Source: an uncultured Candidatus Saccharibacteria bacterium (GTDB taxonomy: Bacteria > Patescibacteriota > Minisyncoccia > UBA6257 > Colwellbacteraceae). Taken from it: a stretch of DNA of 64,000 nucleotides. Below are positions 1 to 64,000 of the stretch, one piece after another (within the stretch, counting starts at the first letter, position 1; every line of letters begins with the position of its first letter). The stretch covers positions 44,853 to 108,852 of the forward strand of contig CAYHTW010000003.1 in assembly GCA_964360065.1 (NCBI GenBank). Direction: 5' to 3'. A model generated the notes under the pieces. The model had not been told where the DNA came from. It searched no databases and saw only the letters and a list, made by a program, of their open reading frames with translations. A program made the translations under genes and the position numbers.

Positions 1-1831
1 TGACATGCGTCCAGGCTCCGATATAAGTAGCTGGGTTGGATCGCGGAGTACGGCCTATGGGAGACTGGTCTACATTAATAACCCTATTGATATATTCCAA
101 ACCCAAAATGGATTTATAGGCGCTTTCTTTATAACTGGAGTGATTGAACCTATTGGACAGGGTTTTGTAGAGTACATCATAAACCAAAGTGCTTTTGCCG
201 GATCCGGACACGCCAGTAACCGCCACAAATCTACGGAGCGGTATGTCCACATTAATATTCTTAAGATTGTTCTGGGATACACCCCTAAGCTTTATGAAAT
301 CCCCGGGAACTTTAACCGGTCTTTTTTTAGCAGGCATTGGAATCTTTTCCTCGCCTCGTAGATAGCTAAGTGTCAGACTATTTTGTTTCTTATCCTTGAA
401 GATTTCTGGGATCGAACCTTGGGCCACGATTTTGCCTCCGTGAATTCCGGCCGCCGGTCCGATGTCCACTAAGTAGTCCGATGCGCGGATAGTTTCCTCG
501 TCATGCTCCACAATAATTATCGTGTTGCCCAAATCTCTTAGATTATGCAAAGTTTTAATTAACTTATCATTATCTCTCTGATGTAAGCCGATAGTTGGTT
601 CGTCCAAGATATATAGAGTCCCAACAAGCCTTGAGCCTATTTGGGAAGCCAAGCGAATTCTTTGCGATTCGCCGCCGGACAAAGTTCCGGCACGTCTATC
701 TAGTGTTAGATAATTCAAACCAACATCCATCATAAACTTAAGGCGGTTTTTTATTTCCCGCAGCGGCGTCTCTGAAATTTCTTTCTGTTTTTCGGTCCAT
801 TTCTTATCGGTCTCGGCTAGAAACACCGAAGAGTCGCCAACTGACAATGACGTAATTTGGGTAATGTTTTTACCGTCAATCAAAACGTTCAAGGCTTCCG
901 GCTTTAACCGTTTACCAAGACATACTGCGCAAATTTTTTCCGACCATAAATCTTCTGTTCCTAAACCGTGGCAAGTCGGGCAAGCTCCATAGGGGCTATT
1001 GAAAGAGAAAAGCCTCGGCTCTATTTCGGGGAAAGAAAAATTATCCCTGGGGCAGGAAAACTTGGCCGAGAAACTTACTTCTTTATCTCCCATTACGGCT
1101 ACTGTTGTATCGTTGCCGTGCTTCAGGGCTGCCTCCACCGCCTCGGCAAGACGGAGCCTATTCTCTTTATCCTCCATATCGGTCCCGGCCGTGACCTTAT
1201 CAACTATCAGCTCTATGGTGTGCTGTTTGTAACGAGACATGGTTACTCTTTCCCTTAAAGACTTGAACTCGCCATCAACTCTCGCTTCCCGGAAGCCGGC
1301 GCTTAAGAAATCGTATAAGAGCTGATAGTACTCTCCCTTTCTTCCCCTAACAGACGGCGCCATGATAACCAACTCCTTCTGTACTTTCCCATAAGGTGCC
1401 GAGAAGGCTACTATGGCGTCCACTATCTCGGCAGAAGTCATCCTCCTTATTTCCGCGCCACAGACAGGGCAATAGGGCACACCGATGCGGGCAAATAAAA
1501 CTCTCAAATAATCGTAGATCTCGGTGATAGTAGCTACCGTTGACCGAGGGTTAGAAGAATGCGCTTTTTGGTCTATAGAAATGGCGGGAGAAAGCCCCTC
1601 AATCTCATCCACATCAGGTTTATCCAAGCGACCCAAAAACTGCCTGGCATAAGCCGAGAGAGACTCTATATATCTTCTCTGCCCCTCGGCAAAGATTGTG
1701 TCAAATGCTAAGGACGACTTGCCCGAGCCGGAAAGGCCGGTGAAAACTACCATCTTGTCCCGAGGTATCTCCAGGCTTATATTTTTCAGGTTATGCTCTC
1801 TCGCTCCTTTGATGATTATTTTATCTTTCAT
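1..1831 (-). CDS. uvrA: Excinuclease ABC subunit A (UvrA), N-terminal ~610 aa; C-terminal part lies beyond window start
   Basis: Not in the ORF track because it is open at the left edge. Manual minus-strand translation from ATG (complement of 1829-1831) gives [66 protein letters not shown]... It contains Walker [10 protein letters not shown], Cys-clusters CPVCG / CPTCHG, the ABC signature [12 protein letters not shown] and a second Walker [10 protein letters not shown]. The start codon directly abuts the uvrB stop (TAAATG). Confidence 0.85.
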
Positions 1832-3823
1832 TTATTTTTCTTTACTTTTGCTTCTTTTGATAAGTTCTTTCACTTCGTCGCGCAAAATTGCAGCGAGTTC
1901 AAAGTCCAGATTTTTCGCAGCTTCTTTCATTTCTCTTTCCTTGGTCTTCAGTAATCTTTCCATCTCGGTCTTGGATTTTATTACCGGTGCCAATTCCAAT
2001 TCCAAAATATCGTCCGGCAAAATACTGGTAATAGGCCTGATGATGGTTCTCGGCGTAATGCCGTGTTCCTTGTTATAGGCCAATTGTATTTCCCTTCTTC
2101 TATTAGTCTCGCCGACAGCACGCTCTATGGAGCCCGTGATTTTATCGGCGTAAATCAGAACTTCACCCCTGACGTTTCTGGCGGCGCGGCCTATGACCTG
2201 AATTAAAGAAGTATCACTTCTCAAGAATCCTTCCTTGTCGGCATCCAAGATGGCAATCAGTGATACCTCCGGCAAGTCCAAGCCCTCTCTCAATAAGTTA
2301 ACCCCAACCAGAACATCAAACTCCCCTTTTCTTAAACCGGTCAGGAGCCTGATTCTGTCCAGAGTTTTAACATCGCTGTGGAGATAGTTAACTTTTATGC
2401 CTTCTTCCTCTAAGTATTGAGATAAATCCTCGGCCATCTTCTTGGTAAGGGTTGTCACTAGAACTCTTTCCTTTTCGGACACCCTTTGTTTAATTCTCGG
2501 AACTAAGTCATCAATCTGGCCTGTTGCCGGCAACATCGTGATTATTGGATCTACTAACCCTGTAGGCCTGATAATCTGCTCCACTACTTGCCCTGAGCCT
2601 GTCGAAGGGTCGCTCTTCTCTTTCTCATAATTACTTGGGGTCGCTGAAGTGTATATAACCTGGGGCATCCTGGCTTCAAATTCTTTAAATTGCAAAGGAC
2701 GGTTATCTGCCGCCGAAGGCAGCCTAAAGCCGTAATCAATTAAAGTTGATTTACGGGCCTTGTCGCCCGCAAACATTCCTCTGATTTGTGGCACGCTCGC
2801 GTGAGATTCGTCTATAACCATCAAAAAATCTTTAGGGAAGTAATCCAACAAAGTTGCCGGAGGTTCTCCGGCAGGCCTGCCCGACAAGTGTCTGGAGTAA
2901 TTCTCAATGCCATGGCAATAACCGGCCTCCCTTATCATTGCAATGTCGTTTAAGGTACGTCTTTCAATTCTTTCCGCCTCCAGAAACTTTCCTTCTTTCT
3001 CAAACTTCTTGAGCTGGTCTTTAAGTTCCTGCTTGATAGTTACCAGCGCTTTTTCTCTTTCGTCGCTCATAGTAATAAAATGTCTGGCCGGAGATATAAA
3101 AACTTCGTTCACGCTCGGTGTTTTGCCGAACTGGAATCCTTTAACCGGGTCAACTATAAATATCTCGGCAATTTTATTTTCGGAAAGCCTGAAATTATAA
3201 ATAACTTCCTCGTTTGGAGGCATAATCTCCCAGCTGTCGCCGCGCAGCCTGAAAGTGCCCCGTTTTAAATCGGCATTAGTTCTGCTAAATTGCATACCTA
3301 CCAGTTTCCTCACCAAAGCTTTCCTGTCTATGAAGTCCCCAACCTTAAAATGAATAATGCTTTCGGCATATGCTTCCGGAGCTCCCAAACCATAAATACA
3401 TGAAACGGAGGCCACTACTATCACGTCTTTGCGAGTAAGAAGCGCAGTAGTGGAAGCATGCCTTAACTTATCTATCTCATCGTTAATCATAGCTTCCTTG
3501 TCTATATAGGTGTCAGTTGAAGGCATATAAGCCTCCGGCTGATAGTAGTCGTAGTAAGAAACGAAGTAATGCACGGCGTTGTGGGGAAAGAGTTCGCGGA
3601 ACTCATTGCAGAGCTGGGCAGCTAGGGTTTTATTGTGAGCTATAACCAGAGTCGGCTTCTGAATAGCCTCTATAACATTAGCAATCGTAAAAGTCTTGCC
3701 GGAACCGGTCACGCCCAAAAGAGTCTGGTTTTTGTAGCCCTTTTTTAAACCATAAACAAGCTTAACTATAGCCTGTGGCTGGTCTCCTGCCGGTTTGTTA
3801 TCCGATACTATTTCAAATTTCAT
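1832..3823 (-). CDS. uvrB: Excinuclease ABC subunit B (UvrB)
   Basis: 663-aa ORF; the N-terminus ([32 protein letters not shown]), helicase motifs, and a C-terminal UvrB/UvrC interaction coil ([15 protein letters not shown]) are typical of UvrB. Confidence 0.95.
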
Positions 3824-3906
3824 TTTTGAATATCAAAAACTCCCCTCGTTTTGGCTACAGAGAGGTACTTATAAGGAGTTTAGAGAAGGCTGAGAGTTAA
3901 GTCAAC

Positions 3907-4428
3907 CTAATAAGAAATAGTGAAACGGTATTTCTTTTTAGCCCAATACAGACCGGCATAAGCAACACCTATACGGGGAGTTTTTTTAATTAATTTCTTA
4001 TCCACCCACACTCCACGGTCCTCTATCCATAAACCAGTCTTAACTGAAACGGTTTCATTAATGAAACCGCCGTTCACGCCCAGCTTCTTAGTAACTCTAC
4101 CTGGCCCGTTTATCCCCTGAACTCCTCGGATTAGAACTGCGGCAGGATAATCTTTGGGTCCAGTTACAACATTCAACATCCAATGCATACCGTAGGTGAA
4201 GTAAACATACCAGTGTCCGGCAGGACCAAACATTGGAGTATTTCTCACGGTCCTACCTCGGTGAGCATGCGAAGCTCTGTCTTGAGGCCCGTCATAAGCC
4301 TCCACTTCGGTTATCATGGCAGCAATAACTCTGCCGTTTTTATTCCTCACCAGAAACTTACCTAAAAGACCTTGGGCTACTACCAGCGTGGGTCGGTTAA
4401 AAAAGTTTTTCTTTAAGACTTTTCTCAA
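3907..4428 (-). CDS. mpg: DNA-3-methyladenine glycosylase (Mpg/AAG family)
   Basis: 173 aa with motifs LLGKFLV, ITEVEAYDGPQDRASHAHRGRTVRNTPMFGPAGHWYVYFTYGMHWMLNVV, characteristic of the alkyladenine glycosylase family. Confidence 0.8.
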   Translation of the reverse strand: MRKVLKKNFFNRPTLVVAQGLLGKFLVRNKNGRVIAAMITEVEAYDGPQDRASHAHRGRTVRNTPMFGPAGHWYVYFTYGMHWMLNVVTGPKDYPAAVLIRGVQGINGPGRVTKKLGVNGGFINETVSVKTGLWIEDRGVWVDKKLIKKTPRIGVAYAGLYWAKKKYRFTISY

Positions 4429-4481
4429 AACATTATTGGCCTAAACTAAAATCTAATCAAAATCCAGACTAAATTCCCACT

Positions 4482-4517
4482 AGTATACTATAGTACTGAT
4501 CAGTACTATAGTATACT
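4482..4517. repeat. 36-bp perfect AT-rich palindrome AGTATACTATAGTACTGA|TCAGTACTATAGTATACT, immediately 3' of the 101-aa gene; a related copy is at 41640-41697
   Basis: Checked base by base: arms are perfectly complementary over 18+18 nt around a central GATC. Confidence 0.9.
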
Positions 4518-4823
4518 CTAAAACCTGGAAGCTTCTTTAAATTCTTTTAAGATTTCTTTGGGCAGCGGCTCCCCCGGCTTGGTTTCTCCGGGATACCTCC
4601 AGGCAGAAATGACCTTTCTTTTCTTTGGCGTATCCTGCACCATCACCCAAATCTCATAAGGGTTTTTAGCCGTACCCGCTTTCTGCATCAAAGCCAGGGT
4701 CTTGTCGGCTATGCCGCCCTCTATTCTTGAGGGAAAGCTCAAAACTCTTTTAACTCTCGCTTCACTCAAACGATACTGCCTCATTTTAGACTGCGAGTGG
4801 TTTGTCCAGAGCAAAGTCTTCAT
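4518..4823 (-). CDS. Hypothetical protein (101 aa), no recognisable family
   Basis: ORF of plausible composition between mpg and the GT-C gene. No motif I can name. Confidence 0.45.
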   Translation of the reverse strand: MKTLLWTNHSQSKMRQYRLSEARVKRVLSFPSRIEGGIADKTLALMQKAGTAKNPYEIWVMVQDTPKKRKVISAWRYPGETKPGEPLPKEILKEFKEASRF

Positions 4824-4849
4824 AGTTTTGATATAATAAGTATAACAGT

Positions 4850-6715
4850 ATGGAAACTTCCAAAAAAATCCCTTATGCGATTCTATGTCTTATAATCGTT
4901 GTGTCTTTCGACCTTATGGTTTCGGTCTCACGGCAAGAATCGGCTATCTATGACGAACTAGCGCACATTCCTGCAGGATATAGCTACGACAAATACTTTG
5001 ACTACCGCTTAAATCCAGAACACCCGCCTCTCGTTAAGATGCTCTCTGGCCTACCCCTAACATTCCTAAACCTCAATTTCCCGACTCAAAGCGCGGCCTG
5101 GACTACCGACGTAAACGGCCAATGGTATATTGGTTGGGACTTCCTTTATAACTCCGGTAATAACCCAGACGCCATTATCCAATGGGCCAGAATCGGACCG
5201 ATGCTACTCACGCTTCTATTAATATTCTTTATTTACCTTTGGTCCTCGAAACTTTTAGGTTCCTGGTGGGGGCTGCTGCCGGCAGCGCTATTTGGATTAT
5301 CACCAACTGTTCTAGCCCACGGCCATTTTGTTACCACCGACATCGGAGCAGCTCTGGGTTTCTTCATGTCAATTTATTACTTCACTAAATTCCAAGAAAA
5401 CCAGACTAAAAAGAATTTAATTCTGGCAGGCATCGGATTTGGCATTGCCCAGCTTCTTAAATTCTCGGGTATTATCCTTATTCCATATCTACTGCTTCTT
5501 ACTTTTATTTTTTATGGCGGTGGTATCTGGAGAAATTGGAAATACGGCGCAGCAGGCTACCAACTTTTACGCAAAACTTGGTTTGATGGCTGGAAAAGAT
5601 TGAGAGACATAATTCTAATCTTCTTAATCGGAGCGGCTATCATCTATCCGCTCTACTTTGTTACTACCATAAACTATCCACCGGAGAAACAACGTTCCGA
5701 CACCATAGAAACCTTAAATTCTTTTGCTAACGGGCCGACTCCGGAGGGACAAATCTGCAAACCAATGAGATGCTTAGCCGATCTTGATATCTGGGCCTCA
5801 AATAAGCCCTTAGTAAGGCCTTATGCCGAATATCTCTTAGGTGTCTTGATGGTTCTGCAGCGCGCCGATGGTGGCAATACCAGTTATTTTCTCGGGCAAG
5901 TTTCCGCCGCAGGCACCTGGTATTATTTCCCCCTGGTTTATCTGATGAAAGAATCTCTCCCGGTCTTAATTCTTATAGGCCTAGCATTCTTGCTATCAGT
6001 CTGGGCAATAATTAAGACTTTTTGGAGAAGAAAAAGTAGCTTTGCCGATTATCTGGAAACCCACCCTGGAGAGTTTGCTATGATTTTATTGATAATTGTT
6101 TATATGGCCTACAGCATAAACGGTAGGCTGAACATTGGAGTCAGGCATCTATTCCCGATATTACCGGGTTTATATATTCTTACAGCTTCTGGCCTCAAAA
6201 GGTGGCTTAATAACATTAACTATCAGAAGGCTAAGTTCGCTTTTCTGGGAATTATGGTTGTTTGGCTCGGGGCGGAAGCCGGCTTCGGCTACCCATACTA
6301 TCTCTCTTACTCTAACGAAGCTTTTGGAGGAACTGCCGTGGGCTGGCAATATGTTACCGACTCTAACTATGATTGGGGGCAGGATTTAAAAAGGTTTAAA
6401 ACTTTCATGAAGAATCCGCCAGCCGGCGAAAATATTGATAAAATCGCGGTGAAGTATTTCGGAGGCGGGGATCTCGCTTACTATCTTGGACCCACTGCCG
6501 TCCGCTGGGAATCGCGCGACGGTGACCCGAGAGAACAAGGTATTAATTGGTTTGCCATCTCTGTTAACGAACTACAGGGTAGTGTCCACCCCTGGGCTGA
6601 CGGGAATGATCCTAGAAACGACGATGACCGTTTCCTATGGCTCCAAAGCACTGTTGATATCAGTAAGCCCTACACCAGGGCCGGAACCTCAATTTTTATC
6701 TATAAACTCCCTTAA
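4850..6715 (+). CDS. GT-C fold glycosyltransferase, PMT/ArnT-like (polyprenol-phosphate-sugar dependent), multi-pass membrane protein
   Basis: 621 aa, many TM segments. The N-terminal loop motif YDELAHIPAGYSY...NPEHPPLVKML matches the DE-loop/HPPL signature of PMT_2/ArnT-type glycosyltransferases. Confidence 0.7.
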   Translation: METSKKIPYAILCLIIVVSFDLMVSVSRQESAIYDELAHIPAGYSYDKYFDYRLNPEHPPLVKMLSGLPLTFLNLNFPTQSAAWTTDVNGQWYIGWDFLYNSGNNPDAIIQWARIGPMLLTLLLIFFIYLWSSKLLGSWWGLLPAALFGLSPTVLAHGHFVTTDIGAALGFFMSIYYFTKFQENQTKKNLILAGIGFGIAQLLKFSGIILIPYLLLLTFIFYGGGIWRNWKYGAAGYQLLRKTWFDGWKRLRDIILIFLIGAAIIYPLYFVTTINYPPEKQRSDTIETLNSFANGPTPEGQICKPMRCLADLDIWASNKPLVRPYAEYLLGVLMVLQRADGGNTSYFLGQVSAAGTWYYFPLVYLMKESLPVLILIGLAFLLSVWAIIKTFWRRKSSFADYLETHPGEFAMILLIIVYMAYSINGRLNIGVRHLFPILPGLYILTASGLKRWLNNINYQKAKFAFLGIMVVWLGAEAGFGYPYYLSYSNEAFGGTAVGWQYVTDSNYDWGQDLKRFKTFMKNPPAGENIDKIAVKYFGGGDLAYYLGPTAVRWESRDGDPREQGINWFAISVNELQGSVHPWADGNDPRNDDDRFLWLQSTVDISKPYTRAGTSIFIYKLP

Positions 6716-6734
6716 TTACTTTGCGTATGTCCTA

Positions 6735-7529
6735 TTACTTTTTATAAACTCTGCCAGCAACTGTGAGGTTTATATAGGACAACTTCCTCCAATCAGGACC
6801 GCTTTTAATATTTTGGATAGTCTCTTTGGCAAAGTAAGGATCAACTAAGAGGCTGAAGTAGATTTTAGGGCCGAGAGTGGTCATAGCCACTATTTCTTTA
6901 AGCTTAATATCTTCAACTGAAAAACCCATAACAGAGATACCCAAATCTTGAATCAGCTGAACTGACTTCAAGAAATTACTTAACTCGTCTCCTTGTAAAA
7001 CTTGGTCGCCTAACTTTGTATCCATCCCGTTACTAACTTTAACGAAACTAACTAGCGTACCATCTGTCTCGGGAGCCGAGGAAAAAGCAATGCCTTCTTT
7101 ATCAATCCAAAAACAACTACCTTCGCACCAAACACCAAATTTCTCTCTTTCTGTAACTGCTATTGTGACTGATCTGCTAAATAAACTTCGTTGGACTTTT
7201 ATTTCAGCTATCTCCGGGAAAATATCTCTCGGCTTTTTAATGTCCAGATTACTCCAAAAGAAAATCCTGTCAGGATTAAATATAGCTTTAGAAGGATAAC
7301 TCCCGAGTCTTTTCTCCAAGAAAGCGGTGATGTCTGGCTGACTTAGAACGCCATCCCCGCTAAACTGAATGCTTTTAACTTTAAAGAAGGCTGAGAGAAA
7401 AATCAGGTAAACAATACTAGCCACCACGCCAAGAAATACGAGAAATAAGACGGTTAGCTTTAGTCTTTCCCCAAAAACCCTTCTCTGTTCTAAGCTACTA
7501 AGCGGGCGTGATTTCGCTTTTACCAACAT
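6735..7529 (-). CDS. ftsQ: FtsQ/DivIB-like cell division protein (N-terminal TM anchor, POTRA-like region)
   Basis: 264 aa with a single N-terminal TM (LKLTVLFLVFLGVVASIVYLIFL) followed by a periplasmic domain. This architecture is typical of FtsQ. Sequence similarity is judged by eye only. Confidence 0.5.
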   Translation of the reverse strand: MLVKAKSRPLSSLEQRRVFGERLKLTVLFLVFLGVVASIVYLIFLSAFFKVKSIQFSGDGVLSQPDITAFLEKRLGSYPSKAIFNPDRIFFWSNLDIKKPRDIFPEIAEIKVQRSLFSRSVTIAVTEREKFGVWCEGSCFWIDKEGIAFSSAPETDGTLVSFVKVSNGMDTKLGDQVLQGDELSNFLKSVQLIQDLGISVMGFSVEDIKLKEIVAMTTLGPKIYFSLLVDPYFAKETIQNIKSGPDWRKLSYINLTVAGRVYKK

Positions 7530-8724
7530 AGTTCCTTAGAACCTCGGGCACTACGATGGTGCCTTTTTCTGTCTGATAGTTCTCCAGGACGGCGATGATT
7601 ATCCTGCCAATAGCAAAAGCAGTGGCGTTTAGGGTGTGTAAATAGTTCTTCTGGTCTTCGTGGGCGTATTTGATATTGATTCCCCTGGCTTGGAAGTCAG
7701 TCGTGTTGGAAGCCGAATTGGTCTCTCGATATTTATCCTGGCCCGGCAGCCAGGTTTCCACATCAAACTGCCTGTAGTCTCCAAAACCCATATCACCCGT
7801 GCAGATAGCCACTACACGGTAGGGCAGCTTCAAGGCTGATAGCAATTCTTCCTGGCGCTCCACTAGGAACTTGTGCTCTTCTTCAGATTTATTTGGCTCG
7901 CAGAAAGAAAACATCTCTACTTTATCAAACTGGTGGACACGAAGAATGCCCTTGGTATCTTTACCGTAACTCCCGGCCTCTCGCCTGAAACAGGTAGAGA
8001 AACCAATATATCTCCTCGGTAAAGTCTTCTCGCTTAAAACATCATTCATATGCATGGGGCCGATGGTGTGTTCAGAAGAACCAATCAGGTATAAATCATC
8101 TTCTGGTAGATAAAAAGCATCGCCGGCTTCTATAAACTTCGCCTTGCCCATGCCTTTGAAAACCTCCGGCTTCATCATGACCGGCGGAATAACCGGTGTA
8201 AAACCGTACGGTATAAGCTTATCCATAGCGAACTTAACCAAGGCAAACTCCAGAGAGACCAGGTCACCAAGAATATAGCCGAATCTACTCCCAGCCACTG
8301 CCGAGGCTTTTTCTGTATTGATAAGTCCTTTAGCCAAAGTCACGTAATCCTTTGGCGCAAAAGAAAACTTGGGTTTTTCTCCCACTTCTTTAAGAACGAT
8401 GTTTTCTGTTTCGTCTTTTCCAATCGGCACATCAGCGGCTGGCGGATTGGGAATTTGCTCCACTATCACATTCCTCTCTTTGGCTAAAATATCTATCTCG
8501 GCAGTTAAGGCTTTTTCTTTTGCCTTAAGTTCTCTTCCTTTTCCCCTGTCTCCTTCCCCTAGCTTGTTTTTCTCTTTGCGCAAAGCATCAAATTCGGTCA
8601 CCTTCTCTCTCCAGGACTTGTCAACTCCAAGGAATTTATCAACGAGTTTCGAATCGCTTATCTTAAGCTCCAAGCCCTTTCTAAATTTTTCCGGTTGTTT
8701 CCTTAAGAGGTTGATGTCTATCAT
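7498..8724 (-). CDS. serS: Seryl-tRNA synthetase
   Basis: 408 aa with an N-terminal coiled-coil arm and class II aaRS motifs (FRREAGSYGKDTKGILRVHQFDKVE). Confidence 0.95.
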   Translation of the reverse strand: MIDINLLRKQPEKFRKGLELKISDSKLVDKFLGVDKSWREKVTEFDALRKEKNKLGEGDRGKGRELKAKEKALTAEIDILAKERNVIVEQIPNPPAADVPIGKDETENIVLKEVGEKPKFSFAPKDYVTLAKGLINTEKASAVAGSRFGYILGDLVSLEFALVKFAMDKLIPYGFTPVIPPVMMKPEVFKGMGKAKFIEAGDAFYLPEDDLYLIGSSEHTIGPMHMNDVLSEKTLPRRYIGFSTCFRREAGSYGKDTKGILRVHQFDKVEMFSFCEPNKSEEEHKFLVERQEELLSALKLPYRVVAICTGDMGFGDYRQFDVETWLPGQDKYRETNSASNTTDFQARGINIKYAHEDQKNYLHTLNATAFAIGRIIIAVLENYQTEKGTIVVPEVLRNYVGKSEITPA

Positions 8725-8728
8725 TCTT

Positions 8729-10174
8729 TTATTTTTTCTTCCTCATTAAAGGAAAGAATACAGTTTCCCTTAAAGGCTTGTCCATAAGCACCCCGAAGAG
8801 CCTTTCTGATAAGCCGAAGCCAGCCATCGGAGGCATACCGTATTCCAAAGCTTCCAAGAAATCTTCGTCTAGTCTTTGCGCTTCAACATCGCCTTTCTCT
8901 CGAAGCTTCATTTGTTCCTCAAATCTGGCGCGTTGATCAATGGGGTCATTAGCCTCGGAGAAGCCTTTCCCCAATTCAGTGCCACCGGCTACTATCTGGA
9001 ATCTGGCAACCTTCCCAGTATCATCGCTAATACGCTTGGCCAGGGGCTCAACATCCACTGGAGGATTTACAAGAAAACATGGTTGAATCAGCGTATGCCT
9101 GATTTTCTTGAAAAGCATATCTATAAGCCTACCCCTCCCAAGATTTTTCTCGAGCCTGAAGCCTTCGGTGATAGCTTTATTAAATAAGTCGTCTTCAGTG
9201 GCGGTTTCTAAATCTAAACCAACTTTTTCTTTAAAGATCTTATAATAATCAACCTGCGGCCATTTCTTACCCCAGTTTATTTTCTGCCCCCTATAAACTG
9301 TAGTTAAGGTACCGCAAGTCGCCTTGATGGTTTTCTTAAACATCCCCTCGGTCAATTTCATTAAATCGTTATAGTCTGCGTAGGCCCAATAGAATTCTAG
9401 CTGAGTGTAATCCTGTAGATGCTCAGCATCAATTCCTTCGTTCCTGAAAATCCTGCCAATTTCAAAAACCTTTTCGTAGCCTGCTACTATAATTTTTTTA
9501 AGCGCAATCTCTAAAGAAATCCTCAAATAAAAGTCTTCGTCTAAAGCGTTGTGGTGAGTTGCAAATGGCTCCGCATCGGCTCCACCTGGGATAGATTCCA
9601 GAACCGGGGTCTCTACTTCCAGAAACCCTTCGGATTTAAGCTCGACTCTTAATGAGTCCCAAAACTCAGCCTTTTTAATAAAAATATCCCGAACCTCTGG
9701 ATTTAAGGCTATGTCCAAATATCTCTGCCTTAACCTGGTTTCTACCTCGGCAATACCGTAAAAATCCTTAGGCATTGACCTCAAAGACTTAACTAATAGT
9801 TTAAAGGACTTTACCTCTAAACTTTCCTGTCCTTTCTTGGTTTTAAACAGAGTTCCGCCGGCTTCAACGAAATCACCCAAATCCAGATTTTCTTTCCAGA
9901 AATCAAAATCTTTAAAGCCTTCTTTCTTGAAGACTAACTGAATAACACCACTAGCATCTTTCATGTCGCCAAAGACCACGCCACCCTGGTCACGCCAGGC
10001 TCTCAAACGGCCAGTTAGATAAACTTTCTTTCGTGTCTTGGCGAGCTTACTAAAAGAAGTTAAGACATCTCCGATGGTATGCGATCTTTTGGACTCGGCA
10101 GGATAAGGATCAACGCCCTTGGCTTTGATATTCTTTAGCTTCTTTTTTCTCTCTTCTATTAGAGAATCAATCAT
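8729..10174 (-). CDS. lysS: Lysyl-tRNA synthetase, class II
   Basis: 481 aa with an OB-fold N-terminal domain plus class II core (FEIGRIFRNEGIDAEHLQDYTQLEFYWAY). Confidence 0.93.
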   Translation of the reverse strand: MIDSLIEERKKKLKNIKAKGVDPYPAESKRSHTIGDVLTSFSKLAKTRKKVYLTGRLRAWRDQGGVVFGDMKDASGVIQLVFKKEGFKDFDFWKENLDLGDFVEAGGTLFKTKKGQESLEVKSFKLLVKSLRSMPKDFYGIAEVETRLRQRYLDIALNPEVRDIFIKKAEFWDSLRVELKSEGFLEVETPVLESIPGGADAEPFATHHNALDEDFYLRISLEIALKKIIVAGYEKVFEIGRIFRNEGIDAEHLQDYTQLEFYWAYADYNDLMKLTEGMFKKTIKATCGTLTTVYRGQKINWGKKWPQVDYYKIFKEKVGLDLETATEDDLFNKAITEGFRLEKNLGRGRLIDMLFKKIRHTLIQPCFLVNPPVDVEPLAKRISDDTGKVARFQIVAGGTELGKGFSEANDPIDQRARFEEQMKLREKGDVEAQRLDEDFLEALEYGMPPMAGFGLSERLFGVLMDKPLRETVFFPLMRKKK

Positions 10175-10629
10175 TACCCAATTTTAACGACTTTATACTG
10201 AATTTTCCCATTAGGAGCATCCACGGCAATAGAATCTCCTACTTTACACCCTATAAGTCCGCTTCCAAGAGGAGATTCATTAGAGATGAACCCCTCTTCT
10301 GGTTTAGCCTCCTCGCTTCCTACAATCTTGAATTTTAAAAGCTGGTCATTACGTCTGACCTCAATGGTAGATCCTATATCAATCATTTCCTGATTGGCAG
10401 TTTCTTTTATAACTAGGACGTTTCTCACGATTTCTTCCAAATCGCCGATACGCCTCTCCATATTAGCTTGCTCATCCTTAGCTGCCTGATATTCGGCGTT
10501 CTCGGACAAATCGCCGAACTCCTTGGCTCTTTTTAACTTACTGGCGACTTCGACTCTTTTGTCGGTCTTTAAAGAGTTAAGTTCCGACTTCAATTCTTCC
10601 AATCTTTCTTTAGTTAAGTAATATTCCAT
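10174..10629 (-). CDS. greA: Transcription elongation factor GreA
   Basis: 151 aa with an N-terminal coiled coil carrying acidic tip residues (GDLSENAEYQAAKDEQ) and a C-terminal FKBP-like domain. Confidence 0.9.
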   Translation of the reverse strand: MEYYLTKERLEELKSELNSLKTDKRVEVASKLKRAKEFGDLSENAEYQAAKDEQANMERRIGDLEEIVRNVLVIKETANQEMIDIGSTIEVRRNDQLLKFKIVGSEEAKPEEGFISNESPLGSGLIGCKVGDSIAVDAPNGKIQYKVVKIG

Positions 10630-10635
10630 ATTTAT

Positions 10636-11406
10636 TTAATTATTTGCGACTTTTGAAGATTTTATCTTATACGCGTCCCGCCACAGCCAAAGTCTCACCT
10701 TCATTGTCTCGGCAAGAACCTTGATGTAGGCCGACAATTTCACTTGAGATCTTAAATCATTTACCCAAACCACTGGTATCTCTTTTGTTCGGCAACCTAA
10801 CGCTTTAGAAAGTGTTAGTATCTCTACATCAAACCCCCAGCCATTGATTCTTTGGAGTGGGAAAACTTTTTTGGCGGCAGCTCCTGTGAAACACTTAAAA
10901 CCACACTGAGTGTCCCAAATGCCAGGTAAAAGCAAAACTTGAATGAAAATATTACCGGCGTTCCCCAAGATTCTTTTGTAAAAAGGTTGGGCCGGATGCA
11001 GTTCGGCGCCCTTCACGTCTCTAGAACCTATCACCACGTCGTATCCCTCTCGGAAGTATGGAATCATGTTCTCAAATTGATCCACCGTAGTGGAGTTATC
11101 TGCATCCATAAAAAGCCTGTAGTCGCCCCTGGCTTCAAGCATACCTTGTTTGACTACCCCTCCTTTACCTTTATTTTTTTCGTTATCTACCAAACGCAAA
11201 TTTTTAACTATATGAGAGAAACGCCTCACCATCTCCGCGGTTCCATCAGTAGAACCATCGTTAATGACTAGGATTTCATAAGAATATTTAACCCGTGCGA
11301 GTTTGGAATCTATATCTATCAAAGTTTCCGGCAGTCTCTTGACCTCATTATAAGCCGGAATAATTACCGAGAGATAAGGATTTTTAGTCATTTTGGTCTT
11401 TTCCAT
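10636..11406 (-). CDS. GT2 family glycosyltransferase, polyprenol-phosphate mannose/glucose synthase-like (Dpm1/Ppm1-like)
   Basis: 256 aa; LSVIIPAYNE...VINDGSTDGTAEMV...DADNS (DxD) is typical of GT2 polyisoprenyl-phosphate glycosyltransferases. Confidence 0.8.
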   Translation of the reverse strand: MEKTKMTKNPYLSVIIPAYNEVKRLPETLIDIDSKLARVKYSYEILVINDGSTDGTAEMVRRFSHIVKNLRLVDNEKNKGKGGVVKQGMLEARGDYRLFMDADNSTTVDQFENMIPYFREGYDVVIGSRDVKGAELHPAQPFYKRILGNAGNIFIQVLLLPGIWDTQCGFKCFTGAAAKKVFPLQRINGWGFDVEILTLSKALGCRTKEIPVVWVNDLRSQVKLSAYIKVLAETMKVRLWLWRDAYKIKSSKVANN

Positions 11407-11797
11407 TATAAATCAGTTTCTGGAATGTAGCCACGGTGAAGGCGCCAATGATGTCAAAGAAAAGATCTCCCATGGTGTCGGCCACACCCTGCTGAGCTGG
11501 TCTCAAGCCGTTGCCAATAGCAACTAATCCGTAAGTAAACTCGGTAAATTCCCAGACCACTCCCATTAAGGCTCCGAAACTTACTATTAAAAGCGCTCTG
11601 GCCCAAAAGTTGCTGGGCAACTTAAACTGTTGAGGATACATCTCAACAAGCCAGAGAAAAACTAAACCTACCAAAACACCTCCCGAAAAATGCATGGGGA
11701 TATCTACCCAACGAATCTTCCAATAAAGAGAATAAAAAACTGCCGTGAAGTGAACACCAAATAAAACTAAACCTAGCGAGATTACCTTTTTCGCCAT
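11384..11797 (-). CDS. Hypothetical small membrane protein (about 4 TM)
   Basis: 137 aa, hydrophobic. Overlaps the GT2 start by 23 nt. Confidence 0.45.
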   Translation of the reverse strand: MAKKVISLGLVLFGVHFTAVFYSLYWKIRWVDIPMHFSGGVLVGLVFLWLVEMYPQQFKLPSNFWARALLIVSFGALMGVVWEFTEFTYGLVAIGNGLRPAQQGVADTMGDLFFDIIGAFTVATFQKLIYNGKDQND

Positions 11798-12204
11798 TGC
11801 TGACCTCTCCTCGCTTTCCTTAAGCCGTACTTCTTTCTTTCCACGGCTCTCGCGTCACGAGTTAAATAACCCATGACTCTCATCTCTTTCTTTAAATCCG
11901 GCAACCACTTAACGATGGCTCGGGCGAGTCCTAACCGTACGGCTTCGGCCTGGCCTTTAACGCCGCCTCCCGTAACTTTAACTTCTGCTTTTTTGATTGA
12001 TTTCAGCTCTCCCCCAAGAGCCTTGAGGGGCGCAAAAGCGCTGACCTGGCATCTTATTGTCTGGAAGTAATTCTCATAAGGTTTGCCGTTAACAATTAAA
12101 ACTCCATTACCAACTGGTCCTTCATTAAAAATCCTAACTCTAGCCGAAGCAGTTTTCCTGCGACCAACACTTTCAAAATATTTATATTTCTTGCCTTTTT
12201 CCAT
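11782..12204 (-). CDS. rpsI: 30S ribosomal protein S9
   Basis: GRRKTASARVRI...YGLRKARRGQQWRKR C-terminus is typical of S9. Confidence 0.9.
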   Translation of the reverse strand: MEKGKKYKYFESVGRRKTASARVRIFNEGPVGNGVLIVNGKPYENYFQTIRCQVSAFAPLKALGGELKSIKKAEVKVTGGGVKGQAEAVRLGLARAIVKWLPDLKKEMRVMGYLTRDARAVERKKYGLRKARRGQQWRKR

Positions 12205-12205
12205 A

Positions 12206-12550
12206 TTATTTTTCCACTATCAACATCTTCAATCTATTTGGCAAAAGTTTATTCTTGGGCAACATGCCTTTAACGGCGTGCTTCAAAACCCATTCTGCGT
12301 TTCGGGCTACGGCCTGCTCCAAAGTCCTGCTCTTTAGGTGACCCATATAGCCAGTGTGTCGGTGATACATCTTATCGGTAAGTTTCTTTCCAGTGAACTT
12401 AACCTCTTTAAAATTCTTCACCAACACCTTAACGCCACCAGGTTTATTGGGCTGGTAAGAAGAAGTATGCTTGCCCTGCAATATCTGGGCGGCAAGACTT
12501 GCAATTCTTCCAATACTCTTATTTTTAGCGTCTATGATAATTTCGTTCAT
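12206..12550 (-). CDS. rplM: 50S ribosomal protein L13
   Basis: 114 aa; IIDAKNKSIGRIASLAAQILQGKH... is L13-like. Confidence 0.92.
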   Translation of the reverse strand: MNEIIIDAKNKSIGRIASLAAQILQGKHTSSYQPNKPGGVKVLVKNFKEVKFTGKKLTDKMYHRHTGYMGHLKSRTLEQAVARNAEWVLKHAVKGMLPKNKLLPNRLKMLIVEK

Positions 12551-12551
12551 G

Positions 12552-12905
12552 TTACTTTACAAATTCTATAATAGCTACCGGAGCGGCATCTCTCTTCCTT
12601 CTATGAGCTGTCTTAATAATCCTAATATAACCTCCTTTCCTGCTTTGATATTTCGGCGATATTTCGTAATACAGCTTATTAGCTGACTTCTCTGGAAGTC
12701 TGGCAAGTAGAAGTCGAAGTGATGCTAAGTCCTGCTTTTTAGCTAGTGTGAGCAACTTCTCTGTCTTAGGTCTTATTTCTTTGGCTCTGGCTTCGGTTGT
12801 CTTAATAGACTCCTTCATTACAAGATTATGAATCAAGCCGGAGATAAAACTTTTTCTCCTGCCCCTGATCCTGCCAAATTTTCTACCTTTAACACCGTGC
12901 CTCAT
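12552..12905 (-). CDS. rplQ: 50S ribosomal protein L17
   Basis: MRHGVKGRKFGRIRGRRKSF...IKTTEARAKE is the L17 signature. Confidence 0.92.
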   Translation of the reverse strand: MRHGVKGRKFGRIRGRRKSFISGLIHNLVMKESIKTTEARAKEIRPKTEKLLTLAKKQDLASLRLLLARLPEKSANKLYYEISPKYQSRKGGYIRIIKTAHRRKRDAAPVAIIEFVK

Positions 12906-12915
12906 AGTTTCTGTA

Positions 12916-13683
12916 TTACTCTACGATTTCTTTTTCTTTCTTCACCTTCTTTTTAGGCTTAACTTCAGTCACGGCTCCAGCATCTTCCTTAATATCAATA
13001 TCAGCAATACGTTTGAAGTGGTCCAGAAGAATGTCAGCTGCTTTGTGAACTGCCCTGGATGGAGAAATAGTTCCGTCTGTTTCTACTTCAAGGATAACTT
13101 TGTTGTAGTCAGTTTTATCTCCTACGCGCATATTTTCTACGGTAAAGTTAACGGCCATAACTGGTGAGAAAATGGCGTCCAAGGCCATGGTACCAATCGG
13201 AAGCTTTTCTATTTTCTGGTTTTCTACTGGCACATAACCCAACCCTTTCTCTACGGTTATTTCTACGTCAATCTCGGCATCTTTAGAACTTAAAGTAGCG
13301 ATACGCAATTCTGGGTTAGCCACTTTCACATCGGCGTTGCCCTTAATGTCGGCAGCGGTAACTTCTTTTTCTCCCTTGATCTTCAGGCTCAAAATCTGAG
13401 GCTCATCGGCGTAAAAGTTAAACCTAACTCTCTTCAGGTTAAGGCCGAACTCTACCACATCTTCCACTACTCCGGGAATGGTAGTAAATTCATGTTTCAC
13501 TCCCTTAATTTTAAATCTGGTAATAGCGGCTCCGGGAAGAGACGAAAGAAGAACTCTACGGATAGCGTTGCCTACAGTTAAACCATAACCCCTGTAAAGA
13601 CCTTCAATGGCAAAAACTCCTTTTTTGCCGTCCTCGGAAACTCTCTTAACTGATACGCTTTCACTTAAATAGGCGAATTGCAT
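12916..13683 (-). CDS. rpoA: DNA-directed RNA polymerase subunit alpha, short form (N-terminal domain only, 255 aa)
   Basis: VGNAIRRVLLSSLPGAAITRFKIKGVKHEFTTIPGVVEDVVEFGLNLK matches the alpha NTD. The ORF terminates in a Lys-rich tail (KPKKKVKKEKEIVE) 10 nt before rplQ, with no room for an alpha-CTD. Confidence 0.9.
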   Translation of the reverse strand: MQFAYLSESVSVKRVSEDGKKGVFAIEGLYRGYGLTVGNAIRRVLLSSLPGAAITRFKIKGVKHEFTTIPGVVEDVVEFGLNLKRVRFNFYADEPQILSLKIKGEKEVTAADIKGNADVKVANPELRIATLSSKDAEIDVEITVEKGLGYVPVENQKIEKLPIGTMALDAIFSPVMAVNFTVENMRVGDKTDYNKVILEVETDGTISPSRAVHKAADILLDHFKRIADIDIKEDAGAVTEVKPKKKVKKEKEIVE

Positions 13684-13698
13684 TAGTTTATTTTATTT

Positions 13699-14313
13699 TT
13701 ATGAATAGTAGTCGACGACTATGTTTATATCAAATACCTGTGGCACATCTGCGGGCTTAGCCAAAACCTCAGCCGAGAGAGTCATGGGATCCAACTTAAG
13801 CCAAGTTGGAACCTCAAATCCTTTCAATTTCTCGGGTAAATCCTTGAGGGTGCCGTGATTCCTGGATTGCTCCCTGACCGCAATCTTATCTCCGACCCTA
13901 ACCCTTAATGAAGGAATAGTGACTCTCCTGCCGTTAACAGTAATGTGGCCGTGGCCTACAATCTGCTTGGATGAGCTTCTGGAAGGCGCAAAGCCAAGCC
14001 TGTAAATAACGTTATCCAAACGGGATTCTAAAATACCCAATACTTCCTCGGAAGTTACTCCTGGTTTCCTGAAAGATTCCACGAAAACTTTAGCCAACTG
14101 CCTCTCGGTTAGGCCATAAGAGAACTTTAATTTCTGTTTCTCGCGAAGCTGGATGCCGAACTCGGAAACCTTCCTTCTTCCTCTTGTCTTACCGTGCTGC
14201 CCTGGCCTGTATGGCTTTCTTAAAAGTGCGCTCTTCGGTGAATTAGCGCGGTCTCCCTTGATAGAAAGCTTCACGCCTAAACTCCTCTCCTTTTTCTCTA
14301 AGATTTTTTGCAT
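13699..14313 (-). CDS. rpsD: 30S ribosomal protein S4
   Basis: 204 aa; LSEFGIQLREKQKLKFSYGLTERQ and the S4 RNA-binding domain. Confidence 0.92.
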   Translation of the reverse strand: MQKILEKKERSLGVKLSIKGDRANSPKSALLRKPYRPGQHGKTRGRRKVSEFGIQLREKQKLKFSYGLTERQLAKVFVESFRKPGVTSEEVLGILESRLDNVIYRLGFAPSRSSSKQIVGHGHITVNGRRVTIPSLRVRVGDKIAVREQSRNHGTLKDLPEKLKGFEVPTWLKLDPMTLSAEVLAKPADVPQVFDINIVVDYYS

Positions 14314-14371
14314 GCCAATTTTGTTTAAATTTTTAAATTTATTTGTAGCGATGGAAATTTAATCACAAAAT

Positions 14372-14477
14372 TGAGCACCGAGCACTCAGTACCAACCAAT
14401 TGATATTGATTATTTATTTTTTGATTGATCATTATTTTCATAGTTTTATTCTGTAATTTATATGCTGAGTGCTCGGT
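14372..14477. repeat. Intergenic element bounded by inverted repeats TGAGCACCGAGCACTCAGTAC ... CTGAGTGCTCGGT with a ~70-nt AT-rich interior (copy 1; copy 2 at 52603-52702)
   Basis: The 21-nt left arm is identical in both copies. The right arm is its reverse complement (13/13 here). The interior sequences differ between copies. Confidence 0.85.
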
Positions 14478-14493
14478 AAGGGTTACCAAACCC

Positions 14494-14931
14494 TTATATT
14501 CTTCTGGATTTTGGAGGCTTAGGACCGTTGTGCGGAATCGGGGTTACGTCCCTGATGGATAAAATATTAAATCCAGAATTAGCCAAAGACCTAATAGCTG
14601 AATCCCTGCCTGAACCCACACCTGAAACAATAACCTCAATATCAACTGGGCCGGTCTTAGCTACCTTCTCACTTATGGCCGCTATTATTTTAGAGGCTGC
14701 GAAAGGAGTGGCTTTCTTAGGACCGGAGAAACCGAGAGAACCAGCAGTGGCCCAGGCTAAAACACCTCCCCTATCGTCTGTAATTGTAATTATGGTGTTG
14801 TTGTAAGAGGCTTTAATATAAACCCTACCGGAGCTTACTTTCCTACCTTCTTTCTTAGGGGCGACTACCTTAACAGTCTCTGTTCCCTTCTCCGCTTCCG
14901 CGGTCTTATTGGTAACTTTCTTCTGCCCCAT
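14494..14931 (-). CDS. rpsK: 30S ribosomal protein S11 (with a Lys-rich N-terminal extension)
   Basis: GRVYIKASYNNTIITITDDRGGVLAWATAGSLGFSGPKKATPFAA is S11. Confidence 0.92.
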   Translation of the reverse strand: MGQKKVTNKTAEAEKGTETVKVVAPKKEGRKVSSGRVYIKASYNNTIITITDDRGGVLAWATAGSLGFSGPKKATPFAASKIIAAISEKVAKTGPVDIEVIVSGVGSGRDSAIRSLANSGFNILSIRDVTPIPHNGPKPPKSRRI

Positions 14932-14932
14932 G

Positions 14933-15316
14933 TTATTTCAAATCAACTTTTCTCTTACCGCTTCCGGCAGTATGCCTGACATTACCTCTAACAGTTCTGG
15001 AATTAGTCTTGGTCCTTTGGCCCCTAACTGGCAATCTCTTCATGTGCCTAATACCCCTGTAAGCTTTGATTTCCTTTAATCTCCCAATATTCGTCTTTAA
15101 AACTTGTCTCAATTCTCCCTCTATTTTATAAGTCTTTTCTAATTCGTTTTTAATACGGTCAACCTCTTCGGGTTTCAATCCCTTAGCGCGCTTGGTCGGG
15201 TTTATCTTGGTAACCACACAAATTCTCTGGGCTGATGTCGTACCGATTCCATATACATAAGTAAGCGCTATATCAATGCGCTTCTCATCTGGTATGTTAA
15301 CTCCTACTAATCTCAT
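14933..15316 (-). CDS. rpsM: 30S ribosomal protein S13
   Basis: [25 protein letters not shown]...YRGIRHMKRLPVRGQRTKTN is S13. Confidence 0.92.
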   Translation of the reverse strand: MRLVGVNIPDEKRIDIALTYVYGIGTTSAQRICVVTKINPTKRAKGLKPEEVDRIKNELEKTYKIEGELRQVLKTNIGRLKEIKAYRGIRHMKRLPVRGQRTKTNSRTVRGNVRHTAGSGKRKVDLK

Positions 15317-15429
15317 TATCCTTGTCTTTGTTTATGCTTCGAATTTTTACACACTACATAAATCCGCCCCTTTCTTCGGACGGTTTTACAACTATCGCAA
15401 ATCTTTTTTACAGAGGCTCTAACCTTCAT
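15316..15429 (-). CDS. rpmJ: 50S ribosomal protein L36 (37 aa)
   Basis: Not in the ORF track (too short). Manual translation gives [37 protein letters not shown] with the L36 zinc-ribbon CxxC...C...H. Its stop overlaps the rpsM start by 1 nt, and it begins 4 nt after the infA stop. Confidence 0.9.
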
Positions 15430-15433
15430 TATT

Positions 15434-15634
15434 TTATAACCGTCTTATAATCCTGCCTCGCTTTTCGTCATACTCGCTGAACTCCACGATAACTTTATCT
15501 CCAACCAAAATCTTGATGCGATACATCCTAATCTTTCCAGAGATATAAGCTAAAACTTCCCGGTCATTATCCAGTTTGACTCTAAAAGTAGCTCCAGGAA
15601 GGGCTTCTAAGACAATTCCGTTTATCTTTTCCAA
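15434..15634 (-). CDS. infA: Translation initiation factor IF-1
   Basis: 66 aa S1-like OB fold; [31 protein letters not shown] is typical of IF-1. Confidence 0.9.
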
Positions 15635-15648
15635 CGGAGGCTATATTA

Positions 15649-17277
15649 TCACGGAACGTAACTAACGTCAACGACTATTTTAGAAGTGTCGGTGGGTGAT
15701 CGGAACACCCAGATCGGCCAGAAAGACACTTCCCCAGAAACAAAGCCAGGCAAGCCATAGATAGTACTTGTAATGTCAGTTTTACCTTTGCCAGCCACTT
15801 TGTTTTTAAAATCATTCCTATCAAACGATCTTACCCAGTTGGACTTAAAGTTTAGGTTAAAGCTCATAGTCCCGTTTTTGAGATTCAAAACAGGGTCGCC
15901 ATAACCAGCGTCGGACTGCTGTAACGAATAATCGTGAAGTACCAAATCAACGTCAGATTGGGCCGCAACTTGGCTTGCAAAAGCCACGAGTAAGTCGCTT
16001 TCTTTAAATCCAAAAGTTTTAAGTTCTCCGGACATTAGGATGGTGAACTTACCGTCGGCACCCGCTTCTTTACTAACAGTCTCACTAACCACTCGGAAAT
16101 TGTAAGCCTTGGGCAACATCTTAACGCCGTCTGGCACTTTAACGAATGTCTGCCCTCTTAAGTTACTCTCTAAAGTACTTTTAATATCCGATTCGGCTTT
16201 AGCTATATCATCTTTGGTTGGGACTTTGATATCTCCGACTATTCCGCCCGCCATGGGAGTAGTAGAAATTCCATAAAAAGCATCGTACTTAGGAGTACCT
16301 TGGAAACCAGAAATTCTGAATTTTGAAGTAGGAGCTATATTATAATCTGATCCTGTCTTCTCGGCTGTCACGGCCACATTTATTTGTGAACCGGAAATCT
16401 TGCCGTCAACAATTTTAGCTCCAGGAATGGTTATTTTTGTGTTAATTTTAAAAATCTTACCGTCCGGAGCAGAAAATCTAGTGCCAACTACGAGCGCCTG
16501 CGCCTCGGAACTATACTCGTTGTAAACTGTTATTGTTCCGACGGCTTTACGCTCCACACGCTTACTGCCAGAGGCTGGATAGGAAACCTGTAAGTTGCCT
16601 GGGTTAGTGAAAACTTGGCCAGGTAACTGAATGGAACTTTCCTGCACCGCCACACTGCTCCTGGACGCGGAAACAGTAACCATACCGTTAAAATCCCACG
16701 GAGTTTTCTTAAAAGTCAGATTAATGTCTGCTTTGGGCAAAACAAAGAAGGCTAGCCAACCGAAAAAAATTACTACAGAAATAAGTGCTAACCACCTGAT
16801 AATTCTTGTAAGTAACGTTGCCACTACCCTCGGTTTCTCTTCTGCTTTTGGTTCAGTCCCCCAAAGTCCAGAAGCCCCCTGCTTAGAAGTTAATGCGTAA
16901 CCCGAGACTCTAGTTTTTTCTTTATGCTCTATATTAGTTTCTGGTTCAGATTCTTCTTCTTTGTCTTCTTTAAGTTTTACTGTCCCCGGTTCTTTGACAA
17001 TAATATCCGCCACCAACTTCTTTCTGCCAAAAAATGGATTCAAAGCCTTCATATCAAAAGCCTTGGCCAGTTCCAAAACGTCATCGTCAACCGATTCAAA
17101 GGAAACTGTTTTCCCCGCTGCTTCAGATTCCCTTTTTAAAAGCTTAAAATTATTTCTAATACTAAAAGAGACAGAGCCTCGTGGAACATAAAGAACGATA
17201 TCTTTTTCAGACGCTTTGATTACCTTTTCTATAACTAAAGTTATTGGATCGGTTTTACCGACGTAAATCTTTTTCAT
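15649..17277 (-). CDS. Hypothetical bitopic membrane protein (cytoplasmic N-domain, one TM, ~350-aa extracytoplasmic beta-rich domain)
   Basis: 542 aa; TM segment VVATLLTRIIRWLALISVVIFFGWLAFFVL around residue 165. No recognisable family. Confidence 0.5.
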   Translation of the reverse strand: MKKIYVGKTDPITLVIEKVIKASEKDIVLYVPRGSVSFSIRNNFKLLKRESEAAGKTVSFESVDDDVLELAKAFDMKALNPFFGRKKLVADIIVKEPGTVKLKEDKEEESEPETNIEHKEKTRVSGYALTSKQGASGLWGTEPKAEEKPRVVATLLTRIIRWLALISVVIFFGWLAFFVLPKADINLTFKKTPWDFNGMVTVSASRSSVAVQESSIQLPGQVFTNPGNLQVSYPASGSKRVERKAVGTITVYNEYSSEAQALVVGTRFSAPDGKIFKINTKITIPGAKIVDGKISGSQINVAVTAEKTGSDYNIAPTSKFRISGFQGTPKYDAFYGISTTPMAGGIVGDIKVPTKDDIAKAESDIKSTLESNLRGQTFVKVPDGVKMLPKAYNFRVVSETVSKEAGADGKFTILMSGELKTFGFKESDLLVAFASQVAAQSDVDLVLHDYSLQQSDAGYGDPVLNLKNGTMSFNLNFKSNWVRSFDRNDFKNKVAGKGKTDITSTIYGLPGFVSGEVSFWPIWVFRSPTDTSKIVVDVSYVP

Positions 17278-17280
17278 ACT

Positions 17281-18192
17281 TCAAGGCATTAACCACTTGA
17301 TTCTCCTTTTAGCAATACTATTTAACCATTCATAGGAGACGTAGGGAGTATTATACGCCAAATCTTCTATATTTATTCTCTCTTGTAGCAGACAGAGCCT
17401 GGCCCTCCTATTACCTATACAAACCGACTTCTTCCCGATGGCATCCGGTAGTGGGAACTGCATTTTGATATATATCGGAGGTAGTTTTTTTAACTCCCTA
17501 GTAGACACGTCACGGAGGCTAAGCGTTGCCCCATCCATAAATCTCTTAAAAACTTCCGCAAACAGTTTTTCCAACTTCGCCGTCACTGGCTCGGATAGAT
17601 TCCCGGCTAAGAACTTATGGTAGATAGACCAGGCAGCTTCCTCGGGAACAGCAAAGTTATCCCCAAAAATTTTAATAATATCCTGCCTCCCCCAAACAAA
17701 TTCCCTAATATGAGCGGCTCCCCCCGGAGAGACATAGAAGAAGCTAGTTACTTCTTCTCCTGGCTCAACGTAGAGCAGATTGGGGATGTTTAGTTTTCTG
17801 GAAAGGAGATATGCAGCCACGCTCCCAGTCTCCAACATCTCCACACTCTCTTTTTCTTCTGCCGTTCTCTCTCCCGTGACACCTCTTTTCACCATAGTTA
17901 TGCAAAGTGATATTTGCACATTCTTACCGGCAAAGCCATGGGCGCTTATAACTTCGTGCCCATCAACTTTTATTCCTACTACTCTGACTCCCGCAAGTAC
18001 CAAGTCGGCCTCCTCTACATTCAATCGTCCGGCAGCGAGGCTTCTCAAAGCATCGAAAGACTTCCAAACTGCCTTAGAAAGATAGTTTTCTAGATCAGCC
18101 TCATTTATTTCTCCACGAGATTGGTGAGGTAAATCAACCGAATAAAATACGGTAACCGCTGTATTAGAATCAAGTCCGATAACTTTAATCAC
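17281..18192 (-). CDS. Hypothetical protein, possibly ASKHA (actin/Ppx-GppA-like) ATPase fold
   Basis: 303 aa. The N-terminus IKVIGLDSNTAVTV resembles the phosphate-1 motif of ASKHA enzymes (DLGSNS in Ppx/GppA). TGERTAEEKE and VSPGGAAH loosely resemble the SGEEEA and DIGGGST motifs. Weak. Confidence 0.35.
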   Translation of the reverse strand: MIKVIGLDSNTAVTVFYSVDLPHQSRGEINEADLENYLSKAVWKSFDALRSLAAGRLNVEEADLVLAGVRVVGIKVDGHEVISAHGFAGKNVQISLCITMVKRGVTGERTAEEKESVEMLETGSVAAYLLSRKLNIPNLLYVEPGEEVTSFFYVSPGGAAHIREFVWGRQDIIKIFGDNFAVPEEAAWSIYHKFLAGNLSEPVTAKLEKLFAEVFKRFMDGATLSLRDVSTRELKKLPPIYIKMQFPLPDAIGKKSVCIGNRRARLCLLQERINIEDLAYNTPYVSYEWLNSIAKRRIKWLMP

Positions 18193-18261
18193 TAAAAGAA
18201 TTATAAGTCATGAGCACCCCTCTGGTCTAACTTACGGCTGGGCGGTTATAAAAATTTCCGT

Positions 18262-20199
18262 CTACTCTAAAACTGCTTTTATTCTTCTCACGCCTGCCGA
18301 AACTGCCTCTTCTTTCAATATTCTGAAGTGCCCCAGTTCGCCGGTGTTAGTCACGTGAGGCCCTCCGCAGAATTCCTTGCTAAAAATATTGCCTTTATTA
18401 TCTTCAAGAAAATAAACTGAAACCATCTCTCCGTATTTAGCTCCAAACTCCATCTCGGCTCCGATACGCTCCGCTTCTTCCATCCGCATTTCGCGCCTCG
18501 TCATGCTTAAGTGCTCTTTTATTTTTTCATTAACAATGTCTTCAACTTTCTTCAATTCTTCCAGGGTAACTTTCTGCGGATGAGAGAAATCAATACGCAG
18601 CCGTTCGGAAGTGATATTACTGCCCCTCTGCTTAACATTAGAGCCAAAAACCTGTTGTAGGGCAGCTAAGAGCAAGTGGTGGGCAGTATGTAGCCTGATG
18701 GTCTCTCCTTTAGTATCGGCTAGCCCGCCTTTAAACTTCTGTTCCACTCCGGCCTTTGAGATTTCTTGGTGTTTAGCCATCTCTTCCTTAAATCCTTTCA
18801 CATCTAATTCCAAACCACATTCTTTAGCTAATTCCTGAGTCATTTCTAAAGGGAAACCAAATGTCTGATAAAGAAAGAATACCGTATTGCCAGATAATCT
18901 TTTAATGAATTTTTCTGAGGGTTCTCTTTTTTTAGCAACATCTCCAAGGGCAGATGCAATATCTACCATACTTTCAAAGGCTTTTAATCCTCTTTCCAAA
19001 GTCTCCCTAAATCTCTTCTCCTCGGCTAAAGCTTCTTTTAGAATATCTTCTCTTTTTTCATTCAAGTCAGGATAAAAATCTTTATAAACCTCTATAACAT
19101 TATTTATCCCTGTTTTAAGAACACCATCTCCGTTACCCAGCTTATCTATATGTAGAATCGCCCGTCGTAAAAGTCGGCGGACTATATACCCTCTTTCGTT
19201 GCTAGAAGGTATAACTCCATCGGCCATAAGAAATGTGGCGGCACGAAGATGGTCGGCCACGATGCGAAACGATTTTGTGTATAAATTATCTCCATAAGAA
19301 GCATCGCTGCCATTATCGCCCAGAGCGGACTTTATACCAGCGATTATCTGGCCTAAGGTATCAATATTAAAAACATCCGGGTCGCCGTTCGATGCCGCAA
19401 TGATTCTTTCCAAGCCTCCGCCGAAATCCACATTTTTCTGGGGCAGCTTACCGAAAGAACTATCGGCGTTCTTGATATATTCCATAAAGACCGAGTTGCC
19501 TATTTCCATAAATCTGCCGCAATCGCAGTTAGGGTGGCACTCTTTGCCGAACTTCGTGTCGTGGGGTAAGCCAAAATCATAAAAAATCTCCGAGTCCGGT
19601 CCGCCAGGCTCTCCGATGGGCATATTTGCCGGCACGCCGGACCTGCTCCACCAGTTTTTCTTGGCATCATAGGCAAATATCCTGCCGCCTTGCATCCCAA
19701 GTTTGCTTCCATTTTCTTCGCTGCCCAACACGATTTCTTTCGCGTCTATTCCTTTTTCGCCGAACAACCTTTTCCATACTCCTATGGATTCTTCATCTTT
19801 TGGAATCCCGAGTAATTCATCACCGACAAATACCGTGACATACAAACGATTTGGGTCAAGTTTGAGTTCTTCGGTCAAAAACGCGAACACCCATGGCAAT
19901 TGCTCTTGTTTGAAATAATCTCCGAACGACCAGTTGCCCAACATTTCAAAGAAAGTGGTGTGACGATTATCACCCACTTCGTCTATGTCCATTGACCTAA
20001 AACACTTTTGTGAGTCAACCAGCTTCACTCCCATCGGGTGCTTCTCTCCCAATAAGTAAGTTATCAAAGGCTGCATGCCCGAACCGGTAAAAAGAGTGGT
20101 CGGATCATTTTCGGGGATGAGAGAGGCCGAAGGAATAATTTTGTGTCCCTGGCTTGAAAAAAACTTTAGATATTTTTCTCTGACGTCCTTGGAATTCAT
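18262..20199 (-). CDS. alaS: Alanyl-tRNA synthetase, short form (catalytic + tRNA-binding + editing domains, no C-Ala domain)
   Basis: 645 aa; the N-terminus [44 protein letters not shown] and editing-domain HTAHHLL and CGGPHV motifs are present. The ORF ends shortly after. Confidence 0.92.
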
Positions 20200-21395
20200 T
20201 GATAGCTATCGGTCAGACGATTGACCTCTTCGTGCATTCTTATCTTTTCTAAGGCCTTGGATTCTATCTGCCTGATTCTTTCCCTGGTCACGTTAAAAAC
20301 TTTACCCACTTCTTCTAAGGTGTGGGTAACCCCGTCGGTTAGCCCAAACCTCATTTCCAATATCTTCCGCTCTCTCTCGGTTAAGTCTCCCAAAACTTTT
20401 TTGATCTGGTCTCTTAATAGTTCATGGCTAGTCAACTGTGAGGGAGATAAATTTTTATCGTCAGGAATAAAATCACCTCTAACTGATTTATCATCGTCTC
20501 CGATCGGGGCTTCCAGTGAAACCACGGTCTGCGAAACTTTTTCTATGTACCTGACTTTAGTTATGTCCAAGCCCATCTCAATAGCTACCTCTTCGGTTAA
20601 AGGTTCGCGCCCCAACTCTTGGGACAGTTTTCTCTTGGTCTGGGTGTATTTAGAAATAGTTTCCACCATGTGGACCGGGATTCTGATAGTCCTGGACTGG
20701 TCAGCTAAAGCTCTAGTAATAGCCTGCCTGATCCACCAAGTGGCGTAAGTGGAGAATTTAAAGCCTCTTCTGTAGTCAAACTTTTCTACAGCCCTGAAAA
20801 GACCTATATTGCCTTCCTGAATTAAATCGGAAATGTTTAAAGGGCCTCTGTTGATGTACCTCTTGGCTATAGAAACCACGAGCCTCAAGTTAGAATTAAT
20901 CAGCCTCGTCTTAGCTGCTTTATCTCCAGTCTCGGAGCGTTTGGCTAAGTCCTTCTCCTCCTGAGAAGTTAAAAGGGGGGTTCGGCCGATTTCCCTAAGG
21001 TACATTTGGATGTTATCCGGCACCTCACCTTCTATAATAGTCGCCTGCTCCAACTCTTTCTTACTGATTTCATCCGACGGCATCTGAATCAATGAATCAG
21101 CTTCAACAACTTTAATACCCGCCTGTTCCAAACGGTCATAAACTTCTTCTAAATACGGCAAATCTTTTTCCAGCCTAGGGAAATAGTCCATCATTTCCCA
21201 GCTGGTCACGAAACCTTTCGGCTTGCCTCTCCTAATGAGCTCCTGAAGAATGTCTTCTTTAGTCCCTAATTTTTTATCAGCCTTGGGTCTTTTAGATCCC
21301 TTAAGAGTCTTCCCAGCCTTAACCTTGGCCTTAGACTTAACAACTTTCTTGGCAACTTTAGCTTTTTTAGTTTTAGATTTCCCTTTTTTTGACAT
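20196..21395 (-). CDS. rpoD: RNA polymerase sigma-70 family factor, primary-like (RpoD)
   Basis: 399 aa; region 2 ([58 protein letters not shown]) and region 4 motifs, plus a Lys-rich N-terminus. Confidence 0.85.
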
Positions 21396-23118
21396 CTTCT
21401 ATTATTTTTATTTTTTTACAAATGTCGTCGAATTCCCTTAACTTAATCATCATATCCTCCGGAGAACTTTCTTCCTCCATACGGGTTATAATAGTGGCCA
21501 TTTCGCGCCTCTTGTTTCTTAAGTACTCCAGTTCTAACTCTTGGAATACTTTTTGGAGTTCTGTCTTTATAATTTCTTCATTGATATCCGCCTCCAGGCT
21601 TGAACGAAGTTCAATCATGTCCAATAAAGCTCTGGTGTCGTTTTCCAAAGATGATGTCTCGCCTTTAGCAAGGGCAAGATACGCCCCTTTATATCTCGGC
21701 GGAACGAAATCGGCATAAGCCTCTTCGTTATGATCGCCTGGGTGTATGCTCATTAAACTTAGCATTCTCAAGGTTACATTATCAAGCCGGCTGTACTTAT
21801 CTTTTTCTTTTTCTCCAACTGCCGGCTCCATCTTTTTAAATGTGTAAGCTTCTGCGTCTTTCAGTCTTTCCAATTCTTCGGCCAGCTCTTTTATTGGCAC
21901 GCTGGAACGATGAGAAAGTTCCCGGAGCCAATTGGCCTGGTCTATCATATTCCAAAGATTTTTTATTTTAGCTAGTAATGTCATCACCACGGCCTTAGAG
22001 GGCCGGCCTTCAGATCCGGCCAAATACCTTTCAAAATAATATTCCATAGCCGGAGTCGGAGCTTTCATGGCTTCCATAACTGCAGTTAGATCTTTTTCTG
22101 CCGCTTCGGCCGGGTCTTTATAGTCCCCGAAGTCCAGCACAAACGGAGTTAAGTCGGAGGCTCCAGCCAAATCTATGGCACGTTCTGCCGCCAAAATGCC
22201 GGCAGAATCTTTATCAAAGGTAATGACAAGATTATCGGCAAATTTCTTCAGAGTACTCAAGTGGTCCGTAGTTAAAGCCGTTCCCGAAGTAGCTGCCAGA
22301 TTTTTTATGCCAGCCTGCCAGAGCATCAAAAAATCCATCTGGCCTTCCACCAAAAGCGCTGTCTTAGTTTCTCTTATCTCGCTTTTACTCTTCCAAAAAC
22401 CGTAAAGCAGACGGGATTTATTAAATATGGGAGTCTCGGGACTATTAATATACTTGCCCATCTCTCCGTTATCCAATTCCGGCAAAATACGACCTGAAAA
22501 ACCAACTACCTTGCCGGAATGATTATGAATCGGGAACATTATTCTGCCCCGAAAACGATCTATGTATTTATTTGATTTCTCGGACTTGAAAACCAATCCG
22601 GCTCTCACTAGATCGCTTACGGCAAAACCCTGCGCGACTAAATGAACCGTCAAGGCGTCGAAGCTGTTAGCGGCAAAACCTATTTCAAATTCCGCGATTG
22701 TTTCGCGGTTAAGCTTCCTCTCCTTTAAATATTCCTGGGCTCTCTCTGAATTTTCTAGCTCGTTGTTCCACACCTCGGCTGCCGCGGCATTGATGTCGTA
22801 AAGAATACCGAATTGCTTCTGGTCGGTTGGGCTAAGTCTCCTTAACTCCACGCCGGCCTTCTCGGCGAGTACTACAAGCGCCTCCGAGAATTCAATATTC
22901 TCGTACTTCATTAAAAACTTAAAGATATCGCCACCCTCGCCGCAACCGAAACAATGCCAAATCTGCTTTTCGGTGGAGACTATGAAAGAGGCGGTTTTCT
23001 CCTGGTGGAAGGGGCAGTTAGCTTTAAAATTACGCCCTGCAGGCCTTAAATCAATGTATTCCCGTAAGACTTGAACAATATCAAGCTTTGATTTTATTTC
23101 TTCTGAAGGTAAGGCCAT
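21373..23118 (-). CDS. dnaG: DNA primase DnaG
   Basis: 581 aa; zinc-binding domain [11 protein letters not shown]...[11 protein letters not shown], a TOPRIM domain (LLVEGQMD...TFDKDSAG) and a C-terminal helicase-interaction domain. Confidence 0.9.
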
Positions 23119-23170
23119 CGCCCCTAAATATAACGCTTCGGTTCGCAGTTTACAAAAGGTTCAATACTCT

Positions 23171-23632
23171 TTATCTGAAAGGCTTAGCGGGAATCGTAGA
23201 ATTGGCTTTAAAGAGTTCTGGGTCAATGGTACGGGTAAAGCAGACATTTCCCTTAGAATGAGGCCACTTTGATTCCACTCCGTAGGTTACCGGAGTCGGG
23301 TAAGCTTGATTGGCAACATTCTCGGTTGAAAAGTCTGCGCAAAGTTTAAATTGATACTGCCCCAAAACTTCGTAGGTATAATCTTTATTATTTTCAGTAT
23401 CTCTAGGAACAGTGAAATAATTTAAATCGTTATTAAGCTCAACTAACTTGTCGGGCAATTTACTTTTTTGCTGCCAATAATTAATTATCTCGTTCTGTAT
23501 TGAAGAGAGATCATTAATTCTCTTTTCATCAAGCTTCTCTAACCTTCTATCGGCTGGAGACCCTATAAAAAAGAAACTGGCGACAACGGCCGCGGCTACA
23601 ACGAGACAAACTGCCCAGGCAAAATATTTCAT
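23171..23632 (-). CDS. Hypothetical secreted/anchored protein (153 aa)
   Basis: N-terminal hydrophobic segment; no known family. Confidence 0.45.
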   Translation of the reverse strand: MKYFAWAVCLVVAAAVVASFFFIGSPADRRLEKLDEKRINDLSSIQNEIINYWQQKSKLPDKLVELNNDLNYFTVPRDTENNKDYTYEVLGQYQFKLCADFSTENVANQAYPTPVTYGVESKWPHSKGNVCFTRTIDPELFKANSTIPAKPFR

Positions 23633-24133
23633 TTATTCAGTCTTATATTTTTTAAGATCGGAGAAGTAATAACCGAAGATAAAGCCTACCACTGCCAAAA
23701 AGGTTATCACCTTGAAAATAAATCTGGCCGTAATCTCTCCGCTTAGGAAAGTATTAATTAAAACTATAAAGTCCCCCATAATAATGACGGCGGCTAAAAA
23801 GAGTGTGAAATAAACCAACCATTTCCTAATCCTCACGTTCCTCTTCTCGGGATTATTCACGTACTCTTTGTTCATATACCAAAGAGAGGCCACGTAAACC
23901 GGGAAAGCGACTACAAGAGATGAGACAGCGAAACGAATAGTGTCATAAGCTGACTTAAGCGGATTGTAATAATTATTTGAGTCTAAAGTATCGGGGAAGA
24001 AGATATTAATGTATTGAAAAATAAGAACTATGAAGCTAGCGGAGGCTATATATAAGGCGAACGTTGAGAGTAAGTTTAAGAAAAAATCCTTGGGCGACGC
24101 TTTAGGTGCCTGAGGCTTAATTTGATTTTCCAT
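23633..24133 (-). CDS. Hypothetical 4-TM membrane protein (166 aa)
   Basis: Four predicted TM helices; resembles small DUF-type membrane proteins common in CPR genomes. Confidence 0.45.
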   Translation of the reverse strand: MENQIKPQAPKASPKDFFLNLLSTFALYIASASFIVLIFQYINIFFPDTLDSNNYYNPLKSAYDTIRFAVSSLVVAFPVYVASLWYMNKEYVNNPEKRNVRIRKWLVYFTLFLAAVIIMGDFIVLINTFLSGEITARFIFKVITFLAVVGFIFGYYFSDLKKYKTE

Positions 24134-24256
24134 AATTAAGATGTATTGTCCATGTTTGTATCATTTATAACAAAGCCTTAAACCCTACCATATTATTATA
24201 CAATATCTCTAAACTTTCTTGTAGATAACCTAGAAATAAATCACATAGCATTCTAC

Positions 24257-25321
24257 TCACCTTACTAGGTCAAAGCTCTTGCCCGAAACTATAGCCGAAG
24301 AGATTTCAGAGGGCAAAGCACCCGAAATTAAATCTTCTATAACCTTCTCGGCAACATCTTCCGAGGCTAATGAAACCTCACTGTGGTTGATGGAAAGTGG
24401 CAACAGGCTAAAACTAACTTTATCTTGGCCAATTTCTACCCGCACTGCCAATCCCCGTGTTGTCTTTACTGAAAAATTCTGGTCAAAGATAAAATTACCC
24501 AGAGAATAAAAGATGACCTTACCTTTATATATTTCTAAAGGCTCTACTACATGAGGATGAGCGCCGAAAATAGCATCCACTCCAGCATCTATAAGGATGT
24601 GGGCTAGGGCCTGTTGCTCTAGTGAGGGCTGGAGCTCGTACTCCACTCCCCAATGAGCCACGAGTATTAGATAAGAACATTGGGGTTTAATTCTTTCTAT
24701 CTCTTTGATGACGGAGGCAGTATTAGGATCATAAAGAGAATGGTAGCCAACTAAACAGATATTCTGATTTTTTATTTTTAATTCACCTGAAATATTTACA
24801 TTATTCAAAGTCGAACCAAAAGAAACTATTCCCGCTTTTCTTAAATAATTTACAGTCTTCAGGTAACCGCTGTTCCCGAAGTCCAAGGAATGGTTATTAG
24901 CGGAACTTAAGGCGGTAAACCCGACGCTCTTTAGCCATTCGGCATAGTGCGGGTCAAAAGTGAAATTAAAAATAGAGTTGTCGGGTATCGCTACTGATTT
25001 CTCGTTAGTTATTGTACCTTCCAAGTTACCCACTACTGCATCCGATCCCCTGAAGATGTCACTCAATCCCATAGCCAAAGAAGCATCTCCGTAGTTTTTG
25101 GCCCGTATAGCTACTCCCCGATCCAACATCACGTCTCCAGTGAAAATTATCTTAGGATTATCGGCTTTCAGTTCTTGTGTCTCAACAGGAACAGCAGGAA
25201 TGTCCCCGGCTTTACCGGACGACGCGATAAGCAATGTTAAAGGAACCAAAATAATAACCAAAAGCAACAATCCCAAAAGAAAACCTTGCGCTACAGCTTT
25301 TTTGATATCATGTTTATTCAC
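24257..25321 (-). CDS. CapA/PgsA-family metallophosphatase (poly-gamma-glutamate synthesis CapA-like), membrane anchored
   Basis: The ORF track gives 24257-25420, but the first ~19 codons overlap tRNA-Ser. A likely true start is the in-frame GTG at 25319-25321 (VNKHDIKK... followed by a TM anchor). The C-terminal half has the CapA motifs VAHWGVEY...IDAGVDAIFGAHPHVV...FYSLGNFIFDQ. Confidence 0.7.
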   Translation of the reverse strand: MNKHDIKKAVAQGFLLGLLLLVIILVPLTLLIASSGKAGDIPAVPVETQELKADNPKIIFTGDVMLDRGVAIRAKNYGDASLAMGLSDIFRGSDAVVGNLEGTITNEKSVAIPDNSIFNFTFDPHYAEWLKSVGFTALSSANNHSLDFGNSGYLKTVNYLRKAGIVSFGSTLNNVNISGELKIKNQNICLVGYHSLYDPNTASVIKEIERIKPQCSYLILVAHWGVEYELQPSLEQQALAHILIDAGVDAIFGAHPHVVEPLEIYKGKVIFYSLGNFIFDQNFSVKTTRGLAVRVEIGQDKVSFSLLPLSINHSEVSLASEDVAEKVIEDLISGALPSEISSAIVSGKSFDLVR

Positions 25322-25362
25322 GAAACTAAAAACAGTATACCAAAAGGCATACTGATTTTCAT

Positions 25363-25452
25363 TGGCGGAGGGTGAGGGATTTGAACCCTCGATGAGATTG
25401 CTCCCATACCATCTTTCCAAGATGGCGCACTAGACCACTATGCGAACCCTCC
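25363..25452 (-). tRNA. tRNA-Ser (anticodon GGA), 90 nt with long variable arm, encoded CCA
   Basis: Manual fold of GGAGGGTTCGCATAGTGGTCTAGTGCGCCATCTTGGAAAGATGGTATGGGAGCAATCTCATCGAGGGTTCAAATCCCTCACCCTCCGCCA. Acceptor GGAGGGT/ACCCTCC, anticodon stem CCATC/GATGG with loop TTGGAAA, long variable arm, T-arm GAGGG-TTCAAAT-CCCTC. Confidence 0.85.
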
Positions 25453-25589
25453 TTGTCTTATCCGCGCCAAACCCCTCCTGCCGGCAGATAGGACAGCGCG
25501 AACCCTCCTAAATAATGACTAATTTACTCTAGCTCATCATTCTGAAGCAATCAATAATAAAGCCATGAAGTAAAAAGACACGCCTTGCG

Positions 25590-25622
25590 GAGTGTCTTTT
25601 ATGATAGATTATCGAGATTAGG
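25590..25622. terminator. Bidirectional rho-independent terminator AAAAAGACAC-GCCTTGCGGAG-TGTCTTTT
   Basis: Stem AGACAC/GTGTCT flanked by an A-run upstream and a T-run downstream. It sits at the 3' end of the small minus-strand ORF 25618-25803. Confidence 0.55.
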
Positions 25623-25803
25623 CCAGGATAGGAATGGAAATGGTGTTGAAACCAAACATCGAAGCAGTCTCGGGGTCTGCCTTGCAGTCCTTACGAGCTT
25701 GCACGAATGCCCTCTTCTGATCCTTAACCTTGGAACCTGATAATTTCGCAGCACGACTTGCAGTTAGCAAACATGAGCGATCGTTGTATACATCCTTATA
25801 CAT
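25618..25803 (-). CDS. Small ORF (61 aa), or alternatively a ~230-nt small RNA, expressed from a consensus promoter
   Basis: The only open frame between a near-consensus promoter and a strong terminator. No obvious Shine-Dalgarno and no homolog recognised, so coding status is uncertain. Confidence 0.3.
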   Translation of the reverse strand: MYKDVYNDRSCLLTASRAAKLSGSKVKDQKRAFVQARKDCKADPETASMFGFNTISIPILA

Positions 25804-25835
25804 ACGTATTGTAATTATTAAATAACTAATAATAA

Positions 25836-25870
25836 TTTCATTATACCATAATAACAGATTCTTGTCAATA
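25836..25870 (-). promoter_or_regulatory. Near-consensus sigma-70 promoter (minus strand): TTGACA - 17 nt - TGgTATAAT
   Basis: Reverse complement of 25836-25870 reads CTATTGACAAGAATCTGTTATTATGGTATAATGAA, i.e. -35 TTGACA, a 17-nt spacer, and an extended -10 TGGTATAAT. It points at the small ORF. Confidence 0.55.
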
Positions 25871-25895
25871 GTAGTCTAATCCTAGAATAAAAAAG

Positions 25896-25926
25896 TCACA
25901 AAAAGCCCCCTTTTAGATGGGGTTTC
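25896..25926 (-). terminator. Likely rho-independent terminator downstream of htpX (CCCCATCTAAAAGGGGG + U-run on minus strand)
   Basis: Minus-strand sequence GTGAAACCCCATCTAAAAGGGGGCTTTTTGTGACTTTTTT, immediately 3' of the htpX stop. Confidence 0.45.
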
Positions 25927-25953
25927 ACTATATTTACTTGAGGCAAAAGGGTA

Positions 25954-26844
25954 TTAAATTTTCATTCCCCTCAAGGCCGCAATTCTTTCCTCCGTTGGAG
26001 GATGAGTCATAAATAGTTTGGCGAAAAACGGAGTTTTCTTTTTATTCTCAAAAGGATTTTCAATCCATAAGTGAGCCGTAGTGTTATTGGCTCTGCGCAT
26101 CGGAGTCGTATCTTTGGCCAGCTTTTCGAGAGCGCTCGCTAATCCTTCCGGGTAACGAGTGAGAAGCGCTCCAGAAGCGTCTGCTAGAGATTCTCTTTTC
26201 CTTGAAATGGCGAACTGTAAAAGCATGGCGGCAAGTGGAGCAAGTATTGACAGGGCAACGGCTATAATCAGCATAACGGGCGGTGTATCCCTATTGCTAT
26301 TACTTCTGCCGAAAAACATAGATCTCTGAAACATATCGGCAAGTATGGAGATAAATCCAACTAGGATAACGGCCGCGGTTCCTAGTAGCATATCGCGGTT
26401 CCCGATGTGTGACATCTCGTGAGCCAACACGCCCTCAAGTTCTGACTTATCCATTGTTTGGAGCAAGCCTTCGGTCACGGCAATCACAGCATGTTGCGGA
26501 TCCCGTCCAGTCGCAAAAGCGTTCGGCGACTTCTCGGGAACCAAATAAATTTTAGGAGTTGGCAACCCAGCTGTGATGGCCAGGTTCTCCACAATTCGGT
26601 AAAGTTCCGGCGCGTTGTCCATAGTCACTGGTTTCGCGGCATACATAGAAAGAACAATTCTGTCGGAATACCAATAACTGACAATGCTCGTTACAACACT
26701 GAAGGTGACAGCAAAGAAAAGAATACCTGAATTACCATAAACCTGGGAAAAAATATAACCGATACCGATAACAGACGACAAAAATACGGTGAAAAGAAGC
26801 CAGGTTTTCCTGATATTGGAATCCTTATGCGTGTAGATAGACAT
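25954..26844 (-). CDS. htpX: Zinc metalloprotease HtpX (M48 family)
   Basis: 296 aa, N-terminal TMs, and the HEXXH motif in VLAHEMSHIGNRDML. Confidence 0.9.
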   Translation of the reverse strand: MSIYTHKDSNIRKTWLLFTVFLSSVIGIGYIFSQVYGNSGILFFAVTFSVVTSIVSYWYSDRIVLSMYAAKPVTMDNAPELYRIVENLAITAGLPTPKIYLVPEKSPNAFATGRDPQHAVIAVTEGLLQTMDKSELEGVLAHEMSHIGNRDMLLGTAAVILVGFISILADMFQRSMFFGRSNSNRDTPPVMLIIAVALSILAPLAAMLLQFAISRKRESLADASGALLTRYPEGLASALEKLAKDTTPMRRANNTTAHLWIENPFENKKKTPFFAKLFMTHPPTEERIAALRGMKI

Positions 26845-26852
26845 TAAAAATT

Positions 26853-27413
26853 CTAAAACTGTACCTTAACGGGGGCTTTTTCGGCATCGTTCGTAGTCTC
26901 AAAGAATTTTTCTTCTTGGAAACCAAAAGTGTTGGCTATAATGTTAGTTGGGAAGGTGCCTATAGCGGTATTTAAATCCATAATAGTGCTGTTGTAGAAA
27001 CGGCGAGAAGCCTGGACTTTATTTTCCGTATCGGATAATTCTTTCTGTAACTCAATGAAGTTAGTACTAGCTTTAAGGTCCGGATAGTTTTCAGCCACGG
27101 CGAATAGAGTCTTTAAAGTTCCGCTAAGCATATTTTCCGCCTTGTCTCTTTCTAGCGGGCTGCCACTATTACTGGCTACGCTCGCCCTAGCTCGGGTAAC
27201 ATTTTCCAAAACTCCCTTTTCATGAGAGGCATAACCCTTAACTGTTTCTATCAAATTCGGTATCAAATCAAATCTCCTCTTCAGTTGCACATCTATATCC
27301 GATACAGCCTCTTTGGCACGGAACCTTAAGCTAATCAGCCTGTTGTAAATAATAACCACCCACAAAATTAGGATGACTACGAATGCTATTAAAACATTAG
27401 TTGTATTAAACAT
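26853..27413 (-). CDS. lemA: LemA family protein
   Basis: 186 aa, N-terminal TM, conserved LemA core (RLISLRFRAKEAVSDIDVQLKRRFDLIPNLIETVKGYASHEKGVLE...AENYPDLKAS). The LemA-HtpX gene pairing is common. Confidence 0.85.
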   Translation of the reverse strand: MFNTTNVLIAFVVILILWVVIIYNRLISLRFRAKEAVSDIDVQLKRRFDLIPNLIETVKGYASHEKGVLENVTRARASVASNSGSPLERDKAENMLSGTLKTLFAVAENYPDLKASTNFIELQKELSDTENKVQASRRFYNSTIMDLNTAIGTFPTNIIANTFGFQEEKFFETTNDAEKAPVKVQF

Positions 27414-27424
27414 TTATTTTTATC

Positions 27425-29059
27425 TTAAAAATCGCCTGGCATGCCGCTCATGCCTCCGCCCGGAGACGGGTTTTTCTTTTCCGGAATTTCTATCATAGCC
27501 GCCCCTATCGTCAAATAAGTGGCGGCTACCGAAACTGCATTTATAAAAGCTGTCTTGGTGACTTTAAGAGGATCAACTATACCGACTTCCTTCAAGTCTC
27601 CAACCTGGTTAGTCACAGCGTTAAAACCGGTCCAGGCGCTATTCGTTCTAGTCCTTTCTTTCACGACTTCGGATACAACCCTCTCCGCTGACTGGCCGCT
27701 ATTTTCCACTATGGCTTTAAGTGGTGAGAGCAAAGTTTTTTGGAGTATTTCTCTTGCGGCTTTGCCAATAGCGTTATCTGACTCCTTAAGCTTCACTCCA
27801 AATAGAGCCATGCCTCCACCAGGAACAATACCCTCTTCCATGGCGGCGCGGGTAGCGGAAACTGCGTCCTCTACTCTCTGTTTTAATTCTTTCTGGGCGG
27901 TTTCGGTAGGAGCCCCTACTTTAATAATCGCTACGCCGCCGGATAATTTACCCAAACGTTCCTGCAACTTCTCTTTATCAAAATCGGAATCTGTTTTCTG
28001 TATCTGACTTTTCAACTGACTGATACGTTTCTGTATTTCTTCTTTACTGCCCCCGCCGTCAACAATTGTAGTGTTGTCTTTATTGGATACCACACGCCTG
28101 GCCTTACCTAGAGATGCAATATCTACGGTACTTAGCTTCTTACCCAAATCTTCGGAAATAAGTTCGGCTCCGGTCACAACCGCGATGTCCTGCAACATTT
28201 CTTTCCTTCTGTCGCCGAATCCTGGAGCTTTAATCGCCAAGGCGTTAAATATGCCTCTGATTTTATTGACTATTAGAGTTGCTAAGGCTTCGCCATCAAT
28301 ATCTTCGGCAATAATCACCAATTCCTTTCTGCCACTTTGAATCATTTTTTCCAGCAACGGCAATAAATCACTAATGGAAGAAATCTTTTTATCCGTTACT
28401 AAGACGTATGGATTATCCAAGACTGCCTCCATCTTGTCCGGATTAGTTATCAAGTATTGAGAAACAAACCCTCTATCAAATTGCATTCCCTCTACGATTT
28501 CGTGGGAATTGCCAATTGTATTAGAGTCTTCCACGGTCACTACTCCTTCTTTGCCGATCTTATGCATCACTTCCGCTATAAGTTTGCCAATGTTGGAATC
28601 CTTGGCAGAAAGCCTAGCAACCTCTTCAATCTTCCCTTGGTCGTTAATAACTTCTTTCTGCTTTTCCAGTTCCGCCACCACTTCCTCGGAAGCCCGCCTA
28701 AGCTCTTCTGCTAGCTGAATAACATTAAAACCTTTTTCTCTGATAGCTTTCTCTCCCTCTTCTATGATGGAATGTGTCAGAACGACAGCGGTAGTTGTGC
28801 CGTCTCCGACATTGTCATTAGTCTTCTCGGCAGCTTGCTTGATAAAACTGGCTCCCAAGTTTTCATACTTATCTTCCAGTTCAACTTCTTTGGCAACTGT
28901 AACTCCATCAAAAGTTACCTGCGGAGCGCCGTAGCTTTTTTCTATAACCGCGGCCCGCCCTCTGGGCCCTAAAGTCATCCTGACGGCCTGAGCTAGTTTA
29001 TCTATTCCCTTCTTCAGCGATTCTCTCGCTTTTTCGTCAAATTTAATTTCTTTTGCCAT
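27425..29059 (-). CDS. groL: Chaperonin GroEL (60 kDa)
   Basis: 544 aa; [39 protein letters not shown]..., GDGTTTA, and a C-terminal GGM-type tail. Confidence 0.97.
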
Positions 29060-29137
29060 ATTTATATAAATTTATTTTAATTTATCTACAAATATGAGCA
29101 TCCCGCACTCGTCAGAGTTGCGGGGTGCCATACTTAT

Positions 29138-29431
29138 TTATCCTTCTATCACGGCCAATATATCGTCTTCGTCTCCAATCAGATACTTTTTTCCGCTTAC
29201 CTCCGCTTCTCGCAGACCATATTTCCTGACTAGAACTTTATCTCCAACTTTAACGGCCATAGGTACTCTCTCATTTTTATCATTCAGTCTTCCCGGGCCC
29301 ACAGCCACAACTTCAGCTTGGACAGGGTCTTCGTTGCCGACCGTGTCGGGTATAAAAATGCCTGACTTGGTAACTTTCTCTTCCACGGGCAATTCCAAAA
29401 ATACTTTATTAAAAAGGGGTCTTAAATTCAT
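29138..29431 (-). CDS. groS: Co-chaperonin GroES (10 kDa)
   Basis: 97 aa; MNLRPLFNKVFLEL...AEVVAVGPG... is typical of GroES. Confidence 0.95.
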   Translation of the reverse strand: MNLRPLFNKVFLELPVEEKVTKSGIFIPDTVGNEDPVQAEVVAVGPGRLNDKNERVPMAVKVGDKVLVRKYGLREAEVSGKKYLIGDEDDILAVIEG

Positions 29432-29437
29432 ATCAAC

Positions 29438-29486
29438 AACTTAAGATTTGTAGAGCGCATTGTCAAGGTTTTTAGGGTTCGCTCTA
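29438..29486 (-). promoter_or_regulatory. Putative groES promoter (-35 TTGACA, 17 nt, -10 TAAGTT) overlapped by a 9-bp inverted repeat TAGAGCGCA-N18-TTCGCTCTA
   Basis: Minus strand reads TTAGAGCGAACCCTAAAAACCTTGACAATGCGCTCTACAAATCTTAAGTTGTTGATATG(groES). The IR arms are at 29451-29459 and 29478-29486, and the -35 lies inside the spacer. Confidence 0.4.
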
Positions 29487-29510
29487 AACAGTAACTTCCG
29501 TCACTTACAC

Positions 29511-30557
29511 TTAGTTAACTCGTTTTTCATTATCATTCTGGAAATCTAGGGCCTCCGGCTCTATGGCAACGTCTTCCCCAGCTACTCTTTCCAGTTCGTT
29601 CTCTCCTATCAGAACTATGTTCTTAACACGCTCAACTATCAGTCCCAAACGTTTTTCAGTTGAACCATAAGCGCCGCTGGCGTTACTGATATGCTTGCCA
29701 AGCACCCTAAATTCTTCATCCAATTTTTCGCCGTCTATTCTTAATCTTTCCAAACGTTTCATTATCTCCTTGGTTTGCCCGCTAACCTCCACATTGCGAA
29801 ACCACTGATGTATTGCGCTCACTGTCAGATAGAAAGTGTTCGGAGAGACTAAAACAACTTTTTTCAATCTGGCGTATTTAGGAATATCAACATCCTCTAT
29901 GTTGCTGACAAGCTCGTAGTAGATCGATTCCGCCGGTACGTACATCAGGGACATATCGGTAGTGTTTTCTGATGGCAGGATATATTTATTGGCTATATCG
30001 TCTATTTTCTTTTTCACATCGGACAAAAACTGTTTGCGGTGTATATCACGATTAATATCATTGTCAGCTTTTATCATTTTTTCAAAATTCTCCCAGTTAA
30101 ATTTGGAGTCTATTGGGAGTATCAGATTATTCGGGAGCTTGAGGACTGCGTCCACTGCCTCGCCAGATATGAAATAATGCTGAATCTCATACTGATCTTT
30201 GCCGAAATATTGGCCCAGTGATGATTCCAGAGACGCTTCCCCCCAGTTGCCTCGAAGCTTCGGAGATTTAAATATATCTTGAAACGAAACAACGCTTTTC
30301 ACAGATTCCTGCACTTGCTCCACACGATTACGTAAGTCGCTCATGCCTCTAGTGAAACTCTCCACTTGGCCATGAACGGACATAGTAGCATCTTTGTTTT
30401 CCTTTAAACGGTCGCTTATAAGTTGGTTCAGTTGAGTGATAACATCGCTCTCTCCTCCCTGTTTCCTTGATGACATTACTAAATAAAGAACAGCTCCAGA
30501 AAGAAGTATAAATATAACAAGCGCGCCAAGTATTGAAAGAAGTACTATATTATCCAT
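29511..30557 (-). CDS. rmuC: DNA recombination protein RmuC
   Basis: 348 aa, N-terminal TM, coiled coil, and the RmuC core (RGNWGEASLESSL...ILPIDSKFNWENF...SLMYVPAESIYYEL...VVLVSPNTFYLTVSAIHQW). Confidence 0.85.
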   Translation of the reverse strand: MDNIVLLSILGALVIFILLSGAVLYLVMSSRKQGGESDVITQLNQLISDRLKENKDATMSVHGQVESFTRGMSDLRNRVEQVQESVKSVVSFQDIFKSPKLRGNWGEASLESSLGQYFGKDQYEIQHYFISGEAVDAVLKLPNNLILPIDSKFNWENFEKMIKADNDINRDIHRKQFLSDVKKKIDDIANKYILPSENTTDMSLMYVPAESIYYELVSNIEDVDIPKYARLKKVVLVSPNTFYLTVSAIHQWFRNVEVSGQTKEIMKRLERLRIDGEKLDEEFRVLGKHISNASGAYGSTEKRLGLIVERVKNIVLIGENELERVAGEDVAIEPEALDFQNDNEKRVN

Positions 30558-30587
30558 TTCACAATTACGCTGTAATTATATAGGATA

Positions 30588-31841
30588 TTGATACTTATGG
30601 GAAAAAGAATCGTAATTATTGGAGCGGGTTTCGGAGGTTTAAGAACAGCTATGATTTTAGGCCGGGAAGTTGGTAAAGACCATGAAATCATCCTGATAGA
30701 TAAGAACCATTACCATACTTTCCACGCTTTACTGTACGAAGCCGCCACCACTTCTCAAGCAGTGGCCAACCATTTAGATCTACACAACGTTATCACTTAC
30801 TATGTAGACGACATCGTTGAAAGTAGGCACGTTAAGTTCATTAAGGCGGATGTAACTGACATTGATATAAGCGAAGGAGACATTCACTTTCTAGACCGTG
30901 ATTCTTTGAAATATGATTTTCTGGTAGTAGCCCTGGGCTCGGAGAGTAATTTTTTTGATATTCCCGGACTTAAGGAGAATGCTCTGGAAATAAAGTCTTT
31001 CGTTAACGCCCTGGAAATTCGCGATAGTATTGCGGCTCTTTTAGATGGAAAGGAAGATATCAAAATAGCCGTAGGAGGCGGAGGTTCAACTGGGGTTGAA
31101 CTCTCGGCAGAAATACAAAACTGGTTTAACGAAATTAAAATGACTAGGAGTAAATTCAATCCCGTAATCACTTTAATTAACGCTGACCCAACTATACTCT
31201 CTGGTTATGATAAAAACGTGGTCCGCCTGGTTTCAAAGCGCCTTGCCAGGCTAGGAGTTAAAACTCTAGACAACGAAACCGTAACCAAAGTCTCACCCAA
31301 CTTAGTCTCACTGAAAAGTGGGCGTGAAGTTCCATATGACGTCTTTATCTGGGCAGGCGGAGTAAAGGCTAACTCTATTCTCCAAACTATGAAGTTAAAG
31401 CTGGAAAACAAAGGCCGTTCCGAAGCTTCCAATAACTTAATCTGTATTCCTGAAGATCCTAGCCTGAAAATCTATGGCCGAATCTACGGCATAGGCGACG
31501 CTATTTGCGCCCGTGACGCCTCCGGTAACTTAACGCCAATGTTAGTCCAGCCCACGTTGCAGCAGGCTAAGGTGGCGGCTAAAAATATTATTTTGGAACT
31601 GCGCGGGAAAGAACCGAAGCTTATCTTTAAACCGTTTAAAAATTATCCCTACATAATTCCTGTCGGAGGTAAATATGCTGTGGGCTGTGTCGGACCTTTG
31701 GTAATTTCCGGTTGGCCATGCTGGATAGCTAAAGGACTGGTTGAAATAAATTATCTCTGTTCTATCATGCCGCCTAAAAAGGCTTTCAAGATTTGGCTTA
31801 AGGGCCTTATGATTTTTATTCAGAACGATCGCTTAGGGTAA
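30588..31841 (+). CDS. ndh: Type II NADH:quinone oxidoreductase (NDH-2) / FAD-dependent pyridine nucleotide-disulfide oxidoreductase
   Basis: 417 aa; two Rossmann dinucleotide motifs (IVIIGAGFGGLRTA and KIAVGGGGSTGVELSAEI) and HYHTFHALLYEAATT, typical of NDH-2. Confidence 0.75.
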   Translation: MILMGKRIVIIGAGFGGLRTAMILGREVGKDHEIILIDKNHYHTFHALLYEAATTSQAVANHLDLHNVITYYVDDIVESRHVKFIKADVTDIDISEGDIHFLDRDSLKYDFLVVALGSESNFFDIPGLKENALEIKSFVNALEIRDSIAALLDGKEDIKIAVGGGGSTGVELSAEIQNWFNEIKMTRSKFNPVITLINADPTILSGYDKNVVRLVSKRLARLGVKTLDNETVTKVSPNLVSLKSGREVPYDVFIWAGGVKANSILQTMKLKLENKGRSEASNNLICIPEDPSLKIYGRIYGIGDAICARDASGNLTPMLVQPTLQQAKVAAKNIILELRGKEPKLIFKPFKNYPYIIPVGGKYAVGCVGPLVISGWPCWIAKGLVEINYLCSIMPPKKAFKIWLKGLMIFIQNDRLG

Positions 31842-31852
31842 AATAATCCAAC

Positions 31853-33541
31853 TTACTCGACAATTATTACGCCTGTATGAGCTGAATTAAGGTGATCGTG
31901 ATACTTCCAAGAACCAACTTGGTTAAAAACGAACTTGAATGTCTCTCCTGAATTAAGCCCTTTGCAGGCATCAAAAGTTGAGCCTATACAGCCGCCCTTC
32001 TCCGGATAGACATCGTGTGTTGGGTGTACAGCGGATGCAGGCCAGCTGGAATTGCTTCCTTTATTTGTCCAGACGACTGTGTCTCCCTTTTTTACTTTAA
32101 GCTCAACTGGAGAAAAGCTTTCATCAGTTATCACAACATCCCAAATTCTAGAAATAGTAATAACCGCACCGCTATCCGTTTCTACTTTGATGGAGTCGGT
32201 AGAAATATTTATCTGTGGAGTAGCTTCAAACTTGGATGAAGCGCCTCCGGATGTCGGCGATTGTTTCCTTGTCTCTGAAGTCTCTACTTTTTTGGGCCTT
32301 TTCCCATCATTATCTTTATTATCTCCCTTATTAATGACTTTTGCCGGATTTGAAGTCGGGCTAAGCCTGATGATTAAGTTCTTTTCCAAAGCATAAGCTC
32401 GGCTAGCTGCCTGAAAGGCCGCGATGTAATTACCGGAGACAAAAGCCTTGGTTGCTTCGTCCAGAATACCATTTATATCCGTTAAAGAGCTGTCTGTCTT
32501 AGCTGATAAATCGGTGTTAGCAGAAACCCTTGCCCGTACCTTATTTAAAAGTTCAGTTGCCCGTTCAATCATATTTTCTGCAGTTTCCTGTAAATTCTCT
32601 CCTGAATCTTCATCTGAATTTTCTGTTTCCTTGAAAACTTGCGGAGCCAAAACCCGTAATTTAAACTTCAGCTCAACATTAGTGGTCGTATTTTGAAGAT
32701 CGGATAGAATCCTCAACTTATCGGCATCGGACTGCCGCAAATTTTTAATCAGATTAACAGCATCGCTGGTAGAAATTTCTCCTTCTTTAAATTTTACTTC
32801 CAGCTTCTTTATTTGTTCATTCCTGATTTCCGTGATTTTCATAATGACATCTGGACTCACGGCGTTTTCTCCTATTTTATTGAGGATGTTTAGGGCCTTT
32901 ATTTCTTTGTTGTCGCCGTCTGTCTGGGCTTGGATGATATTCTGAACTCTCTCTTTCAATTTTTCAGGAGTATCAAGTTTTTCTACCACGGTCTTCAGAG
33001 ACTCGCTGATACTTTCTTTGGCTATATCAAACTGCTTGGCAAGGTTCGGATTCTTTTCTTTGAGTTGCTCCATAAGGTCTTCGTGCTTTAAGGCCCTTTG
33101 CGTAAGCTTGTCAAGAAGAACATCAACCCGCGGGTTGTTGGAAGTCTGCTGTAAATTGTTCAATCTATCTTTGAGGTTAGAGGCGCTTTGATTGTAGTTA
33201 TCAATGGCTCTCTCTAGAGCTTCATCGTTGCCTGGATTTAACTCTTGAACTTTCTTAAGTTCAGCTGCCTTTTGGTTAGTGATATTCTCTTCATACTGGG
33301 CCTTGGAAACCCGGTTAAATGTCATAACCATTCTTATCCCCCTGCCCCATTCTTTAACGAAGTAAAAAGGGTTAGTTGGGAGCAGTCCGGGATTCTCCAC
33401 ACCAAGGTCGGCTGTAGTTGCGTCTTGTGTCTGAACTCCGGTGTCAGTACTGGTGTTGGTGGTACCTTGGGCTAAAGCGACACCAAGCGCTACGAAACTA
33501 AACGACGAAAAGAAGGCTAATGTAATTAGTATTTTTTTCAT
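31853..33541 (-). CDS. Secreted protein: signal peptide, long coiled-coil/low-complexity region, C-terminal cupredoxin-like domain
   Basis: 562 aa with signal peptide MKKILITLAFFSSFSFVALGVALAQG. The C-terminal ~100 aa (ELKVKKGDTVVWTNKGSNSSWPASAVHPTHD...GETFKFVFNQVGSWKYHDHLNSAHTGVIIVE) follows the plastocyanin/amicyanin strand pattern, but with non-canonical ligand positions. Confidence 0.45.
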   Translation of the reverse strand: MKKILITLAFFSSFSFVALGVALAQGTTNTSTDTGVQTQDATTADLGVENPGLLPTNPFYFVKEWGRGIRMVMTFNRVSKAQYEENITNQKAAELKKVQELNPGNDEALERAIDNYNQSASNLKDRLNNLQQTSNNPRVDVLLDKLTQRALKHEDLMEQLKEKNPNLAKQFDIAKESISESLKTVVEKLDTPEKLKERVQNIIQAQTDGDNKEIKALNILNKIGENAVSPDVIMKITEIRNEQIKKLEVKFKEGEISTSDAVNLIKNLRQSDADKLRILSDLQNTTTNVELKFKLRVLAPQVFKETENSDEDSGENLQETAENMIERATELLNKVRARVSANTDLSAKTDSSLTDINGILDEATKAFVSGNYIAAFQAASRAYALEKNLIIRLSPTSNPAKVINKGDNKDNDGKRPKKVETSETRKQSPTSGGASSKFEATPQINISTDSIKVETDSGAVITISRIWDVVITDESFSPVELKVKKGDTVVWTNKGSNSSWPASAVHPTHDVYPEKGGCIGSTFDACKGLNSGETFKFVFNQVGSWKYHDHLNSAHTGVIIVE

Positions 33542-33732
33542 ATTTTTTTATATTAATCTTCCTTTAATTATACAATATTGCCTCCTATAAACATATTCGT
33601 ATTTATTTCTTGAGCCCCTTGGAGTTTCAACGATAACGTTAATGGTCATATCTGTTATATTTTTCACCGTATTCCGCAGTAGCTCTCCGCCGGCTGGCGG
33701 AGGTAGAACGGCTAATTACATAAATATAAACG

Positions 33733-33984
33733 ATGTATACAGTGTACGCAATTTATAACGTAGACCACAAAAAAGTATATATAGGGCAGACTGACGATTT
33801 AGAAAATAGATTGAAACTTCATAAAAATAAAGCCTTTGAGGGCAGTTATACTTCCCGCTTTGACGGAGAGTGGACATTAATATATTCTGAGAACGTTCCC
33901 GATAGGACAATTGCTTTGAAACGAGAAGAGCAGTTAAAAAGCTATCGGGGAAGAGAATTTATCAAACAGCAGATTCCTCGGTAG
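33733..33984 (+). CDS. Small GIY-YIG domain protein (83 aa)
   Basis: MYTVYAIYNVDHKKVYIGQTDDLENRLKLHKNK...LKREEQLKSYRGRE: the GIY...YIG motifs, a conserved Arg, and the catalytic Glu pattern. Its last 10 nt overlap tRNA-Asn. Confidence 0.75.
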   Translation: MYTVYAIYNVDHKKVYIGQTDDLENRLKLHKNKAFEGSYTSRFDGEWTLIYSENVPDRTIALKREEQLKSYRGREFIKQQIPR

Positions 33985-34046
33985 CTCAGCGGTAGAGCGG
34001 CGCCCTGTTAAGGCGACGGTCGTAGGTTCGATCCCTACCCGAGGAG
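33975..34046 (+). tRNA. tRNA-Asn (anticodon GTT), 72 nt, CCA not encoded
   Basis: Manual fold: acceptor TCCTCGG/CCGAGGA, D-arm GCTC-AGCGGTA-GAGC, anticodon loop CTGTTAA, T-arm GTAGG-TTCGATC-CCTAC, discriminator G. Confidence 0.85.
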
Positions 34047-34145
34047 CAAAAATAAAAATAACCTGTTAAATATGGTATTCTTATATATAAGATAAACTAT
34101 TAACTAAAGGTCGGTACTATAAATAGGTTAGAAGAAAAAATTACT

Positions 34146-34343
34146 ATGAATCAAAAGACTTACTTTGCCGTAACAACGCTTATCTTTGTTATAATCGCCG
34201 TTCTGCACTTGACGCGAATCTTTACAGGATGGGAAGCGTCAATGGGTGGATGGACAGTTCCACGGTGGGTGAGTTGGGTAGCGTTCGTGGGCTCCAGCCT
34301 TCTCGCTTACTCCGGTTTTAATCTCAACAAACGAAGCCAGTAA
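34146..34343 (+). CDS. Hypothetical small 2-TM membrane protein (65 aa)
   Basis: Two hydrophobic helices; upstream of the P-type ATPase. Confidence 0.4.
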   Translation: MNQKTYFAVTTLIFVIIAVLHLTRIFTGWEASMGGWTVPRWVSWVAFVGSSLLAYSGFNLNKRSQ

Positions 34344-34451
34344 AGTTTATATAATTTGTCACGGGGTAAACCACCAAATTGGCGGAACACCTGCCTGCTG
34401 GCAGACAAGCCAAAATAGAGTTATCCCTAATCAAATAATCTTACGCCGATA

Positions 34452-37157
34452 ATGCAACAAATTACCCTGCCCACCGAAGCTTTAGCACAGGCGAGATGGC
34501 ATACAAAAACAGTCCAAGATGTTCTTCTTGCACTCCGTTCGCGTGAGCGTGGCCTAACAAAAGAAGAGGCGGCGGAACGTTTTCAAAAATATGGACGGAA
34601 TTATCTTCCAGAAGGGAAGGTAGATGGTCTGCCACTTATTTTCTTGCGGCAATTTCAAAGTCCGCTGATTTACATCCTCTTGGCTGCAGCGGGTACTGTT
34701 TTTGCGATGGGATCAGCTATTGACGCTTCAATTATCTTTGCGGTGCTTCTTTTTAATGCGGTTGTTGGGACAATTCAAGAAGGCAAAGCGCAAAACACAC
34801 TTCTTGCCTTAAAAAGGTTCTCCGAAACTAGCGCCACGGTATTACGCGATGGTATAGAACTTATAGTCCCGGATAGCATGGTAATACCTGGGGATATTAT
34901 TATTTTACAGGAAGGAGAAAAAGTTCCAGCTGATGCGCGGATTGTTTTCGCGAATACTTTGAAGATAGATGAGGCAAGTCTCACTGGAGAATCGGAACCG
35001 GTGACTAAAATAAATATAGTATTGCCAGCCGAAAATCTTGGAGTGGCGGATCAGAAAAATATGATATTCAAAGGCACGCATGTTTTGACTGGTATCGGCA
35101 CTGCGGTTGTTGTGGCTACTGGACTCACAACAGAAATCGGGAAAATTGCACAGAAAATATCCTCCATTGATACCGAGATTCCCCTGAAAACAAATATCCG
35201 ATATCTTTCTCGGATTATTGTTATTACGGCGGCCGTCATCAGTGTCTCCTTAATTATTCTCGGCATTCTTTCTGGCAAATCTCTTAAAGAAATGTTCACC
35301 ACTGTGGTGGCGCTTTCGGTCTCTATAATTCCAGAAGGTCTGCCAATTGTAATGACTTTAGTTTTGGCAACTGGCGTTTTCCGAATGTCGAAGCGCAATG
35401 TGCTAGTGAAACGATTGCAAGCGGTGGAAGCATTGGGGCAAACAAAAATTATAGCTGTGGATAAAACTGGGACTCTCACTAGAAACGAGATGGTTATTCA
35501 GCGCGTGTATGTAGACGGTAAGATTTTTGACATCGCAGGTAATGGATACGAGCCAAAAGGCGAAGCAACTTTTGATGGTAAAAATATTAATCCACTAAAC
35601 CACCCCGAGCTTCTTTTTAGCGGAAGAATCGCGGCGTTCTGCACAAGTGCACGGCTTTCTTTTCAGGAGGAAACCGACACATGGAAAATTGCGGGTGATC
35701 CCACTGAAGCGGCGGTGTTGGTATTATCTGAAAAGATTGGATTTCGTCACGACATACTAGAACAGGAAACGCCGAAAATTTTTGAATTACCGTTTGATTA
35801 TCAAAAAAAGTATCACACCACAATTCGAGCGGTTGACGGGAAAAATTTCCTTACTATCATCGGTGCACCGGAGAAAGTGCTAGAGCTTTGTAAAAAATTC
35901 TGGCACAAAGATGGAACCGAAACTCTTAATGAGGAGAAGAAAAAGGAACTTGAAGCAGTATTCCATAAACTTGCGAAAACAGGGTTTAGGGTGCTTGCCT
36001 ACGCTATCAATCCCGATGTTGACCGAAGTGTTAACTCCGACACAATACCACCGCTAACATTCGTAGGTTTTTTTGGTATGAATGACGCGCTCCGTCCCGA
36101 AGTTAAAGAAGCAATGCAAAGAGTGCGAGAGGCGGATATGCGCGTGGTGGTGATCACTGGTGATCACCGTCTCACCGCGCAGGCAATTGCCAAAGAGGCA
36201 GACATCTGGCGTGAAGGCGACGGCGTTCTTACGGGAGAAGAAATCGATAAAATGTCTGATGAGGAGCTGGCGGAGAAACTCGCCCGCACCACTGTCTTTG
36301 CGCGGGTTACACCAGATCACAAGCTTCGCATTATTCAAGCCTATCGCAAACGAGGTGAAGTTGTAGCCATGACCGGAGACGGCGTGAATGACGCCCCATC
36401 ACTTGTTGCAGCCGACCTTGGCGTCGCGATGGGGAAAATCGGGACAGAGGTGGCCAAGGAAGCATCTGACATCGTGCTTTTAGACGACAATTTTGCAAGT
36501 ATAGTTTCAGCCGCTGAAGAAGGGAGGAGCATTTACAAGACTGTTAAGAAGGTCCTTACCTTTCTTTTCTCTACTAGTATGGGAGAGGTGATTAATATCA
36601 TGGGCGCTTTAATTTTGCGTTGGCCAATTCCACTCTTGCCGTCGCAGATTATCTGGCTTAATTTTATCACAGATGGGTTTCTGACTGCGGCTCTTGCTAT
36701 GGAGCCAAAAGAAAAAGGACTTATGCAAGGAAAATTTGAGCGGCCTAAAAAATGGATTGTGGACGGTTTTATGGCGCGACGGATGTTGATGATGGCCCCA
36801 GTAATGGGACTAGGAACACTCTATCTTTTCAGCCAGTATTTCGAAGCAGACCTAGCTAAGGGATGGACCATCGCTCTTACGACCATGGCAGTCTTTCAAT
36901 GGTTCAACGCATGGAATTGCAGATCAGAAAGCAAATCAATTTTTCAAATGAATCCATTTTCTAATATGTTCCTTGTCGGCGCGACAATGGTTGTTATCTT
37001 CTTGCAGTTATTTGCGGTCTATAATCCGTTTATGCAGAAATTCTTGCATACCACTCCGCTTGAGCTCTCGGAATGGGTTATAATCATCTCAATCGCTGCG
37101 TCAATCATCCTGGTTGAGGAAACGCGCAAATTCTTTTACCGAAGAAAATCAGTATAA
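34452..37157 (+). CDS. P2-type cation-transporting ATPase (Ca2+/Mg2+-type, SERCA/PMCA-like)
   Basis: 901 aa; the phosphorylation motif DKTGTLT, PEGLP in TM4, TGDHRLTAQAIA, and the hinge MTGDGVNDAPSL. Confidence 0.9.
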   Translation: MQQITLPTEALAQARWHTKTVQDVLLALRSRERGLTKEEAAERFQKYGRNYLPEGKVDGLPLIFLRQFQSPLIYILLAAAGTVFAMGSAIDASIIFAVLLFNAVVGTIQEGKAQNTLLALKRFSETSATVLRDGIELIVPDSMVIPGDIIILQEGEKVPADARIVFANTLKIDEASLTGESEPVTKINIVLPAENLGVADQKNMIFKGTHVLTGIGTAVVVATGLTTEIGKIAQKISSIDTEIPLKTNIRYLSRIIVITAAVISVSLIILGILSGKSLKEMFTTVVALSVSIIPEGLPIVMTLVLATGVFRMSKRNVLVKRLQAVEALGQTKIIAVDKTGTLTRNEMVIQRVYVDGKIFDIAGNGYEPKGEATFDGKNINPLNHPELLFSGRIAAFCTSARLSFQEETDTWKIAGDPTEAAVLVLSEKIGFRHDILEQETPKIFELPFDYQKKYHTTIRAVDGKNFLTIIGAPEKVLELCKKFWHKDGTETLNEEKKKELEAVFHKLAKTGFRVLAYAINPDVDRSVNSDTIPPLTFVGFFGMNDALRPEVKEAMQRVREADMRVVVITGDHRLTAQAIAKEADIWREGDGVLTGEEIDKMSDEELAEKLARTTVFARVTPDHKLRIIQAYRKRGEVVAMTGDGVNDAPSLVAADLGVAMGKIGTEVAKEASDIVLLDDNFASIVSAAEEGRSIYKTVKKVLTFLFSTSMGEVINIMGALILRWPIPLLPSQIIWLNFITDGFLTAALAMEPKEKGLMQGKFERPKKWIVDGFMARRMLMMAPVMGLGTLYLFSQYFEADLAKGWTIALTTMAVFQWFNAWNCRSESKSIFQMNPFSNMFLVGATMVVIFLQLFAVYNPFMQKFLHTTPLELSEWVIIISIAASIILVEETRKFFYRRKSV

Positions 37158-37230
37158 ATGCCTGTGAGTTCCATTAGAAACTCTGTTATAATAGAGTTTA
37201 TGAAGTGTATAATCTTCTTTTATAAATACT

Positions 37231-38286
37231 ATGGAAGTTTCTAACGGGATGAACAACCAAAAGTCAGAACTATATTTTTTGCTCATTATCTTAGTGGGAA
37301 TTTTTATTCTTGCCTTTTTCGTTTTTAAACCTTTTCTTTACACGCTTATCTTGGCAATAATTTTTGCAACTGTTTTTGAACCAGTTCATAAGCATGCTCT
37401 CGTTATTACGCGAGGGAGAAGCGCCCTGTCGGCTCTTCTCGCCACCATCTCCGTTCTTATCGTTATTATTATGCCTCTCATATTTTTAGGCGTACAGATT
37501 TTCCAGGAAGCAACACAGCTTTATTCTTCTCTCGTCAGCAACGGCGGCGCAACCGATCTTTCTCGCAACGTGAGTGATATCATACAGAGCCTCATGAGAT
37601 TTTCTCCCGTGCCGATAGACTCCCTCAATGTCAACGAGTACTTGAAGCAGGGGTTAAGCTGGTTACTCCAGCATCTTGGTCCGCTCTTTGCGAGTTTTGT
37701 AAAAGTAGTGGTGGGCATCTTTATATTCCTCATCGCCATATATTACTTATTTAAGGATGGCCACAAACTAAAAACGGCTATTATCATTTTAAGCCCGTTA
37801 CAAGATATTCACGATGAAACAATTTTTGACAAACTCGCCTTAGCAATTAACTCAGTCATTAGGGGAAACCTTGCGGTGGCGCTCGTTCAAGGCGTATTAA
37901 CTGCAATCGGGTTCGCTCTCTTCGGAGTCCCCAATGCGACGCTCTGGGGCAGCATTGCGGCAATCGCCGCATTAATTCCCGGCATTGGAACAGCCTTGGT
38001 ACTCCTCCCGGCTATCCTCTATCTATACTTGAGTGGAGAAACTCTTTCCGCGGTTGGTCTTCTTTTTTGGGGGATGACGGCAGTGGGACTCGTTGATAAC
38101 TTTTTGGGGCCGAAGCTTGCTAGCCGAGGTATGCGGCTTCACCAATTTCTTATTCTTCTTTCCATCTTGGGTGGTATAAGTTTTTTTGGTCCACTTGGAT
38201 TCTTATTGGGGCCACTCATCTTGAGTCTGCTCTTCGCTCTTCTTGAAATTTATTTCGCCGTCAGTAAAGAACACGAGGGTAGATAA
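37231..38286 (+). CDS. AI-2E family transporter (PerM/UPF0118)
   Basis: 351 aa polytopic membrane protein whose topology and conserved segments resemble the AI-2E/YhhT family. Confidence 0.75.
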   Translation: MEVSNGMNNQKSELYFLLIILVGIFILAFFVFKPFLYTLILAIIFATVFEPVHKHALVITRGRSALSALLATISVLIVIIMPLIFLGVQIFQEATQLYSSLVSNGGATDLSRNVSDIIQSLMRFSPVPIDSLNVNEYLKQGLSWLLQHLGPLFASFVKVVVGIFIFLIAIYYLFKDGHKLKTAIIILSPLQDIHDETIFDKLALAINSVIRGNLAVALVQGVLTAIGFALFGVPNATLWGSIAAIAALIPGIGTALVLLPAILYLYLSGETLSAVGLLFWGMTAVGLVDNFLGPKLASRGMRLHQFLILLSILGGISFFGPLGFLLGPLILSLLFALLEIYFAVSKEHEGR

Positions 38287-38318
38287 TATTTATAAGGAGG
38301 AGAAAAACTTAAATTCAA

Positions 38319-38876
38319 ATGGAAATAGAAAACGGGAAATATTACGACTTAGGTAAAAAAACTTATGCGATTTTTATTATTAAGCAAACTTCATTTGCCG
38401 TTATTTTTCTTGTTGCCGCGATTGCCCTAGGGATTTTAAATATGACAATTGGTTCCAATTTCGTTGCTGGCCAGTCTATCGGCGAAATTCTTAACTTAGG
38501 CATGCTTGGCGCTGTTTTTGTTGGTGTGACTTTAGGCTTCGGGGGTTTCGGCATCGCAAAACTTAAATATAAGTTAGCTAAAGTAATGCTAGACGAATCT
38601 TCTTTAAGGATAATAAGTGGTCTTTTGAATAAGAAAGAAATTGCTATTCCATTCCGTCGCGTTCAAACTGTGGAAATTCACCAATCTCCCATACAAAGAC
38701 TTATTGGTGTAGGCAATGTTGTGATAGCTACCACTACCGACTTGGATACTCCAAGTGAAGTAGAATCAACAGCTGACGAAGAAATAATTCCCCTGATGGA
38801 CTACGACCTGGCCCGCGCTGTAGCTGACCAATTAACCAAACGTGCAGAAGTAGAAACGATGAGAATGCAAAGATAA
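38319..38876 (+). CDS. Membrane protein with bacterial PH domain (YdbS/YdbT-like, DUF304)
   Basis: 185 aa; two N-terminal TMs, then IAIPFRRVQTVEIHQSPIQRLIGVGNVVIATTTD, which is typical of bPH_2. Confidence 0.6.
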   Translation: MEIENGKYYDLGKKTYAIFIIKQTSFAVIFLVAAIALGILNMTIGSNFVAGQSIGEILNLGMLGAVFVGVTLGFGGFGIAKLKYKLAKVMLDESSLRIISGLLNKKEIAIPFRRVQTVEIHQSPIQRLIGVGNVVIATTTDLDTPSEVESTADEEIIPLMDYDLARAVADQLTKRAEVETMRMQR

Positions 38877-38916
38877 CTGACTAAAGCCAGTGTCATTTGG
38901 GTAATTTAAATTTCAT

Positions 38917-39600
38917 CTACTTAAAGAAAGTTTCTACTTCTTTATAGGTTAGTTTTCTTGTGTCCCCCGGCTTCAGGTTACCCAACTTTATTTCTCCCAC
39001 CCTCAATCTTTTAAGGCTCGTCACTGTGTAGTTTAGTTCACCAAGCATCACTCTTATTTGGTGCTTCTTGCCTTCGTGCAAAACTATTTTAATTTCGCTG
39101 TTCCCAACTATTTTAGCTTCAGCCGGCAAAAGTCTCCCAAAAGTCTCGGTCATCATACCCTTCTTTATAATCCCCTCCACTCCGCTCCTTAGATGCTCCT
39201 TCACCTTGACCAGGTATTCTTTCTCAAATTCACTATCTGCCCCAAGAATCTTAGAGGTTATCCTGCCATCATTAGTTAGTATAATGAGTCCCTCGGATTG
39301 CTTATCCAACCTACCTATCGGGAATAGGCCGTCCTCTCTCCACTCTTCTATAACACTCTCTTCCTTATTGGACTGAGTGGGAATACCCCTTGGCTTGTAG
39401 TAAGCCAAATAAATATACTCTTTGTCTTTAACTCCTTTAAGGGTGACTTTATCCTGATTACCGATAAGTGCCCCCATCTCGGCTCTCATGCCATTAATAA
39501 AAACACTGCCGGCGCGTATCAGTTCATCGGCTTCCCTTCTAGAGGCTACTCCCTGATCCCGCAAATATTTATTTATTCTAATTCCAGCTTTATCCCTCAT
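38917..39600 (-). CDS. rRNA pseudouridine synthase, RsuA/RluB family (S4 domain + PseudoU_synth_2)
   Basis: 227 aa; S4-like N-terminus (INKYLRDQGVASRREADELIRAGSVFING), the catalytic GRLDKQSEGLIILTNDG, and HEGKKHQIRVM. Confidence 0.8.
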   Translation of the reverse strand: MRDKAGIRINKYLRDQGVASRREADELIRAGSVFINGMRAEMGALIGNQDKVTLKGVKDKEYIYLAYYKPRGIPTQSNKEESVIEEWREDGLFPIGRLDKQSEGLIILTNDGRITSKILGADSEFEKEYLVKVKEHLRSGVEGIIKKGMMTETFGRLLPAEAKIVGNSEIKIVLHEGKKHQIRVMLGELNYTVTSLKRLRVGEIKLGNLKPGDTRKLTYKEVETFFK

Positions 39601-39618
39601 TACTTTATATTATAGGAC

Positions 39619-40587
39619 TTATCTAAGGTACTTCTGGATGTTGGTTATGTGTCCCTCGTAGGTTGGCGAACAGTGGATTGCTCCATTATTATCGTGAAGA
39701 TAGTAAAGGCAGTTAGTTTTCTGTGGATTTAAGGCTGCCAACATGGCATCCGCGCCAGGATTACCTATAGGGTGCGGCGGCAAACCTGCGTATAAGTAAG
39801 TATTATAAGGTGAATCTATATTCTTATCCTCTGCCATGAGCGGTGCCCACCAGCCATCTCCATTATCACCCCTAGCGTACTGCAAGGTAGCATCTATATC
39901 TAACTTCATATTCTGCAGTAGCCTGTTCCAGACTATTCCCGCGATGAGAGGCATATCGTTTTTACCGGCAGCCTCTCTTTGGATAATAGAGGCGATTTTA
40001 AGCGCCGTAGTCCATTTAATGTTTTGCCTAGTCAAGTCGCTGCTGTGTTTTGTGAGCTCCTCATTAAACCTTGACTTGAGCCTGAGAGCTACGTCAGTGG
40101 GAGCGTCTTTAATGGGGATAAGGTATGTATCCGGGAAATATGTTCCTTCAAAGTAATCGGATTTAGACGAATCGTAATCTATGAATTGCTGTCTTTCCGC
40201 CACGCTCCAATTAAGCTTTTTGCCTACGATATCGGCAATCTCTTCTTTCCTCACTCCCTCAGGTATAACCACCCAGACTTCTTCCGGGGACCTTAAAGAC
40301 GCAGCAACCGTAAAATTATTCCAGCCCTTAATAAAAACGTAAGCCCCAGGCTGCAGCTCGCCATTCAAACCATAGAAAGTACTTATTACCCTGAAAGCCC
40401 AGGCACTTTTTATGACATCCTTGTCACGAAGAATGCCCGCGGCATACGCAACAGTATTTTTATCGGTGGTTCCAAAAGGCACGACAAATCTAACCGTCTC
40501 TCCGGCGCCAAAGAGTGATCCGCTCCATAAAAAAATAAAAATGCCGGCTATAACGGCGAGATTCCCAAAAATAACTGCTCTTTTCAT
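39619..40587 (-). CDS. mltG: Endolytic murein transglycosylase MltG (YceG-like)
   Basis: 322 aa, N-terminal TM, and the YceG core ending GLPPHPIGNPGADAMLAALNPQKTNCLYYL. Confidence 0.85.
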   Translation of the reverse strand: MKRAVIFGNLAVIAGIFIFLWSGSLFGAGETVRFVVPFGTTDKNTVAYAAGILRDKDVIKSAWAFRVISTFYGLNGELQPGAYVFIKGWNNFTVAASLRSPEEVWVVIPEGVRKEEIADIVGKKLNWSVAERQQFIDYDSSKSDYFEGTYFPDTYLIPIKDAPTDVALRLKSRFNEELTKHSSDLTRQNIKWTTALKIASIIQREAAGKNDMPLIAGIVWNRLLQNMKLDIDATLQYARGDNGDGWWAPLMAEDKNIDSPYNTYLYAGLPPHPIGNPGADAMLAALNPQKTNCLYYLHDNNGAIHCSPTYEGHITNIQKYLR

Positions 40588-40733
40588 TCCCTACATATAA
40601 TTACTTATAATACTAAAGATATCAACGTTACTTTTCTGTTGTTTTAATCATACCACGAGAGCTAATGCGAACGAATACAGGGCATGATACAGTTAAAGGC
40701 AGTTAAAGGTCGATTTAAAAACGCCTTTAAACA

Positions 40734-40937
40734 ATGGAACAACTATCCAAAGTCCTTCTCATTGTAGGAGGTTTGAACTGGGGGCTTGTCGGTGTTGGCA
40801 ATCTCATGGGTTCAAGTTGGAATATAGTCAGTATGGTATTAGGTAATTGGCCTATACTTTTGTCGGTAGTCTATGTTCTTGTTGGGGCAGCCGCGGTTTA
40901 CGAACTCTACGGCTTGGCCACTAAGAAAGGAATGTAG
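40734..40937 (+). CDS. DUF378-family small membrane protein (67 aa)
   Basis: LLIVGGLNWGLVGVGNLMGSSWNIV...LLSVVYVLVGAAAVYELY is a DUF378-like pattern. Confidence 0.6.
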   Translation: MEQLSKVLLIVGGLNWGLVGVGNLMGSSWNIVSMVLGNWPILLSVVYVLVGAAAVYELYGLATKKGM

Positions 40938-41025
40938 TATAATAACGTTATCGTAACGTTCTAAAGAGTCCTGTGAGGGGGCTTTTTAGTTTCCATAAAA
41001 AACGAGAATGTTATAATTCATAACT

Positions 41026-41283
41026 ATGATGAACAAATTTTTTAAAAGGCTTCTCTTCGGCTTCTTGGCAGTTATTGTCTTGGCTTTGGCCTGGGGTTTC
41101 TTCGCGGCATTTAAATTCACGTCTGATTTCCAACAGATTGTAAAAACCTCGGTCAAAGACTTTGAAACCTGTGTCGCGTTTTACGGCAAGGTTTTGGAAA
41201 GTTATCCCGAACAATGCGTTACTCCAGACGGTAAGCGTTTCACAAGAGACGTGAGCAATACTACTGACGTGCTTAAATACTAA
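41026..41283 (+). CDS. Hypothetical small anchored/secreted protein (85 aa)
   Basis: N-terminal TM/signal; a TATAAT -10 lies ~12 nt upstream; followed by a strong terminator. Confidence 0.4.
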   Translation: MMNKFFKRLLFGFLAVIVLALAWGFFAAFKFTSDFQQIVKTSVKDFETCVAFYGKVLESYPEQCVTPDGKRFTRDVSNTTDVLKY

Positions 41284-41313
41284 AAATCCCGGGGGTTTCC
41301 CGGGATTTTTGAA
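41284..41313. terminator. Bidirectional rho-independent terminator AAAATCCCGGG-GGTTT-CCCGGGATTTTT
   Basis: Perfect 7-bp GC stem flanked by an A-run and a T-run, lying between convergent small genes. Confidence 0.8.
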
Positions 41314-41319
41314 CTTGGA

Positions 41320-41544
41320 TTATCTCCTCATTCCCCCTCCGCGCTTATCGCCCATCCGCTCGCGGTGGCAATTTCTGCAGAGAAGTTGGCTGAGTCTAGC
41401 AGGATCTGGCTCAAACGGCAGTTCCGTTATCGGAGTACTGCAGCTTGCGCACTTCCAGTCACCCTGGAACATCTTGCGCTCAAAACCACCTCTATCGTTT
41501 TGCATTGTGATTTTTATTTTTCGAACCTTCGAAACTCTGGGCAA
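41320..41544 (-). CDS. Small C4 zinc-ribbon protein, possibly DksA/TraR-family (74 aa)
   Basis: CASC-x20-CRNC with intervening I..E...ARL, which resembles the TraR/DksA C4 finger (CxxC-x17-CxxC). Weak. Confidence 0.35.
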   Translation of the reverse strand: MPRVSKVRKIKITMQNDRGGFERKMFQGDWKCASCSTPITELPFEPDPARLSQLLCRNCHRERMGDKRGGGMRR

Positions 41545-41639
41545 AACACTTTAGAGATGACTTTGCTGCGAAATTTCTTAACACCATCGTACCACTAAAG
41601 GGCCTGAAAGTCAATCTAGCCAGTTAATATTATGCAGCC

Positions 41640-41697
41640 CTCTACAATCAGTATACTATAATACTGATCAGTACTATAGTATATTGGTAGAGTCCTC
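41640..41697. repeat. Imperfect long palindrome containing the same AGTATACTATA.TACTGATCAGTACTATAGTATA core as 4482-4517; overlaps the last codons of truB
   Basis: Core arms match copy 1 with 2 mismatches. The outer arms CTCTAC...GTAGAG extend the palindrome. Confidence 0.8.
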
Positions 41698-42327
41698 TAC
41701 CCTGTATTTGCCTATCTGTGTCCGCCTTAAGTCGCCTAGAGTTGCTGGAAACCCCAGCCTTCTACCGAGTTCTTCTGCTAGTGATCTGATATACGTCCCA
41801 CTGCCGACTTCAAAAATAATCCTTGCCGAATAAAGGCCGTCTTTGCACTCAAGTTCCTTTAGTTCGGCGCTTAATACCTCCATCTCCCTTTCCGGCAAAT
41901 CCACTATCCTTCCACGTCTAGCGAGCTTATAAAGCCTTTTACCGCCGACTTTAATTGCCGAGTAAGCCGGCACCTTCAGTTTAGTCTTGCCGATTAAGCT
42001 TTTGAGGACTTCTTTGACTTTCTCGTAGGCAACCTCCGCAACCTCCTTTCTTTCCAGAATCTCCCCTTCCATATCTCCTGTTGAAGTCTTGATGCCCAGA
42101 AGAACTATGGCCTCATAGACTTTAGGAAGCTTAATGAGTTCGTGCAGAGCCTTGGTTCCATCGCCCACTCCCACCAACATCAAGCCGGAGGCCAGTGGAT
42201 CCAAAGTTCCGGCGTGTCCTATTTTTTTAATACCCAATTTTTGTCTCAAAGCTTTAATTACCCAGAAAGAAGTCACCCCCTTAGGCTTATCTATCAAAAA
42301 CAATTTTTGACCGCTCTTAATTTCCAT
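41674..42327 (-). CDS. truB: tRNA pseudouridine(55) synthase TruB
   Basis: 217 aa; GVTSFWVIKALRQKLGIKKIGHAGTLDPLASGLMLVGVG carries the catalytic Asp motif. Confidence 0.9.
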   Translation of the reverse strand: MEIKSGQKLFLIDKPKGVTSFWVIKALRQKLGIKKIGHAGTLDPLASGLMLVGVGDGTKALHELIKLPKVYEAIVLLGIKTSTGDMEGEILERKEVAEVAYEKVKEVLKSLIGKTKLKVPAYSAIKVGGKRLYKLARRGRIVDLPEREMEVLSAELKELECKDGLYSARIIFEVGSGTYIRSLAEELGRRLGFPATLGDLRRTQIGKYRVEDSTNIL

Positions 42328-42375
42328 TAGTCCTCTTATTAATATAATATTTAACTAAATTAGCAAAACATCCAA

Positions 42376-44037
42376 ATGAATATAACAGAAAAGATCAGGC
42401 AATTTTTCAAGGGGGACGTGGTTGATGACGAGCCTTCGCTTGATGAGTACAGCCGGGATGCCAGTATCTTCGCAATCAAACCCAAGATAGTCACTTTCCC
42501 AAAAGACGTCAATGATATTAAAAATCTGGTTAAATTCGTCTCCCGAGAGAAGCTAGAGAAACTTGAGATTTCTTTGACTCCCCGAGCAGCCGGCACCGAT
42601 ATGAGCGGCGGCCCATTAACCGACTCTGTTGTTGTCTCCACCACCAGATACCTCAATCACGTTAAGGAAGTGGGCGACCTGCCTGCGCGGGCGGGAGGCT
42701 ACGCCATTACCGAACCAGGGGTCTTTTACCGTGACTTTGATAAGTTGACTAGAGAGAAGGGGTATATTCTACCCAGCTATCCGGCTTCCCGGGAACTTTG
42801 CGCAGTAGGAGGCATGGTAGGCAACAACTCCGGTGGAGAAAAAAACCTAGCCTACGGCGAAACCGAAAGATGGGTGGAAAGTTTAAAAATGGTCCTGGCC
42901 GATGGCAACGAAGTTGAGTTCAGCAAGCTCTCGTTTGAGGAACTGGAAGAAAAGAAAAAAGGTACGTCACTTGAGGCCGAAATCTACCAAAAGATGAGTA
43001 GGCTTCTAACTGATAACTATGATGAAGTAAAAGCCGCCAAACCCCAGGTTTCTAAAAACTCCTCCGGTTACTTCCTATGGAACGTGATGGACAAAGTTGC
43101 TAAAACTTTTGATCTCTCTCGTATGATTGTTGGCTCCCAAGGCACATTGGGTATAATAACCGAAATTAAATTCAGGCTCGTTAAGCCTAAAGAGCACGCC
43201 CGCATGCTTATAATATTTCTGAAGGACTTTAATTTATTGCCGGAAATAGTTAACAAAGTTATGGCCTATAAACCAGAAAGCTTTGAGTCCTACGACGATA
43301 ACACGCTAAAAATAGGCCTTAAGTTCCTGCCCGACATTATAAAAATAATGAAGGGTAACTTTTTTACCATGGCATTTCAATTCTTGCCCGAGTTCTGGAT
43401 GGCTCTCTCCGGCGGCATACCAAAGATCATTTTAATGGCGGAGTTTACCGGTGATATCGACAAAGAGGCCTACGAAAAGACCGTGCAGGCCAACATTGCA
43501 CTAAAAGGAATGGGATTAAAAACCAGAGTCACCAAGACCGAAAAAGAAATTAAAAAATATTGGGCTTTCCGAAGGGAGAGTTTCAACTTACTCCGTCACC
43601 ATATGAAGGGCACAAGAACCGCGCCTTTTATAGACGATGTTATTGTTAAGCCTGAGAAGCTCCCAGAGTTCCTGCCTAAACTGAATGCTCTCTTGAGGCA
43701 ATATGACCTTGTTTACACCGTCGCCGGCCATATTGGTGACGGCAACTTCCACATTATTCCACTTATGAAACTCTCCGACCCAAAGGCTAAGGAAGTAATT
43801 GAAAACCTCTCCAAACAAGTCTATAAACTAGTTATAGAGTATGGCGGCTCCATCACAGCCGAGCACAATGATGGTTTAGCTAGAAGCCCATTTGTGAGAG
43901 AAATGTTCGGCAATAAAATTTTTTTTCTTTTTGAACAAACGGAAAAAATATTTGACCCGCAAAACATATTTAACCCGGTTAAAAAAATAAACGCGACCAT
44001 GGAGTACTCTATGGAACATCTAGACACAAAAATATGA
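42376..44037 (+). CDS. FAD-linked oxidase (FAD_binding_4 + C-terminal oxidase domain; GlcD/D-lactate dehydrogenase-like)
   Basis: 553 aa; the N-terminal FAD-binding PCMH-type domain (PKIVTFPKDVNDIKNLVKFV...RAAGTDMSGGPL) and a C-terminal domain typical of this family. Confidence 0.75.
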   Translation: MNITEKIRQFFKGDVVDDEPSLDEYSRDASIFAIKPKIVTFPKDVNDIKNLVKFVSREKLEKLEISLTPRAAGTDMSGGPLTDSVVVSTTRYLNHVKEVGDLPARAGGYAITEPGVFYRDFDKLTREKGYILPSYPASRELCAVGGMVGNNSGGEKNLAYGETERWVESLKMVLADGNEVEFSKLSFEELEEKKKGTSLEAEIYQKMSRLLTDNYDEVKAAKPQVSKNSSGYFLWNVMDKVAKTFDLSRMIVGSQGTLGIITEIKFRLVKPKEHARMLIIFLKDFNLLPEIVNKVMAYKPESFESYDDNTLKIGLKFLPDIIKIMKGNFFTMAFQFLPEFWMALSGGIPKIILMAEFTGDIDKEAYEKTVQANIALKGMGLKTRVTKTEKEIKKYWAFRRESFNLLRHHMKGTRTAPFIDDVIVKPEKLPEFLPKLNALLRQYDLVYTVAGHIGDGNFHIIPLMKLSDPKAKEVIENLSKQVYKLVIEYGGSITAEHNDGLARSPFVREMFGNKIFFLFEQTEKIFDPQNIFNPVKKINATMEYSMEHLDTKI

Positions 44038-44153
44038 GTCTGTCTTACGAAATAGAAATCAAGTCTCTCCTCGGTCCCAAGGAGAGGGCAGACTCTCTCC
44101 GGAAGAAGATAACCTCTAATCCTTATTTTGGATAATAAGCACGCTGGAACGCC

Positions 44154-45761
44154 CTAGTGAATCTCTTCCTTCTTATCTCTTAAGAAATTCCTCCACTGTT
44201 CAAAGAATTCCAGAAATACCTGGATAGGAGTTTCTATGAGGAAATTAAATATGAACACTATTGCGTTGTAGCGGGCCAATTGCTTAGAGAGCCACTGGCC
44301 AACTTGGATGACTGGCAGGAAAAGAAAATCTAGAATACCTCCGATAAAACTAGATCTCACCTCTCCTACAATGAGCTCCCTGCCTCTTTGCTGAATCTTG
44401 GTACCAGCAAAAGCTATTAAGGAAACAAAGAAAAGGAATATAAGAACTGAGAACGGGCCGAAGCCGTAAGACAGTAGGAACCAAGCTACCAGTCCGTATG
44501 AAATCGCAAAACTCAACAAATAAAATATTGCAAAAATAGATCTAGCGAGAGTACTCCTGAGCTTCGGGAAAATAATATAGTAATCAATCCTATCCTCTCC
44601 GGTGACTAATGCTTTAACTTCTTTTTTGACATTAACCACGTTTTTGTCGGAAGTCAGCTTGGTGTTGGTAACGAGGAATAGCATTAGGATCGGGGGAATA
44701 AGAACGCTGGTCATGATAGCCGCCGTATTAATATGGCCCTGTATATATCTATCCAGCGGAATTTCCAGGAGCAGGGCTATGAGAACTTTGCTGATAAAAA
44801 TTGAGACTGTGCTGTAAATGGCTGCTCGCCTTATCTTACCTTTTAACTTATTAAGTCTAACTTTATAGGCTTTGCCTGTTTCTACATCCAACTCGTCCTC
44901 ATCTTCGGTTACTTTCTTAAACGAACCAACTTTGTCACCGATAATATCTCCTAAGATTAAATAAGGCGTATCGTGTCTCTCTACTAAACGGTAAAATTTT
45001 TCCCCATAAGGAAACTCAAGTGTTTTCTCTATAAGTTCTTTCACTCCCCAGATATGATTTGTAACGTGCTGCAAAGTTCCTTCCGATGGACTGTGCCAGT
45101 CTCCGTAAAGCCTGCCTAACAGGTGATATGCAATAACAGGATCATCCATTTTAAATAGCACGCGGTGGACTGCCACATAAATTTGGAGGTTCTTCTCGTC
45201 TTCTGTCATCAGCTTCTTGTCTTCTGGACGCAGCTTTACTCTCTCCAAAAGATCTTTAGTAGTAAAATCCACCAAAGCCAATTCTTTCTCATGTGGGTCT
45301 AGAGTAATCTCCACTTCGTAGGAAGCCATCTGCACAAACCACTTATTAAACTCCTCTCTCTTTTTCCTTTCGCCATTACCGCTATTTTTCAAAATATAGG
45401 CGTGTTTATTTAAAACCTGCCTGATCTCTTCAACCTTTTCTAATGGGATGGCATGGTTCGGGAAATGTCCGCCCCTAATAAGTTCTCTTAAAAATTGTTC
45501 GGCCGCGTCGGTTCCATTTTCGCCGGTCATATCGCTCTGTAAGAGCGACCTGCGCTTTAAAATTCTCTCTATAGCTGTTTTCCTTAAAAGGTGCTCTTCC
45601 CTCCAATCCACTATCCCCCGGATAGCTTCATAGAATGAAGCTACGCGAGCCGCCACGTCGTCAACGTTGATAGTATCATCCTCTCCGTTAACCCGTGTCT
45701 TATCGCCTGCCTTAGAGGCAATTTCGGCTAATTTCTTTATAGATTCGCTTAAATTGGGCAT
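44154..45761 (-). CDS. Hypothetical membrane protein (535 aa; ~330-aa soluble N-domain + C-terminal multi-TM region)
   Basis: Well-formed ORF with no recognisable catalytic motif. Confidence 0.5.
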   Translation of the reverse strand: MPNLSESIKKLAEIASKAGDKTRVNGEDDTINVDDVAARVASFYEAIRGIVDWREEHLLRKTAIERILKRRSLLQSDMTGENGTDAAEQFLRELIRGGHFPNHAIPLEKVEEIRQVLNKHAYILKNSGNGERKKREEFNKWFVQMASYEVEITLDPHEKELALVDFTTKDLLERVKLRPEDKKLMTEDEKNLQIYVAVHRVLFKMDDPVIAYHLLGRLYGDWHSPSEGTLQHVTNHIWGVKELIEKTLEFPYGEKFYRLVERHDTPYLILGDIIGDKVGSFKKVTEDEDELDVETGKAYKVRLNKLKGKIRRAAIYSTVSIFISKVLIALLLEIPLDRYIQGHINTAAIMTSVLIPPILMLFLVTNTKLTSDKNVVNVKKEVKALVTGEDRIDYYIIFPKLRSTLARSIFAIFYLLSFAISYGLVAWFLLSYGFGPFSVLIFLFFVSLIAFAGTKIQQRGRELIVGEVRSSFIGGILDFLFLPVIQVGQWLSKQLARYNAIVFIFNFLIETPIQVFLEFFEQWRNFLRDKKEEIH

Positions 45762-45764
45762 ATT

Positions 45765-45790
45765 AAATGCCGCTATAGCGGCTTTAACAT
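45765..45790 (-). terminator. Hairpin GCCGC-TATA-GCGGC followed by AUUUAAUAU immediately 3' of nrdJ and 8 nt before the next start codon
   Basis: Perfect 14-nt palindrome at 45769-45782 with a U-rich tract on the minus strand. Confidence 0.4.
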
Positions 45791-45905
45791 AAGCTTACTC
45801 TTTTAGCTGTTTTTATCAACCCGAGGACCTTCTAAGGGTATAAAGCATAGTTGGGGTCAATCCATTATCGGCCACATCTGAGATCAGAGAAACTATCGCC
45901 AAGGC

Positions 45906-48362
45906 TTAAGTACAGCGGCTGAAGCCACAGCTCTTACAACTTATACAGCCTTCGGCCATGGTAAGTCTTTCTCCACAGTCAGGACAACCCACTGGATTGC
46001 CGTAATCAGCTAAGCTGACTTTCTTTTTGGCTCCTGGATTTGTAGTCAAGACAGCAATCGTGGCGGCACCCTGGGTTTCTACCTTACCAACGTTTGCTTC
46101 AACCATAACACCTTCAAACAATCCAGTCTGCTCTCCGTTTCTCGCATGCTCTTCCAAAATCCTGCCAATAGCATCGGGTAGAGAAAGTACAGTTCCCTTA
46201 GGAGTCAAGGTCGGCATCGGCCCCCTGATACCCTTTAAGTCGTCAATGATTTCTTCCACTTTTATGCCTGAGCGGAGTGAAAGCGAGATAAGTCGACATA
46301 TTGCCTCGGACTGTTCCTGAAAGAAACCTCCACTCTTACCAATAGTGGCAAAGACTTCAAAGGGTACTCCAACTTCGTCATTATTAACTGTCACGTAGAG
46401 ATTACCGTAACCTGTCTTCACCTTATAAGTTTTACCCGACAAAGTTTCAGGCCTCTTCCTGGGCTCCAGGCGATTCATATCAACAGCTAAATCTATAGAC
46501 TTCGTGCTTTCTGCTTTAGCCAACTTTTTAGGATCGCTGGTTGTGGAAATAATATTTTCTCCTGTACCTAAATTCAAAATCTGAACATTGCGGCTACCGT
46601 CTCTGTAAACGGTGGAGCTCTTACAACCGGACTTCCAGGCTTCAATGTAAGCTTGCCTCACATCTTCGTGGGTAGCGCTGAATGGGAAATTAACAGTCTT
46701 GGAAATAGAGTTATCCACGTTCTTCTGGAAAGCTCCTTGCATCCTGACGTGGTCAATGCCGGTCATTTCCATGGAAATTACAAAAGTATCACGCAAATCC
46801 TTAGGCAGGTAATCCAAACGTTGGATACTGCCGGTCTTAACGAGTTCTTCTTTTATCTTAGTAACGGTCGCCTCGTCAAACTTTCTCTTCTTTAATTCTT
46901 TCTCAAAGTGAGAGTTAAGGTATTGGTACTGAACTCCGTCTTTATCCTGCTTAATATAAGCCAGTGCAAAGTTGGGTTCACAACCGGAGGAAGTGTCGTA
47001 CATCATAGATATACTGCCGGTAGGAGCAACTGTTGTTAAGGCTGCGTTTCTCATTTTTATCTTCTTCTTCTTAAAAACACTTAGATTCCAGTTTGGGAAA
47101 GGAGCCTTTTCTTTGGCGAGTGCCTGACTCATCTCGTGTGCCGCCTTATTAATAAAGGCCATGGTCTTTTCAGCCATAGCAATACCCTCTGCAGAGTTAT
47201 ATTTGATGCCTAATTGGTAAAGCTGGTCAGCAAAACCCATAATGCCAAGGCCAATACGCCTGTTCTTTCTAGCTAACTCAGTTACCTGGGGTACTGGGAA
47301 ATCGAACCTATCTATGATATTATCCAGCATTCTGACTGAGGTTCTAGTAACGAATTTAAGCCTCGCCCAGTCCATCTTGCCGTCTTTAACGAAGACAGCT
47401 AGGTTAATACTCCCTAAATTGCAGTTGTCGTAGGGGTGTAAAAATTGCTCGCCACAGGGGTTGGAGCACTCAATACGGCCTAACCCGGGTAAAGGATTGT
47501 TTTTGTTGATGGTATCAATAAAAACTATTCCGGGTTCTCCGTTCTTCCAGGCATAGTTTACGATCTCTCCCATGACATCCCCTACAGTCATATCTAATTC
47601 TTCGTAACCGTAAACACTGCCGTTGGGATGACGTAAAATTTTTCTAGGTTTAATTTTTTCTCCTTTCCAAGTGGAAAACCAGGGAGTCTCTGGAGCCTCC
47701 GAAGCTAAACGCATAAATTCATCAGTAACTTTGATGGAAATATTAAAATTTCTTATTTCTCCCTCCACTTCTTTAGAGCGGATGAAATCCAAAAAGTCCG
47801 GGTGGTCCACGCTTATCATCGCCATATTGGCTCCGTGTCTGCCTTGTTGTTTAATCGTTCCAAAAGCTTCGTTGTAAACTTTTAAAAACGAAACTGCCCC
47901 AGAAGAAACTCCGCGAGATTTTTTTGTCGGGAACATCGCTGGCCGTAATTCGTCCAGAGAAAATCCCAAACCCGATCCAGCCTGTTGCAAAAGAGCAGCG
48001 TCCTTTAAGGTCTGGAAAATACTTTCCATTGAATCATGAATAGGAAGCACTATGCAATTAGCGATTAAAGGAGTGCCTGCGCCGGCGTTAGTGAGTGTCC
48101 TGCCCGCCGGAGTGAACTCCTTAGTGGACATAATGCTGAAGAAATCTTCTTCAACTTTCTTAATAAACTTAGCGTCGTGCTTGTAGTCCTTCTCTACTTC
48201 CGCAATAGCACTTGCCACACGGTGGAACATATCCGCTGGCGCCTCTTGTTTGCCGTTTTCATCCGTAGCCAAATATCTTTTTCTCATCATCTTTAGAGCG
48301 TTCTCCGAAAATGTCTTGTTTACTTGTTCGTCCCTTTTCTTGGTGGCTACGTCCTTTATCAT
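45906..48362 (-). CDS. nrdJ: Ribonucleoside-diphosphate/triphosphate reductase, class II (adenosylcobalamin-dependent), with C-terminal zinc ribbon
   Basis: 818 aa; N-terminal ATP-cone-less class II signature (FTPAGRTLTNAGAGTPLIANCIVLP...), the active-site Cys region, and the C-terminal CPDCGERLTMAEGCISCKSCGFSRC. Confidence 0.9.
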   Translation of the reverse strand: MIKDVATKKRDEQVNKTFSENALKMMRKRYLATDENGKQEAPADMFHRVASAIAEVEKDYKHDAKFIKKVEEDFFSIMSTKEFTPAGRTLTNAGAGTPLIANCIVLPIHDSMESIFQTLKDAALLQQAGSGLGFSLDELRPAMFPTKKSRGVSSGAVSFLKVYNEAFGTIKQQGRHGANMAMISVDHPDFLDFIRSKEVEGEIRNFNISIKVTDEFMRLASEAPETPWFSTWKGEKIKPRKILRHPNGSVYGYEELDMTVGDVMGEIVNYAWKNGEPGIVFIDTINKNNPLPGLGRIECSNPCGEQFLHPYDNCNLGSINLAVFVKDGKMDWARLKFVTRTSVRMLDNIIDRFDFPVPQVTELARKNRRIGLGIMGFADQLYQLGIKYNSAEGIAMAEKTMAFINKAAHEMSQALAKEKAPFPNWNLSVFKKKKIKMRNAALTTVAPTGSISMMYDTSSGCEPNFALAYIKQDKDGVQYQYLNSHFEKELKKRKFDEATVTKIKEELVKTGSIQRLDYLPKDLRDTFVISMEMTGIDHVRMQGAFQKNVDNSISKTVNFPFSATHEDVRQAYIEAWKSGCKSSTVYRDGSRNVQILNLGTGENIISTTSDPKKLAKAESTKSIDLAVDMNRLEPRKRPETLSGKTYKVKTGYGNLYVTVNNDEVGVPFEVFATIGKSGGFFQEQSEAICRLISLSLRSGIKVEEIIDDLKGIRGPMPTLTPKGTVLSLPDAIGRILEEHARNGEQTGLFEGVMVEANVGKVETQGAATIAVLTTNPGAKKKVSLADYGNPVGCPDCGERLTMAEGCISCKSCGFSRCT

Positions 48363-48549
48363 GTTCCTTTTTATTTTTATTTTCCCGACGCTTGCTCTAT
48401 CTTAGCACGGTGCTTGTGGATAAACGCCAAGGGCTGCTGAGACGGTGGTGAAGACCCTCATAAAATTTAGGTTTTTGGATTAGATAGGGGCTATGACAAT
48501 ATTTGACAATAGGTTGGCAACCCCCGCGCCGAGCCTAGATTAAATTTTA

Positions 48550-48671
48550 GGGCTTACGCAATTGGATGAAGTACGAGGCGAAACCGAGCATCGAACTGAG
48601 CCGTATTTTTAATAATACGGTAAAGGACGAACGGAGGTTTTAACGAAGTAGTTCGCCAATTGCGTAAGCCC
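48550..48671. other. 122-nt structured element closed by a perfect 16-bp inverted repeat (GGGCTTACGCAATTGG ... CCAATTGCGTAAGCCC), between ftsZ and nrdJ
   Basis: Verified by coordinates 48550-48565 and 48656-48671. The interior contains further hairpins (CCGTAT-N8-ATACGG; CGAA-CTAC-TTCG). Confidence 0.8.
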
Positions 48672-48674
48672 TAT

Positions 48675-49871
48675 CTATTTTCTCTTCTTCCTTAAGAATG
48701 TCGGTATATCCCAAACATCATCGTCTTTCTTGATAGGTTCGGCTTCCGTCTTTTTTAAGAACTCTGGGTTATCAACTTCCTTATTAAAATCTAACTTAGG
48801 CTCTTCTCTTTTTGTTTCAGACGCCTTCCTACCATCTCTACCAGTAAACAAACTTAAATTACTCTCTCTTTTGGTAGATAAACCATTAAACCCGGTGGCT
48901 ACTAATGTGACTTTAATCTGTCCGGCTTTTAATTTCCTGTCGCTGTAAGCTCCGAAAATTATTTTCGCCCCCGAATCAACATTTTCTGTAACTATTTTTG
49001 CGATTTCGCTAACCTCTACCATTTTTAAATCTCTGCCACCTGCAATACAAAATAAAACTCCCTTGGCTCCATCAATAGAAGTTTCTAGTAGCGGCGAGTT
49101 CACTGCTTGTGTCGCTGCTTTAATTGACCGTTCTTTGCCTTCAGAAACACCCACACCAACTACTGCTGTTCCAGAATCCCCCATAATCGCTTCTACGTCA
49201 GCGAAGTCCACATTCACGAGTCCGGCCGAAGCAATAACTTCTGTGATGCCGGAAACCGCGCTTTTTAATATGTCGTCTATTTTTTCAAAAGCTTTTAAGA
49301 TTGGAGTTTCGTTGTCTATAACACTGAAGACTCTGTCGTTGGGGATCACTATCATCGTATCCACTTTATCTTTCAGTCTTATAATTCCTTCTTCGGCAAT
49401 TCTGATTCTCTGCGATCCTTCAAAAGTAAAAGGCTTGGTGATAATGGCAATCACTAGCGCCCCCGTCTCGCGGGCAATGTCGGCCACCACCGGCGTCGCT
49501 CCTGTCCCCGTACCTCCGCCAAATCCAGCGGCCAGAAAGATCATATCCGCTCCCTGCAAGGCCTCGGCAATGTCAGCCTGGCTTTCTTCAGCTGCCTGGC
49601 GGCCCATATCCGGGTTCATACCGGCGCCCATACCTTTAGTAATAACCCTACCTATATGTATCTTTTGTTTAGCCTCCGAATACTCTAGATCCTGGGCGTC
49701 TGTATTAATCGCAATGAATTCCACTCCCCTCATAGAGTCGCGCCCCATTCTAGTGATAACGTTGCCGCCAGCTCCGCCAATACCGACTACTTTTATTTTA
49801 ACGAAAGGCTTAGCGGATTTATGGGCCGTTATTCTCCTCTTTTTATGACTTTTCCTATTCTTTTTAGGCAT
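48675..49871 (-). CDS. ftsZ: Cell division GTPase FtsZ
   Basis: 398 aa with the tubulin signature GGGTGTG, followed by a long basic C-terminal tail. Confidence 0.95.
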   Translation of the reverse strand: MPKKNRKSHKKRRITAHKSAKPFVKIKVVGIGGAGGNVITRMGRDSMRGVEFIAINTDAQDLEYSEAKQKIHIGRVITKGMGAGMNPDMGRQAAEESQADIAEALQGADMIFLAAGFGGGTGTGATPVVADIARETGALVIAIITKPFTFEGSQRIRIAEEGIIRLKDKVDTMIVIPNDRVFSVIDNETPILKAFEKIDDILKSAVSGITEVIASAGLVNVDFADVEAIMGDSGTAVVGVGVSEGKERSIKAATQAVNSPLLETSIDGAKGVLFCIAGGRDLKMVEVSEIAKIVTENVDSGAKIIFGAYSDRKLKAGQIKVTLVATGFNGLSTKRESNLSLFTGRDGRKASETKREEPKLDFNKEVDNPEFLKKTEAEPIKKDDDVWDIPTFLRKKRK

Positions 49872-49873
49872 AT

Positions 49874-51103
49874 TTAAGGTAGGAGGTTTTTCATAAATTG
49901 AACGATATTAGTCCAAAAACCAGGCAAACGTATTGCGCCAGGCTCAAATTCCCTGCCCCAAAGAAGGAGGCCCAGGACAGTGACATATTCAGGAGACTCC
50001 AGGAACGGAGCAACGTCCTTGGAGTGCATTGGAAAATACTCGGGGTGCGGCAAACCTATCTGTGTGGACAGTTTAAGCTCATCCCTAAAAAGTTCTACTA
50101 TACCCGGCAGCTTAGAACCGCCACCGGAGAGCACCACCCCTCCAGGTAATCGCCCCGCTTTACCTACTAATCTTAACTCGTTATTGATAAGTTCGCAAAT
50201 CTCGGTGAGACGCGACTCTATTATTTCAGCTATATATCTTCTTGATGGCGTACCCTTAAGATTCACATCAATCTTTTTTAAGTCTATAGTTTCTCTGGCG
50301 GGAACTTCTTTAGCCACAGCATAGCCATAAGAAATTTTTAGTTTCTCCGCTGCTTCCACCGGGATTTTTAAAGCTACTGCCAGGTCTTTGGTCACGTGTC
50401 CCGCTCCAATCGGCAACATAGTGGTGTGCAATAATTTATTCTCTTCGTAAATTGCTATACCAGTCGTACTGTAACCAACGTCAATCATAACAACTCCTAA
50501 TTCTTTTTGGTTTTTGGTGAGTGCCGCTTGAGCGGATGCCAGTGGATTAAAGATCAATCCAGAAACGCTTCCGCCGGCTAGCTCCACGCATTTCAAAAGA
50601 TTTTTAATCGCCGGGTCAAAAGCGTCAATGATAATACTCACTACTTCCAACCTGGCTCCCACCATACCCAAGGGATCTTTAATGTCGGCCACGCCATCTA
50701 CAATAAATTCTCTGGTAATCGTGTGGAGAATAGTTCTGTTGGATGGCAAATGCACCGCCTCCGAAGCCTGCATGGCCCTAGAAGTGTCATCGCGATGTAT
50801 TTCGGAGCTCGCCCTAGAGACGGCAATGATACCCCTGGAAATCTGAGAATGAATATCAGAACTGCCAAGATTCAAATAAATGTTGTGAATAGCTCCCTTG
50901 GAAAAACTTTTTACTTCCTGTAAGACGGCGTTAATAGAAGAAGCGGCTTCGTCCATATCAACCACTACTCCACGCCTCAAACCATGAGAGGGTCTTTCTA
51001 CACTATAAACGAGGGAAACTTTGTCGCCCTGTTCTTCTTCGGCTACTACAGCCCTGATTGAACTTGATCCGACGTCCAACCCTAAGATCCTATTTTTAGC
51101 CAT
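49874..51103 (-). CDS. ftsA: Cell division protein FtsA
   Basis: 409 aa actin-like; ILGLDVGSSSIRAVV and the SHS2 insert. Confidence 0.9.
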   Translation of the reverse strand: MAKNRILGLDVGSSSIRAVVAEEEQGDKVSLVYSVERPSHGLRRGVVVDMDEAASSINAVLQEVKSFSKGAIHNIYLNLGSSDIHSQISRGIIAVSRASSEIHRDDTSRAMQASEAVHLPSNRTILHTITREFIVDGVADIKDPLGMVGARLEVVSIIIDAFDPAIKNLLKCVELAGGSVSGLIFNPLASAQAALTKNQKELGVVMIDVGYSTTGIAIYEENKLLHTTMLPIGAGHVTKDLAVALKIPVEAAEKLKISYGYAVAKEVPARETIDLKKIDVNLKGTPSRRYIAEIIESRLTEICELINNELRLVGKAGRLPGGVVLSGGGSKLPGIVELFRDELKLSTQIGLPHPEYFPMHSKDVAPFLESPEYVTVLGLLLWGREFEPGAIRLPGFWTNIVQFMKNLLP

Positions 51104-51477
51104 TTTAAAATCTTCTTTTCCATACGTTCCATCTTTATCCTATCATCATAACGCCCATGGTCTAGACCTAACAAGTGGAGGAGCCCGTGTACCAGAAGAT
51201 AATCTATACTCTCGCCTCGTTTTTTGATGAATACGGGATCTAGATAAACCTCGCCTAGTAGCCTCGGCGATCCCGAACTCACCCGAGGAAACCAGGAGGG
51301 ATGTGAAAAAGACAAGACATTAGTAGTCTTGTCTTTGCCAAGATGCCGAAGATTAAGCTTCCTCATTTGTAGGGATTTAACCAGATTAATCTCGGCATAA
51401 GAATCTTTTTTGTGTAGATAGCCCAATACTTCACAAGCCAGAAGTTCAAGCCTCTTTTGTTCCTCACTCTTTCTCAC
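51082..51477 (-). CDS. ybeY: Endoribonuclease YbeY (rRNA maturation factor)
   Basis: 131 aa with the HGLLHLLGLDH zinc-binding motif. Confidence 0.9.
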   Translation of the reverse strand: MRKSEEQKRLELLACEVLGYLHKKDSYAEINLVKSLQMRKLNLRHLGKDKTTNVLSFSHPSWFPRVSSGSPRLLGEVYLDPVFIKKRGESIDYLLVHGLLHLLGLDHGRYDDRIKMERMEKKILKWLKIGS

Positions 51478-51924
51478 TTAGGCCTCTAAGTGCTTTTTAA
51501 TAATCTCGCTAACAAGCTTGCCGTCGGCTCTACCACCAATCATCTCCTTCACCGCCTTCATAATTTTACCCAGCTCACGCTCTCCTCCAGACATAGCCTG
51601 GGCAACAATTTTTTCTATTTCTGCTTCAGTGAGTTCTGAAGGAAGATATGACTGAATAACTTTAAGTTCCAACTCTTCTTTCTCTTTGAGGTCACCACGG
51701 CCAGCGCTGCCGTAAATCTCGATTGATTCTCTCCTTTTTTTAACCTCACGGCGCAACACTTCCATTATCTCCTCTTCGGTTAATGGGTCGGATGATTTGG
51801 CTCTTTTTTCTATCTCACGATTTTTAACAGCAGAAACTACCATGCGAAGCGTACCAACTTTAAAAGAATCACCCCCCTTCATGGCTTCTTTTATTTGAGA
51901 ACTTAGTTTCTCGAGGAGGTCCAT
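51478..51924 (-). CDS. GatB/YqeY domain protein
   Basis: 148 aa; LSSQIKEAMKGGDSFKVGTLRMVVSAVKNREIE matches the YqeY family. Confidence 0.8.
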   Translation of the reverse strand: MDLLEKLSSQIKEAMKGGDSFKVGTLRMVVSAVKNREIEKRAKSSDPLTEEEIMEVLRREVKKRRESIEIYGSAGRGDLKEKEELELKVIQSYLPSELTEAEIEKIVAQAMSGGERELGKIMKAVKEMIGGRADGKLVSEIIKKHLEA

Positions 51925-51925
51925 A

Positions 51926-52144
51926 TTACAAGAGGCCCAATTTCCTATCGCTTAATACCTTGGCTGTTTTCTCGGACTTATACATAGCGGAAATATGACG
52001 CTTGTTTTTAGTTACTCTGCGGTGGGAGAAGCGCCTCTTTCTCGCTTCACGCAAAACTCCGCTTTGCTGGATTCTCTTAGTAAAGCGGTGGATAAGCGAG
52101 CTGGGAGCTTCTCCGTCTCTTTTTTTTACGGCTATGCCTGACAT
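51926..52144 (-). CDS. rpsU: 30S ribosomal protein S21 (probable)
   Basis: 72 aa, basic; LIHRFTKRIQQSGVLREARKRRF resembles the S21 core (LRRFKR...G.L.E.R.R). Confidence 0.6.
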   Translation of the reverse strand: MSGIAVKKRDGEAPSSLIHRFTKRIQQSGVLREARKRRFSHRRVTKNKRHISAMYKSEKTAKVLSDRKLGLL

Positions 52145-52557
52145 TAAATAAACTTTATTATTTTTTCTTTTATAGCGGAGACCGATTCCGAAGACTGGTT
52201 TTTCACCACCGAATGTATGGATCCTCCTCCATCCCCCTCAAATCTGGGGATAAGGTGGATATGGAGATGGTCTATCGCTTGTCCGCTTACTTTACCGTGG
52301 TTTATGCCTATTGTAAAGCCATGAGGCTTGATGGCTAAATTAAGAGCTGCGGTTACTTTTCTGACTCCTAAAAATAGCGGGCCCACGACCATCTCCGGCA
52401 AATCCAGAATGTTTTCGGCATGAACCTTGGGCACTACGATCGTGTGCCCAGGAGCTAATGGATGAATATCTAAGAATGCAAAAGCAGCCTTGTCTTCGTA
52501 GATTTTTTCCGAGGGTATCTCTCCTTTTACTATTTTACAGAATAAACAATCTGCCAT
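52144..52557 (-). CDS. HIT family (histidine triad) protein
   Basis: 137 aa with the HLHIHLIP histidine triad. Confidence 0.85.
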   Translation of the reverse strand: MADCLFCKIVKGEIPSEKIYEDKAAFAFLDIHPLAPGHTIVVPKVHAENILDLPEMVVGPLFLGVRKVTAALNLAIKPHGFTIGINHGKVSGQAIDHLHIHLIPRFEGDGGGSIHSVVKNQSSESVSAIKEKIIKFI

Positions 52558-52602
52558 AATTTTATAAATTTTGAGCGAAGCGATTAAATTTATCTAAAAT
52601 GA

Positions 52603-52702
52603 TGAGCACCGAGCACTCAGTACTATTTGTCGTATTATACTTGAATTTTTGCATTGATTAAATTTTGTCACAATTATTAATAGAAAATGTTGAGTGCTCG
52701 GC
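52603..52702. repeat. Second copy of the IR-bounded intergenic element (TGAGCACCGAGCACTCAGTAC ... TTGAGTGCTCGGC)
   Basis: The left arm is 21/21 identical to copy 1. The right arm matches 11/13 against the reverse complement. The interior is different and AT-rich. Confidence 0.85.
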
Positions 52703-52749
52703 TGAAGTTTGATAGATACATTTTGTCGTCCATAACTCCAAAATGTATA

Positions 52750-54057
52750 TCAAGCCTTCAGCCTTCTCTTAACTTCTTCAATAATCTTGCTTATAGGAAT
52801 GGATTCCTGCACTCCTGTTGCCATATCTCTTAATATAATATTCCCATCATAGGCTTCTTTTTGTCCCAATATAAGAGCAAAAGGCGCATTCACTTTAGCA
52901 GCGCGTTCTAACTGAGCCGAAAGCGAATCCTTACCCAAAGCCTCAGAAATAGGCACGTTGGCTTTTCTAAATTCCTCAACCAGCAAGAGCGCTCTCTTTT
53001 TAGTCATTTCTCCAACATGCACCAAAAATATTTTAGATTTCACTTTATTAACTTGGTCCTTTGAGTCGGCTCTTAGCATTTCTACAATACGCTCCAACCC
53101 AGCAGCAACTCCGGTAGCCGGAGTGGGCCTGCCTCCCAACATTTCAGACAAATAATCATATCTACCTCCAGAGGCGATAGCTAAGTCGCTTCCTTCACGA
53201 AAGATTTCAAAAACAGTTCTGTTATAGTAATCCAACCCTCTTACAAGATACGGATTTAAAGTGTATGGGATGCTGACTTCGTCCAGATATTCTAAGGCTT
53301 CCTTAAAGTGTTTCTTACAAGCCACACACAAGCTATCTAAGATAGACGGCGCCCCGAGTTTAACTGGCTGGCAGGCATCGTTTTTACAATCCAGCAGACG
53401 AAGTGGATTTTTCTCCAATCTCCCATCGCATTCCTTGCAAATGTCCTGCTTCTTATAGTATTCAATAAGCTTTTTCTTATAGTTAGGCCGGCAGACTCGG
53501 CAACCAATGCTATTAATCTGCACCATTAGATTTTTAGCTTTTAGCTCTTCTAAATATCGGTAAGCCAGTATTATAACTTGCGCATCGTAGATAGGATCCC
53601 CCTCTCCGCCTAATATTTCAAAGCCTAATTGATTAAATTGCCTATATCTGCCAGCTTGAGGTTTTTCGTGTCTAAAAACCGGGCCTAGGTAATACAACTT
53701 CAAAGGCTGGGGCAGGCGATGCAACCCGTTTTCTATGTAACTTCTTACAACAGGCGCAGTGAACTCCGGCCGCAACGCCAACCTGTCTCCTCCCTTGGTG
53801 CGTAAAACAAACATCTCCTTTTCTACAATGTCAGTCGCTTCTCCAACCCCGCGAACAAAAAGGTCCACGTTTTCTAAAATAGGGGTTTCAATACGGGCAA
53901 AATTATAAAAATCAGCCACATCTTTCGCGGCCCTGTAGACCTTGTCCCATAATGGCCGGTCAGCAGGAAGTATGTCGTGCATCCCTTTAGGCGATTGGAA
54001 AGTCAATATTTTTGCTTCCTTCACCTTCTTAACCGGTTCTTTCTGATTGATGGACAT
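52750..54057 (-). CDS. hisS: Histidyl-tRNA synthetase
   Basis: 435 aa; class II motifs and an anticodon-binding C-terminus (GMHDILP..., FRHEKPQAGRYRQFNQ, GGRYD). Confidence 0.93.
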   Translation of the reverse strand: MSINQKEPVKKVKEAKILTFQSPKGMHDILPADRPLWDKVYRAAKDVADFYNFARIETPILENVDLFVRGVGEATDIVEKEMFVLRTKGGDRLALRPEFTAPVVRSYIENGLHRLPQPLKLYYLGPVFRHEKPQAGRYRQFNQLGFEILGGEGDPIYDAQVIILAYRYLEELKAKNLMVQINSIGCRVCRPNYKKKLIEYYKKQDICKECDGRLEKNPLRLLDCKNDACQPVKLGAPSILDSLCVACKKHFKEALEYLDEVSIPYTLNPYLVRGLDYYNRTVFEIFREGSDLAIASGGRYDYLSEMLGGRPTPATGVAAGLERIVEMLRADSKDQVNKVKSKIFLVHVGEMTKKRALLLVEEFRKANVPISEALGKDSLSAQLERAAKVNAPFALILGQKEAYDGNIILRDMATGVQESIPISKIIEEVKRRLKA

Positions 54058-54059
54058 TA

Positions 54060-54611
54060 TTAAGAAGATAACTTGTAACTCGGTTCTTCAAAAAAAGTCA
54101 GGCTTTTTAAGGGGTAAAATCTCAAGCGAACAATACCGATGATTCCTTTTTCATCCAACAGTCCCCAGCTTCTGGAATCAGAGCTCTGCGTACGATTGTC
54201 TCCCATCACGAAATATTTTCCACTCTGTAAAGTAAAGTTTTTCTGCCCTGCCCCACCGTTTTTAACATTAATGTAGCTTTCGTTAAGCTTCTCTCCGTTT
54301 ATCTCCACGCTATCATTTGTTACCGCCACTTGTTCACCCGGCAAGCCAATGATTCTCTTAATATAGAATTCCGACTCGTTCCTGGGGTTCTTAAAAACAA
54401 TTATTTCCCCTCTTTCCGGCTCGCGTAGCTTATAAGTAATCTCGTCAACCAAGACGTATTGGCGGCTATAAAAAGTCGGCTCCATACTTGGGCCATCGAC
54501 AATAAATGGTAGAACGACTAAAGTTCTGATTAGAAAAAAAGATATTAAAGCAACAGCTAAAACTTCTATGACTTCCCAAAAAGGCAGAAGAAATTGTTTC
54601 ATTCGCTGCAT
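54060..54611 (-). CDS. lepB: Signal peptidase I (LepB)
   Basis: The ORF track extends to 54752, but that would overlap pth. The likely start is MQRMKQFL... at 54611. The catalytic VDGPSMEPT (Ser) and GDNRTQSSDSRSWG boxes are present. Confidence 0.85.
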   Translation of the reverse strand: MQRMKQFLLPFWEVIEVLAVALISFFLIRTLVVLPFIVDGPSMEPTFYSRQYVLVDEITYKLREPERGEIIVFKNPRNESEFYIKRIIGLPGEQVAVTNDSVEINGEKLNESYINVKNGGAGQKNFTLQSGKYFVMGDNRTQSSDSRSWGLLDEKGIIGIVRLRFYPLKSLTFFEEPSYKLSS

Positions 54612-54667
54612 TCTAATACAATAAATAGGTGCCTGCAAGCCAGGTAGTAAAAGTTTAATCATATAAA

Positions 54668-55234
54668 ATGATGAATTATAAATATAAGCTTTTGATAGGA
54701 CTGGGTAATCCAGGCCCCGATTATGCGTTAACTTACCATAACGCTGGGTCATTTTTTATAGATCTTCTTTCAAGTGGCAAGAAATTCAAAAAAACGGATG
54801 GTTTTGTTTACTCTAAAATCGGTGATGTAGTTTTAATAAAACCGTTGTCCTTCATGAACGAGTCTGGTGCTTCGGTTAAACTGGCTATAAAATACTTTAA
54901 AACTACTCTCTCCGAGACTCTCATTATCCACGACGATTCGGATCTTAGTATGGGTGAGTATAAATTCGCCACTAACCGAGGCTCGGCAGGTCACAATGGC
55001 ATCAAGTCTATTATGGAAGTCTGTAAGACCAGTGACATTAACCGCCTTCGTTTGGGAATCAGGCACAATACTCAAGAGGGCCGATTAAAAGCCGGTCTGC
55101 CTCGCCGCCCGCTTCGCCAAATCGAGGTAAGAGCCAAGGCGGGGGATTTTGTCCTGACGCCTATGGGTAAAAAAGATATAGCTGCCCTGCAAGGCATCGC
55201 CAGTAACCTTAAAAGAGATCTGCTGGGTTCTTAA
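54668..55234 (+). CDS. pth: Peptidyl-tRNA hydrolase
   Basis: 188 aa; LLIGLGNPGPDYALTYHNAGSFFID is the Pth signature. Confidence 0.92.
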   Translation: MMNYKYKLLIGLGNPGPDYALTYHNAGSFFIDLLSSGKKFKKTDGFVYSKIGDVVLIKPLSFMNESGASVKLAIKYFKTTLSETLIIHDDSDLSMGEYKFATNRGSAGHNGIKSIMEVCKTSDINRLRLGIRHNTQEGRLKAGLPRRPLRQIEVRAKAGDFVLTPMGKKDIAALQGIASNLKRDLLGS

Positions 55235-55250
55235 GACCTACCGTGACGCT

Positions 55251-56762
55251 TTACTCTGGGAAATTCATGTCTCTCACCAAGAAAGTAGCCTGGAAAGACA
55301 CCTTGCCATCCGATTTCATAACTATGCCGGAAAAAGGCACGCTGACATTGGCAAATTGGCTCTGAGAGTCAAGTCTCTTTTTAAAATCCAGCACGGAATT
55401 CTGATCTGGAGCAGTGCCAAAAATCAAAATTGGGGAAGAAAGCGATTGAATGGTTAATTTATCAAAAGAAATATTGTCTCCTGCCAATTGGCCTAAATAA
55501 TTAAGGAATGGGGTAATTCTTACATCCGACTCTTGGGCGGATTTTACTAAATCAACTACCTTATTAAAAGCTGTCGCTTGAACCCGTAAAGCCGCAAGCT
55601 CCGGAGTTGCCACCTCGGTATTCCCACCCTGAATAACTGTGGTAGCTAGTTTATCGGCTAATCTAGAGACATAAATGTCGCTTGCGGAAAAAACCAGGAG
55701 AATAAAACTTATCACCGTTATGAAAACTTTCCTCCAAAGATAAGTGAATTCCAAAACTTCCTGTTGCTCAAATATTTTGACAGCTGACTCTCCAGTTAAA
55801 CTGATGTTAGTATCTTCGGCTCTCCTAATAAGTCCCCTTAAGGCAGCGCCGGCCACGGCCGTTACTTCCTCCGAAGGAATGGAACTAACTTTCATATCTG
55901 GGAATTTCTTATTTACAGCTTCGGCGATTTCTGCGCCTAAAGAGGATGTTACTACGATCATATTTTTAAGTTGGTCTCCAGATCGGCCTATATAGAAGTT
56001 CAAAACTTTAGCCACTTCATTGTCTACCGCCGTTTCCATATTTGTGAGCGTAATGCTTCTCTCACCTGCCAGCACCAACTTCCAAGGATAAAAGTAGCTA
56101 AAATAAACGCTATTGTTCTTAGTAACGATGAAATCAAGCCCTTCGACGGTTACGTGCATCACTAAATAAGAGGAAGTCTCGTCAAGCTTCCCCAAGCTAA
56201 CCAGCTGCCGCACTAAGCTTAGTGCCGAAAACTCTACAGCTGCGACGCTAAAATTAGCTTCGTGCAAAGCGATAACTATGTTATCAATGCTCTCTGACGG
56301 CATAAAAGCCCCTAGAAGTTCTATAACTCCGCCAGGACCTCCCGTATCAGCTATTTTCTGCCAGCCGTAATAAGCTCCTTCTATTGGCATTGGAGAAATC
56401 ATACGTAAGTTAAGTTCCGCTGCCTCTGTTAGGTTAGATTCGGCAGCTTTAGAAACATTGAAAGATTGAACGTATACATCATTGCCAGAGAGAGTCAGAA
56501 TAATATTAATAATTTTTTTAGAATCAACAGTGATCTGCGAATGTATTGTTCTTAAAGCCTCTGTAAAGTTAGTTTCTTCCCCACGATGCACCTTGCCGTC
56601 TTCAACTATACCTGGAGGCAACCTTAAGGAAGCTACAGGAGCGCTGCCATAAGATAAATCATAAAAATTAATTACCGAATCGGTTATTTCTAAACCGCCT
56701 ATCTGTGGTGTAGGAAAAATCAAACGGTTAAAATTTCTTAAAGTTTTTTTGAAATCCATCAT
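55251..56762 (-). CDS. pilM: Type IV pilus assembly protein, PilM (actin-like) fused to a PilN/PilO-like TM + periplasmic region
   Basis: 503 aa; the N-terminal ~330 aa are actin-fold-like, followed by a single TM (FITVISFILLVFSASDIYV) and a periplasmic coiled region. Sits in the pilus gene context. Confidence 0.55.
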   Translation of the reverse strand: MMDFKKTLRNFNRLIFPTPQIGGLEITDSVINFYDLSYGSAPVASLRLPPGIVEDGKVHRGEETNFTEALRTIHSQITVDSKKIINIILTLSGNDVYVQSFNVSKAAESNLTEAAELNLRMISPMPIEGAYYGWQKIADTGGPGGVIELLGAFMPSESIDNIVIALHEANFSVAAVEFSALSLVRQLVSLGKLDETSSYLVMHVTVEGLDFIVTKNNSVYFSYFYPWKLVLAGERSITLTNMETAVDNEVAKVLNFYIGRSGDQLKNMIVVTSSLGAEIAEAVNKKFPDMKVSSIPSEEVTAVAGAALRGLIRRAEDTNISLTGESAVKIFEQQEVLEFTYLWRKVFITVISFILLVFSASDIYVSRLADKLATTVIQGGNTEVATPELAALRVQATAFNKVVDLVKSAQESDVRITPFLNYLGQLAGDNISFDKLTIQSLSSPILIFGTAPDQNSVLDFKKRLDSQSQFANVSVPFSGIVMKSDGKVSFQATFLVRDMNFPE

Positions 56763-56770
56763 AGTAAATT

Positions 56771-57211
56771 TTAAAATGGCTTCTCCTGCATTGAGATTAC
56801 TATAATCTGCCCGCTAAAAGCATCTACTCCCATCACGGCCTCAAACCGCTTTTTTCTTGTACCTGCGTTTCCGATTGAAACAACTTTTAAGGTGCCGTCG
56901 GCATTATCTATAACGCCAACCGTTGCGGAAGCCGTATCAACAGTTAAGGGATAAGTGGTAACTCCATCACAGGTTATACTGAATGCTGTGGCTAAAGCGC
57001 TGCAGTTTTTATAACGTACAATTTTAACAGCAGCGTCTTCCGCTCCGGTTCTGGCCGCCACTAATGCCTGAGCTGCCAGCTTTGAACTTGCCACCGTATT
57101 GCTAACTAAAACTCCGACAATGAGTCCGGAGATAGCCAATTCCATCACGATACCTGATATAAGCAATATTGCCGCTAAGGTTGCCGCTCCTTTTTTTATT
57201 TGTATTGTCAT
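56771..57211 (-). CDS. Hypothetical N-terminally anchored protein in pilus cluster (possible minor pilin/TadE-like)
   Basis: 146 aa; the hydrophobic N-terminus KKGAATLAAILLISGIVMELAISG lacks a canonical G/FTLIE prepilin motif. Confidence 0.35.
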   Translation of the reverse strand: MTIQIKKGAATLAAILLISGIVMELAISGLIVGVLVSNTVASSKLAAQALVAARTGAEDAAVKIVRYKNCSALATAFSITCDGVTTYPLTVDTASATVGVIDNADGTLKVVSIGNAGTRKKRFEAVMGVDAFSGQIIVISMQEKPF

Positions 57212-57214
57212 TTC

Positions 57215-60200
57215 TTACGGAGACCAATTAACTATAACATCATCAACTCTAGGTGAAGTAGCAGTATCAACTTTCTGTAGAATTACCTTATATCGGTAAT
57301 ATCTCGTGCCCTTACTGTAGGCACCATTTAACGGGACTGGAGAGTTTGGGCCACTAGTAGTGTAGTAAGTACCGGTTGATCCTCCAGGACCAAGATAAGT
57401 CCAGGCGCCTGTGTTGCAAGTGGGAGCATTAGTCTGACCACCTGGGCAATTGGAGGCGGCAAACTGGAAAGTGACGTAATTGGTACCTCCTGTCCCTAGG
57501 GCTCCTTGCCACATAAGTGAATTGTGATTCACGCCTTTAGTGAAGCCTGTGTCATATGTGCTGGAAATTAACGAACCGGTGGTAAGGACTCCGATTATAA
57601 ACCCGCCGCTAAAAGTTCCGGTCTGGGTATCAGGATTGGTCACCCTAACATCCCAAGCTCCATTAGCCGCTCCTGTGATGGGACAAGTTCCATTAGAAAG
57701 AGTTGTGGAATTAGTAAAGATAAAACCTGTGCAATTGATGGTTGTCTGGCCCGATTTCAAAAGTGATACCGTTGCTCCAGAAATAAAGTTAGTGCCCGAA
57801 ACGGAAATGATAGAAACGGGTGCGTTGTTGATGCCGCTCGTTGGGTTAATCGCAGTAGTGGTAGGAGCCGCTAGAGAAGTAGTAAAACTCCCATCGGCGG
57901 AATAAGACGTACCTATGCTGTTGGTGGCGTAGCCTCGGTAATAGATAAGGGTGCCTGGCGGCATTCCAGATCTGGCCTGAGTGAAAACTCCCGTGGTGGT
58001 GCCTCCTTCAGCAGTACAGTTAGTTGTTGGGGTGGCTGTGGTTGCCCAGCATGTGCCTTTGGCTGTAAGAGTGATGCCTCCATTAGAAGTGACATTAGCA
58101 CCGAGCGTGACGCCTGTAGGGGTAATGGAAGTGGCGGTGGGAGAAGTGACGGTTGGAAGTCCCGTCACACTAAATGTTCCGTTACTTGTGAAAGTATGAA
58201 TAGTATTTGCGCCACTAGTTGTTATCGTGCCGCCAGTAACAGTATAAGCAGAGAAATCTGCGGTTACGTAAGAAATAATAACTATACCAATTACTCCAAC
58301 TTTCCCATTCCCACTTGGGCTAGAACCCATGCCTCCACTTCCTTTTTCAGTACGGTCACCTTGACCACTAGAATAACTACCACCAACGCCGTAAGTTACA
58401 GCAGACCCAGAAATTGAATTTACAATTCCAGGTCCTGGAGTATAACCACTACCATCTCCTCCAGCGCCACCGCCGCCACCTTCCCAGGCGCTATTTGCTG
58501 CCCCGTCTCCTCCTTTACCACCCTGAAAACCAATTCCACCTGCTCCTCCACCTTCCATAGATCCTCCCCCACCAGAACCACCACTACTACCTGCATTACT
58601 TAGGGAACCGTATGCTCCTCCTCCGCCGCCATAGGCAATCGTGGCTGAAAAAACTGAGTTGCCACCATTCCCGCCTTGTCCAGCTCCACCATTAATTCCA
58701 GCGACGCCCGCCGCTCCAACTGTAACAGAATACGCTTGGGTGGTAACTGGAAGGGCAGCATTATATTGATAACCACCCGCACCCCCTCCTCCTCCCCTAT
58801 TGGTGTAACTTGCTCCTCCTCCGCCCCCTCCTCCTACTGAAAATACTTTTACCGCTCCAATAGGAGCTCCCGGCACAATAGAGAAAATCCCGCTTGTCGT
58901 GAAAGTATGAATAGTATTTGCGCCACTAGTTGTTATCGTGCCGCCAGTAACAGTATAAGCAGAGAAATCTGCGGTTACGTAAGAAATAATAGTAACCCCA
59001 GAACCACCAGCCCCTCCTTTATAGTAGCCACCACCACTACCTCGAGTGCCTCCACCTCCTCCACCAAGACCATTTGTTCCAGCATAACCATCGCCTCCAA
59101 GTCTTCCTGCTGCTCCTCCACCATTACCACCCGATCCCTGTCCTGCTCCACCTGCCCCCCCTCCACCACCAGCGTAATATATACTTGATCCACTAATATC
59201 ATTAGAAAAACCAGCGCCACCATTTCCACCGACTCCATTTGGACTAGCGGCATCGGTTCCATTTAAACCAATTGCTCCGGCTCCCCCTCCTCCAGCGCCC
59301 CCTCCCTCTGTGCTTTCTCCTCCGTGGCCTCCGTTATATCCTTGACTTGCAGTTCCTCCGATACCTCCATTATTACTTTCAGCACCACCCCCACCACCAC
59401 CAGACCCTCCGTTTCTTCCATTTGTTCCACTACCACCAACACCTCCACCTCCACCTCCATTTCCGGTTATAGTTGAAAAACTAGATGCAGCACCATCGTT
59501 TCCTTGATTACCTACACTAGAAGCAGTCCCACCAACACCAACAATAACTGTATAATCTTGTGCAATAACAGAAAAAGAAGCATTGTATTGATAACCACCC
59601 GCACCACCCCCACCACCATTACGAGACCAAGAGGTTTGAGATCCCCCACTACCTCCACCTCCTATTACCAATGCTTTTACTTTCATCTTAAGAGTCACTG
59701 TAAAAATCCCGCTTGTCGTGAAAGTATGAATAGTATTTGCGCCGCTGGTCGTTACCGTGCCGCCAGTGATAGTGTATGCAGACCAGTCTGCCGTAACATA
59801 GCTGATGATGACGACTCCTGTGCCGCCAGTGCCTCCTGTATTACTTTTTGAACCGCCGCCGCCACCGCCGGTATTTGGTGTTCCGTTTTGCGGAGTAGCG
59901 GCTACAGATCCATTCCCACCGCCACCAACTCCACCAGTGCCTCCAGAATCATTATTACCACCACCTCCTCCACCACCTGCGTAAGTAACGGAAACGCCTG
60001 AAATTGAATTTGCTGTTCCTGCGCCGCCATTCGCTCCCTCATCATCTCCTGCATTTGCTCCTGCAGCAGAAGCTCCTCCTCCCCCTCCGCCCGCGCCTCC
60101 CGATGTCCCACCGTTATTTCCCTGACCAGATGTTCCTGTACCGTTCGCATAGTTATTACCGCCCCCACCACCGCTACCACCATTAACTCCCACACCCGAA

Positions 60201-60568
60201 GAAAGAGTACGTCCTCCTCCACCTCCTACTGCTGTATGTGTCGCAAAAACGCTATTCCCCCCCGGTGAGCCATTTTGTGTTCCATTAGACGGCCCACCAG
60301 CGCCGCCTCCTCCAACGGTTACCGAGTATGCCTGCGGTGTTACGGCAATGGCGGCATTATAAATATATCCACCCGCTCCTCCACCTCCCCCAGCAGTATT
60401 ACCGCTACCTACACTGGCGCCACCGCCTCCGCCTGCTACTACAAGCACATTTACTGTCGCTACAGAATGCGCAGGAGGAGTTCCGTACATAAAGCTTCCT
60501 ATGGTTAATAAACTAACTAAGATGGTTACCCCCCCTCCCGCGAATATGTGTTTTTTGGTGATTTTCAT
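57215..60568 (-). CDS. Giant glycine-rich modular surface protein (1117 aa): signal anchor, three Gly-rich modules each ending in a conserved ~40-aa block, C-terminal Thr/Ser-rich FN3-like and IPT/TIG-like domains
   Basis: Single uninterrupted ORF. The N-terminus is MKITKKHIFAGGGVTILVSLLTIGSF. The block ISYVTAD(W/F)SAYT(I/V)TGGT(V/I)TTSGANTIHTFT recurs three times. Gly runs take the form GGGGGAGGY(I/Q)YNA...AYSVTVG. The C-terminus contains YYRGYATNSIGTSY (FN3-like) and SIISVSGTNFISGATV...WDVRVTNPDTQTGTF (IPT/TIG-like). Confidence 0.7.
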   Translation of the reverse strand: MKITKKHIFAGGGVTILVSLLTIGSFMYGTPPAHSVATVNVLVVAGGGGGASVGSGNTAGGGGGAGGYIYNAAIAVTPQAYSVTVGGGGAGGPSNGTQNGSPGGNSVFATHTAVGGGGGRTLSSGVGVNGGSGGGGGNNYANGTGTSGQGNNGGTSGGAGGGGGGASAAGANAGDDEGANGGAGTANSISGVSVTYAGGGGGGGNNDSGGTGGVGGGGNGSVAATPQNGTPNTGGGGGGSKSNTGGTGGTGVVIISYVTADWSAYTITGGTVTTSGANTIHTFTTSGIFTVTLKMKVKALVIGGGGSGGSQTSWSRNGGGGGAGGYQYNASFSVIAQDYTVIVGVGGTASSVGNQGNDGAASSFSTITGNGGGGGGVGGSGTNGRNGGSGGGGGGAESNNGGIGGTASQGYNGGHGGESTEGGGAGGGGAGAIGLNGTDAASPNGVGGNGGAGFSNDISGSSIYYAGGGGGAGGAGQGSGGNGGGAAGRLGGDGYAGTNGLGGGGGGTRGSGGGYYKGGAGGSGVTIISYVTADFSAYTVTGGTITTSGANTIHTFTTSGIFSIVPGAPIGAVKVFSVGGGGGGGASYTNRGGGGGAGGYQYNAALPVTTQAYSVTVGAAGVAGINGGAGQGGNGGNSVFSATIAYGGGGGAYGSLSNAGSSGGSGGGGSMEGGGAGGIGFQGGKGGDGAANSAWEGGGGGAGGDGSGYTPGPGIVNSISGSAVTYGVGGSYSSGQGDRTEKGSGGMGSSPSGNGKVGVIGIVIISYVTADFSAYTVTGGTITTSGANTIHTFTSNGTFSVTGLPTVTSPTATSITPTGVTLGANVTSNGGITLTAKGTCWATTATPTTNCTAEGGTTTGVFTQARSGMPPGTLIYYRGYATNSIGTSYSADGSFTTSLAAPTTTAINPTSGINNAPVSIISVSGTNFISGATVSLLKSGQTTINCTGFIFTNSTTLSNGTCPITGAANGAWDVRVTNPDTQTGTFSGGFIIGVLTTGSLISSTYDTGFTKGVNHNSLMWQGALGTGGTNYVTFQFAASNCPGGQTNAPTCNTGAWTYLGPGGSTGTYYTTSGPNSPVPLNGAYSKGTRYYRYKVILQKVDTATSPRVDDVIVNWSP
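58188..59812. repeat. Three tandem intragenic DNA repeats (period ~710-820 bp) with >95-nt identical cores starting at 58188, 58899 and 59718
   Basis: GTGAAAGTATGAATAGTATTTGCGCCACTAGTTGTTATCGTGCCGCCAGTAACAGTATAAGCAGAGAAATCTGCGGTTACGTAAGAAATAATA is identical in copies 1 and 2. Copy 3 is diverged. The plus-strand ORFs 58196, 58907 and 59504 beginning MNSICA... are artefacts of this repeat. Confidence 0.9.
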
Positions 60569-60578
60569 ATGATAATAT

Positions 60579-61268
60579 TTATGGAACGGTTATTGAGCCC
60601 GGAGTTGTAGTGGTGTCTAAACCACTCTGCGATGAATAGCCATTACTTGGTTGTGTTATGGGGCCTTCTGTGCCAGAGCTTCCGCTCCAATCGGTGAAAT
60701 TGCTAGTCTGGTTAACGTAGTGAGTTACATAGCCCGTATTTTTAAAGTCCCCCGTGCCGCCCACGGTTTGTGGCCAAGTAACTCTCACTGTTATTTTTTG
60801 AGTTGAAGGGTCTTCTAAGATATCACTAAATAAACCCGTGCAGGCAGTTTGCGCAGAACTAGTAACGCTACCAGTACCACAACTGTCACGATTGACGTTT
60901 TCCACGGTAAAGTAGCGCGTATAAACTATATTATTGACTGTCAGTTGCTCACTATTGTTAGTTAGAGTGAACGGGCTACCACCGGTGGCAAGATAATAAC
61001 AGTAAGGGGTGCAGGCCTGCGTTGTGTCTCCCTTGGAAATAACCGCATAAAGATCTTGCCAGTTAGCTTCTCCATAAGAACGGACATTGTCCATTAACTC
61101 TTGAGCGAGTGAAGAGGCTGTGTCAGTAATACGGCTTGCTTGATTACTCTTGATAGTTGTGACAAAAGCCGCGGCGGCGGAGGCGACAATAATCGCGCCA
61201 ACGGCAACGGCAATTAGTATTTCTATCAAAGATTGTCCTTCTCTTTCTTTAATAATCGATTCTACCAT
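60579..61268 (-). CDS. Type IV pilin-like protein (prepilin-type N-terminal methylation domain), 229 aa
   Basis: KEREG|QSLIEILIAVAVGAIIVASAAAAF is a class III signal plus hydrophobic alpha1 with Glu at +5. The C-terminal Ser/Thr-rich domain has Cys pairs. Confidence 0.7.
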   Translation of the reverse strand: MVESIIKEREGQSLIEILIAVAVGAIIVASAAAAFVTTIKSNQASRITDTASSLAQELMDNVRSYGEANWQDLYAVISKGDTTQACTPYCYYLATGGSPFTLTNNSEQLTVNNIVYTRYFTVENVNRDSCGTGSVTSSAQTACTGLFSDILEDPSTQKITVRVTWPQTVGGTGDFKNTGYVTHYVNQTSNFTDWSGSSGTEGPITQPSNGYSSQSGLDTTTTPGSITVP

Positions 61269-61743
61269 TGATGTTAACTGTTATAGTGTTTGAGTCAGAT
61301 ACGCTCACTAAACCAAGTGTAACATTCACGGTAGCCGTGGGCAATCCGGTGGCTTTATTGAAAACAATATTCTTAGAAGTTCCTGAAGCCGGATCGGTAA
61401 ATTGTACCTTATTATTCAATACATACCTCTGTGATTCAGCCGCACCAACACCTTCGGCAGCGCAAGAAGTGCTAGGGGCAGTGTAAGATGTCCCGTAACA
61501 GAGATACATAACGTCATTTGCGCCCCCGGCAGGATTATCAAAGCGCATCCACCATTGGTATCCCCCGTCTTGAGAGATAGCTTTGGCTGCGGCGTTATTA
61601 AGTTGCTTCACGGTTATTTGCACCTGATTATCAAGAGTCGATTTAGTTCCAGAACCTATCATAAGTTGGGTCGAGATGACAGAAATGATTACAATCACCC
61701 CCAGTATTATCATCAGCTCTATCAAAGTGAAACCTTTTCTCAT
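61249..61743 (-). CDS. pilA: Type IV pilin (major pilin candidate), 164 aa
   Basis: MRKG|FTLIELMIILGVIVIISVIS is a canonical prepilin leader with the G/F cleavage site and E5. Confidence 0.8.
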   Translation of the reverse strand: MRKGFTLIELMIILGVIVIISVISTQLMIGSGTKSTLDNQVQITVKQLNNAAAKAISQDGGYQWWMRFDNPAGGANDVMYLCYGTSYTAPSTSCAAEGVGAAESQRYVLNNKVQFTDPASGTSKNIVFNKATGLPTATVNVTLGLVSVSDSNTITVNINGRIDY

Positions 61744-61746
61744 TTC

Positions 61747-62961
61747 TTATCCTATTGTACCAACTAGCTGGTAAATTGGGACGATGATGGCCAAAGCAAT
61801 AGTAGCCACCACAAAACCGATAACTAGCAAAAGGACTGGCTCCAAGAAAGAAATTAAAGTCTTGGTGGAGGCGTCAATTTCTGATTCATAAAACTCGGCT
61901 AAAGTATCCAAAATATTTTCCATGTGGCCCGCTTTCTCGGAAATAGCTATCAGGTTAACCACCACTCTTGGGAAAATCTGCTCCCTCCTGAAAGCTTCTC
62001 CAATGGTAAGTCCTTTTGGAACTGCGTCTCGCGATATTCGCAGTAACGCTTCTCTCATCTCCATGTGCCCCACCGAATCGGCTGTAATTTCCAAAGAATC
62101 TAAGATGGACATACCGCTTTTTAGCAGCGACGAGAAAGTCGCCGCAAATCTTTGGATAGCAATTCTATAAAGAATATCTCCCACTATAGGCGCTCTCGCT
62201 AAAAACCTTCCCATCATGGCGCGCCCCGCCACTGTTCTCTTGAAGAAATACCACCCACCCACCAAACCAATAAACAAAGCTGGGAAAATAATGTATGACC
62301 AGGCATTGACGAAAAGTCCCACTCCGAAAACTATCCTGGAGAAAGTCGGCGGTTGGACGCCGCCTGACATAAAAACGTTAGCGATTTTAGGCAAGGCAAA
62401 AGTCACCATGCCGAAAAGGATAACCAGGGCGAGAACGACCAGTACCATCGGATAAATAAGGGCGGCTTTAATTTTACCTCTGATAACCTGCTCTTTTTCT
62501 AGGCTACGGCTCAAATCATCAAAAACTTTTTCCAAATTACCGGAAGTTTCTCCGGCTTTAATAAGGTTAACAAAGACCGGAGAGAAATATTTTGGATATT
62601 TAGTAAAAGTGGAATAAAACGGCTGCCCCTTAGCTAGGGTATCACGAACTTCTATAAGAAGGGACTTAATTGCTGGCTTATCAAAATCCGTTATTAAGAT
62701 ATCAATGGCCTTGAAGAGATCAGTGCCTACTTTAAGCATTAGTGCTAGATACTTAGTTAAGAAAACCTTGTCTTCCACCGTTATCTGCTGAGCAAAGATA
62801 CCACGCAAACCAGTAGTACTAGCTCCGGCCACAGCTTTAACCGAAACCGGCCTTAGGCCTTGTGCGGCCATCCATTCCAAAACCTCGGCTGGACCCTTGG
62901 CTTCTATATCTCCCTCAACCACTCTGCCACCAGGCTCGGAGGCTATGTAATAAAATCTCAT
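61747..62961 (-). CDS. pilC: Type IV pilus platform protein PilC (GspF family)
   Basis: 404 aa; two GspF repeats, 3 TM, typical PilC. Confidence 0.9.
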   Translation of the reverse strand: MRFYYIASEPGGRVVEGDIEAKGPAEVLEWMAAQGLRPVSVKAVAGASTTGLRGIFAQQITVEDKVFLTKYLALMLKVGTDLFKAIDILITDFDKPAIKSLLIEVRDTLAKGQPFYSTFTKYPKYFSPVFVNLIKAGETSGNLEKVFDDLSRSLEKEQVIRGKIKAALIYPMVLVVLALVILFGMVTFALPKIANVFMSGGVQPPTFSRIVFGVGLFVNAWSYIIFPALFIGLVGGWYFFKRTVAGRAMMGRFLARAPIVGDILYRIAIQRFAATFSSLLKSGMSILDSLEITADSVGHMEMREALLRISRDAVPKGLTIGEAFRREQIFPRVVVNLIAISEKAGHMENILDTLAEFYESEIDASTKTLISFLEPVLLLVIGFVVATIALAIIVPIYQLVGTIG

Positions 62962-62962
62962 G

Positions 62963-64000
62963 TTATTCTCTTATAACTCTTAATAATTCGTCTATGGTCG
63001 TCACGCCCGTTTCTATTTTTCGGAGACCATCCTCAAACATAGTTATCATGCCCTCCTCCTTAGCAAGCTGTCTTAGTTTATCCAAAGAAAAATCCGGGCT
63101 GATAATTAATTTCCTCACCTCCTCGGTAACGTTCAGTACCTCAAAAATACCAATTCTGCCTCGGTAACCGCTACCTCCGCAAACAGAACAACCTTTGCCG
63201 GCGTAAATAAACTTAGGCATCTTAAAGTTATCTGTGATGCCAAGATCTTTAACTTGTTTAGATAAGGCTGCAATAAGTTCTTCGGATGGAGCATAAGAGT
63301 ACATACAACTCTTACAAATTTGTCTCACTAATCTCTGGGCTATGATTATGTTAAGCACGGCTGCAACCAGAAAAGGTTGTACATTGATATCTATAAACCG
63401 CGGCACGGCAGTTGTTGCGTCGTTAGTGTGCAGAGAAGACAGCACCAAGTGTCCGGTTAGAGCCGATTGCACTGCGATTTCAGCTGTTTCAGAATCACGG
63501 ATTTCACCAACCATTATGACGTTAGGGTCTTGGCGCAGGATAGCGCGCAGTCCGTCTGCAAAAGTTATGCCAGCCTTCACGTTGATCTGCGTTTGGTTAA
63601 TAAATTTAATATCGTACTCAACTGGGTCTTCCACGGTAACAATATTAACCTCCGGCCTGTTCAAACGTCCTAAAACAGAATAAAGAGTGGTTGATTTACC
63701 GCTCCCCGTCGGACCTGTTACAAGCATCATGCCGTAACTCTTTTTGATATTCTCTTCCAAAATCTTCACCGTGTCGGGCAGCATACCAAGTTCAGTAAAT
63801 GAAAGTGGCCTCGTGCTGGCAGGCAATAATCTCATTTCTACTTTCTCTCCGTAAAAGGTCGGCATAACAGCGACACGGATGTCTATAACATCTCTGCCAA
63901 TTTGGTATCTGAACCTTCCGTCCTGTGGACGAGAATGTTCGTCTATTTTTAGTCCTCCTAGAAGCTTAATCCTGGCCGCAACTGCAGGGTGTATTTCTTT
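62963..64000 (-). CDS. pilB: Type IV pilus assembly ATPase PilB/GspE, C-terminal ~345 aa (N-terminus beyond window end)
   Basis: The ORF track starts at an internal Met (63865), but the frame stays open to 64000. Walker A LVTGPTGSGKSTT, Asp/His boxes, and the tetracysteine motif CKSC...CSVCGGSGYRGR are present. Confidence 0.9.
   Translation of the reverse strand, partial: KEIHPAVAARIKLLGGLKIDEHSRPQDGRFRYQIGRDVIDIRVAVMPTFYGEKVEMRLLPASTRPLSFTELGMLPDTVKILEENIKKSYGMMLVTGPTGSGKSTTLYSVLGRLNRPEVNIVTVEDPVEYDIKFINQTQINVKAGITFADGLRAILRQDPNVIMVGEIRDSETAEIAVQSALTGHLVLSSLHTNDATTAVPRFIDINVQPFLVAAVLNIIIAQRLVRQICKSCMYSYAPSEELIAALSKQVKDLGITDNFKMPKFIYAGKGCSVCGGSGYRGRIGIFEVLNVTEEVRKLIISPDFSLDKLRQLAKEEGMITMFEDGLRKIETGVTTIDELLRVIRE

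Follow-up and report, generated by a model that had tools for sequence, protein, structure and literature searches.

A palindromic repeat with invariant arms at operon junctions and inside structural RNA genes of Patescibacteria

Small mobile hairpin repeats of reduced genomes, such as the RPE of Rickettsia and the GC clusters and double-hairpin elements of mitochondria, colonise intergenic spacers and tolerated intragenic positions, including the variable regions of structural RNA genes, and RPEs additionally insert in frame in protein genes. The Correia/NEMIS elements of Neisseria and the ERIC elements of enterobacteria are MITE-like repeats of 100–150 bp with terminal inverted repeats that are cotranscribed with their neighbours, and their RNA hairpins are cut by RNase III, altering mRNA stability. 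Correia elements are present in hundreds of copies, conserve their interiors and are flanked by a duplicated TA target. REPINs consist of two inverted REPs with a spacer between them and are mobilised by RAYTs (PMC3337134), while the REP superfamilies carry GTAG or CGTC tags (PMC3733652). The Patescibacteria account for a sizeable part of bacterial diversity, and numerous short insertions without an explanation have been noted in their rRNA genes. Tsurumaki et al. (2024) reported many uncharacterised, ORF-less insertions of <200 bp in CPR rRNA genes and suggested that these are intervening sequences (IVS) excised by RNase III, with no description of a common stem or of a tie to intergenic repeats (PMC11270868).

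The window, the 64-kb stretch of DNA that was analysed, contains two full copies and one short copy of a repeat with mutually unrelated interiors, the full copies having been singled out in a first-pass annotation on the basis of a shared 21-mer. This 21-mer, TGAGCACCGAGCACTCAGTAC, has exactly two sites, both on the + strand (14372–14392 and 52603–52623), even with 3 mismatches permitted, and no match was found in any of 100 dinucleotide shuffles. The 11-nt core CCGAGCACTCA occurs at four sites that form two inverted pairs (14378/14466 and 52609/52691), compared to a chance expectation of 0.5 and with none of 100 shuffles reaching four, such that each of the two copies is bounded by a perfect inverted core (CCGAGCACTCA / TGAGTGCTCGG). 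The right arms read as originally annotated, CTGAGTGCTCGGT at 14465–14477 in copy 1 and TTGAGTGCTCGGC at 52690–52702 in copy 2, and the interiors do differ between the copies, with an identity below the 0.62 cut-off for significance (null mean, 0.53). Copy 1 lies on the minus strand in a 180-nt gap between rpsK and rpsD (gene order rpsM, rpsK, gap, rpsD, rpoA, rplQ) and copy 2, also on the minus strand, in a 192-nt gap between hisS and a HIT-family gene. Both copies fold to a long hairpin closed by the arms, whichever strand is used, with gene-strand z-scores of −4.5 and −3.6 and opposite-strand z-scores of −6.2 and −2.0, in agreement with the first description of a conserved, hairpin-forming and inverted-repeat-bounded element between co-directional genes. 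Among 12 strain-level contigs from the source population (Hainich groundwater and Logan assemblies), both gaps are identical to the window.

The span originally reported corresponds to a real inverted-repeat element, but covers only the middle hairpin of a larger unit. In gene sense, conservation extends beyond it for ~65 nt downstream to the start codon and for 20–60 nt upstream to the stop codon, and the full unit consists of three hairpins, H-up, P1 and H-down, that abut without linkers and reach from the stop codon of one gene to the start codon of the next (14313–14496 for copy 1 and 52552–52761 for copy 2). A partial third unit of the window occupies the groES-groEL gap. The component features are:

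14313–14377, minus strand: H-down of copy 1, defined by covariation; matched by the H-down covariance model R1 at 85.4 bits, E = 3e-21
14378–14476, minus strand: P1 of copy 1, with arms CCGAGCACTCA at 14378–14388 and TGAGTGCTCGG at 14466–14476 and an AT-rich interior of 77 nt
14477–14496, minus strand: H-up of copy 1 in a minimal form, UAAGGGUU-UGGU-AACCCUUA, defined by folding; its first three bases are the rpsK UAA stop
29054–29100, minus strand: H-down of the groES-groEL gap, with the groEL AUG inside the 3' strand (..AUAUGGCA)
29102–29125, minus strand: short, diverged P1-like hairpin of the groES-groEL gap in the central slot, CCCGCAACUC-UGAC-GAGUGCGGG in gene sense
52552–52608, minus strand: H-down of copy 2, 57 nt, with the AUG of the HIT gene inside the 3' strand (..UUAUGGCA); R1 match at 62.8 bits, E = 5e-15
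52609–52701, minus strand: P1 of copy 2, with arms at 52609–52619 and 52691–52701 and an AT-rich interior of 71 nt that is unrelated to that of copy 1
52702–52761, minus strand: H-up of copy 2 in the full 60-nt form, with the hisS UGA stop inside the 5' strand

H-down begins right after the 3' arm of P1 as UGC-U-CAAUUUUGU, with ACAAAAUUGGCA as its partner strand, and in copy 1 comprises, from base to apex, a 12-bp helix with a single bulged U, a further helix of 8 bp and a loop, and finishes on the A of the rpsD AUG. Two details of the first-pass annotation change their meaning in this arrangement: the U-rich tract placed after the 3' arm exists as a T-rich stretch, but is the 5' strand of H-down, and the tandem GAGCAC-C-GAGCAC, while present, is reread as the P1 arm plus the three-base foot of H-down. 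The R1 model matches three sites in the window, both copies and the groES-groEL gap (29048–29108; 42.4 bits, E = 1.9e-9), and also matches H-up of copy 2 on the opposite strand (52694–52761; 25.9 bits, E = 6e-5), and H-up is therefore an inverted homologue of H-down. Loci and lineages outside of the window are referred to here by L numbers, and in L068 the orthologous groES-groEL junction holds a full P1 with canonical arms. Across 36 loci, the upstream stop codon forms the first 3 nt of H-up in 24 and lies ≤2 nt away in 30, TGA stops within H-up pair with TCA, and the start codon is placed at the 3' end of H-down. We know of no counterpart to this exact stop-to-start three-hairpin mosaic. A search of the window with Rfam 15 at the gathering threshold identified only two tRNAs, and Rfam E-value scans of both copies returned chance-level matches far under the gathering scores.

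The arms are conserved well outside of the source population. The 19-mer GAGCACCGAGCACTCAGTA matches six species-representative genomes, five of which, all MAGs or SAGs of Patescibacteria, share the architecture seen here; the sixth, of Gemmatimonadales origin (L018), has a degenerate tandem repeat instead of an element. The pattern CCGAGCACTCA-N58-88-TGAGTGCTCGG is present on at least 120 metagenome contigs, mostly from groundwater and sediment, and amongst the matches listed there are 111 distinct elements with AT-rich interiors (32% GC), of which 55 fall within an interior length peak of 70–74 nt. P1 has a size of ~95–105 bp, with arms of 11–16 nt around a spacer of 50–85 nt, and the terminal inverted repeat is GC-rich, invariant over 11–12 bp and perfect over 11–13 nt. 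The element starts with CCGAGCAC directly after (T)TA and finishes with GTGCTCGG directly before TGCTC. The 16-mer arm TACYGAGYRCTCRGTA is itself quasi-palindromic. No motif is common to all interiors, with GGTCGT limited to one subfamily. An H-down-type extension is found in 65 of the 111 listed elements, on one side and never on both, and other lineages (e.g., L042, L067 and L083) combine different H-up and H-down sequences with the same P1 arms. The arms are identical across genomes with ribosomal proteins that are merely 40–80% identical, and P1 provides a sequence signature in the form of an 11-nt stem shared by deeply diverged genomes. P1 is a previously undescribed repeat family that is widespread in ultra-small groundwater bacteria; in full-text literature, the arm sequences were matched by unrelated primers only, and no description of P1 was found in the literature on CPR rRNA insertions, Patescibacteria repeats or REPIN/RAYT systems.

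P1 occurs in several further contexts. It is present inside LSU rRNA genes (L020, L066, L101, L104 and L038), SSU rRNA genes (L088, L101, L109 and L073) and an RNase P RNA gene (L108), replaces the tip of helix IV/loop D of the 5S rRNA in L101 (position read from the flanks), and is found between tRNA genes (L059) and just 5' of a tRNA (L115). Short forms, consisting of a 12-bp stem and a tetraloop as contiguous 28-bp palindromes, sit at the H-down apex (L116 and L054), at the apices of other AT-rich hairpins (L054 and L048) and in the helix 25 region of the 23S rRNA (L020). With sites between the H hairpins, at the H-down apex and at the tips of RNA helices, P1 is without exception found at the tip of a larger, pre-existing palindrome. 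The 23S rRNA of one lineage has a native 13-bp helix with exactly the arm sequence, which is not seen in other lineages. Further copies at operon junctions, a possibility raised with the first-pass annotation, are found in the groES-groEL gap of the window and in many relatives, with downstream genes that include many ribosomal proteins as well as serS, thrS, ssb, pilB/T, ftsE, adk, hrcA, dnaJ, clpB, groEL and HIT. One relative, L015, is located between divergent genes and has no upstream gene. Through this family, the CPR rRNA insertions are connected to a repeat that also serves as punctuation in ribosomal-protein operons and those of other housekeeping genes.

At orthologous junctions, P1 is present or absent depending on the genome. 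The S11-S4 junction is filled in the window and in L091 and empty in L060 (ATA TAA AAT ATG) and L084 (10-nt spacer); the rpoA-L17 junction is empty in the window and filled in L060; the L17-L13 junction is empty in the window (TAA C ATG) and filled in L084; and the hisS-HIT junction is filled in the window and empty in L054 (TAA ATG). The empty junctions have the form TAA-N0-10-ATG with no Shine-Dalgarno sequence. Interiors at orthologous junctions are unrelated (identity 0.47–0.70 vs a null mean of 0.53 and a 99th percentile of 0.64), and closely similar interiors occur at unrelated junctions, either in reverse orientation (96% identity for L063/L091, from one metagenome; 86% for L085/L096; 82% for L040/L102) or in the same orientation (89% for L053/L069). 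The interiors of L051, L127 and L016 are 84–86% identical, and L099 has two 125-nt copies that are 99% identical and 3.1 kb apart. Three pairs considered as in situ inversions (L026/L086, L058/L132 and L037/L089) each represent the same locus read on opposite strands.

P1 is a discrete unit of arms and interior that recurs near-unchanged at unrelated loci in either orientation, reflecting copy-paste in both orientations, and it occurs inside structural RNA genes. The conserved-interior copies at unrelated loci are behaviour expected of a MITE or a REPIN, and the original view that the element is unlike a simple MITE holds for the two window copies, for which the interiors differ and no target-site duplication is apparent, and only in part for the family, in which some relatives do conserve the interior. 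Terminal inverted repeats of the MITE type are present (perfect over 11–13 nt), while no target-site duplication was identified around P1 or the whole mosaic in comparisons of filled and empty junctions or in the rRNA insertions. No transposase or recombinase adjoins any of ~110 elements, a phmmer search with the E. coli RayT against 1769 ORF segments (880 kb of genome fragments) had no match, a single-sequence search of this kind being insensitive, and a scan of viral contigs identified no P1 copies. Copy density is low, with ~2–3 copies per 64 kb in the window and ~1 extra copy per 45 kb elsewhere.

The flanking hairpins are strongly supported by compensatory variation, which had been proposed as a check when the element was first noted. 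For H-down, evaluated on a MAFFT alignment of 38 long-form sequences with a 20-pair structure, 94.3% of the cells are paired (73.1% in shuffles), compensatory changes occur in 17 of the 20 pairs, and the covariation score is 0.484 (0.111 in shuffles; 0.05–0.11 in a slid-partner control). RNAalifold independently found the main helix, and the 12-bp base helix can be placed in 53 of the 65 elements with an H-down-type extension. For H-up, based on a 29-sequence alignment, 91.3% of the cells are paired (70.1% in shuffles), with compensatory changes in 23 of 24 pairs and a covariation score of 0.536 (0.182 in shuffles). The inner part of P1 also maintains pairing through compensatory changes. Other arrangements of the same strands were considered and set aside: an exchange between the H-up 3' strand and the H-down 5' strand, as the two hairpins vary independently (e.g., L028 and L022); an extension of P1 by pairing of H-up with H-down, for which complementarity within loci (0.549) is barely greater than between loci (0.526); and a leaderless promoter in the H-down 3' strand, which lies at an unsuitable and inconsistent distance from the start codon and covaries with the opposing strand.

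Selection on a structure as RNA should leave G·U pairs far in excess of A·C mismatches on the transcribed strand. The three-hairpin anatomy, for all its compensatory variation, has no such wobble asymmetry: on modest counts, G·U to A·C is 14:13 in H-down, 20:16 in H-up and 74:83 in the inner P1 extension, such that strand-specific selection on RNA was not seen in any of the three, and the P1 folding energies are equal for the sense and antisense strands. Together with the pseudo-symmetry of the whole unit, the near-equal counts and equal energies point to palindromy that is maintained in the DNA rather than through selection on the sense-strand RNA. The initial interpretation as a structured RNA element is borne out as far as conserved hairpins are concerned, but not in the strand-specific selection that would be expected of it.

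Based on these observations, we give about an even chance to P1 being a mobile palindromic repeat of the Patescibacteria, similar to REPINs, MITEs and RPEs, that resides within a BIME-like intercistronic mosaic of three palindromes. The hairpins would be maintained and propagated as DNA, in the manner of REP/REPIN sequences, MITEs, the RPE of Rickettsia and mitochondrial GC clusters, possibly through an enzyme that recognises the hairpin from its invariant arms, or else through template switching and gene conversion, and copies would survive at the few sites that a highly compact genome can tolerate. Being part of the operon transcript, the mosaic is predicted to fold at the RNA level to three contiguous hairpins, with the stop and start codons drawn close to each other, a juxtaposition that probably preserves termination-reinitiation coupling. 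The GC-rich P1 stem may act as a processing site for double-strand-specific RNA cleavage or as a stability barrier, a likely role that has parallels in rRNA intervening sequences and in REP and Correia elements. The perfect stem of both window copies is merely 13 bp, and cleavage by RNase III is therefore not assured for these copies.

The likeness to known systems is partial in each case. Like a REPIN, P1 has two conserved inverted arms and a less conserved spacer in a hairpin of ~100 nt, each arm is a quasi-palindrome as in REPs, and the REP/BIME systems share the alternating-orientation multi-palindrome mosaics in operons, the cotranscription, the compensatory pairing and the long persistence. 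The P1 arm, however, ends without GTAG or CGTC, no RAYT was found in the 880 kb searched, copies are sparse, deeply diverged genomes have the same arms where REP arms are lineage-specific, and, unlike the extragenic REPs, P1 is also present within rRNA, 5S and RNase P genes. P1 resembles the RPEs and GC clusters in its presence in both spacers and structural RNA genes, but belongs to other sequence families and hosts, and the in-frame insertion in protein genes of the RPEs was not seen. The IVS of 23S rRNA are likewise AT-rich, extended stem-loops of ~100 nt at helix tips, comparable to P1 in the helix 25 region of L020, with a sporadic distribution and a suspected horizontal or intragenomic mobility. 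The helix-tip position applies to the P1 relatives in LSU and SSU genes and not to the window copies, and the IVS differ in that the same invariant-stem hairpin of P1 is also present in 16S, 5S and RNase P RNA and at mRNA junctions. Compared to Correia elements, P1 lacks the TA duplication, the conserved interiors and the hundreds of copies in the data examined.

An unlikely but credible alternative is that the three-hairpin unit is a cis-acting RNA for intercistronic punctuation and coupling, in which the stop codon is held beside the start codon for SD-independent reinitiation and a conserved RNA-binding protein or RNase, also active on rRNA, 5S and RNase P RNA, binds or cleaves the P1 stem. 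The unit fits exactly from stop to start with three helices and no linkers, the junctions it would serve have no Shine-Dalgarno sequence when empty, both flanking hairpins vary in a strongly compensatory manner down to the pairing of TGA stops with TCA, the arms are invariant over deep divergence and match a native 23S helix in one lineage, and ribosomal-protein, aaRS and chaperone genes are over-represented downstream, though this enrichment in highly expressed genes may just mirror where operon junctions exist. The lack of a G·U excess over A·C in any of the helices, an interior that is freely replaced and tolerated in either orientation, related genomes that manage the same junction without the unit, and the L015 unit between divergent genes with no upstream gene all argue against this reading. 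L015 is also hard to reconcile with a terminator or attenuator, one of the readings suggested for the long stem in the first-pass annotation, and this function, which we regard as very improbable, would have to be exercised either by the P1 stem or by a local alternative hairpin, UGAGUGC-UCG-GUGCUCA, followed by a U-rich stretch. A consensus scan does flag the local hairpin with its T-rich tail in both copies (3 sites vs 0.2–0.4 expected), and the local hairpin and P1 are mutually exclusive as in an attenuator, but the T-rich stretch supplies the 5' side of the base helix of H-down, which covaries, and pairs with the sequence immediately ahead of the start codon, and the local hairpin has only 7 pairs, two of which are G·U, and is lost in variants such as TGCGCAA and TGAACAA. 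P1 itself differs from an intrinsic terminator in having neither a short loop nor an immediate U run, with UGCUCAA following the stem, 7 nt between the stem and the T run and a loop of 60–85 nt, and the element splits ribosomal-protein operons that relatives keep uninterrupted.

At the level of DNA, the arms could be the binding sites of a conserved dimeric protein, as an operator pair or split palindrome that is possibly derived from CIRCE; to this reading, of which a protein-recognition pair was already suggested in the first-pass annotation, we assign a small probability. CIRCE (TTAGCACTC-N9-GAGTGCTAA, found upstream of groE, dnaK and hrcA) has half-sites that share AGCACTC/GAGTGCT with the P1 arms, an identity of seven bases per half-site; in addition, the 16-mer arm is quasi-palindromic, the short forms are contiguous 28-bp palindromes, and P1 precedes hrcA (L027), dnaJ (L085), clpB (L032) and groEL (L068, with a short form in the window). 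A sequence-conserved, perfect Watson-Crick duplex of 11–12 bp is also more typical of DNA than of RNA recognition. The 9-bp spacer of CIRCE is missing, however, with an N8 in 6 of the 9 P1 spacings ≤10 nt and >60 nt in the long forms (for GCACTC-GAGTGC, 8 nt in most short forms and 62–90 nt in long forms), and the distance from arm to arm varies by more than half a helical turn. No match to CIRCE was found in the window, even at 3 mismatches, including upstream of groES, most of the P1 copies are at non-heat-shock genes or inside RNA genes, and sites within 5S, 16S, 23S and RNase P genes would make no sense as operators. Slighter still is the chance that the element is an inverton with the arms as recombination sites and the interior as a flippable promoter. 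Perfect inverted-repeat arms of a length typical of invertons and related interiors in both orientations relative to the flanks would fit, but opposite orientations were observed at different loci only and never at one locus, and the 12 strain-level contigs are identical in both gaps. An interior of 60–85 bp is very short for recombinase-mediated inversion, no sigma-70-like promoter was identified in copy 1 and only one weak match, on the non-coding strand, in copy 2, and the interiors share no common motif and have no recombinase gene adjacent.

Several observations also sit uneasily with P1 as a mobile repeat, including the lack of a mobilising enzyme both near ~110 elements and in the RayT search, the missing target-site duplication and the low density. 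Selfish repeats do not usually have identical arms across deeply diverged genomes, which suggests a conserved cellular factor, and simple transposition does not explain the native 23S helix with the arm sequence. Should P1 be merely selfish, it would represent a rare, long-lived hairpin repeat in extremely streamlined genomes, and a practical source of assembly breaks and of mis-annotated ‘intergenic’ RNA. Should a host factor read the stem, this would point to a so far undescribed RNA-processing or DNA-hairpin-handling activity common to the radiation, and the stop-to-start spacer would be a new way to keep translational coupling across an insertion of 180–250 nt. In its most specific form, which we offer as an improbable proposal, the invariant stem CCGAGCAC(UCA)/(UGA)GUGCUCGG is a tag for a conserved factor of the Patescibacteria, a putative endonuclease or dsRNA/hairpin-binding protein that acts alike on 23S, 16S and 5S rRNA, RNase P RNA, tRNA spacers and operon mRNAs. 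The three-hairpin units would then be genome-wide punctuation that processes polycistronic transcripts while keeping SD-less reinitiation, the same machinery would remove or handle the short CPR rRNA insertions that lack an explanation, and selection for binding of the factor would have turned a native 23S helix into the tag in one lineage. A functional tag stays in consideration due to that helix, to the identity of the arms at 40–80% protein identity and to a pair of mosaics that also runs counter to simple mobility: in one genome (L131), two mosaics have an identical H-up and unrelated P1 interiors.

The unit of three hairpins recurs in the window in a third, partial form, with the hairpin that sits at the downstream start codon (H-down) retained:

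29054-29125, groES-groEL gap: third, partial three-hairpin unit

The slot that P1, the Patescibacteria-wide palindromic repeat with invariant GC-rich arms and a variable AT-rich interior, takes in full units is filled here by a short GC-rich hairpin, CCCGCAACUC-UGAC-GAGUGCGGG, which is followed by a clear H-down containing the groEL AUG. At the same junction on another contig (L068), P1 is present in full and its arms are canonical. In the rpsK-rpsD (S11-S4) gap of a further genome (L075, 2700-2820), a normal H-up, the hairpin at the upstream stop codon, is followed in the central slot by a non-P1 GC-rich palindrome, AGGAGCCTCGCTCCT...AGGAGCGAGGCTCCT, and the central slot of L116 holds CCCCCTCCTTTT...AAAAGGAGGGGG, likewise different from P1, indicating that other hairpin families can fill this position.

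The flanks and the center can also be compared within one genome, where complete units occur 589 nt apart and precede rpsH and rplF:

L131 2632-2735: complete three-hairpin unit
L131 3221-3324: complete three-hairpin unit

The two copies of H-up are 100% identical and those of H-down ~92% identical, while the P1 interiors are unrelated, a pattern that suggests that the flanks have evolved in concert or that P1 has been replaced.

In three loci H-down ends in ..TTGGCA and no ATG follows:

L113 10442-10543: H-down without a following ATG
L029 4261-4362: H-down without a following ATG
L024 96-197: H-down without a following ATG

In these loci TTG may serve as the downstream start, or there may be no gene downstream; in L113, a terminator-like hairpin (CCCCGCC-TTTC-GGCGGGG) lies directly after H-down.

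The arm sequence was also matched as a native helix of 23S rRNA genes:

L104 3611-3708: arm sequence as native 23S rRNA helix
L055 2979-3075: arm sequence as native 23S rRNA helix
L134: arm sequence as native 23S rRNA helix

In all three, CCGAGCACUCAAC/GUUGAGUGCUCGG forms a native 13-bp helix that encloses conserved rRNA sequence and sits just 5' of GACCCGAA. The same helix has unrelated sequences in other CPR 23S genes and a diverged P1-like version in L020. In the 23S rRNA gene of L020 (9525-9607), a second arm-like pair lies in opposite orientation inside the 'interior', such that the segment can adopt two alternative folds, one long P1 or two tandem short hairpins, each with a 12-bp stem and the loop UCUUG. 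The 19-mer match in a Gemmatimonadales contig (L018, 4743-4761) is probably a chance low-complexity hit rather than a family member, as it falls within a degenerate tandem array, (GAGCACTCAGTAC)n, of ~13-nt units in GC-rich DNA and has no inverted partner.

Three contigs from the source population (L008, L012 and L013) are short assemblies that start within the element or right beside it. Their starts lie 54, 210 and 124 nt before the downstream gene, which fits breakage of assemblies at palindromic repeats.

The window holds other repeats:

4479-4517: copy of a second, different palindrome, AGTATACTATAGTACTGATCAGTACTATAGTATA
41650-41688: copy of the same palindrome
57215-60568, minus strand: very long ORF, 1117 aa

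The palindrome is 34-39 nt long and nearly perfect. Of its two copies, which are 97% identical to each other, one occupies a short gap between genes and one the end of an ORF; the palindrome appears to represent a second family of palindromic repeats in the same genome. The long ORF, in a stretch with abundant runs of C and A on its plus strand, contains several internal direct-repeat families of 33-139 nt (D1-D5, D8, D10, D12) and probably encodes a repetitive Gly-rich surface protein.

Follow-up and report, generated by a model that had tools for sequence, protein, structure and literature searches.

In the type IVa pili of diderm bacteria the adhesin at the tip is PilC/PilY1, a large protein that is no pilin, bears a Sec signal and has its gene among those of the minor pilins. 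A conserved "carrier" forms its C-terminal part, preceded by an N-terminal adhesin module that varies. This design of carrier plus variable module has been published for PilC/PilY1 and also for the modular pilins, in which adhesion modules are grafted onto the pilus, as in PilB (vWA module) and PilC (lectin module) of S. sanguinis and in PilX1 and PilX2 of the Saccharibacteria TM7x. For TM7x it has been proposed that the host-binding adhesins at the tip are minor pilins whose leaders are non-canonical and whose C-terminal modules are bulky, in a proposed context of host attachment by CPR bacteria. Glycine-rich receptor-binding domains are known from cyanophage Pam3 gp24 (PDB 7YPX), from mycobacteriophage Bxb1 gp33 and gp29 (9D93) and, more distantly, from Salmonella phage S16 gp38. 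A "TG" region composed of a TNF-like and a glycine-rich domain is found in ALK/LTK, metazoan receptor kinases whose ectodomains bind a cytokine. The literature describes such phage and ALK glycine-rich domains as polyglycine/polyproline-II bundles.

The stretch of DNA analyzed here (the window, 64,000 nt) contains a pilus gene cluster (Table 1) that over 8750 nt is 100% identical to an 87.8-kb contig from Hainich groundwater (L015). The initial annotation had suspected a CPR-like genome, and the NCBI names of identical proteins are indeed those of Patescibacteria, here an ultra-small bacterium of groundwater; the gene set, order, direction and tiny gaps that it gave for the pilus operon were likewise found again. 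All genes of the cluster are co-directional on the minus strand with intergenic gaps of 3–10 nt, one gene pair overlapping by 20 nt. Flanked by pilC on one side and pilM-N on the other, the minor-pilin block includes an ORF of 1117 aa. The cluster has the T2SSE, T2SSF and two N_methyl matches of a type IV pilus operon; the matches to PilM and PilN are weak, and the assignments of PilM, PilN, PilV and GspH are all under the curated cut-offs. The list of Pfam families for the other large ORFs of the window has 25 entries, with neither a prepilin peptidase nor PilT in it.

Table 1. Features of the pilus gene cluster and of the giant protein (positions in the window; aa, residues of the giant protein).
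Feature	Position	Strand	Basis or remark
pilB (extension ATPase), 5' part lost at window end	62963..64000	-	Pfam T2SSE 4.4e-95; frame open to 64000
pilC (platform protein)	61747..62961	-	Pfam T2SSF 3.7e-52, two stretches
Prepilin, 164 aa, MRKG/FTLIELMI, probably GspH/FimU-type minor pilin	61249..61743	-	N_methyl 1.6e-4; GspH 1.2e-6
PilV-type prepilin, 229 aa, REG/QSLIEILIAV	60579..61268	-	N_methyl 1.1e-4; PilV TIGR02523 1.2e-9, under cut-off
Giant ORF, 1117 aa: signal, 3 x Gly_rich_2, FN3-like, IPT/TIG-like, D3	57215..60568	-	
Sec-type signal or anchor, aa 1-35 (MKITKKH + 21 hydrophobic residues + GTPPAHS/VA)	60464..60568	-	read from sequence
Gly_rich_2 module 1, aa 36-254	59807..60463	-	PF21722 best stretch aa 35-257
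Linker block 1, aa 255-284, ISYVTADWSAYTITGGTVTTSGANTIHTFT	59717..59806	-	
Gly_rich_2 module 2, aa ~294-527	58988..59689	-	
Linker block 2, aa 528-557	58898..58987	-	inside 93-nt stretch 100% identical to block 3
Gly_rich_2 module 3, aa ~567-764	58277..58870	-	PF21722; 53-56% identical to modules 1 and 2
Linker block 3, aa 765-794	58187..58276	-	
D1, aa 795-899, FN3-like beta-sandwich	57872..58186	-	
D2, aa 900-982, IPT/TIG-like	57623..57871	-	
D3, aa 983-1117, conserved unannotated C-terminal domain, ends ...VDDVIVNWSP	57218..57622	-	
146-aa anchored protein (P146), KKG/AATLAAILLISGIVMELA...	56771..57211	-	motif only
PilM-PilN fusion, 503 aa	55251..56762	-	TIGR01175 pilM 7e-6, aa 23-194; PilN 0.05, aa 420-493

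The 164-aa prepilin had been taken for the canonical major pilin; its best NCBIfam match is to GspH (under cut-off), so that it is probably a minor pilin of the GspH/FimU type. The identical public contig has pilB complete (555 aa) and, upstream of it where the window has ended, a better candidate for the major pilin (182 aa). The 146-aa protein is possibly a PilX/GspK-like minor pilin lacking Glu5, judged at the level of the motif: PilX_N matches 1 of the 12 members of its family (E = 0.08), and the protein is always encoded directly upstream of PilM-N. The PilM-N homologues in two related loci (L028 and L025) match PilM_2.

The giant protein begins with MKITKKHIFAGGGVTILVSLLTIGSFMYGTPPAHS, which gives no N_methyl match and is without the G/FxxxE motif of class III signal peptides. 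Because it has no prepilin leader, the giant protein is itself not a pilus subunit; of the pilus component that the initial annotation saw in it, the link to the pilus is backed by synteny and pilin fusions in relatives (see below). Its 35-residue leader, by which it is presumably exported, is conserved in a strain variant (L024) and resembles that of a Gly_rich_2 protein from Candidatus Liptonbacteria.

The three N-terminal modules, once described as almost pure glycine, contain 33–39% of it and belong to the known Pfam family PF21722 (Gly_rich_2), which the protein matches in three stretches with 164.2 bits (E = 6e-48; gathering score 24.3 bits). Structure prediction gave folded modules with high confidence, not disordered ones; in structure they come closest to receptor-binding proteins of phages and to the glycine-rich domain of ALK. 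The models combine a beta-sandwich with a compact lattice of extended Gly-rich strands and superimpose significantly on solved members of the TNF-like plus polyglycine-II receptor-binding fold (Pam3 gp24, Bxb1 gp33, ALK TG), to which the modules are thus predicted to belong. The postulated likeness to the polyglycine-II sandwiches of phage adhesins is borne out in this form, with Pam3 gp24 and Bxb1 gp33 as closest folds; S16 gp38 (6F45), the example that had been named, was not retrieved by either fold search with the modules, and the similarity to ALK/LTK is far more distant. Unlike the phage tail-fibre domains, the modules occur as three tandem copies in one chain without an N-terminal trimerising helix, and the chain starts with a bacterial signal peptide and comes from a gene of a pilus operon, in which no fibre-chaperone gene was seen.

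The block ISYVTADxSAYTxTGGTxTTSGANTIHTFT is present in exactly three copies (aa 255, 528 and 765), as had been noted, and in most homologues a TGGTxT..G..xIHTFTxSG motif precedes the Gly_rich_2 domains. The C-terminal region, modeled as beta-sandwiches, has the FN3-like and IPT/TIG-like signatures ascribed to it; Cys-rich, as also claimed, it is not (6 Cys).

The last domain, D3, has no Pfam match even at E<=10. A profile of ~113 residues, with aa 983-1117 of the giant protein as first row of the alignment and ending ...RYFRYK..L......SPRVDDVIVNWSP, retrieved at least 2,148 protein clusters at E<=1e-3 (947 at E<=1e-10), in nearly all of which D3 is at the extreme C-terminus. Upstream of it are payloads of the adhesin type (LamG, Kelch, FN3, PA14, FG-GAP, TIG), and 28 of the 146 top D3 proteins begin with a PilV-type prepilin leader (GQSLxE). 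The AF2 model of D3 is of low to medium confidence. A PilY1/Neisseria_PilC beta-propeller was not found in the giant protein by Pfam or NCBIfam at E<=0.1, nor does the C-terminal model show one. Its conserved C-terminal domain is the unrelated D3 (~113-135 aa), which, unlike the PilY1 propeller, also occurs fused to pilins. What the giant protein shares with PilC/PilY1 is the place of its gene among the minor pilins, the Sec-type signal and a variable module ahead of a constant C-terminal domain, a resemblance of design, not homology.

In the closest related operon, L002 (PilB 4e-211, PilC 2e-231), modules of the giant protein are fused to all three pilin homologues. The PilA homologue (62% identical to the 164-aa prepilin) carries D1 (60% identity) and FN3 repeats; P0008, the homologue of PilV, matches N_methyl above the Pfam cut-off and carries D3 (77.5% identity), FN3 and three Gly_rich_2 domains; and the homologue of the 146-aa protein (77% identical) is extended by FN3 and Gly_rich_2. 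P0129 is a PilV::D3 pilin whose junction, ...GSITVP/ILLTGSL, coincides exactly with the stop of PilV in the window; P0008 and P0129 both run straight into D3 where the PilV gene of the window ends. In locus L023 the syntenic slot, which precedes P146 and PilM-N, is taken by P0123, a pilin followed by D1-D2-D3. P0008, P0123 and P0129 have class III signal peptides and, with the L002 proteins and two canonical prepilins with Gly_rich_2 in L013, are true modular pilins carrying modules of the giant protein, which differs from them in having no pilin module. Gly_rich_2 as a module grafted onto pili was not found in the literature searched.

The synteny extends to a distant operon: the order in Candidatus Liptonbacteria (L027) is PilB-PilC-PilA-x, a 1186-aa Gly_rich_2 protein with Sec signal, PilV, a D3 protein, then P146-like-PilM-N-Pth-SPase-HisRS. 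A PilV split from a separate D3 protein recurs in L025 and L027, and D3 proteins are found in pilin/PilM-N clusters also in L020, L024, L025 and L028. The patescibacterial Gly_rich_2 homologues P0019, P0012 and P0062 lie outside pilus loci.

Beside what is established (domain content, gene order, predicted fold, and the pilin fusions and synteny in relatives) we place the proposal that the giant protein is an exported non-pilin adhesin presented by the type IV pilus, a functional analogue of PilC/PilY1, which we think is the probable answer, if by no means a certain one. The link to the pilus, as judged from sequence comparison, rests on the conserved synteny and the covalent pilin fusions: since pilins of close relatives bear these very modules as direct fusions, the part by which the pilus sticks is most likely the giant protein. 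The three Gly_rich_2 modules would be the receptor-binding heads, each a TNF-like beta-sandwich bearing a polyglycine-II strand lattice, the same fold that phage tail fibres use for recognizing bacterial surfaces, and would bind a ligand on the host-cell surface; the FN3-like and IPT/TIG-like domains would be spacers. A receptor-binding role, as first suggested, agrees with the phage folds matched by the modules; physical association with the pilus and a location at its tip are what we infer beyond that. D3 may be the docking module, a carrier that ties the protein into the complex of minor pilins; its most likely partners there are the products of the directly adjoining genes, the PilV-type pilin (upstream) and/or the 146-aa protein (downstream). 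With a docking role it fits less simply that D3 stands at the end of the fused pilins, beyond the payload. It looks as if a cassette of ~3 kb had split the gene of a bimodular PilV::D3 pilin exactly where pilin and D3 meet, bringing with it a stop codon and a new signal peptide as well as D1, D2 and the three Gly_rich_2 modules. For module swapping, the linker blocks, which are nearly identical, would offer sites of recombination.

That the split is instead the product of a sequencing or assembly error or of a mis-joined repeat, and the gene an artefact or pseudogene, a broken modular PilV::payload::D3 pilin, could be suspected from the fused forms in relatives, from three other assemblies that break within the gene beside the 93-nt perfect repeats, and from the PilV-giant junction, which is covered only by the contig identical to the window. 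It is nevertheless highly improbable. An independent replicate assembly (L016) agrees at 99.98% from aa ~194 onward to the C-terminus and keeps the frame open, and the modules are not collapsed copies, because they are only 53–57% identical to one another: the giant ORF is not an assembly artefact. It starts 13 nt past the PilV stop, in another frame and with a complete signal peptide, which is identical in the independent sample of L024, where the gene is preceded by a tRNA rather than by PilV; and the split form recurs in the two loci named above. The public gene call starts the protein at M27, which has AGGA upstream; we prefer the long start at M1, since the first 26 codons are kept in L024 despite the different upstream context. 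A phage tail-fibre gene without a role in the pilus, left by a prophage or recently inserted, is also quite improbable, even though phage fibres are the best structural matches, phrog_2295 is matched with 4e-105 (and a "tail fiber assembly" family more weakly), relatives are encoded on 12 IMG/VR viral contigs, the best sequence relative, P0001, lies within an array of LamG/Phage_phiTE_241_C proteins and P0062 adjoins a Peptidase_S74 protein and a recombinase. Elsewhere the 64-kb window holds housekeeping genes and none of phage, the protein has, as read from its sequence, its own bacterial signal peptide, D1-D3 are common to pilins of relatives, and the slot is syntenic in several lineages. 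Gly_rich_2 is a promiscuous module, many homologues of which look phage-borne; the modules may well have been transferred horizontally from phage, the gene nonetheless forming an integral and adapted part of the pilus operon.

Rather unlikely, yet to be taken more seriously, is a cell-envelope adhesin or surface-layer protein, anchored by its N-terminus or released by signal peptidase, that is merely co-transcribed with the pilus genes and comes into play once the cell has been drawn to its host by the pilus, without being part of the filament. The N-terminus is of the Sec type and not a class III leader, Gly_rich_2 proteins with similar anchors are found outside pilus loci in Patescibacteria, and the TM7x study itself proposes additional close-range surface adhesins. 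Against it speak the same modules residing covalently on three different pilins in the nearest relative, the repeated fusion of D3 to PilV-type pilins, the PilV stop codon exactly at the PilV::D3 junction of P0129, and an operon position kept across distant lineages.

The initial annotation knew of no such architecture among pilus components; the glycine-rich domain was already a Pfam family, which occurs outside pilus loci and in viral contigs as well, and CPR minor pilins with bulky adhesin modules (Saccharibacteria), like modular pilins in general, had been published. Beyond the analogy with PilC/PilY1, it is conceivable, though we advance it tentatively, that Patescibacteria have a pilus-tip presentation system of their own, in which the D3 carrier replaces the PilY1 propeller and arms the pili with phage-type Gly_rich_2 heads swapped as cassettes. 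For D3 there would be two ways of working, as a fusion with PilV-type pilins or as a partner exported separately by Sec, and the cassettes would move among pilins, secreted proteins and phages via recombination at the conserved linker blocks. If this is true, the host range of the episymbiont would be set in the way in which the host range of a phage is set.

The 1117-aa giant protein begins with a signal, continues with three glycine-rich modules, each followed by a linker block, and ends with an FN3-like domain (D1, aa 795-899), an IPT/TIG-like domain (D2, aa 900-982) and a conserved C-terminal domain (D3). Its gene lies in a type IV pilus cluster at 55251-64000 on the minus strand, for which the co-directional gene order claimed in the initial annotation was confirmed (see the table); the assignments to PilM, PilN, PilV and GspH all score under the curated cut-offs. 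The other genes of the window are housekeeping genes (UvrB, tRNA synthetases, GroEL, FtsA/FtsZ, ribonucleotide reductase).

Features of the pilus cluster and of the giant ORF within the window
Feature	Position	Strand	Remarks
pilB	62963-64000 (window end, frame still open there)	-	T2SSE, E = 4e-95
pilC		-	T2SSF, 4e-52
two prepilins		-	N_methyl match in both
giant ORF	57215-60568	-	1117 aa
146-aa ORF		-	same cluster
PilM-N		-	503 aa; weak similarity to PilM (N-terminal) and PilN (C-terminal)
93-nt perfect repeat	58188-58280 and 58899-58991	- (gene)	flanking modules ~53% identical at protein level

The ORF of the PilV-type prepilin shares 20 nt (61249-61268) with the 3' end of the prepilin gene ahead of it; in the public gene call it starts 13 codons later, whereby the leader REG/QSLIE is lost, the longer form being supported by homologous sequences. 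Upstream of pilB, just past the right end of the window, a 182-aa prepilin (MQKKG/FTLVELLIVVAILAVLS...) and a response regulator are encoded (1472-2020 of L015, a contig identical to the window). This prepilin, a paralogue of which in a relative (P0123, 37% identity) bears D1-D2-D3, is a better candidate for the major pilin than the 164-aa prepilin within the window. The anchored 146-aa protein is at most PilX-like by its leader motif, PilX_N matching 1 of 12 family members with E = 0.08. The FtsA gene (49874-51103), which adjoins FtsZ and has faint PilM_2 matches in public annotations, is not a second PilM. A metagenome scan with the PilM-PilN fusion as query returned 3 short contigs only, each ending just upstream.

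The giant protein has no prepilin leader and is therefore not a pilin; when relatives are compared, a link with pilins appears for each of its modules. In the closest related operon (L002; PilB 4e-211 and PilC 2e-231 against the window) all three pilin homologues bear modules of the giant protein. The first pilin's homologue (62% identity, 679 aa) runs on into D1 (60% identity) and FN3 repeats, that of PilV (P0008, 71% identity, N_methyl over the cut-off) into D3 (77.5% identity), two FN3 and three Gly_rich_2 domains, and that of the 146-aa protein (77% identity) is extended by FN3 and Gly_rich_2. In P0129, a 346-aa PilV::D3 pilin, the junction ...GSITVP/ILLTGSLISS... coincides exactly with the stop of the PilV gene in the window (...GSITVP, stop), and D3 of the giant protein starts ...GVLTTGSLISS. 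Because this junction meets both the PilV stop and the D3 start, the window resembles a PilV::D3 gene interrupted by a cassette of ~3 kb, in which a stop codon and a signal peptide are followed by three Gly_rich_2 modules, D1 and D2. In a syntenic Paceibacterota locus (L023) a pilin fused to D1-D2-D3, with the glycine-rich modules absent, occupies the position ahead of the 146-aa gene and PilM-N, and in a separate genome (L013) Gly_rich_2 sits on two canonical prepilins.

Farther afield, in Ca. Liptonbacteria (L027), PilM-N is just 31% identical and the chromosomal synteny is the same, the order being PilB, PilC, PilA, x, a 1186-aa Gly_rich_2/FN3 protein with Sec signal, PilV, a 294-aa D3 protein, a protein like the 146-aa one and PilM-N. 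D3 proteins also stand among pilins and PilM-N in a further Parcubacteria locus (L028) and in a distant relative (L025).

A search of 1.84 billion representative proteins with a D3 profile gave 2148 clusters at E<=1e-3 (947 at E<=1e-10), and in almost all matches listed D3 is found at the very C-terminus; D3 itself had no Pfam match even at E<=10. Among the best 146 D3 proteins, 28 open with a PilV-type prepilin leader (GQSLxE) and 77 with a signal or anchor, the remainder being partial; the segments from leader to D3 hold LamG, Kelch propellers, FN3, DUF2341, PA14, FG-GAP or TIG domains. Modular pilins and PilC/PilY1 have been described as built in this way, from a carrier that stays the same and a binding module that varies, and D3 therefore looks like an uncatalogued pilus-associated carrier domain. 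The C-terminal 323 residues of the giant protein were modelled as three parts, of which D3 was the less certain, its confidence being too low to assign a fold. The last residues (...SPRVDDVIVNWSP, 57218-57250) are nearly invariant in an alignment of 14 D3 sequences and as a rule are the very end of the protein, which suggests a function for the free C-terminus, e.g. in strand complementation, sorting or processing. Many D3 proteins contain repeats of the type WAWNDxxGWIxF ahead of D3 or inserted into it, as in P0204 (L027 8001-8885; no Pfam match found), P0124 and L025 730-1302.

The conserved block ISYVTADxSAYTxTGGTxTTSGANTIHTFT recurs at aa 255, 528 and 765 of the giant protein, and the stretches preceding the blocks contain 33-39% glycine. 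The three stretches belong to Pfam family PF21722 (Gly_rich_2, 6e-48), a domain common to >3,400 proteins, and also match phage family phrog_2295 (4e-105). Aa 258-560, modelled on the basis of 22 aligned module sequences, are confidently predicted to fold (pLDDT 88.9, pTM 0.85), and the Foldseek order of structural matches was the same as in the first fold search. According to the paper on the Pam3 structure, the loops of a TNF-like sandwich build a four-layer lattice of glycine-rich motifs; its authors propose the variable distal tips of the lattice as host-receptor binders and point out the likeness to S16 gp38 and ALK. In a 2026 paper the domains of Pam3, Bxb1 gp33/gp29, S16 gp38 and ALK are grouped as polyproline/polyglycine-II bundles. 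The initial structural guess of polyglycine-II sandwiches was therefore right in kind, S16 gp38 itself not being the nearest relative. A PDB sequence search with the whole giant protein yielded nothing meaningful, and tblastn of one module against annotated phages gave no match, probably owing to the low-complexity filter.

In the public gene call the giant ORF starts at M27, with AGGA upstream, which is why an exact-sequence look-up of the 1117-aa protein found no record; a scan of a genome collection yielded 11 loci, a full-length orthologue being absent. The longer ORF adds a Sec-type leader, as read from the sequence (MKITKKH, 21 hydrophobic residues, GTPPAHS/VA). Since this leader is conserved at every residue in a strain variant (L024) and resembles that of the Liptonbacteria Gly_rich_2 protein (...YGVPDAHA/), M1 is taken as the start, with a putative Sec leader. 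The variant, a 1747-nt contig from the neighbouring Hainich well H51 (ENA ERZ1292641), encodes a single Gly_rich_2 module and D3 behind the identical signal peptide (392 aa from M27), with a tRNA-like sequence upstream in the place of PilV and the 146-aa gene downstream; the aquifer population is therefore variable in module number and in locus context. Near-identical linker blocks combined with module sets that differ between strains of this aquifer point to cassette shuffling, probably by homologous recombination.

Gly_rich_2 is not pilus-specific: the Patescibacterial homologues P0019, P0012 and P0062 lie away from pilus genes, and relatives are encoded on 12 viral contigs. Saccharibacteria Gly_rich_2 proteins starting GFALPTVLIAS... 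were considered as fusions to a pilin like the 146-aa protein or PilX, which found no support (profile-profile probability 8%); one of them, P0012, adjoins ATP synthase genes rather than pilus genes. The best sequence match comes from a Bacteroidetes-labelled MAG, where LamG/phage-like proteins form an array around it. Proteins of L001, L004 and L007 (MAG W9_Combined_metabat2_052, labelled Bacteroidetes) and P0128, P0133, P0137 and P0142 have Bacteroidetes-type signal peptides, stand in arrays that also hold LamG and Phage_phiTE_241_C domains and share with the giant protein 64-76% identity in D1 and up to 63-71% in Gly_rich_2/linker segments. Such likeness points to recent cross-phylum module exchange, to a phage vector or to mis-binning. 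In L002 a 124-aa gene (7573-7947), without counterpart in the window, separates pilC from the first of the modular pilins; it matches 23S_rRNA_IVP and, weakly, bAvd, the accessory protein of diversity-generating retroelements. Such a retroelement as source of the variability was not supported: nothing beyond this weak Avd-like gene was seen, and no reverse transcriptase in 15 kb of L002.

That the giant ORF is an assembly or pseudogene artefact is hardly credible. Hainich groundwater (0.1-um fraction) has yielded an 87.8-kb contig that matches the window at 100% identity over 8750 nt, identical proteins carrying the NCBI label "Patescibacteria group bacterium". In a replicate assembly the gene, followed from aa ~194 as far as the stop codon, shows 99.98% agreement and an open frame. 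The three modules have only 53-57% of residues in common and are thus old paralogues rather than a duplicated assembly path. Near-identity at the DNA level is confined to the linker blocks, 93 nt being identical between blocks 2 and 3, and contigs of three other assemblies end directly beside these repeats, which suggest concerted evolution or a recombination hotspot; they are a weak point for assembly, and the module number of the giant protein is to that extent provisional. A prophage remnant is highly improbable, since no phage genes were found across the remainder of the 64-kb window. At 58001-60000 the GC content rises to 0.51 (background ~0.43) and the GC skew falls to -0.32, which is explained by minus-strand GGN codons for glycine and is by itself no evidence of foreign origin.

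Unlikely, though carrying some weight, is a plain cell-surface adhesin merely co-transcribed with the pilus genes. The pilus-adhesin view has its basis in the domain content, gene order, predicted fold, and pilin fusions with synteny shown here. We propose that the giant protein would be exported by Sec and that D3 would bind into the minor-pilin complex, as suggested by the occurrence of PilV/D3 in both fused and split form. In analogy to PilY1 and TM7x PilX2, this complex would prime assembly and arrive at the pilus tip, and the Gly_rich_2 heads would attach to a structure on the surface of the host microbe.

Pilus adhesins that carry modules are a known principle, also in CPR, as are the fold and the Pfam family. 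The literature searched contained nothing on PF21722 or on a glycine-rich domain with a minor pilin, and a phage-fibre glycine-rich head in pilus operons or pilin fusions, the D3 carrier family and the fused/split polymorphism at the PilV junction appear not to have been described there.

Patescibacteria (CPR) live attached to other microbes, and type IV pili are the sole attachment organelle encoded by nearly all of them; what gives the CPR pilus its host specificity is, to our knowledge, described mainly for two Saccharibacteria minor pilins. The locus suggests that a phage fold for recognising bacterial envelopes also sits on CPR pili, in receptor-binding cassettes that would be interchangeable and differ even among strains of one aquifer. 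The distal loops of the Gly_rich_2 modules are concrete candidates for host-range determinants, and D3 is a testable candidate for the carrier by which non-pilin cargo could join the pilus. The locus also points to genes passing between the tail fibres of phages and the adhesins of episymbionts.

Follow-up and report, generated by a model that had tools for sequence, protein, structure and literature searches.

A three-module glycine-rich gene in a pilus-like operon

The window analysed here, a stretch of 64,000 nucleotides (nt), comes from a groundwater bacterium of the Paceibacterota (candidate phyla radiation, CPR). A syntenic contig, L001, labelled Candidatus Paceibacterota, shares 80-90% protein identity with it over positions 47676-58157. 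On the minus strand at 57215..60568 lies an open reading frame (ORF) of 1117 amino acids (aa), delineated with Pfam PF21722 and PHROG, which encodes, from its N-terminus on, a hydrophobic anchor, three glycine-rich modules with a connector behind each, and a C-terminal region of 315 aa. The neighbouring genes lie on the same strand. Upstream are a PilB-like T2SSE ATPase (62963-63865), a PilC-like T2SSF protein (61747-62961) and two pseudopilins with an N_methyl motif; one of these lies at 61249-61743, and the other, of 229 aa (60579..61268), ends 10 nt before the start of the 1117-aa ORF. Downstream are a 146-aa protein with a hydrophobic N-terminus (56771-57211) and one of 503 aa that matches PilN weakly (55251-56762), both kept in every syntenic relative. 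We take the 1117-aa protein to be secreted or anchored at the cell surface, and its gene belongs to a type-IV-pilus-like operon.

The gene shares its context, namely the PilB-like and PilC-like genes and the two N_methyl pseudopilin genes, with type IV pilus minor pilins that carry C-terminal adhesin domains. It differs from such minor-pilin adhesins in that it is a separate ORF placed past the pseudopilin stop and carries no N-methylation motif (PF07963) detectable by Pfam, so that the protein falls outside the type IV pilins and pseudopilins. Searching the literature for pilus proteins of a glycine-rich kind in Patescibacteria brought up no paper.

The protein matched Pfam PF21722 (Gly_rich_2) over three stretches with 164.2 bits (E 6e-48; gathering score 24.3 bits), and the modules scored singly reached 92, 52 and 52.4 bits. 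In PHROG the ORF matched phrog_2295, a family of unknown function (E 3.9e-105), and, weakly, tail-fibre families; an NCBIfam search of the protein gave no match. Read from the translation, aa 1-34 (MKITKKHIFAGGGVTILVSLLTIGSF..., 60467..60568) form a hydrophobic signal or anchor. Module A (aa 35-257, 59798..60466) covers profile positions 13-225 of 226, module B (aa 284-530, 58979..59719) and module C (aa 557-767, 58268..58900) were likewise delimited by the Pfam profile, and the contig L159 reproduces module C at 100%. A Pfam search of the C-terminal 361 aa returned no match, and the C-terminal region (aa 803-1117, 57218..58162) was resolved by comparison with relatives into three sub-domains: the "GTCW" domain, which is widespread (~aa 803-900), then a middle domain (~901-993) and lastly a terminal domain (~994-1117, window 57218-57589), which relatives join straight to the neighbouring pseudopilin.

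Each repeat codes for 5 residues at the end of one Gly_rich_2 domain, some 26 residues that the Pfam model does not cover, and a single residue with which the next domain opens; in structural terms, this connector consists of the closing strand of a module, then a short linker, then a beta-hairpin. Within the family, conservation is highest in the connector peptide, and GGSGvVIISY...GGtiTtsG.nTIHTFTSSGTFtV recurs after modules across many lineages. In an AlphaFold model of aa 262-545, built with an alignment of 22 modules (pLDDT 90.9, pTM 0.89), the connector residues form confident beta-strands: VTIISYV is the final strand of the preceding module, and TVTTS, NTIHTF and GIFTV pack against the following one.

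Foldseek searches of the PDB with this model matched the tail tip of mycobacteriophage Bxb1 (9d93_Q, E 2.6e-5, probability 1.00), the fibre of cyanophage Pam3 (7ypx_A, E 5.1e-5, probability 1.00) and the ALK glycine-rich domain (7lir), with E values from 2.6e-5 to 4.5e-2 over these three and moderate TM-scores of 0.37-0.50. Sequence comparison of the module profile with the PDB also recovered the Pam3 fibre (7yfw, E 6.6e-5). In Pam3 gp24, a glycine lattice continues a TNF-like sandwich, and the protein has a conserved glycine stem and a hypervariable receptor-binding tip (PMC9608196). Each module is thus predicted from the model to combine a TNF-like beta-sandwich with a polyglycine lattice, the fold of phage receptor-binding fibre tips, common to Pam3 gp24 (7YPX/7YFW), the Bxb1 tail tip (9D93) and the ALK/LTK glycine-rich domain (7LIR). 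By analogy, the modules may bind receptors. Phage fibres are trimeric, whereas here a single cellular protein, encoded on the chromosome in a pilus operon, contains the domain three times.

Homologues with PF21722 number in the thousands and carry 1-8 modules with variable accessory domains. The multi-module proteins of Patescibacteria and phages among them have the same connector motif after each module as the window gene, and among the homologues found there was no close orthologue of the full three-module architecture. Other CPR genomes hold Gly_rich_2 genes of 1313-1861 aa at a second syntenic locus, flanked by an ABC-F gene on one side and the ATP synthase operon on the other.

Two connectors identical in DNA

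The original prediction pointed to a repeated DNA core within this gene, two copies of which were held to be identical over about 96 nt. They are indeed identical, over 93 nt: copy 1 (58188-58280) and copy 2 (58899-58991) agree at 93/93 positions, with 0 mismatches and an in-frame offset of 711 nt (237 codons). Copy 3 (59718-59810), 819 nt or 273 codons from copy 2, agrees with either at 73/93 positions (78.5%), and its first 26 nt match both exactly, which bears out its description as recognisably related. It is still recognisable because the connector peptide is conserved family-wide. Translation of the ORF confirmed that each of the three is read in frame and yields the conserved inter-module block, (V/T)IISYVTAD(F/W)SAYT(V/I)TGGT(I/V)TTSGANTIHTFT, at aa 763-794 (copy 1), 526-557 (copy 2) and 253-284 (copy 3). 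Protein order runs opposite to copy numbering, copy 3 being N-terminal-most.

In the following, copies 3, 2 and 1 are referred to within connectors A, B and C. Connector A occupies 59703..59810 and connector C 58163..58282; the latter includes the 93-nt exact tract and leads into the tail, with no further glycine-rich module. Connector B (58884..58991) is a mosaic. Its positions 58899-58991 equal connector C, a further exact run of 41 nt (58884-58924) equals 59703-59743 of connector A, and the 26-nt overlap is common to all three. The 93-nt pair is the longest exact repeat of the 64 kb, the next longest exact direct repeat measuring 22 nt. A 26-nt probe allowed up to 3 mismatches hit only these three sites in the whole window and none in shuffled sequence, and the 35-nt repeat core had no exact match in metagenome or viral contig collections. 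A weaker intragenic repeat, encoding GGGGGAGGY(Q/I)YNA..., lies at 58716..58795, 59538-59617 and 60312-60391 (73-75% identical, with a 20-nt exact match at 58764/59586). Tandem Repeats Finder detected no module-scale array in the gene.

Outside the connectors, the module bodies are 54-56% nt-identical and differ at 55-63% of their same-residue codons. This bears directly on the proposal that the repeat reflects a recent intragenic duplication. Three homologous tandem modules must ultimately derive from duplication, but a recent doubling of a whole module, with later divergence everywhere except in the connector, would have to account for modules B and C being only 56% nt-identical outside the 93-nt tract, with indels and with 48/87 same-residue codons differing (55%), against 0 in the adjoining 31 codons. 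Synonymous sites cannot diverge so unevenly after one event, and we therefore set this explanation aside as extremely improbable; only the connector is young.

To gauge how much identity the conserved peptide itself imposes, we turned to other Gly_rich_2 genes and took from them, as controls, 36 pairs of connectors lying within one gene, aligned in the same 31-codon register and with at least 22/31 identical residues. The control pairs differed at 45% of their same-residue codons and at a minimum of 4 codons, and their longest exact run was 33 nt. Connectors B and C differ at 0/31 codons, for which P is ~8e-9 at the control rate. No exact intragenic repeat of at least 28 nt was present in the genes of L074, L076, L077 and L078, which have 3-5 connectors each, and in an eight-module gene (L060) exact tracts of 50-131 nt were scattered through the modules rather than being specific to connectors. 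A family-wide rule of DNA-identical connectors was rejected on these grounds, and since the controls show no such rule, the perfect identity of B and C is best read as a local and recent event.

The same comparison makes it very unlikely that selection alone produced the identity, whether through peptide constraint with codon bias or through a function at the nucleotide level, for example in RNA structure, in binding a protein or as the pair of a diversity-generating retroelement (DGR). Admittedly, no other part of the family is as conserved as the connector peptide, and the tract folds as RNA with marginally more stability than shuffles (z = -1.9; 7/200 shuffles as good). Yet in other genes, connectors conserved to the same degree use different codons for 45% of the residues they share, and copy 3 and the orthologous connector of L160, with nearly the same peptide, show about 20 differences per 93 nt. 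With a z of only -1.9, a role of the tract in RNA structure was rejected. A DGR was likewise rejected: the differences of copy 3 are mainly third-position C/T and G/A changes and are not adenine-specific, copies 1 and 2 have no mismatches, and a template/variable pair is at odds with all copies being coding and inside one ORF.

L160, from a lineage 87% identical, also dates the event. Its sole connector, which is a patchwork at codon level, shows 19-22/93 differing sites against each window copy, and the B=C identity is therefore much younger than the split from L160. The edges of the 93-nt tract are sharp, and the flanks diverge at once. The tract thus has the signature of gene conversion, that is, identity including synonymous sites far beyond the divergence of the flanks, with sharp borders.

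The original prediction also cautioned that such repeats can mislead short-read assembly, and contigs do break here: L159 ends at window 58780, inside the secondary repeat at 58716-58795, and L001 and L089 end inside their orthologues of the gene. These independent short-read contigs, together with the low coverage of the population in public samples (coverage 3-4 in contig names), are what would be expected if the repeat had produced a chimera or a wrong copy number in a short-read graph. We nevertheless consider such an artefact unlikely. L159, a Hainich groundwater contig and an independent assembly, is 99.77% identical to window 58780-52763, and its 13 mismatches and 1 gap all lie further downstream than 58780-55000, a segment that it reproduces exactly and that holds module C, copy 1 and the tail. 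The population occurs in the Hainich groundwater assemblies ERZ1292621 and ERZ1292641. The caution holds in part, therefore, as a statement about where contigs end; what L159 covers matches without a mismatch. This confirmation stops short of connector B and module B, which lie outside its span. A repeat of 93 nt would be below the usual read length and final k-mers, and the start of module C would be reachable solely via the 93-mer connector, making the assembled path the only linear one. The copy number of module C would then be the sole feature of the assembly that could be wrong. The ORF runs without interruption, and its domain arrangement is one typical of the family.

Variable module number at the syntenic locus

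A whole-protein search was dominated by glycine-rich words, and close relatives were recovered by searching with the non-repetitive tail. Most loci having been recruited through the tail domain, a regular-expression screen of 73 genome loci gave few multi-connector genes. Across relatives, the syntenic locus holds 0, 1, 2 or 3 glycine-rich modules. In the window, the pseudopilin is followed by the separate ORF with its anchor, three modules and tail. The closest comparison, and the only close lineage with DNA, is L160 (protein P0126), in which a gene following tRNA-Lys encodes the anchor, module A and one connector, and then runs directly into the terminal domain. L160 is 86.8% nt-identical to window 60580-59700 and 88.1% to 57601-56979; between these, 2103 nt are missing, comprising modules B and C and two tail domains, and the left edge of the gap is the 3' end of connector A.

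Other relatives carry no module. In L161 (P0128), the pseudopilin is fused in frame to the terminal domain, and the window is ~3.0 kb longer (60582-57581). The syntenic L001 (P0123) encodes an N_methyl pilin with the same three tail domains, and its homology to the window starts exactly past connector C. The syntenic L082 combines the pseudopilin, the terminal domain, fn3 and a Cys/Thr-rich segment. Two modules are found in L081, also syntenic, where one protein of 1105 aa consists of the pseudopilin, the terminal domain, fn3 and two Gly_rich_2 modules, a domain order unlike that of the window. P0241 likewise has an N_methyl motif and two Gly_rich_2 domains, and P0124 carries two tail domains in reversed order.

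Pilin fusions thus recur. The orthologues of the 60579-61268 pseudopilin in L161, L081 and L082 run on in frame into the terminal domain, and in L081, L161/P0128, P0123 and P0241 the terminal domain, Gly_rich_2 modules or both are fused to an N_methyl pilin; the N_methyl motif is present in L081, L082, P0123, P0128 and P0241. Judged from these gene structures, the fusions would link the glycine-rich modules functionally to the pilus. Taken together, the compared sequences show a hypervariable, domain-shuffled slot at which modules are gained and lost, with breakpoints at domain edges that may just reflect the products surviving selection.

The suggestion that the repeat drives gain and loss of modules is plausible. 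Relatives do carry 3, 2, 1 or 0 modules here, but no variant differing by exactly 711 nt, the deletion or duplication product of an exchange between copies 1 and 2, was present among the proteins or contigs searched. A protein search with the N-terminal 565 aa found P0126 as the only close relative and no protein covering module B. The 93-nt repeat is a plausible recombination substrate.

Probable recombination at the connectors

The 93-nt identity is best explained as a recent short recombination tract, left either by gene conversion or by a crossover joint. We regard recent short-tract gene conversion between the connectors that follow modules B and C as the probable origin. According to this scheme, strong selection on the connector peptide would keep all three DNA copies recognisable, leaving the connectors as the sole stretch of the modules similar enough in DNA for homologous recombination. 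A gene-conversion-type exchange of connector B with connector C would then have wiped out every difference over 93 nt, while the module bodies would have remained old and divergent. A single conversion leaves over the extra 41-nt identity of A and B, which calls for chance (~0.03) or a second event, and a preference of conversion for connectors has to be weighed against the eight-module gene, whose long exact tracts fall anywhere in the modules.

The mosaic of connector B could also be read as the junction of an unequal crossover, in which the terminal, C-type connector of one allele met the internal, A-type connector of another, diverged allele or paralogue and turned a two-module gene into a three-module one. 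We see this as possible, if on balance improbable. The 93 nt at the 5' side of B equal C and the 41 nt at its 3' side equal A, with a 26-nt common core, which is the hybrid expected from one exchange, and diverged partners do exist, given the very different alleles at this slot in related lineages. Beyond the common core, however, A and B share only 15 nt (5/5 same codons, ~0.03 by chance), and TTSGIF, shared before a module, may be functional. Nor did protein searches with the tail and the N-terminus find a two-module allele of the form A-B-tail or A-C-tail.

If gene conversion did create the tract recently, the in-frame perfect repeat at 711 nt would now be usable for RecA-type unequal exchange, and such an exchange between copies 1 and 2 would lose or gain exactly one module. 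The repeat thus predicts 711-nt length variants in population reads, and the gene marks a site at which metagenome-assembled genomes from short reads break up.

Concerted evolution affecting a short conserved stretch of a modular surface protein belongs to a familiar class of events, and intragenic recombination in such proteins is already well known, so that the repeat itself is unsurprising. Repeat-containing surface adhesins, such as streptococcal alpha C/Rib and staphylococcal SasG/Aap, change length by recombination between repeats, and the window gene resembles them in its in-frame intragenic DNA repeats, its surface protein and the length differences between strains. In those adhesins, however, whole units are near-identical in DNA, whereas here this applies to the 93-nt connector only; with module bodies 54-56% nt-identical, the gene does not belong among the DNA-identical tandem-repeat adhesins. 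Because its units are only ~55% identical, an exchange here would swap or remove modules that are not equivalent.

Newer are the protein family and the surroundings in which it occurs: modules resembling phage receptor-binding domains, associated with a pilus, in the Paceibacterota, at a locus rearranged between close relatives, where module number and domain order vary among genomes otherwise 78-90% identical. A more far-reaching and rather doubtful reading is that connectors serve as standard recombination joints, the borders of DNA cassettes, through which CPR bacteria might reshuffle, add and drop divergent receptor-binding modules of the phage-fibre type on a pilus-associated adhesin, perhaps with DNA acquired by uptake from related strains, and so retarget attachment to hosts or surfaces; connector B would then be the scar of one insertion. 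CPR bacteria are thought to rely on attachment to other cells, and a rapidly reshuffled pilus-associated adhesin is for that reason a concrete candidate determinant of host range.

Insertion and cassette replacement at the pilus-operon slot

A comparison of whole loci revealed approximately 3.0 kb of additional sequence in the window (57581-60582) relative to the syntenic locus L161, in whose protein, P0128, the reading frame of the pseudopilin continues uninterrupted through the terminal domain. Within the window's insert, a stop codon and a new start are separated by an 8-nt spacer; the new start comes with a membrane anchor, and the insert also encodes the three glycine-rich modules along with two tail domains. 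It divides one pilin-adhesin gene into two ORFs. The terminal domain itself (57218-57589, approximately residues 994-1117) is a conserved C-terminal domain whose last residues are VDDVIVNWSP. It matches no Pfam family, and it forms the C-terminus of many architectures, namely pilin fusions, LamG proteins, and fn3 proteins.

Two syntenic metagenome contigs, L081 (1885-5199) and L082 (2082-4373), are near-identical as far as the fn3 region, but beyond it they are entirely different inside the same ORF. There, L081 encodes two Gly_rich_2 modules, whereas L082 encodes a Cys/Thr-rich repetitive segment. This divergence is a second case of cassette replacement at the pilus-operon slot occupied by the window gene.

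In the 87%-identical lineage L160 (1-74 and 243-1747), a one-module variant of the gene lies directly 3' of tRNA-Lys(CTT) rather than of the pseudopilin. Homology to the window begins just 12 nt 5' of the ATG, indicating that upstream synteny is interrupted in this lineage.

Gly_rich_2 genes in other genomes

A Paceibacterota ORF of 3259 aa (L060, 7996-17772) encodes eight units, each consisting of Gly_rich_2 and "GTCW". Perfect repeats 50-131 nt long occur in large numbers within this gene, spread across its units, in what looks like ongoing homogenisation of an array much larger than that of the window. Separately, a second syntenic hypervariable slot was observed in other CPR genomes, with the ABC-F gene on one side and the ATP synthase genes on the other. 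The Gly_rich_2 proteins at this slot measure 1446 (L074), 1861 (L076), 1713 (L077), and 1313 aa (L078), and they vary in their accessory domains (Laminin_G_3 and Fibrinogen_C). At one of these four loci, L074, a Y1 transposase gene adjoins the Gly_rich_2 gene.

Other genes of the locus

In the independent short-read contig L159, the signal-peptidase and histidyl-tRNA synthetase genes (4119-6024) were each called as two fragments. Overall, this contig differs from the window by 13 mismatches and one gap, and the split calls probably reflect either frameshift errors at a coverage of 4 or true differences from the window.

Adjoining the variable gene downstream, the window encodes a 146-aa protein (56771-57211) with a hydrophobic N-terminus and no match in Pfam. 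Among the syntenic relatives compared, no counterpart was seen in L082; most of them (L001, L081, L159, L160, and L161) keep this protein immediately 3' of the variable gene. It may be a dedicated partner, for example a chaperone or a pilus component.
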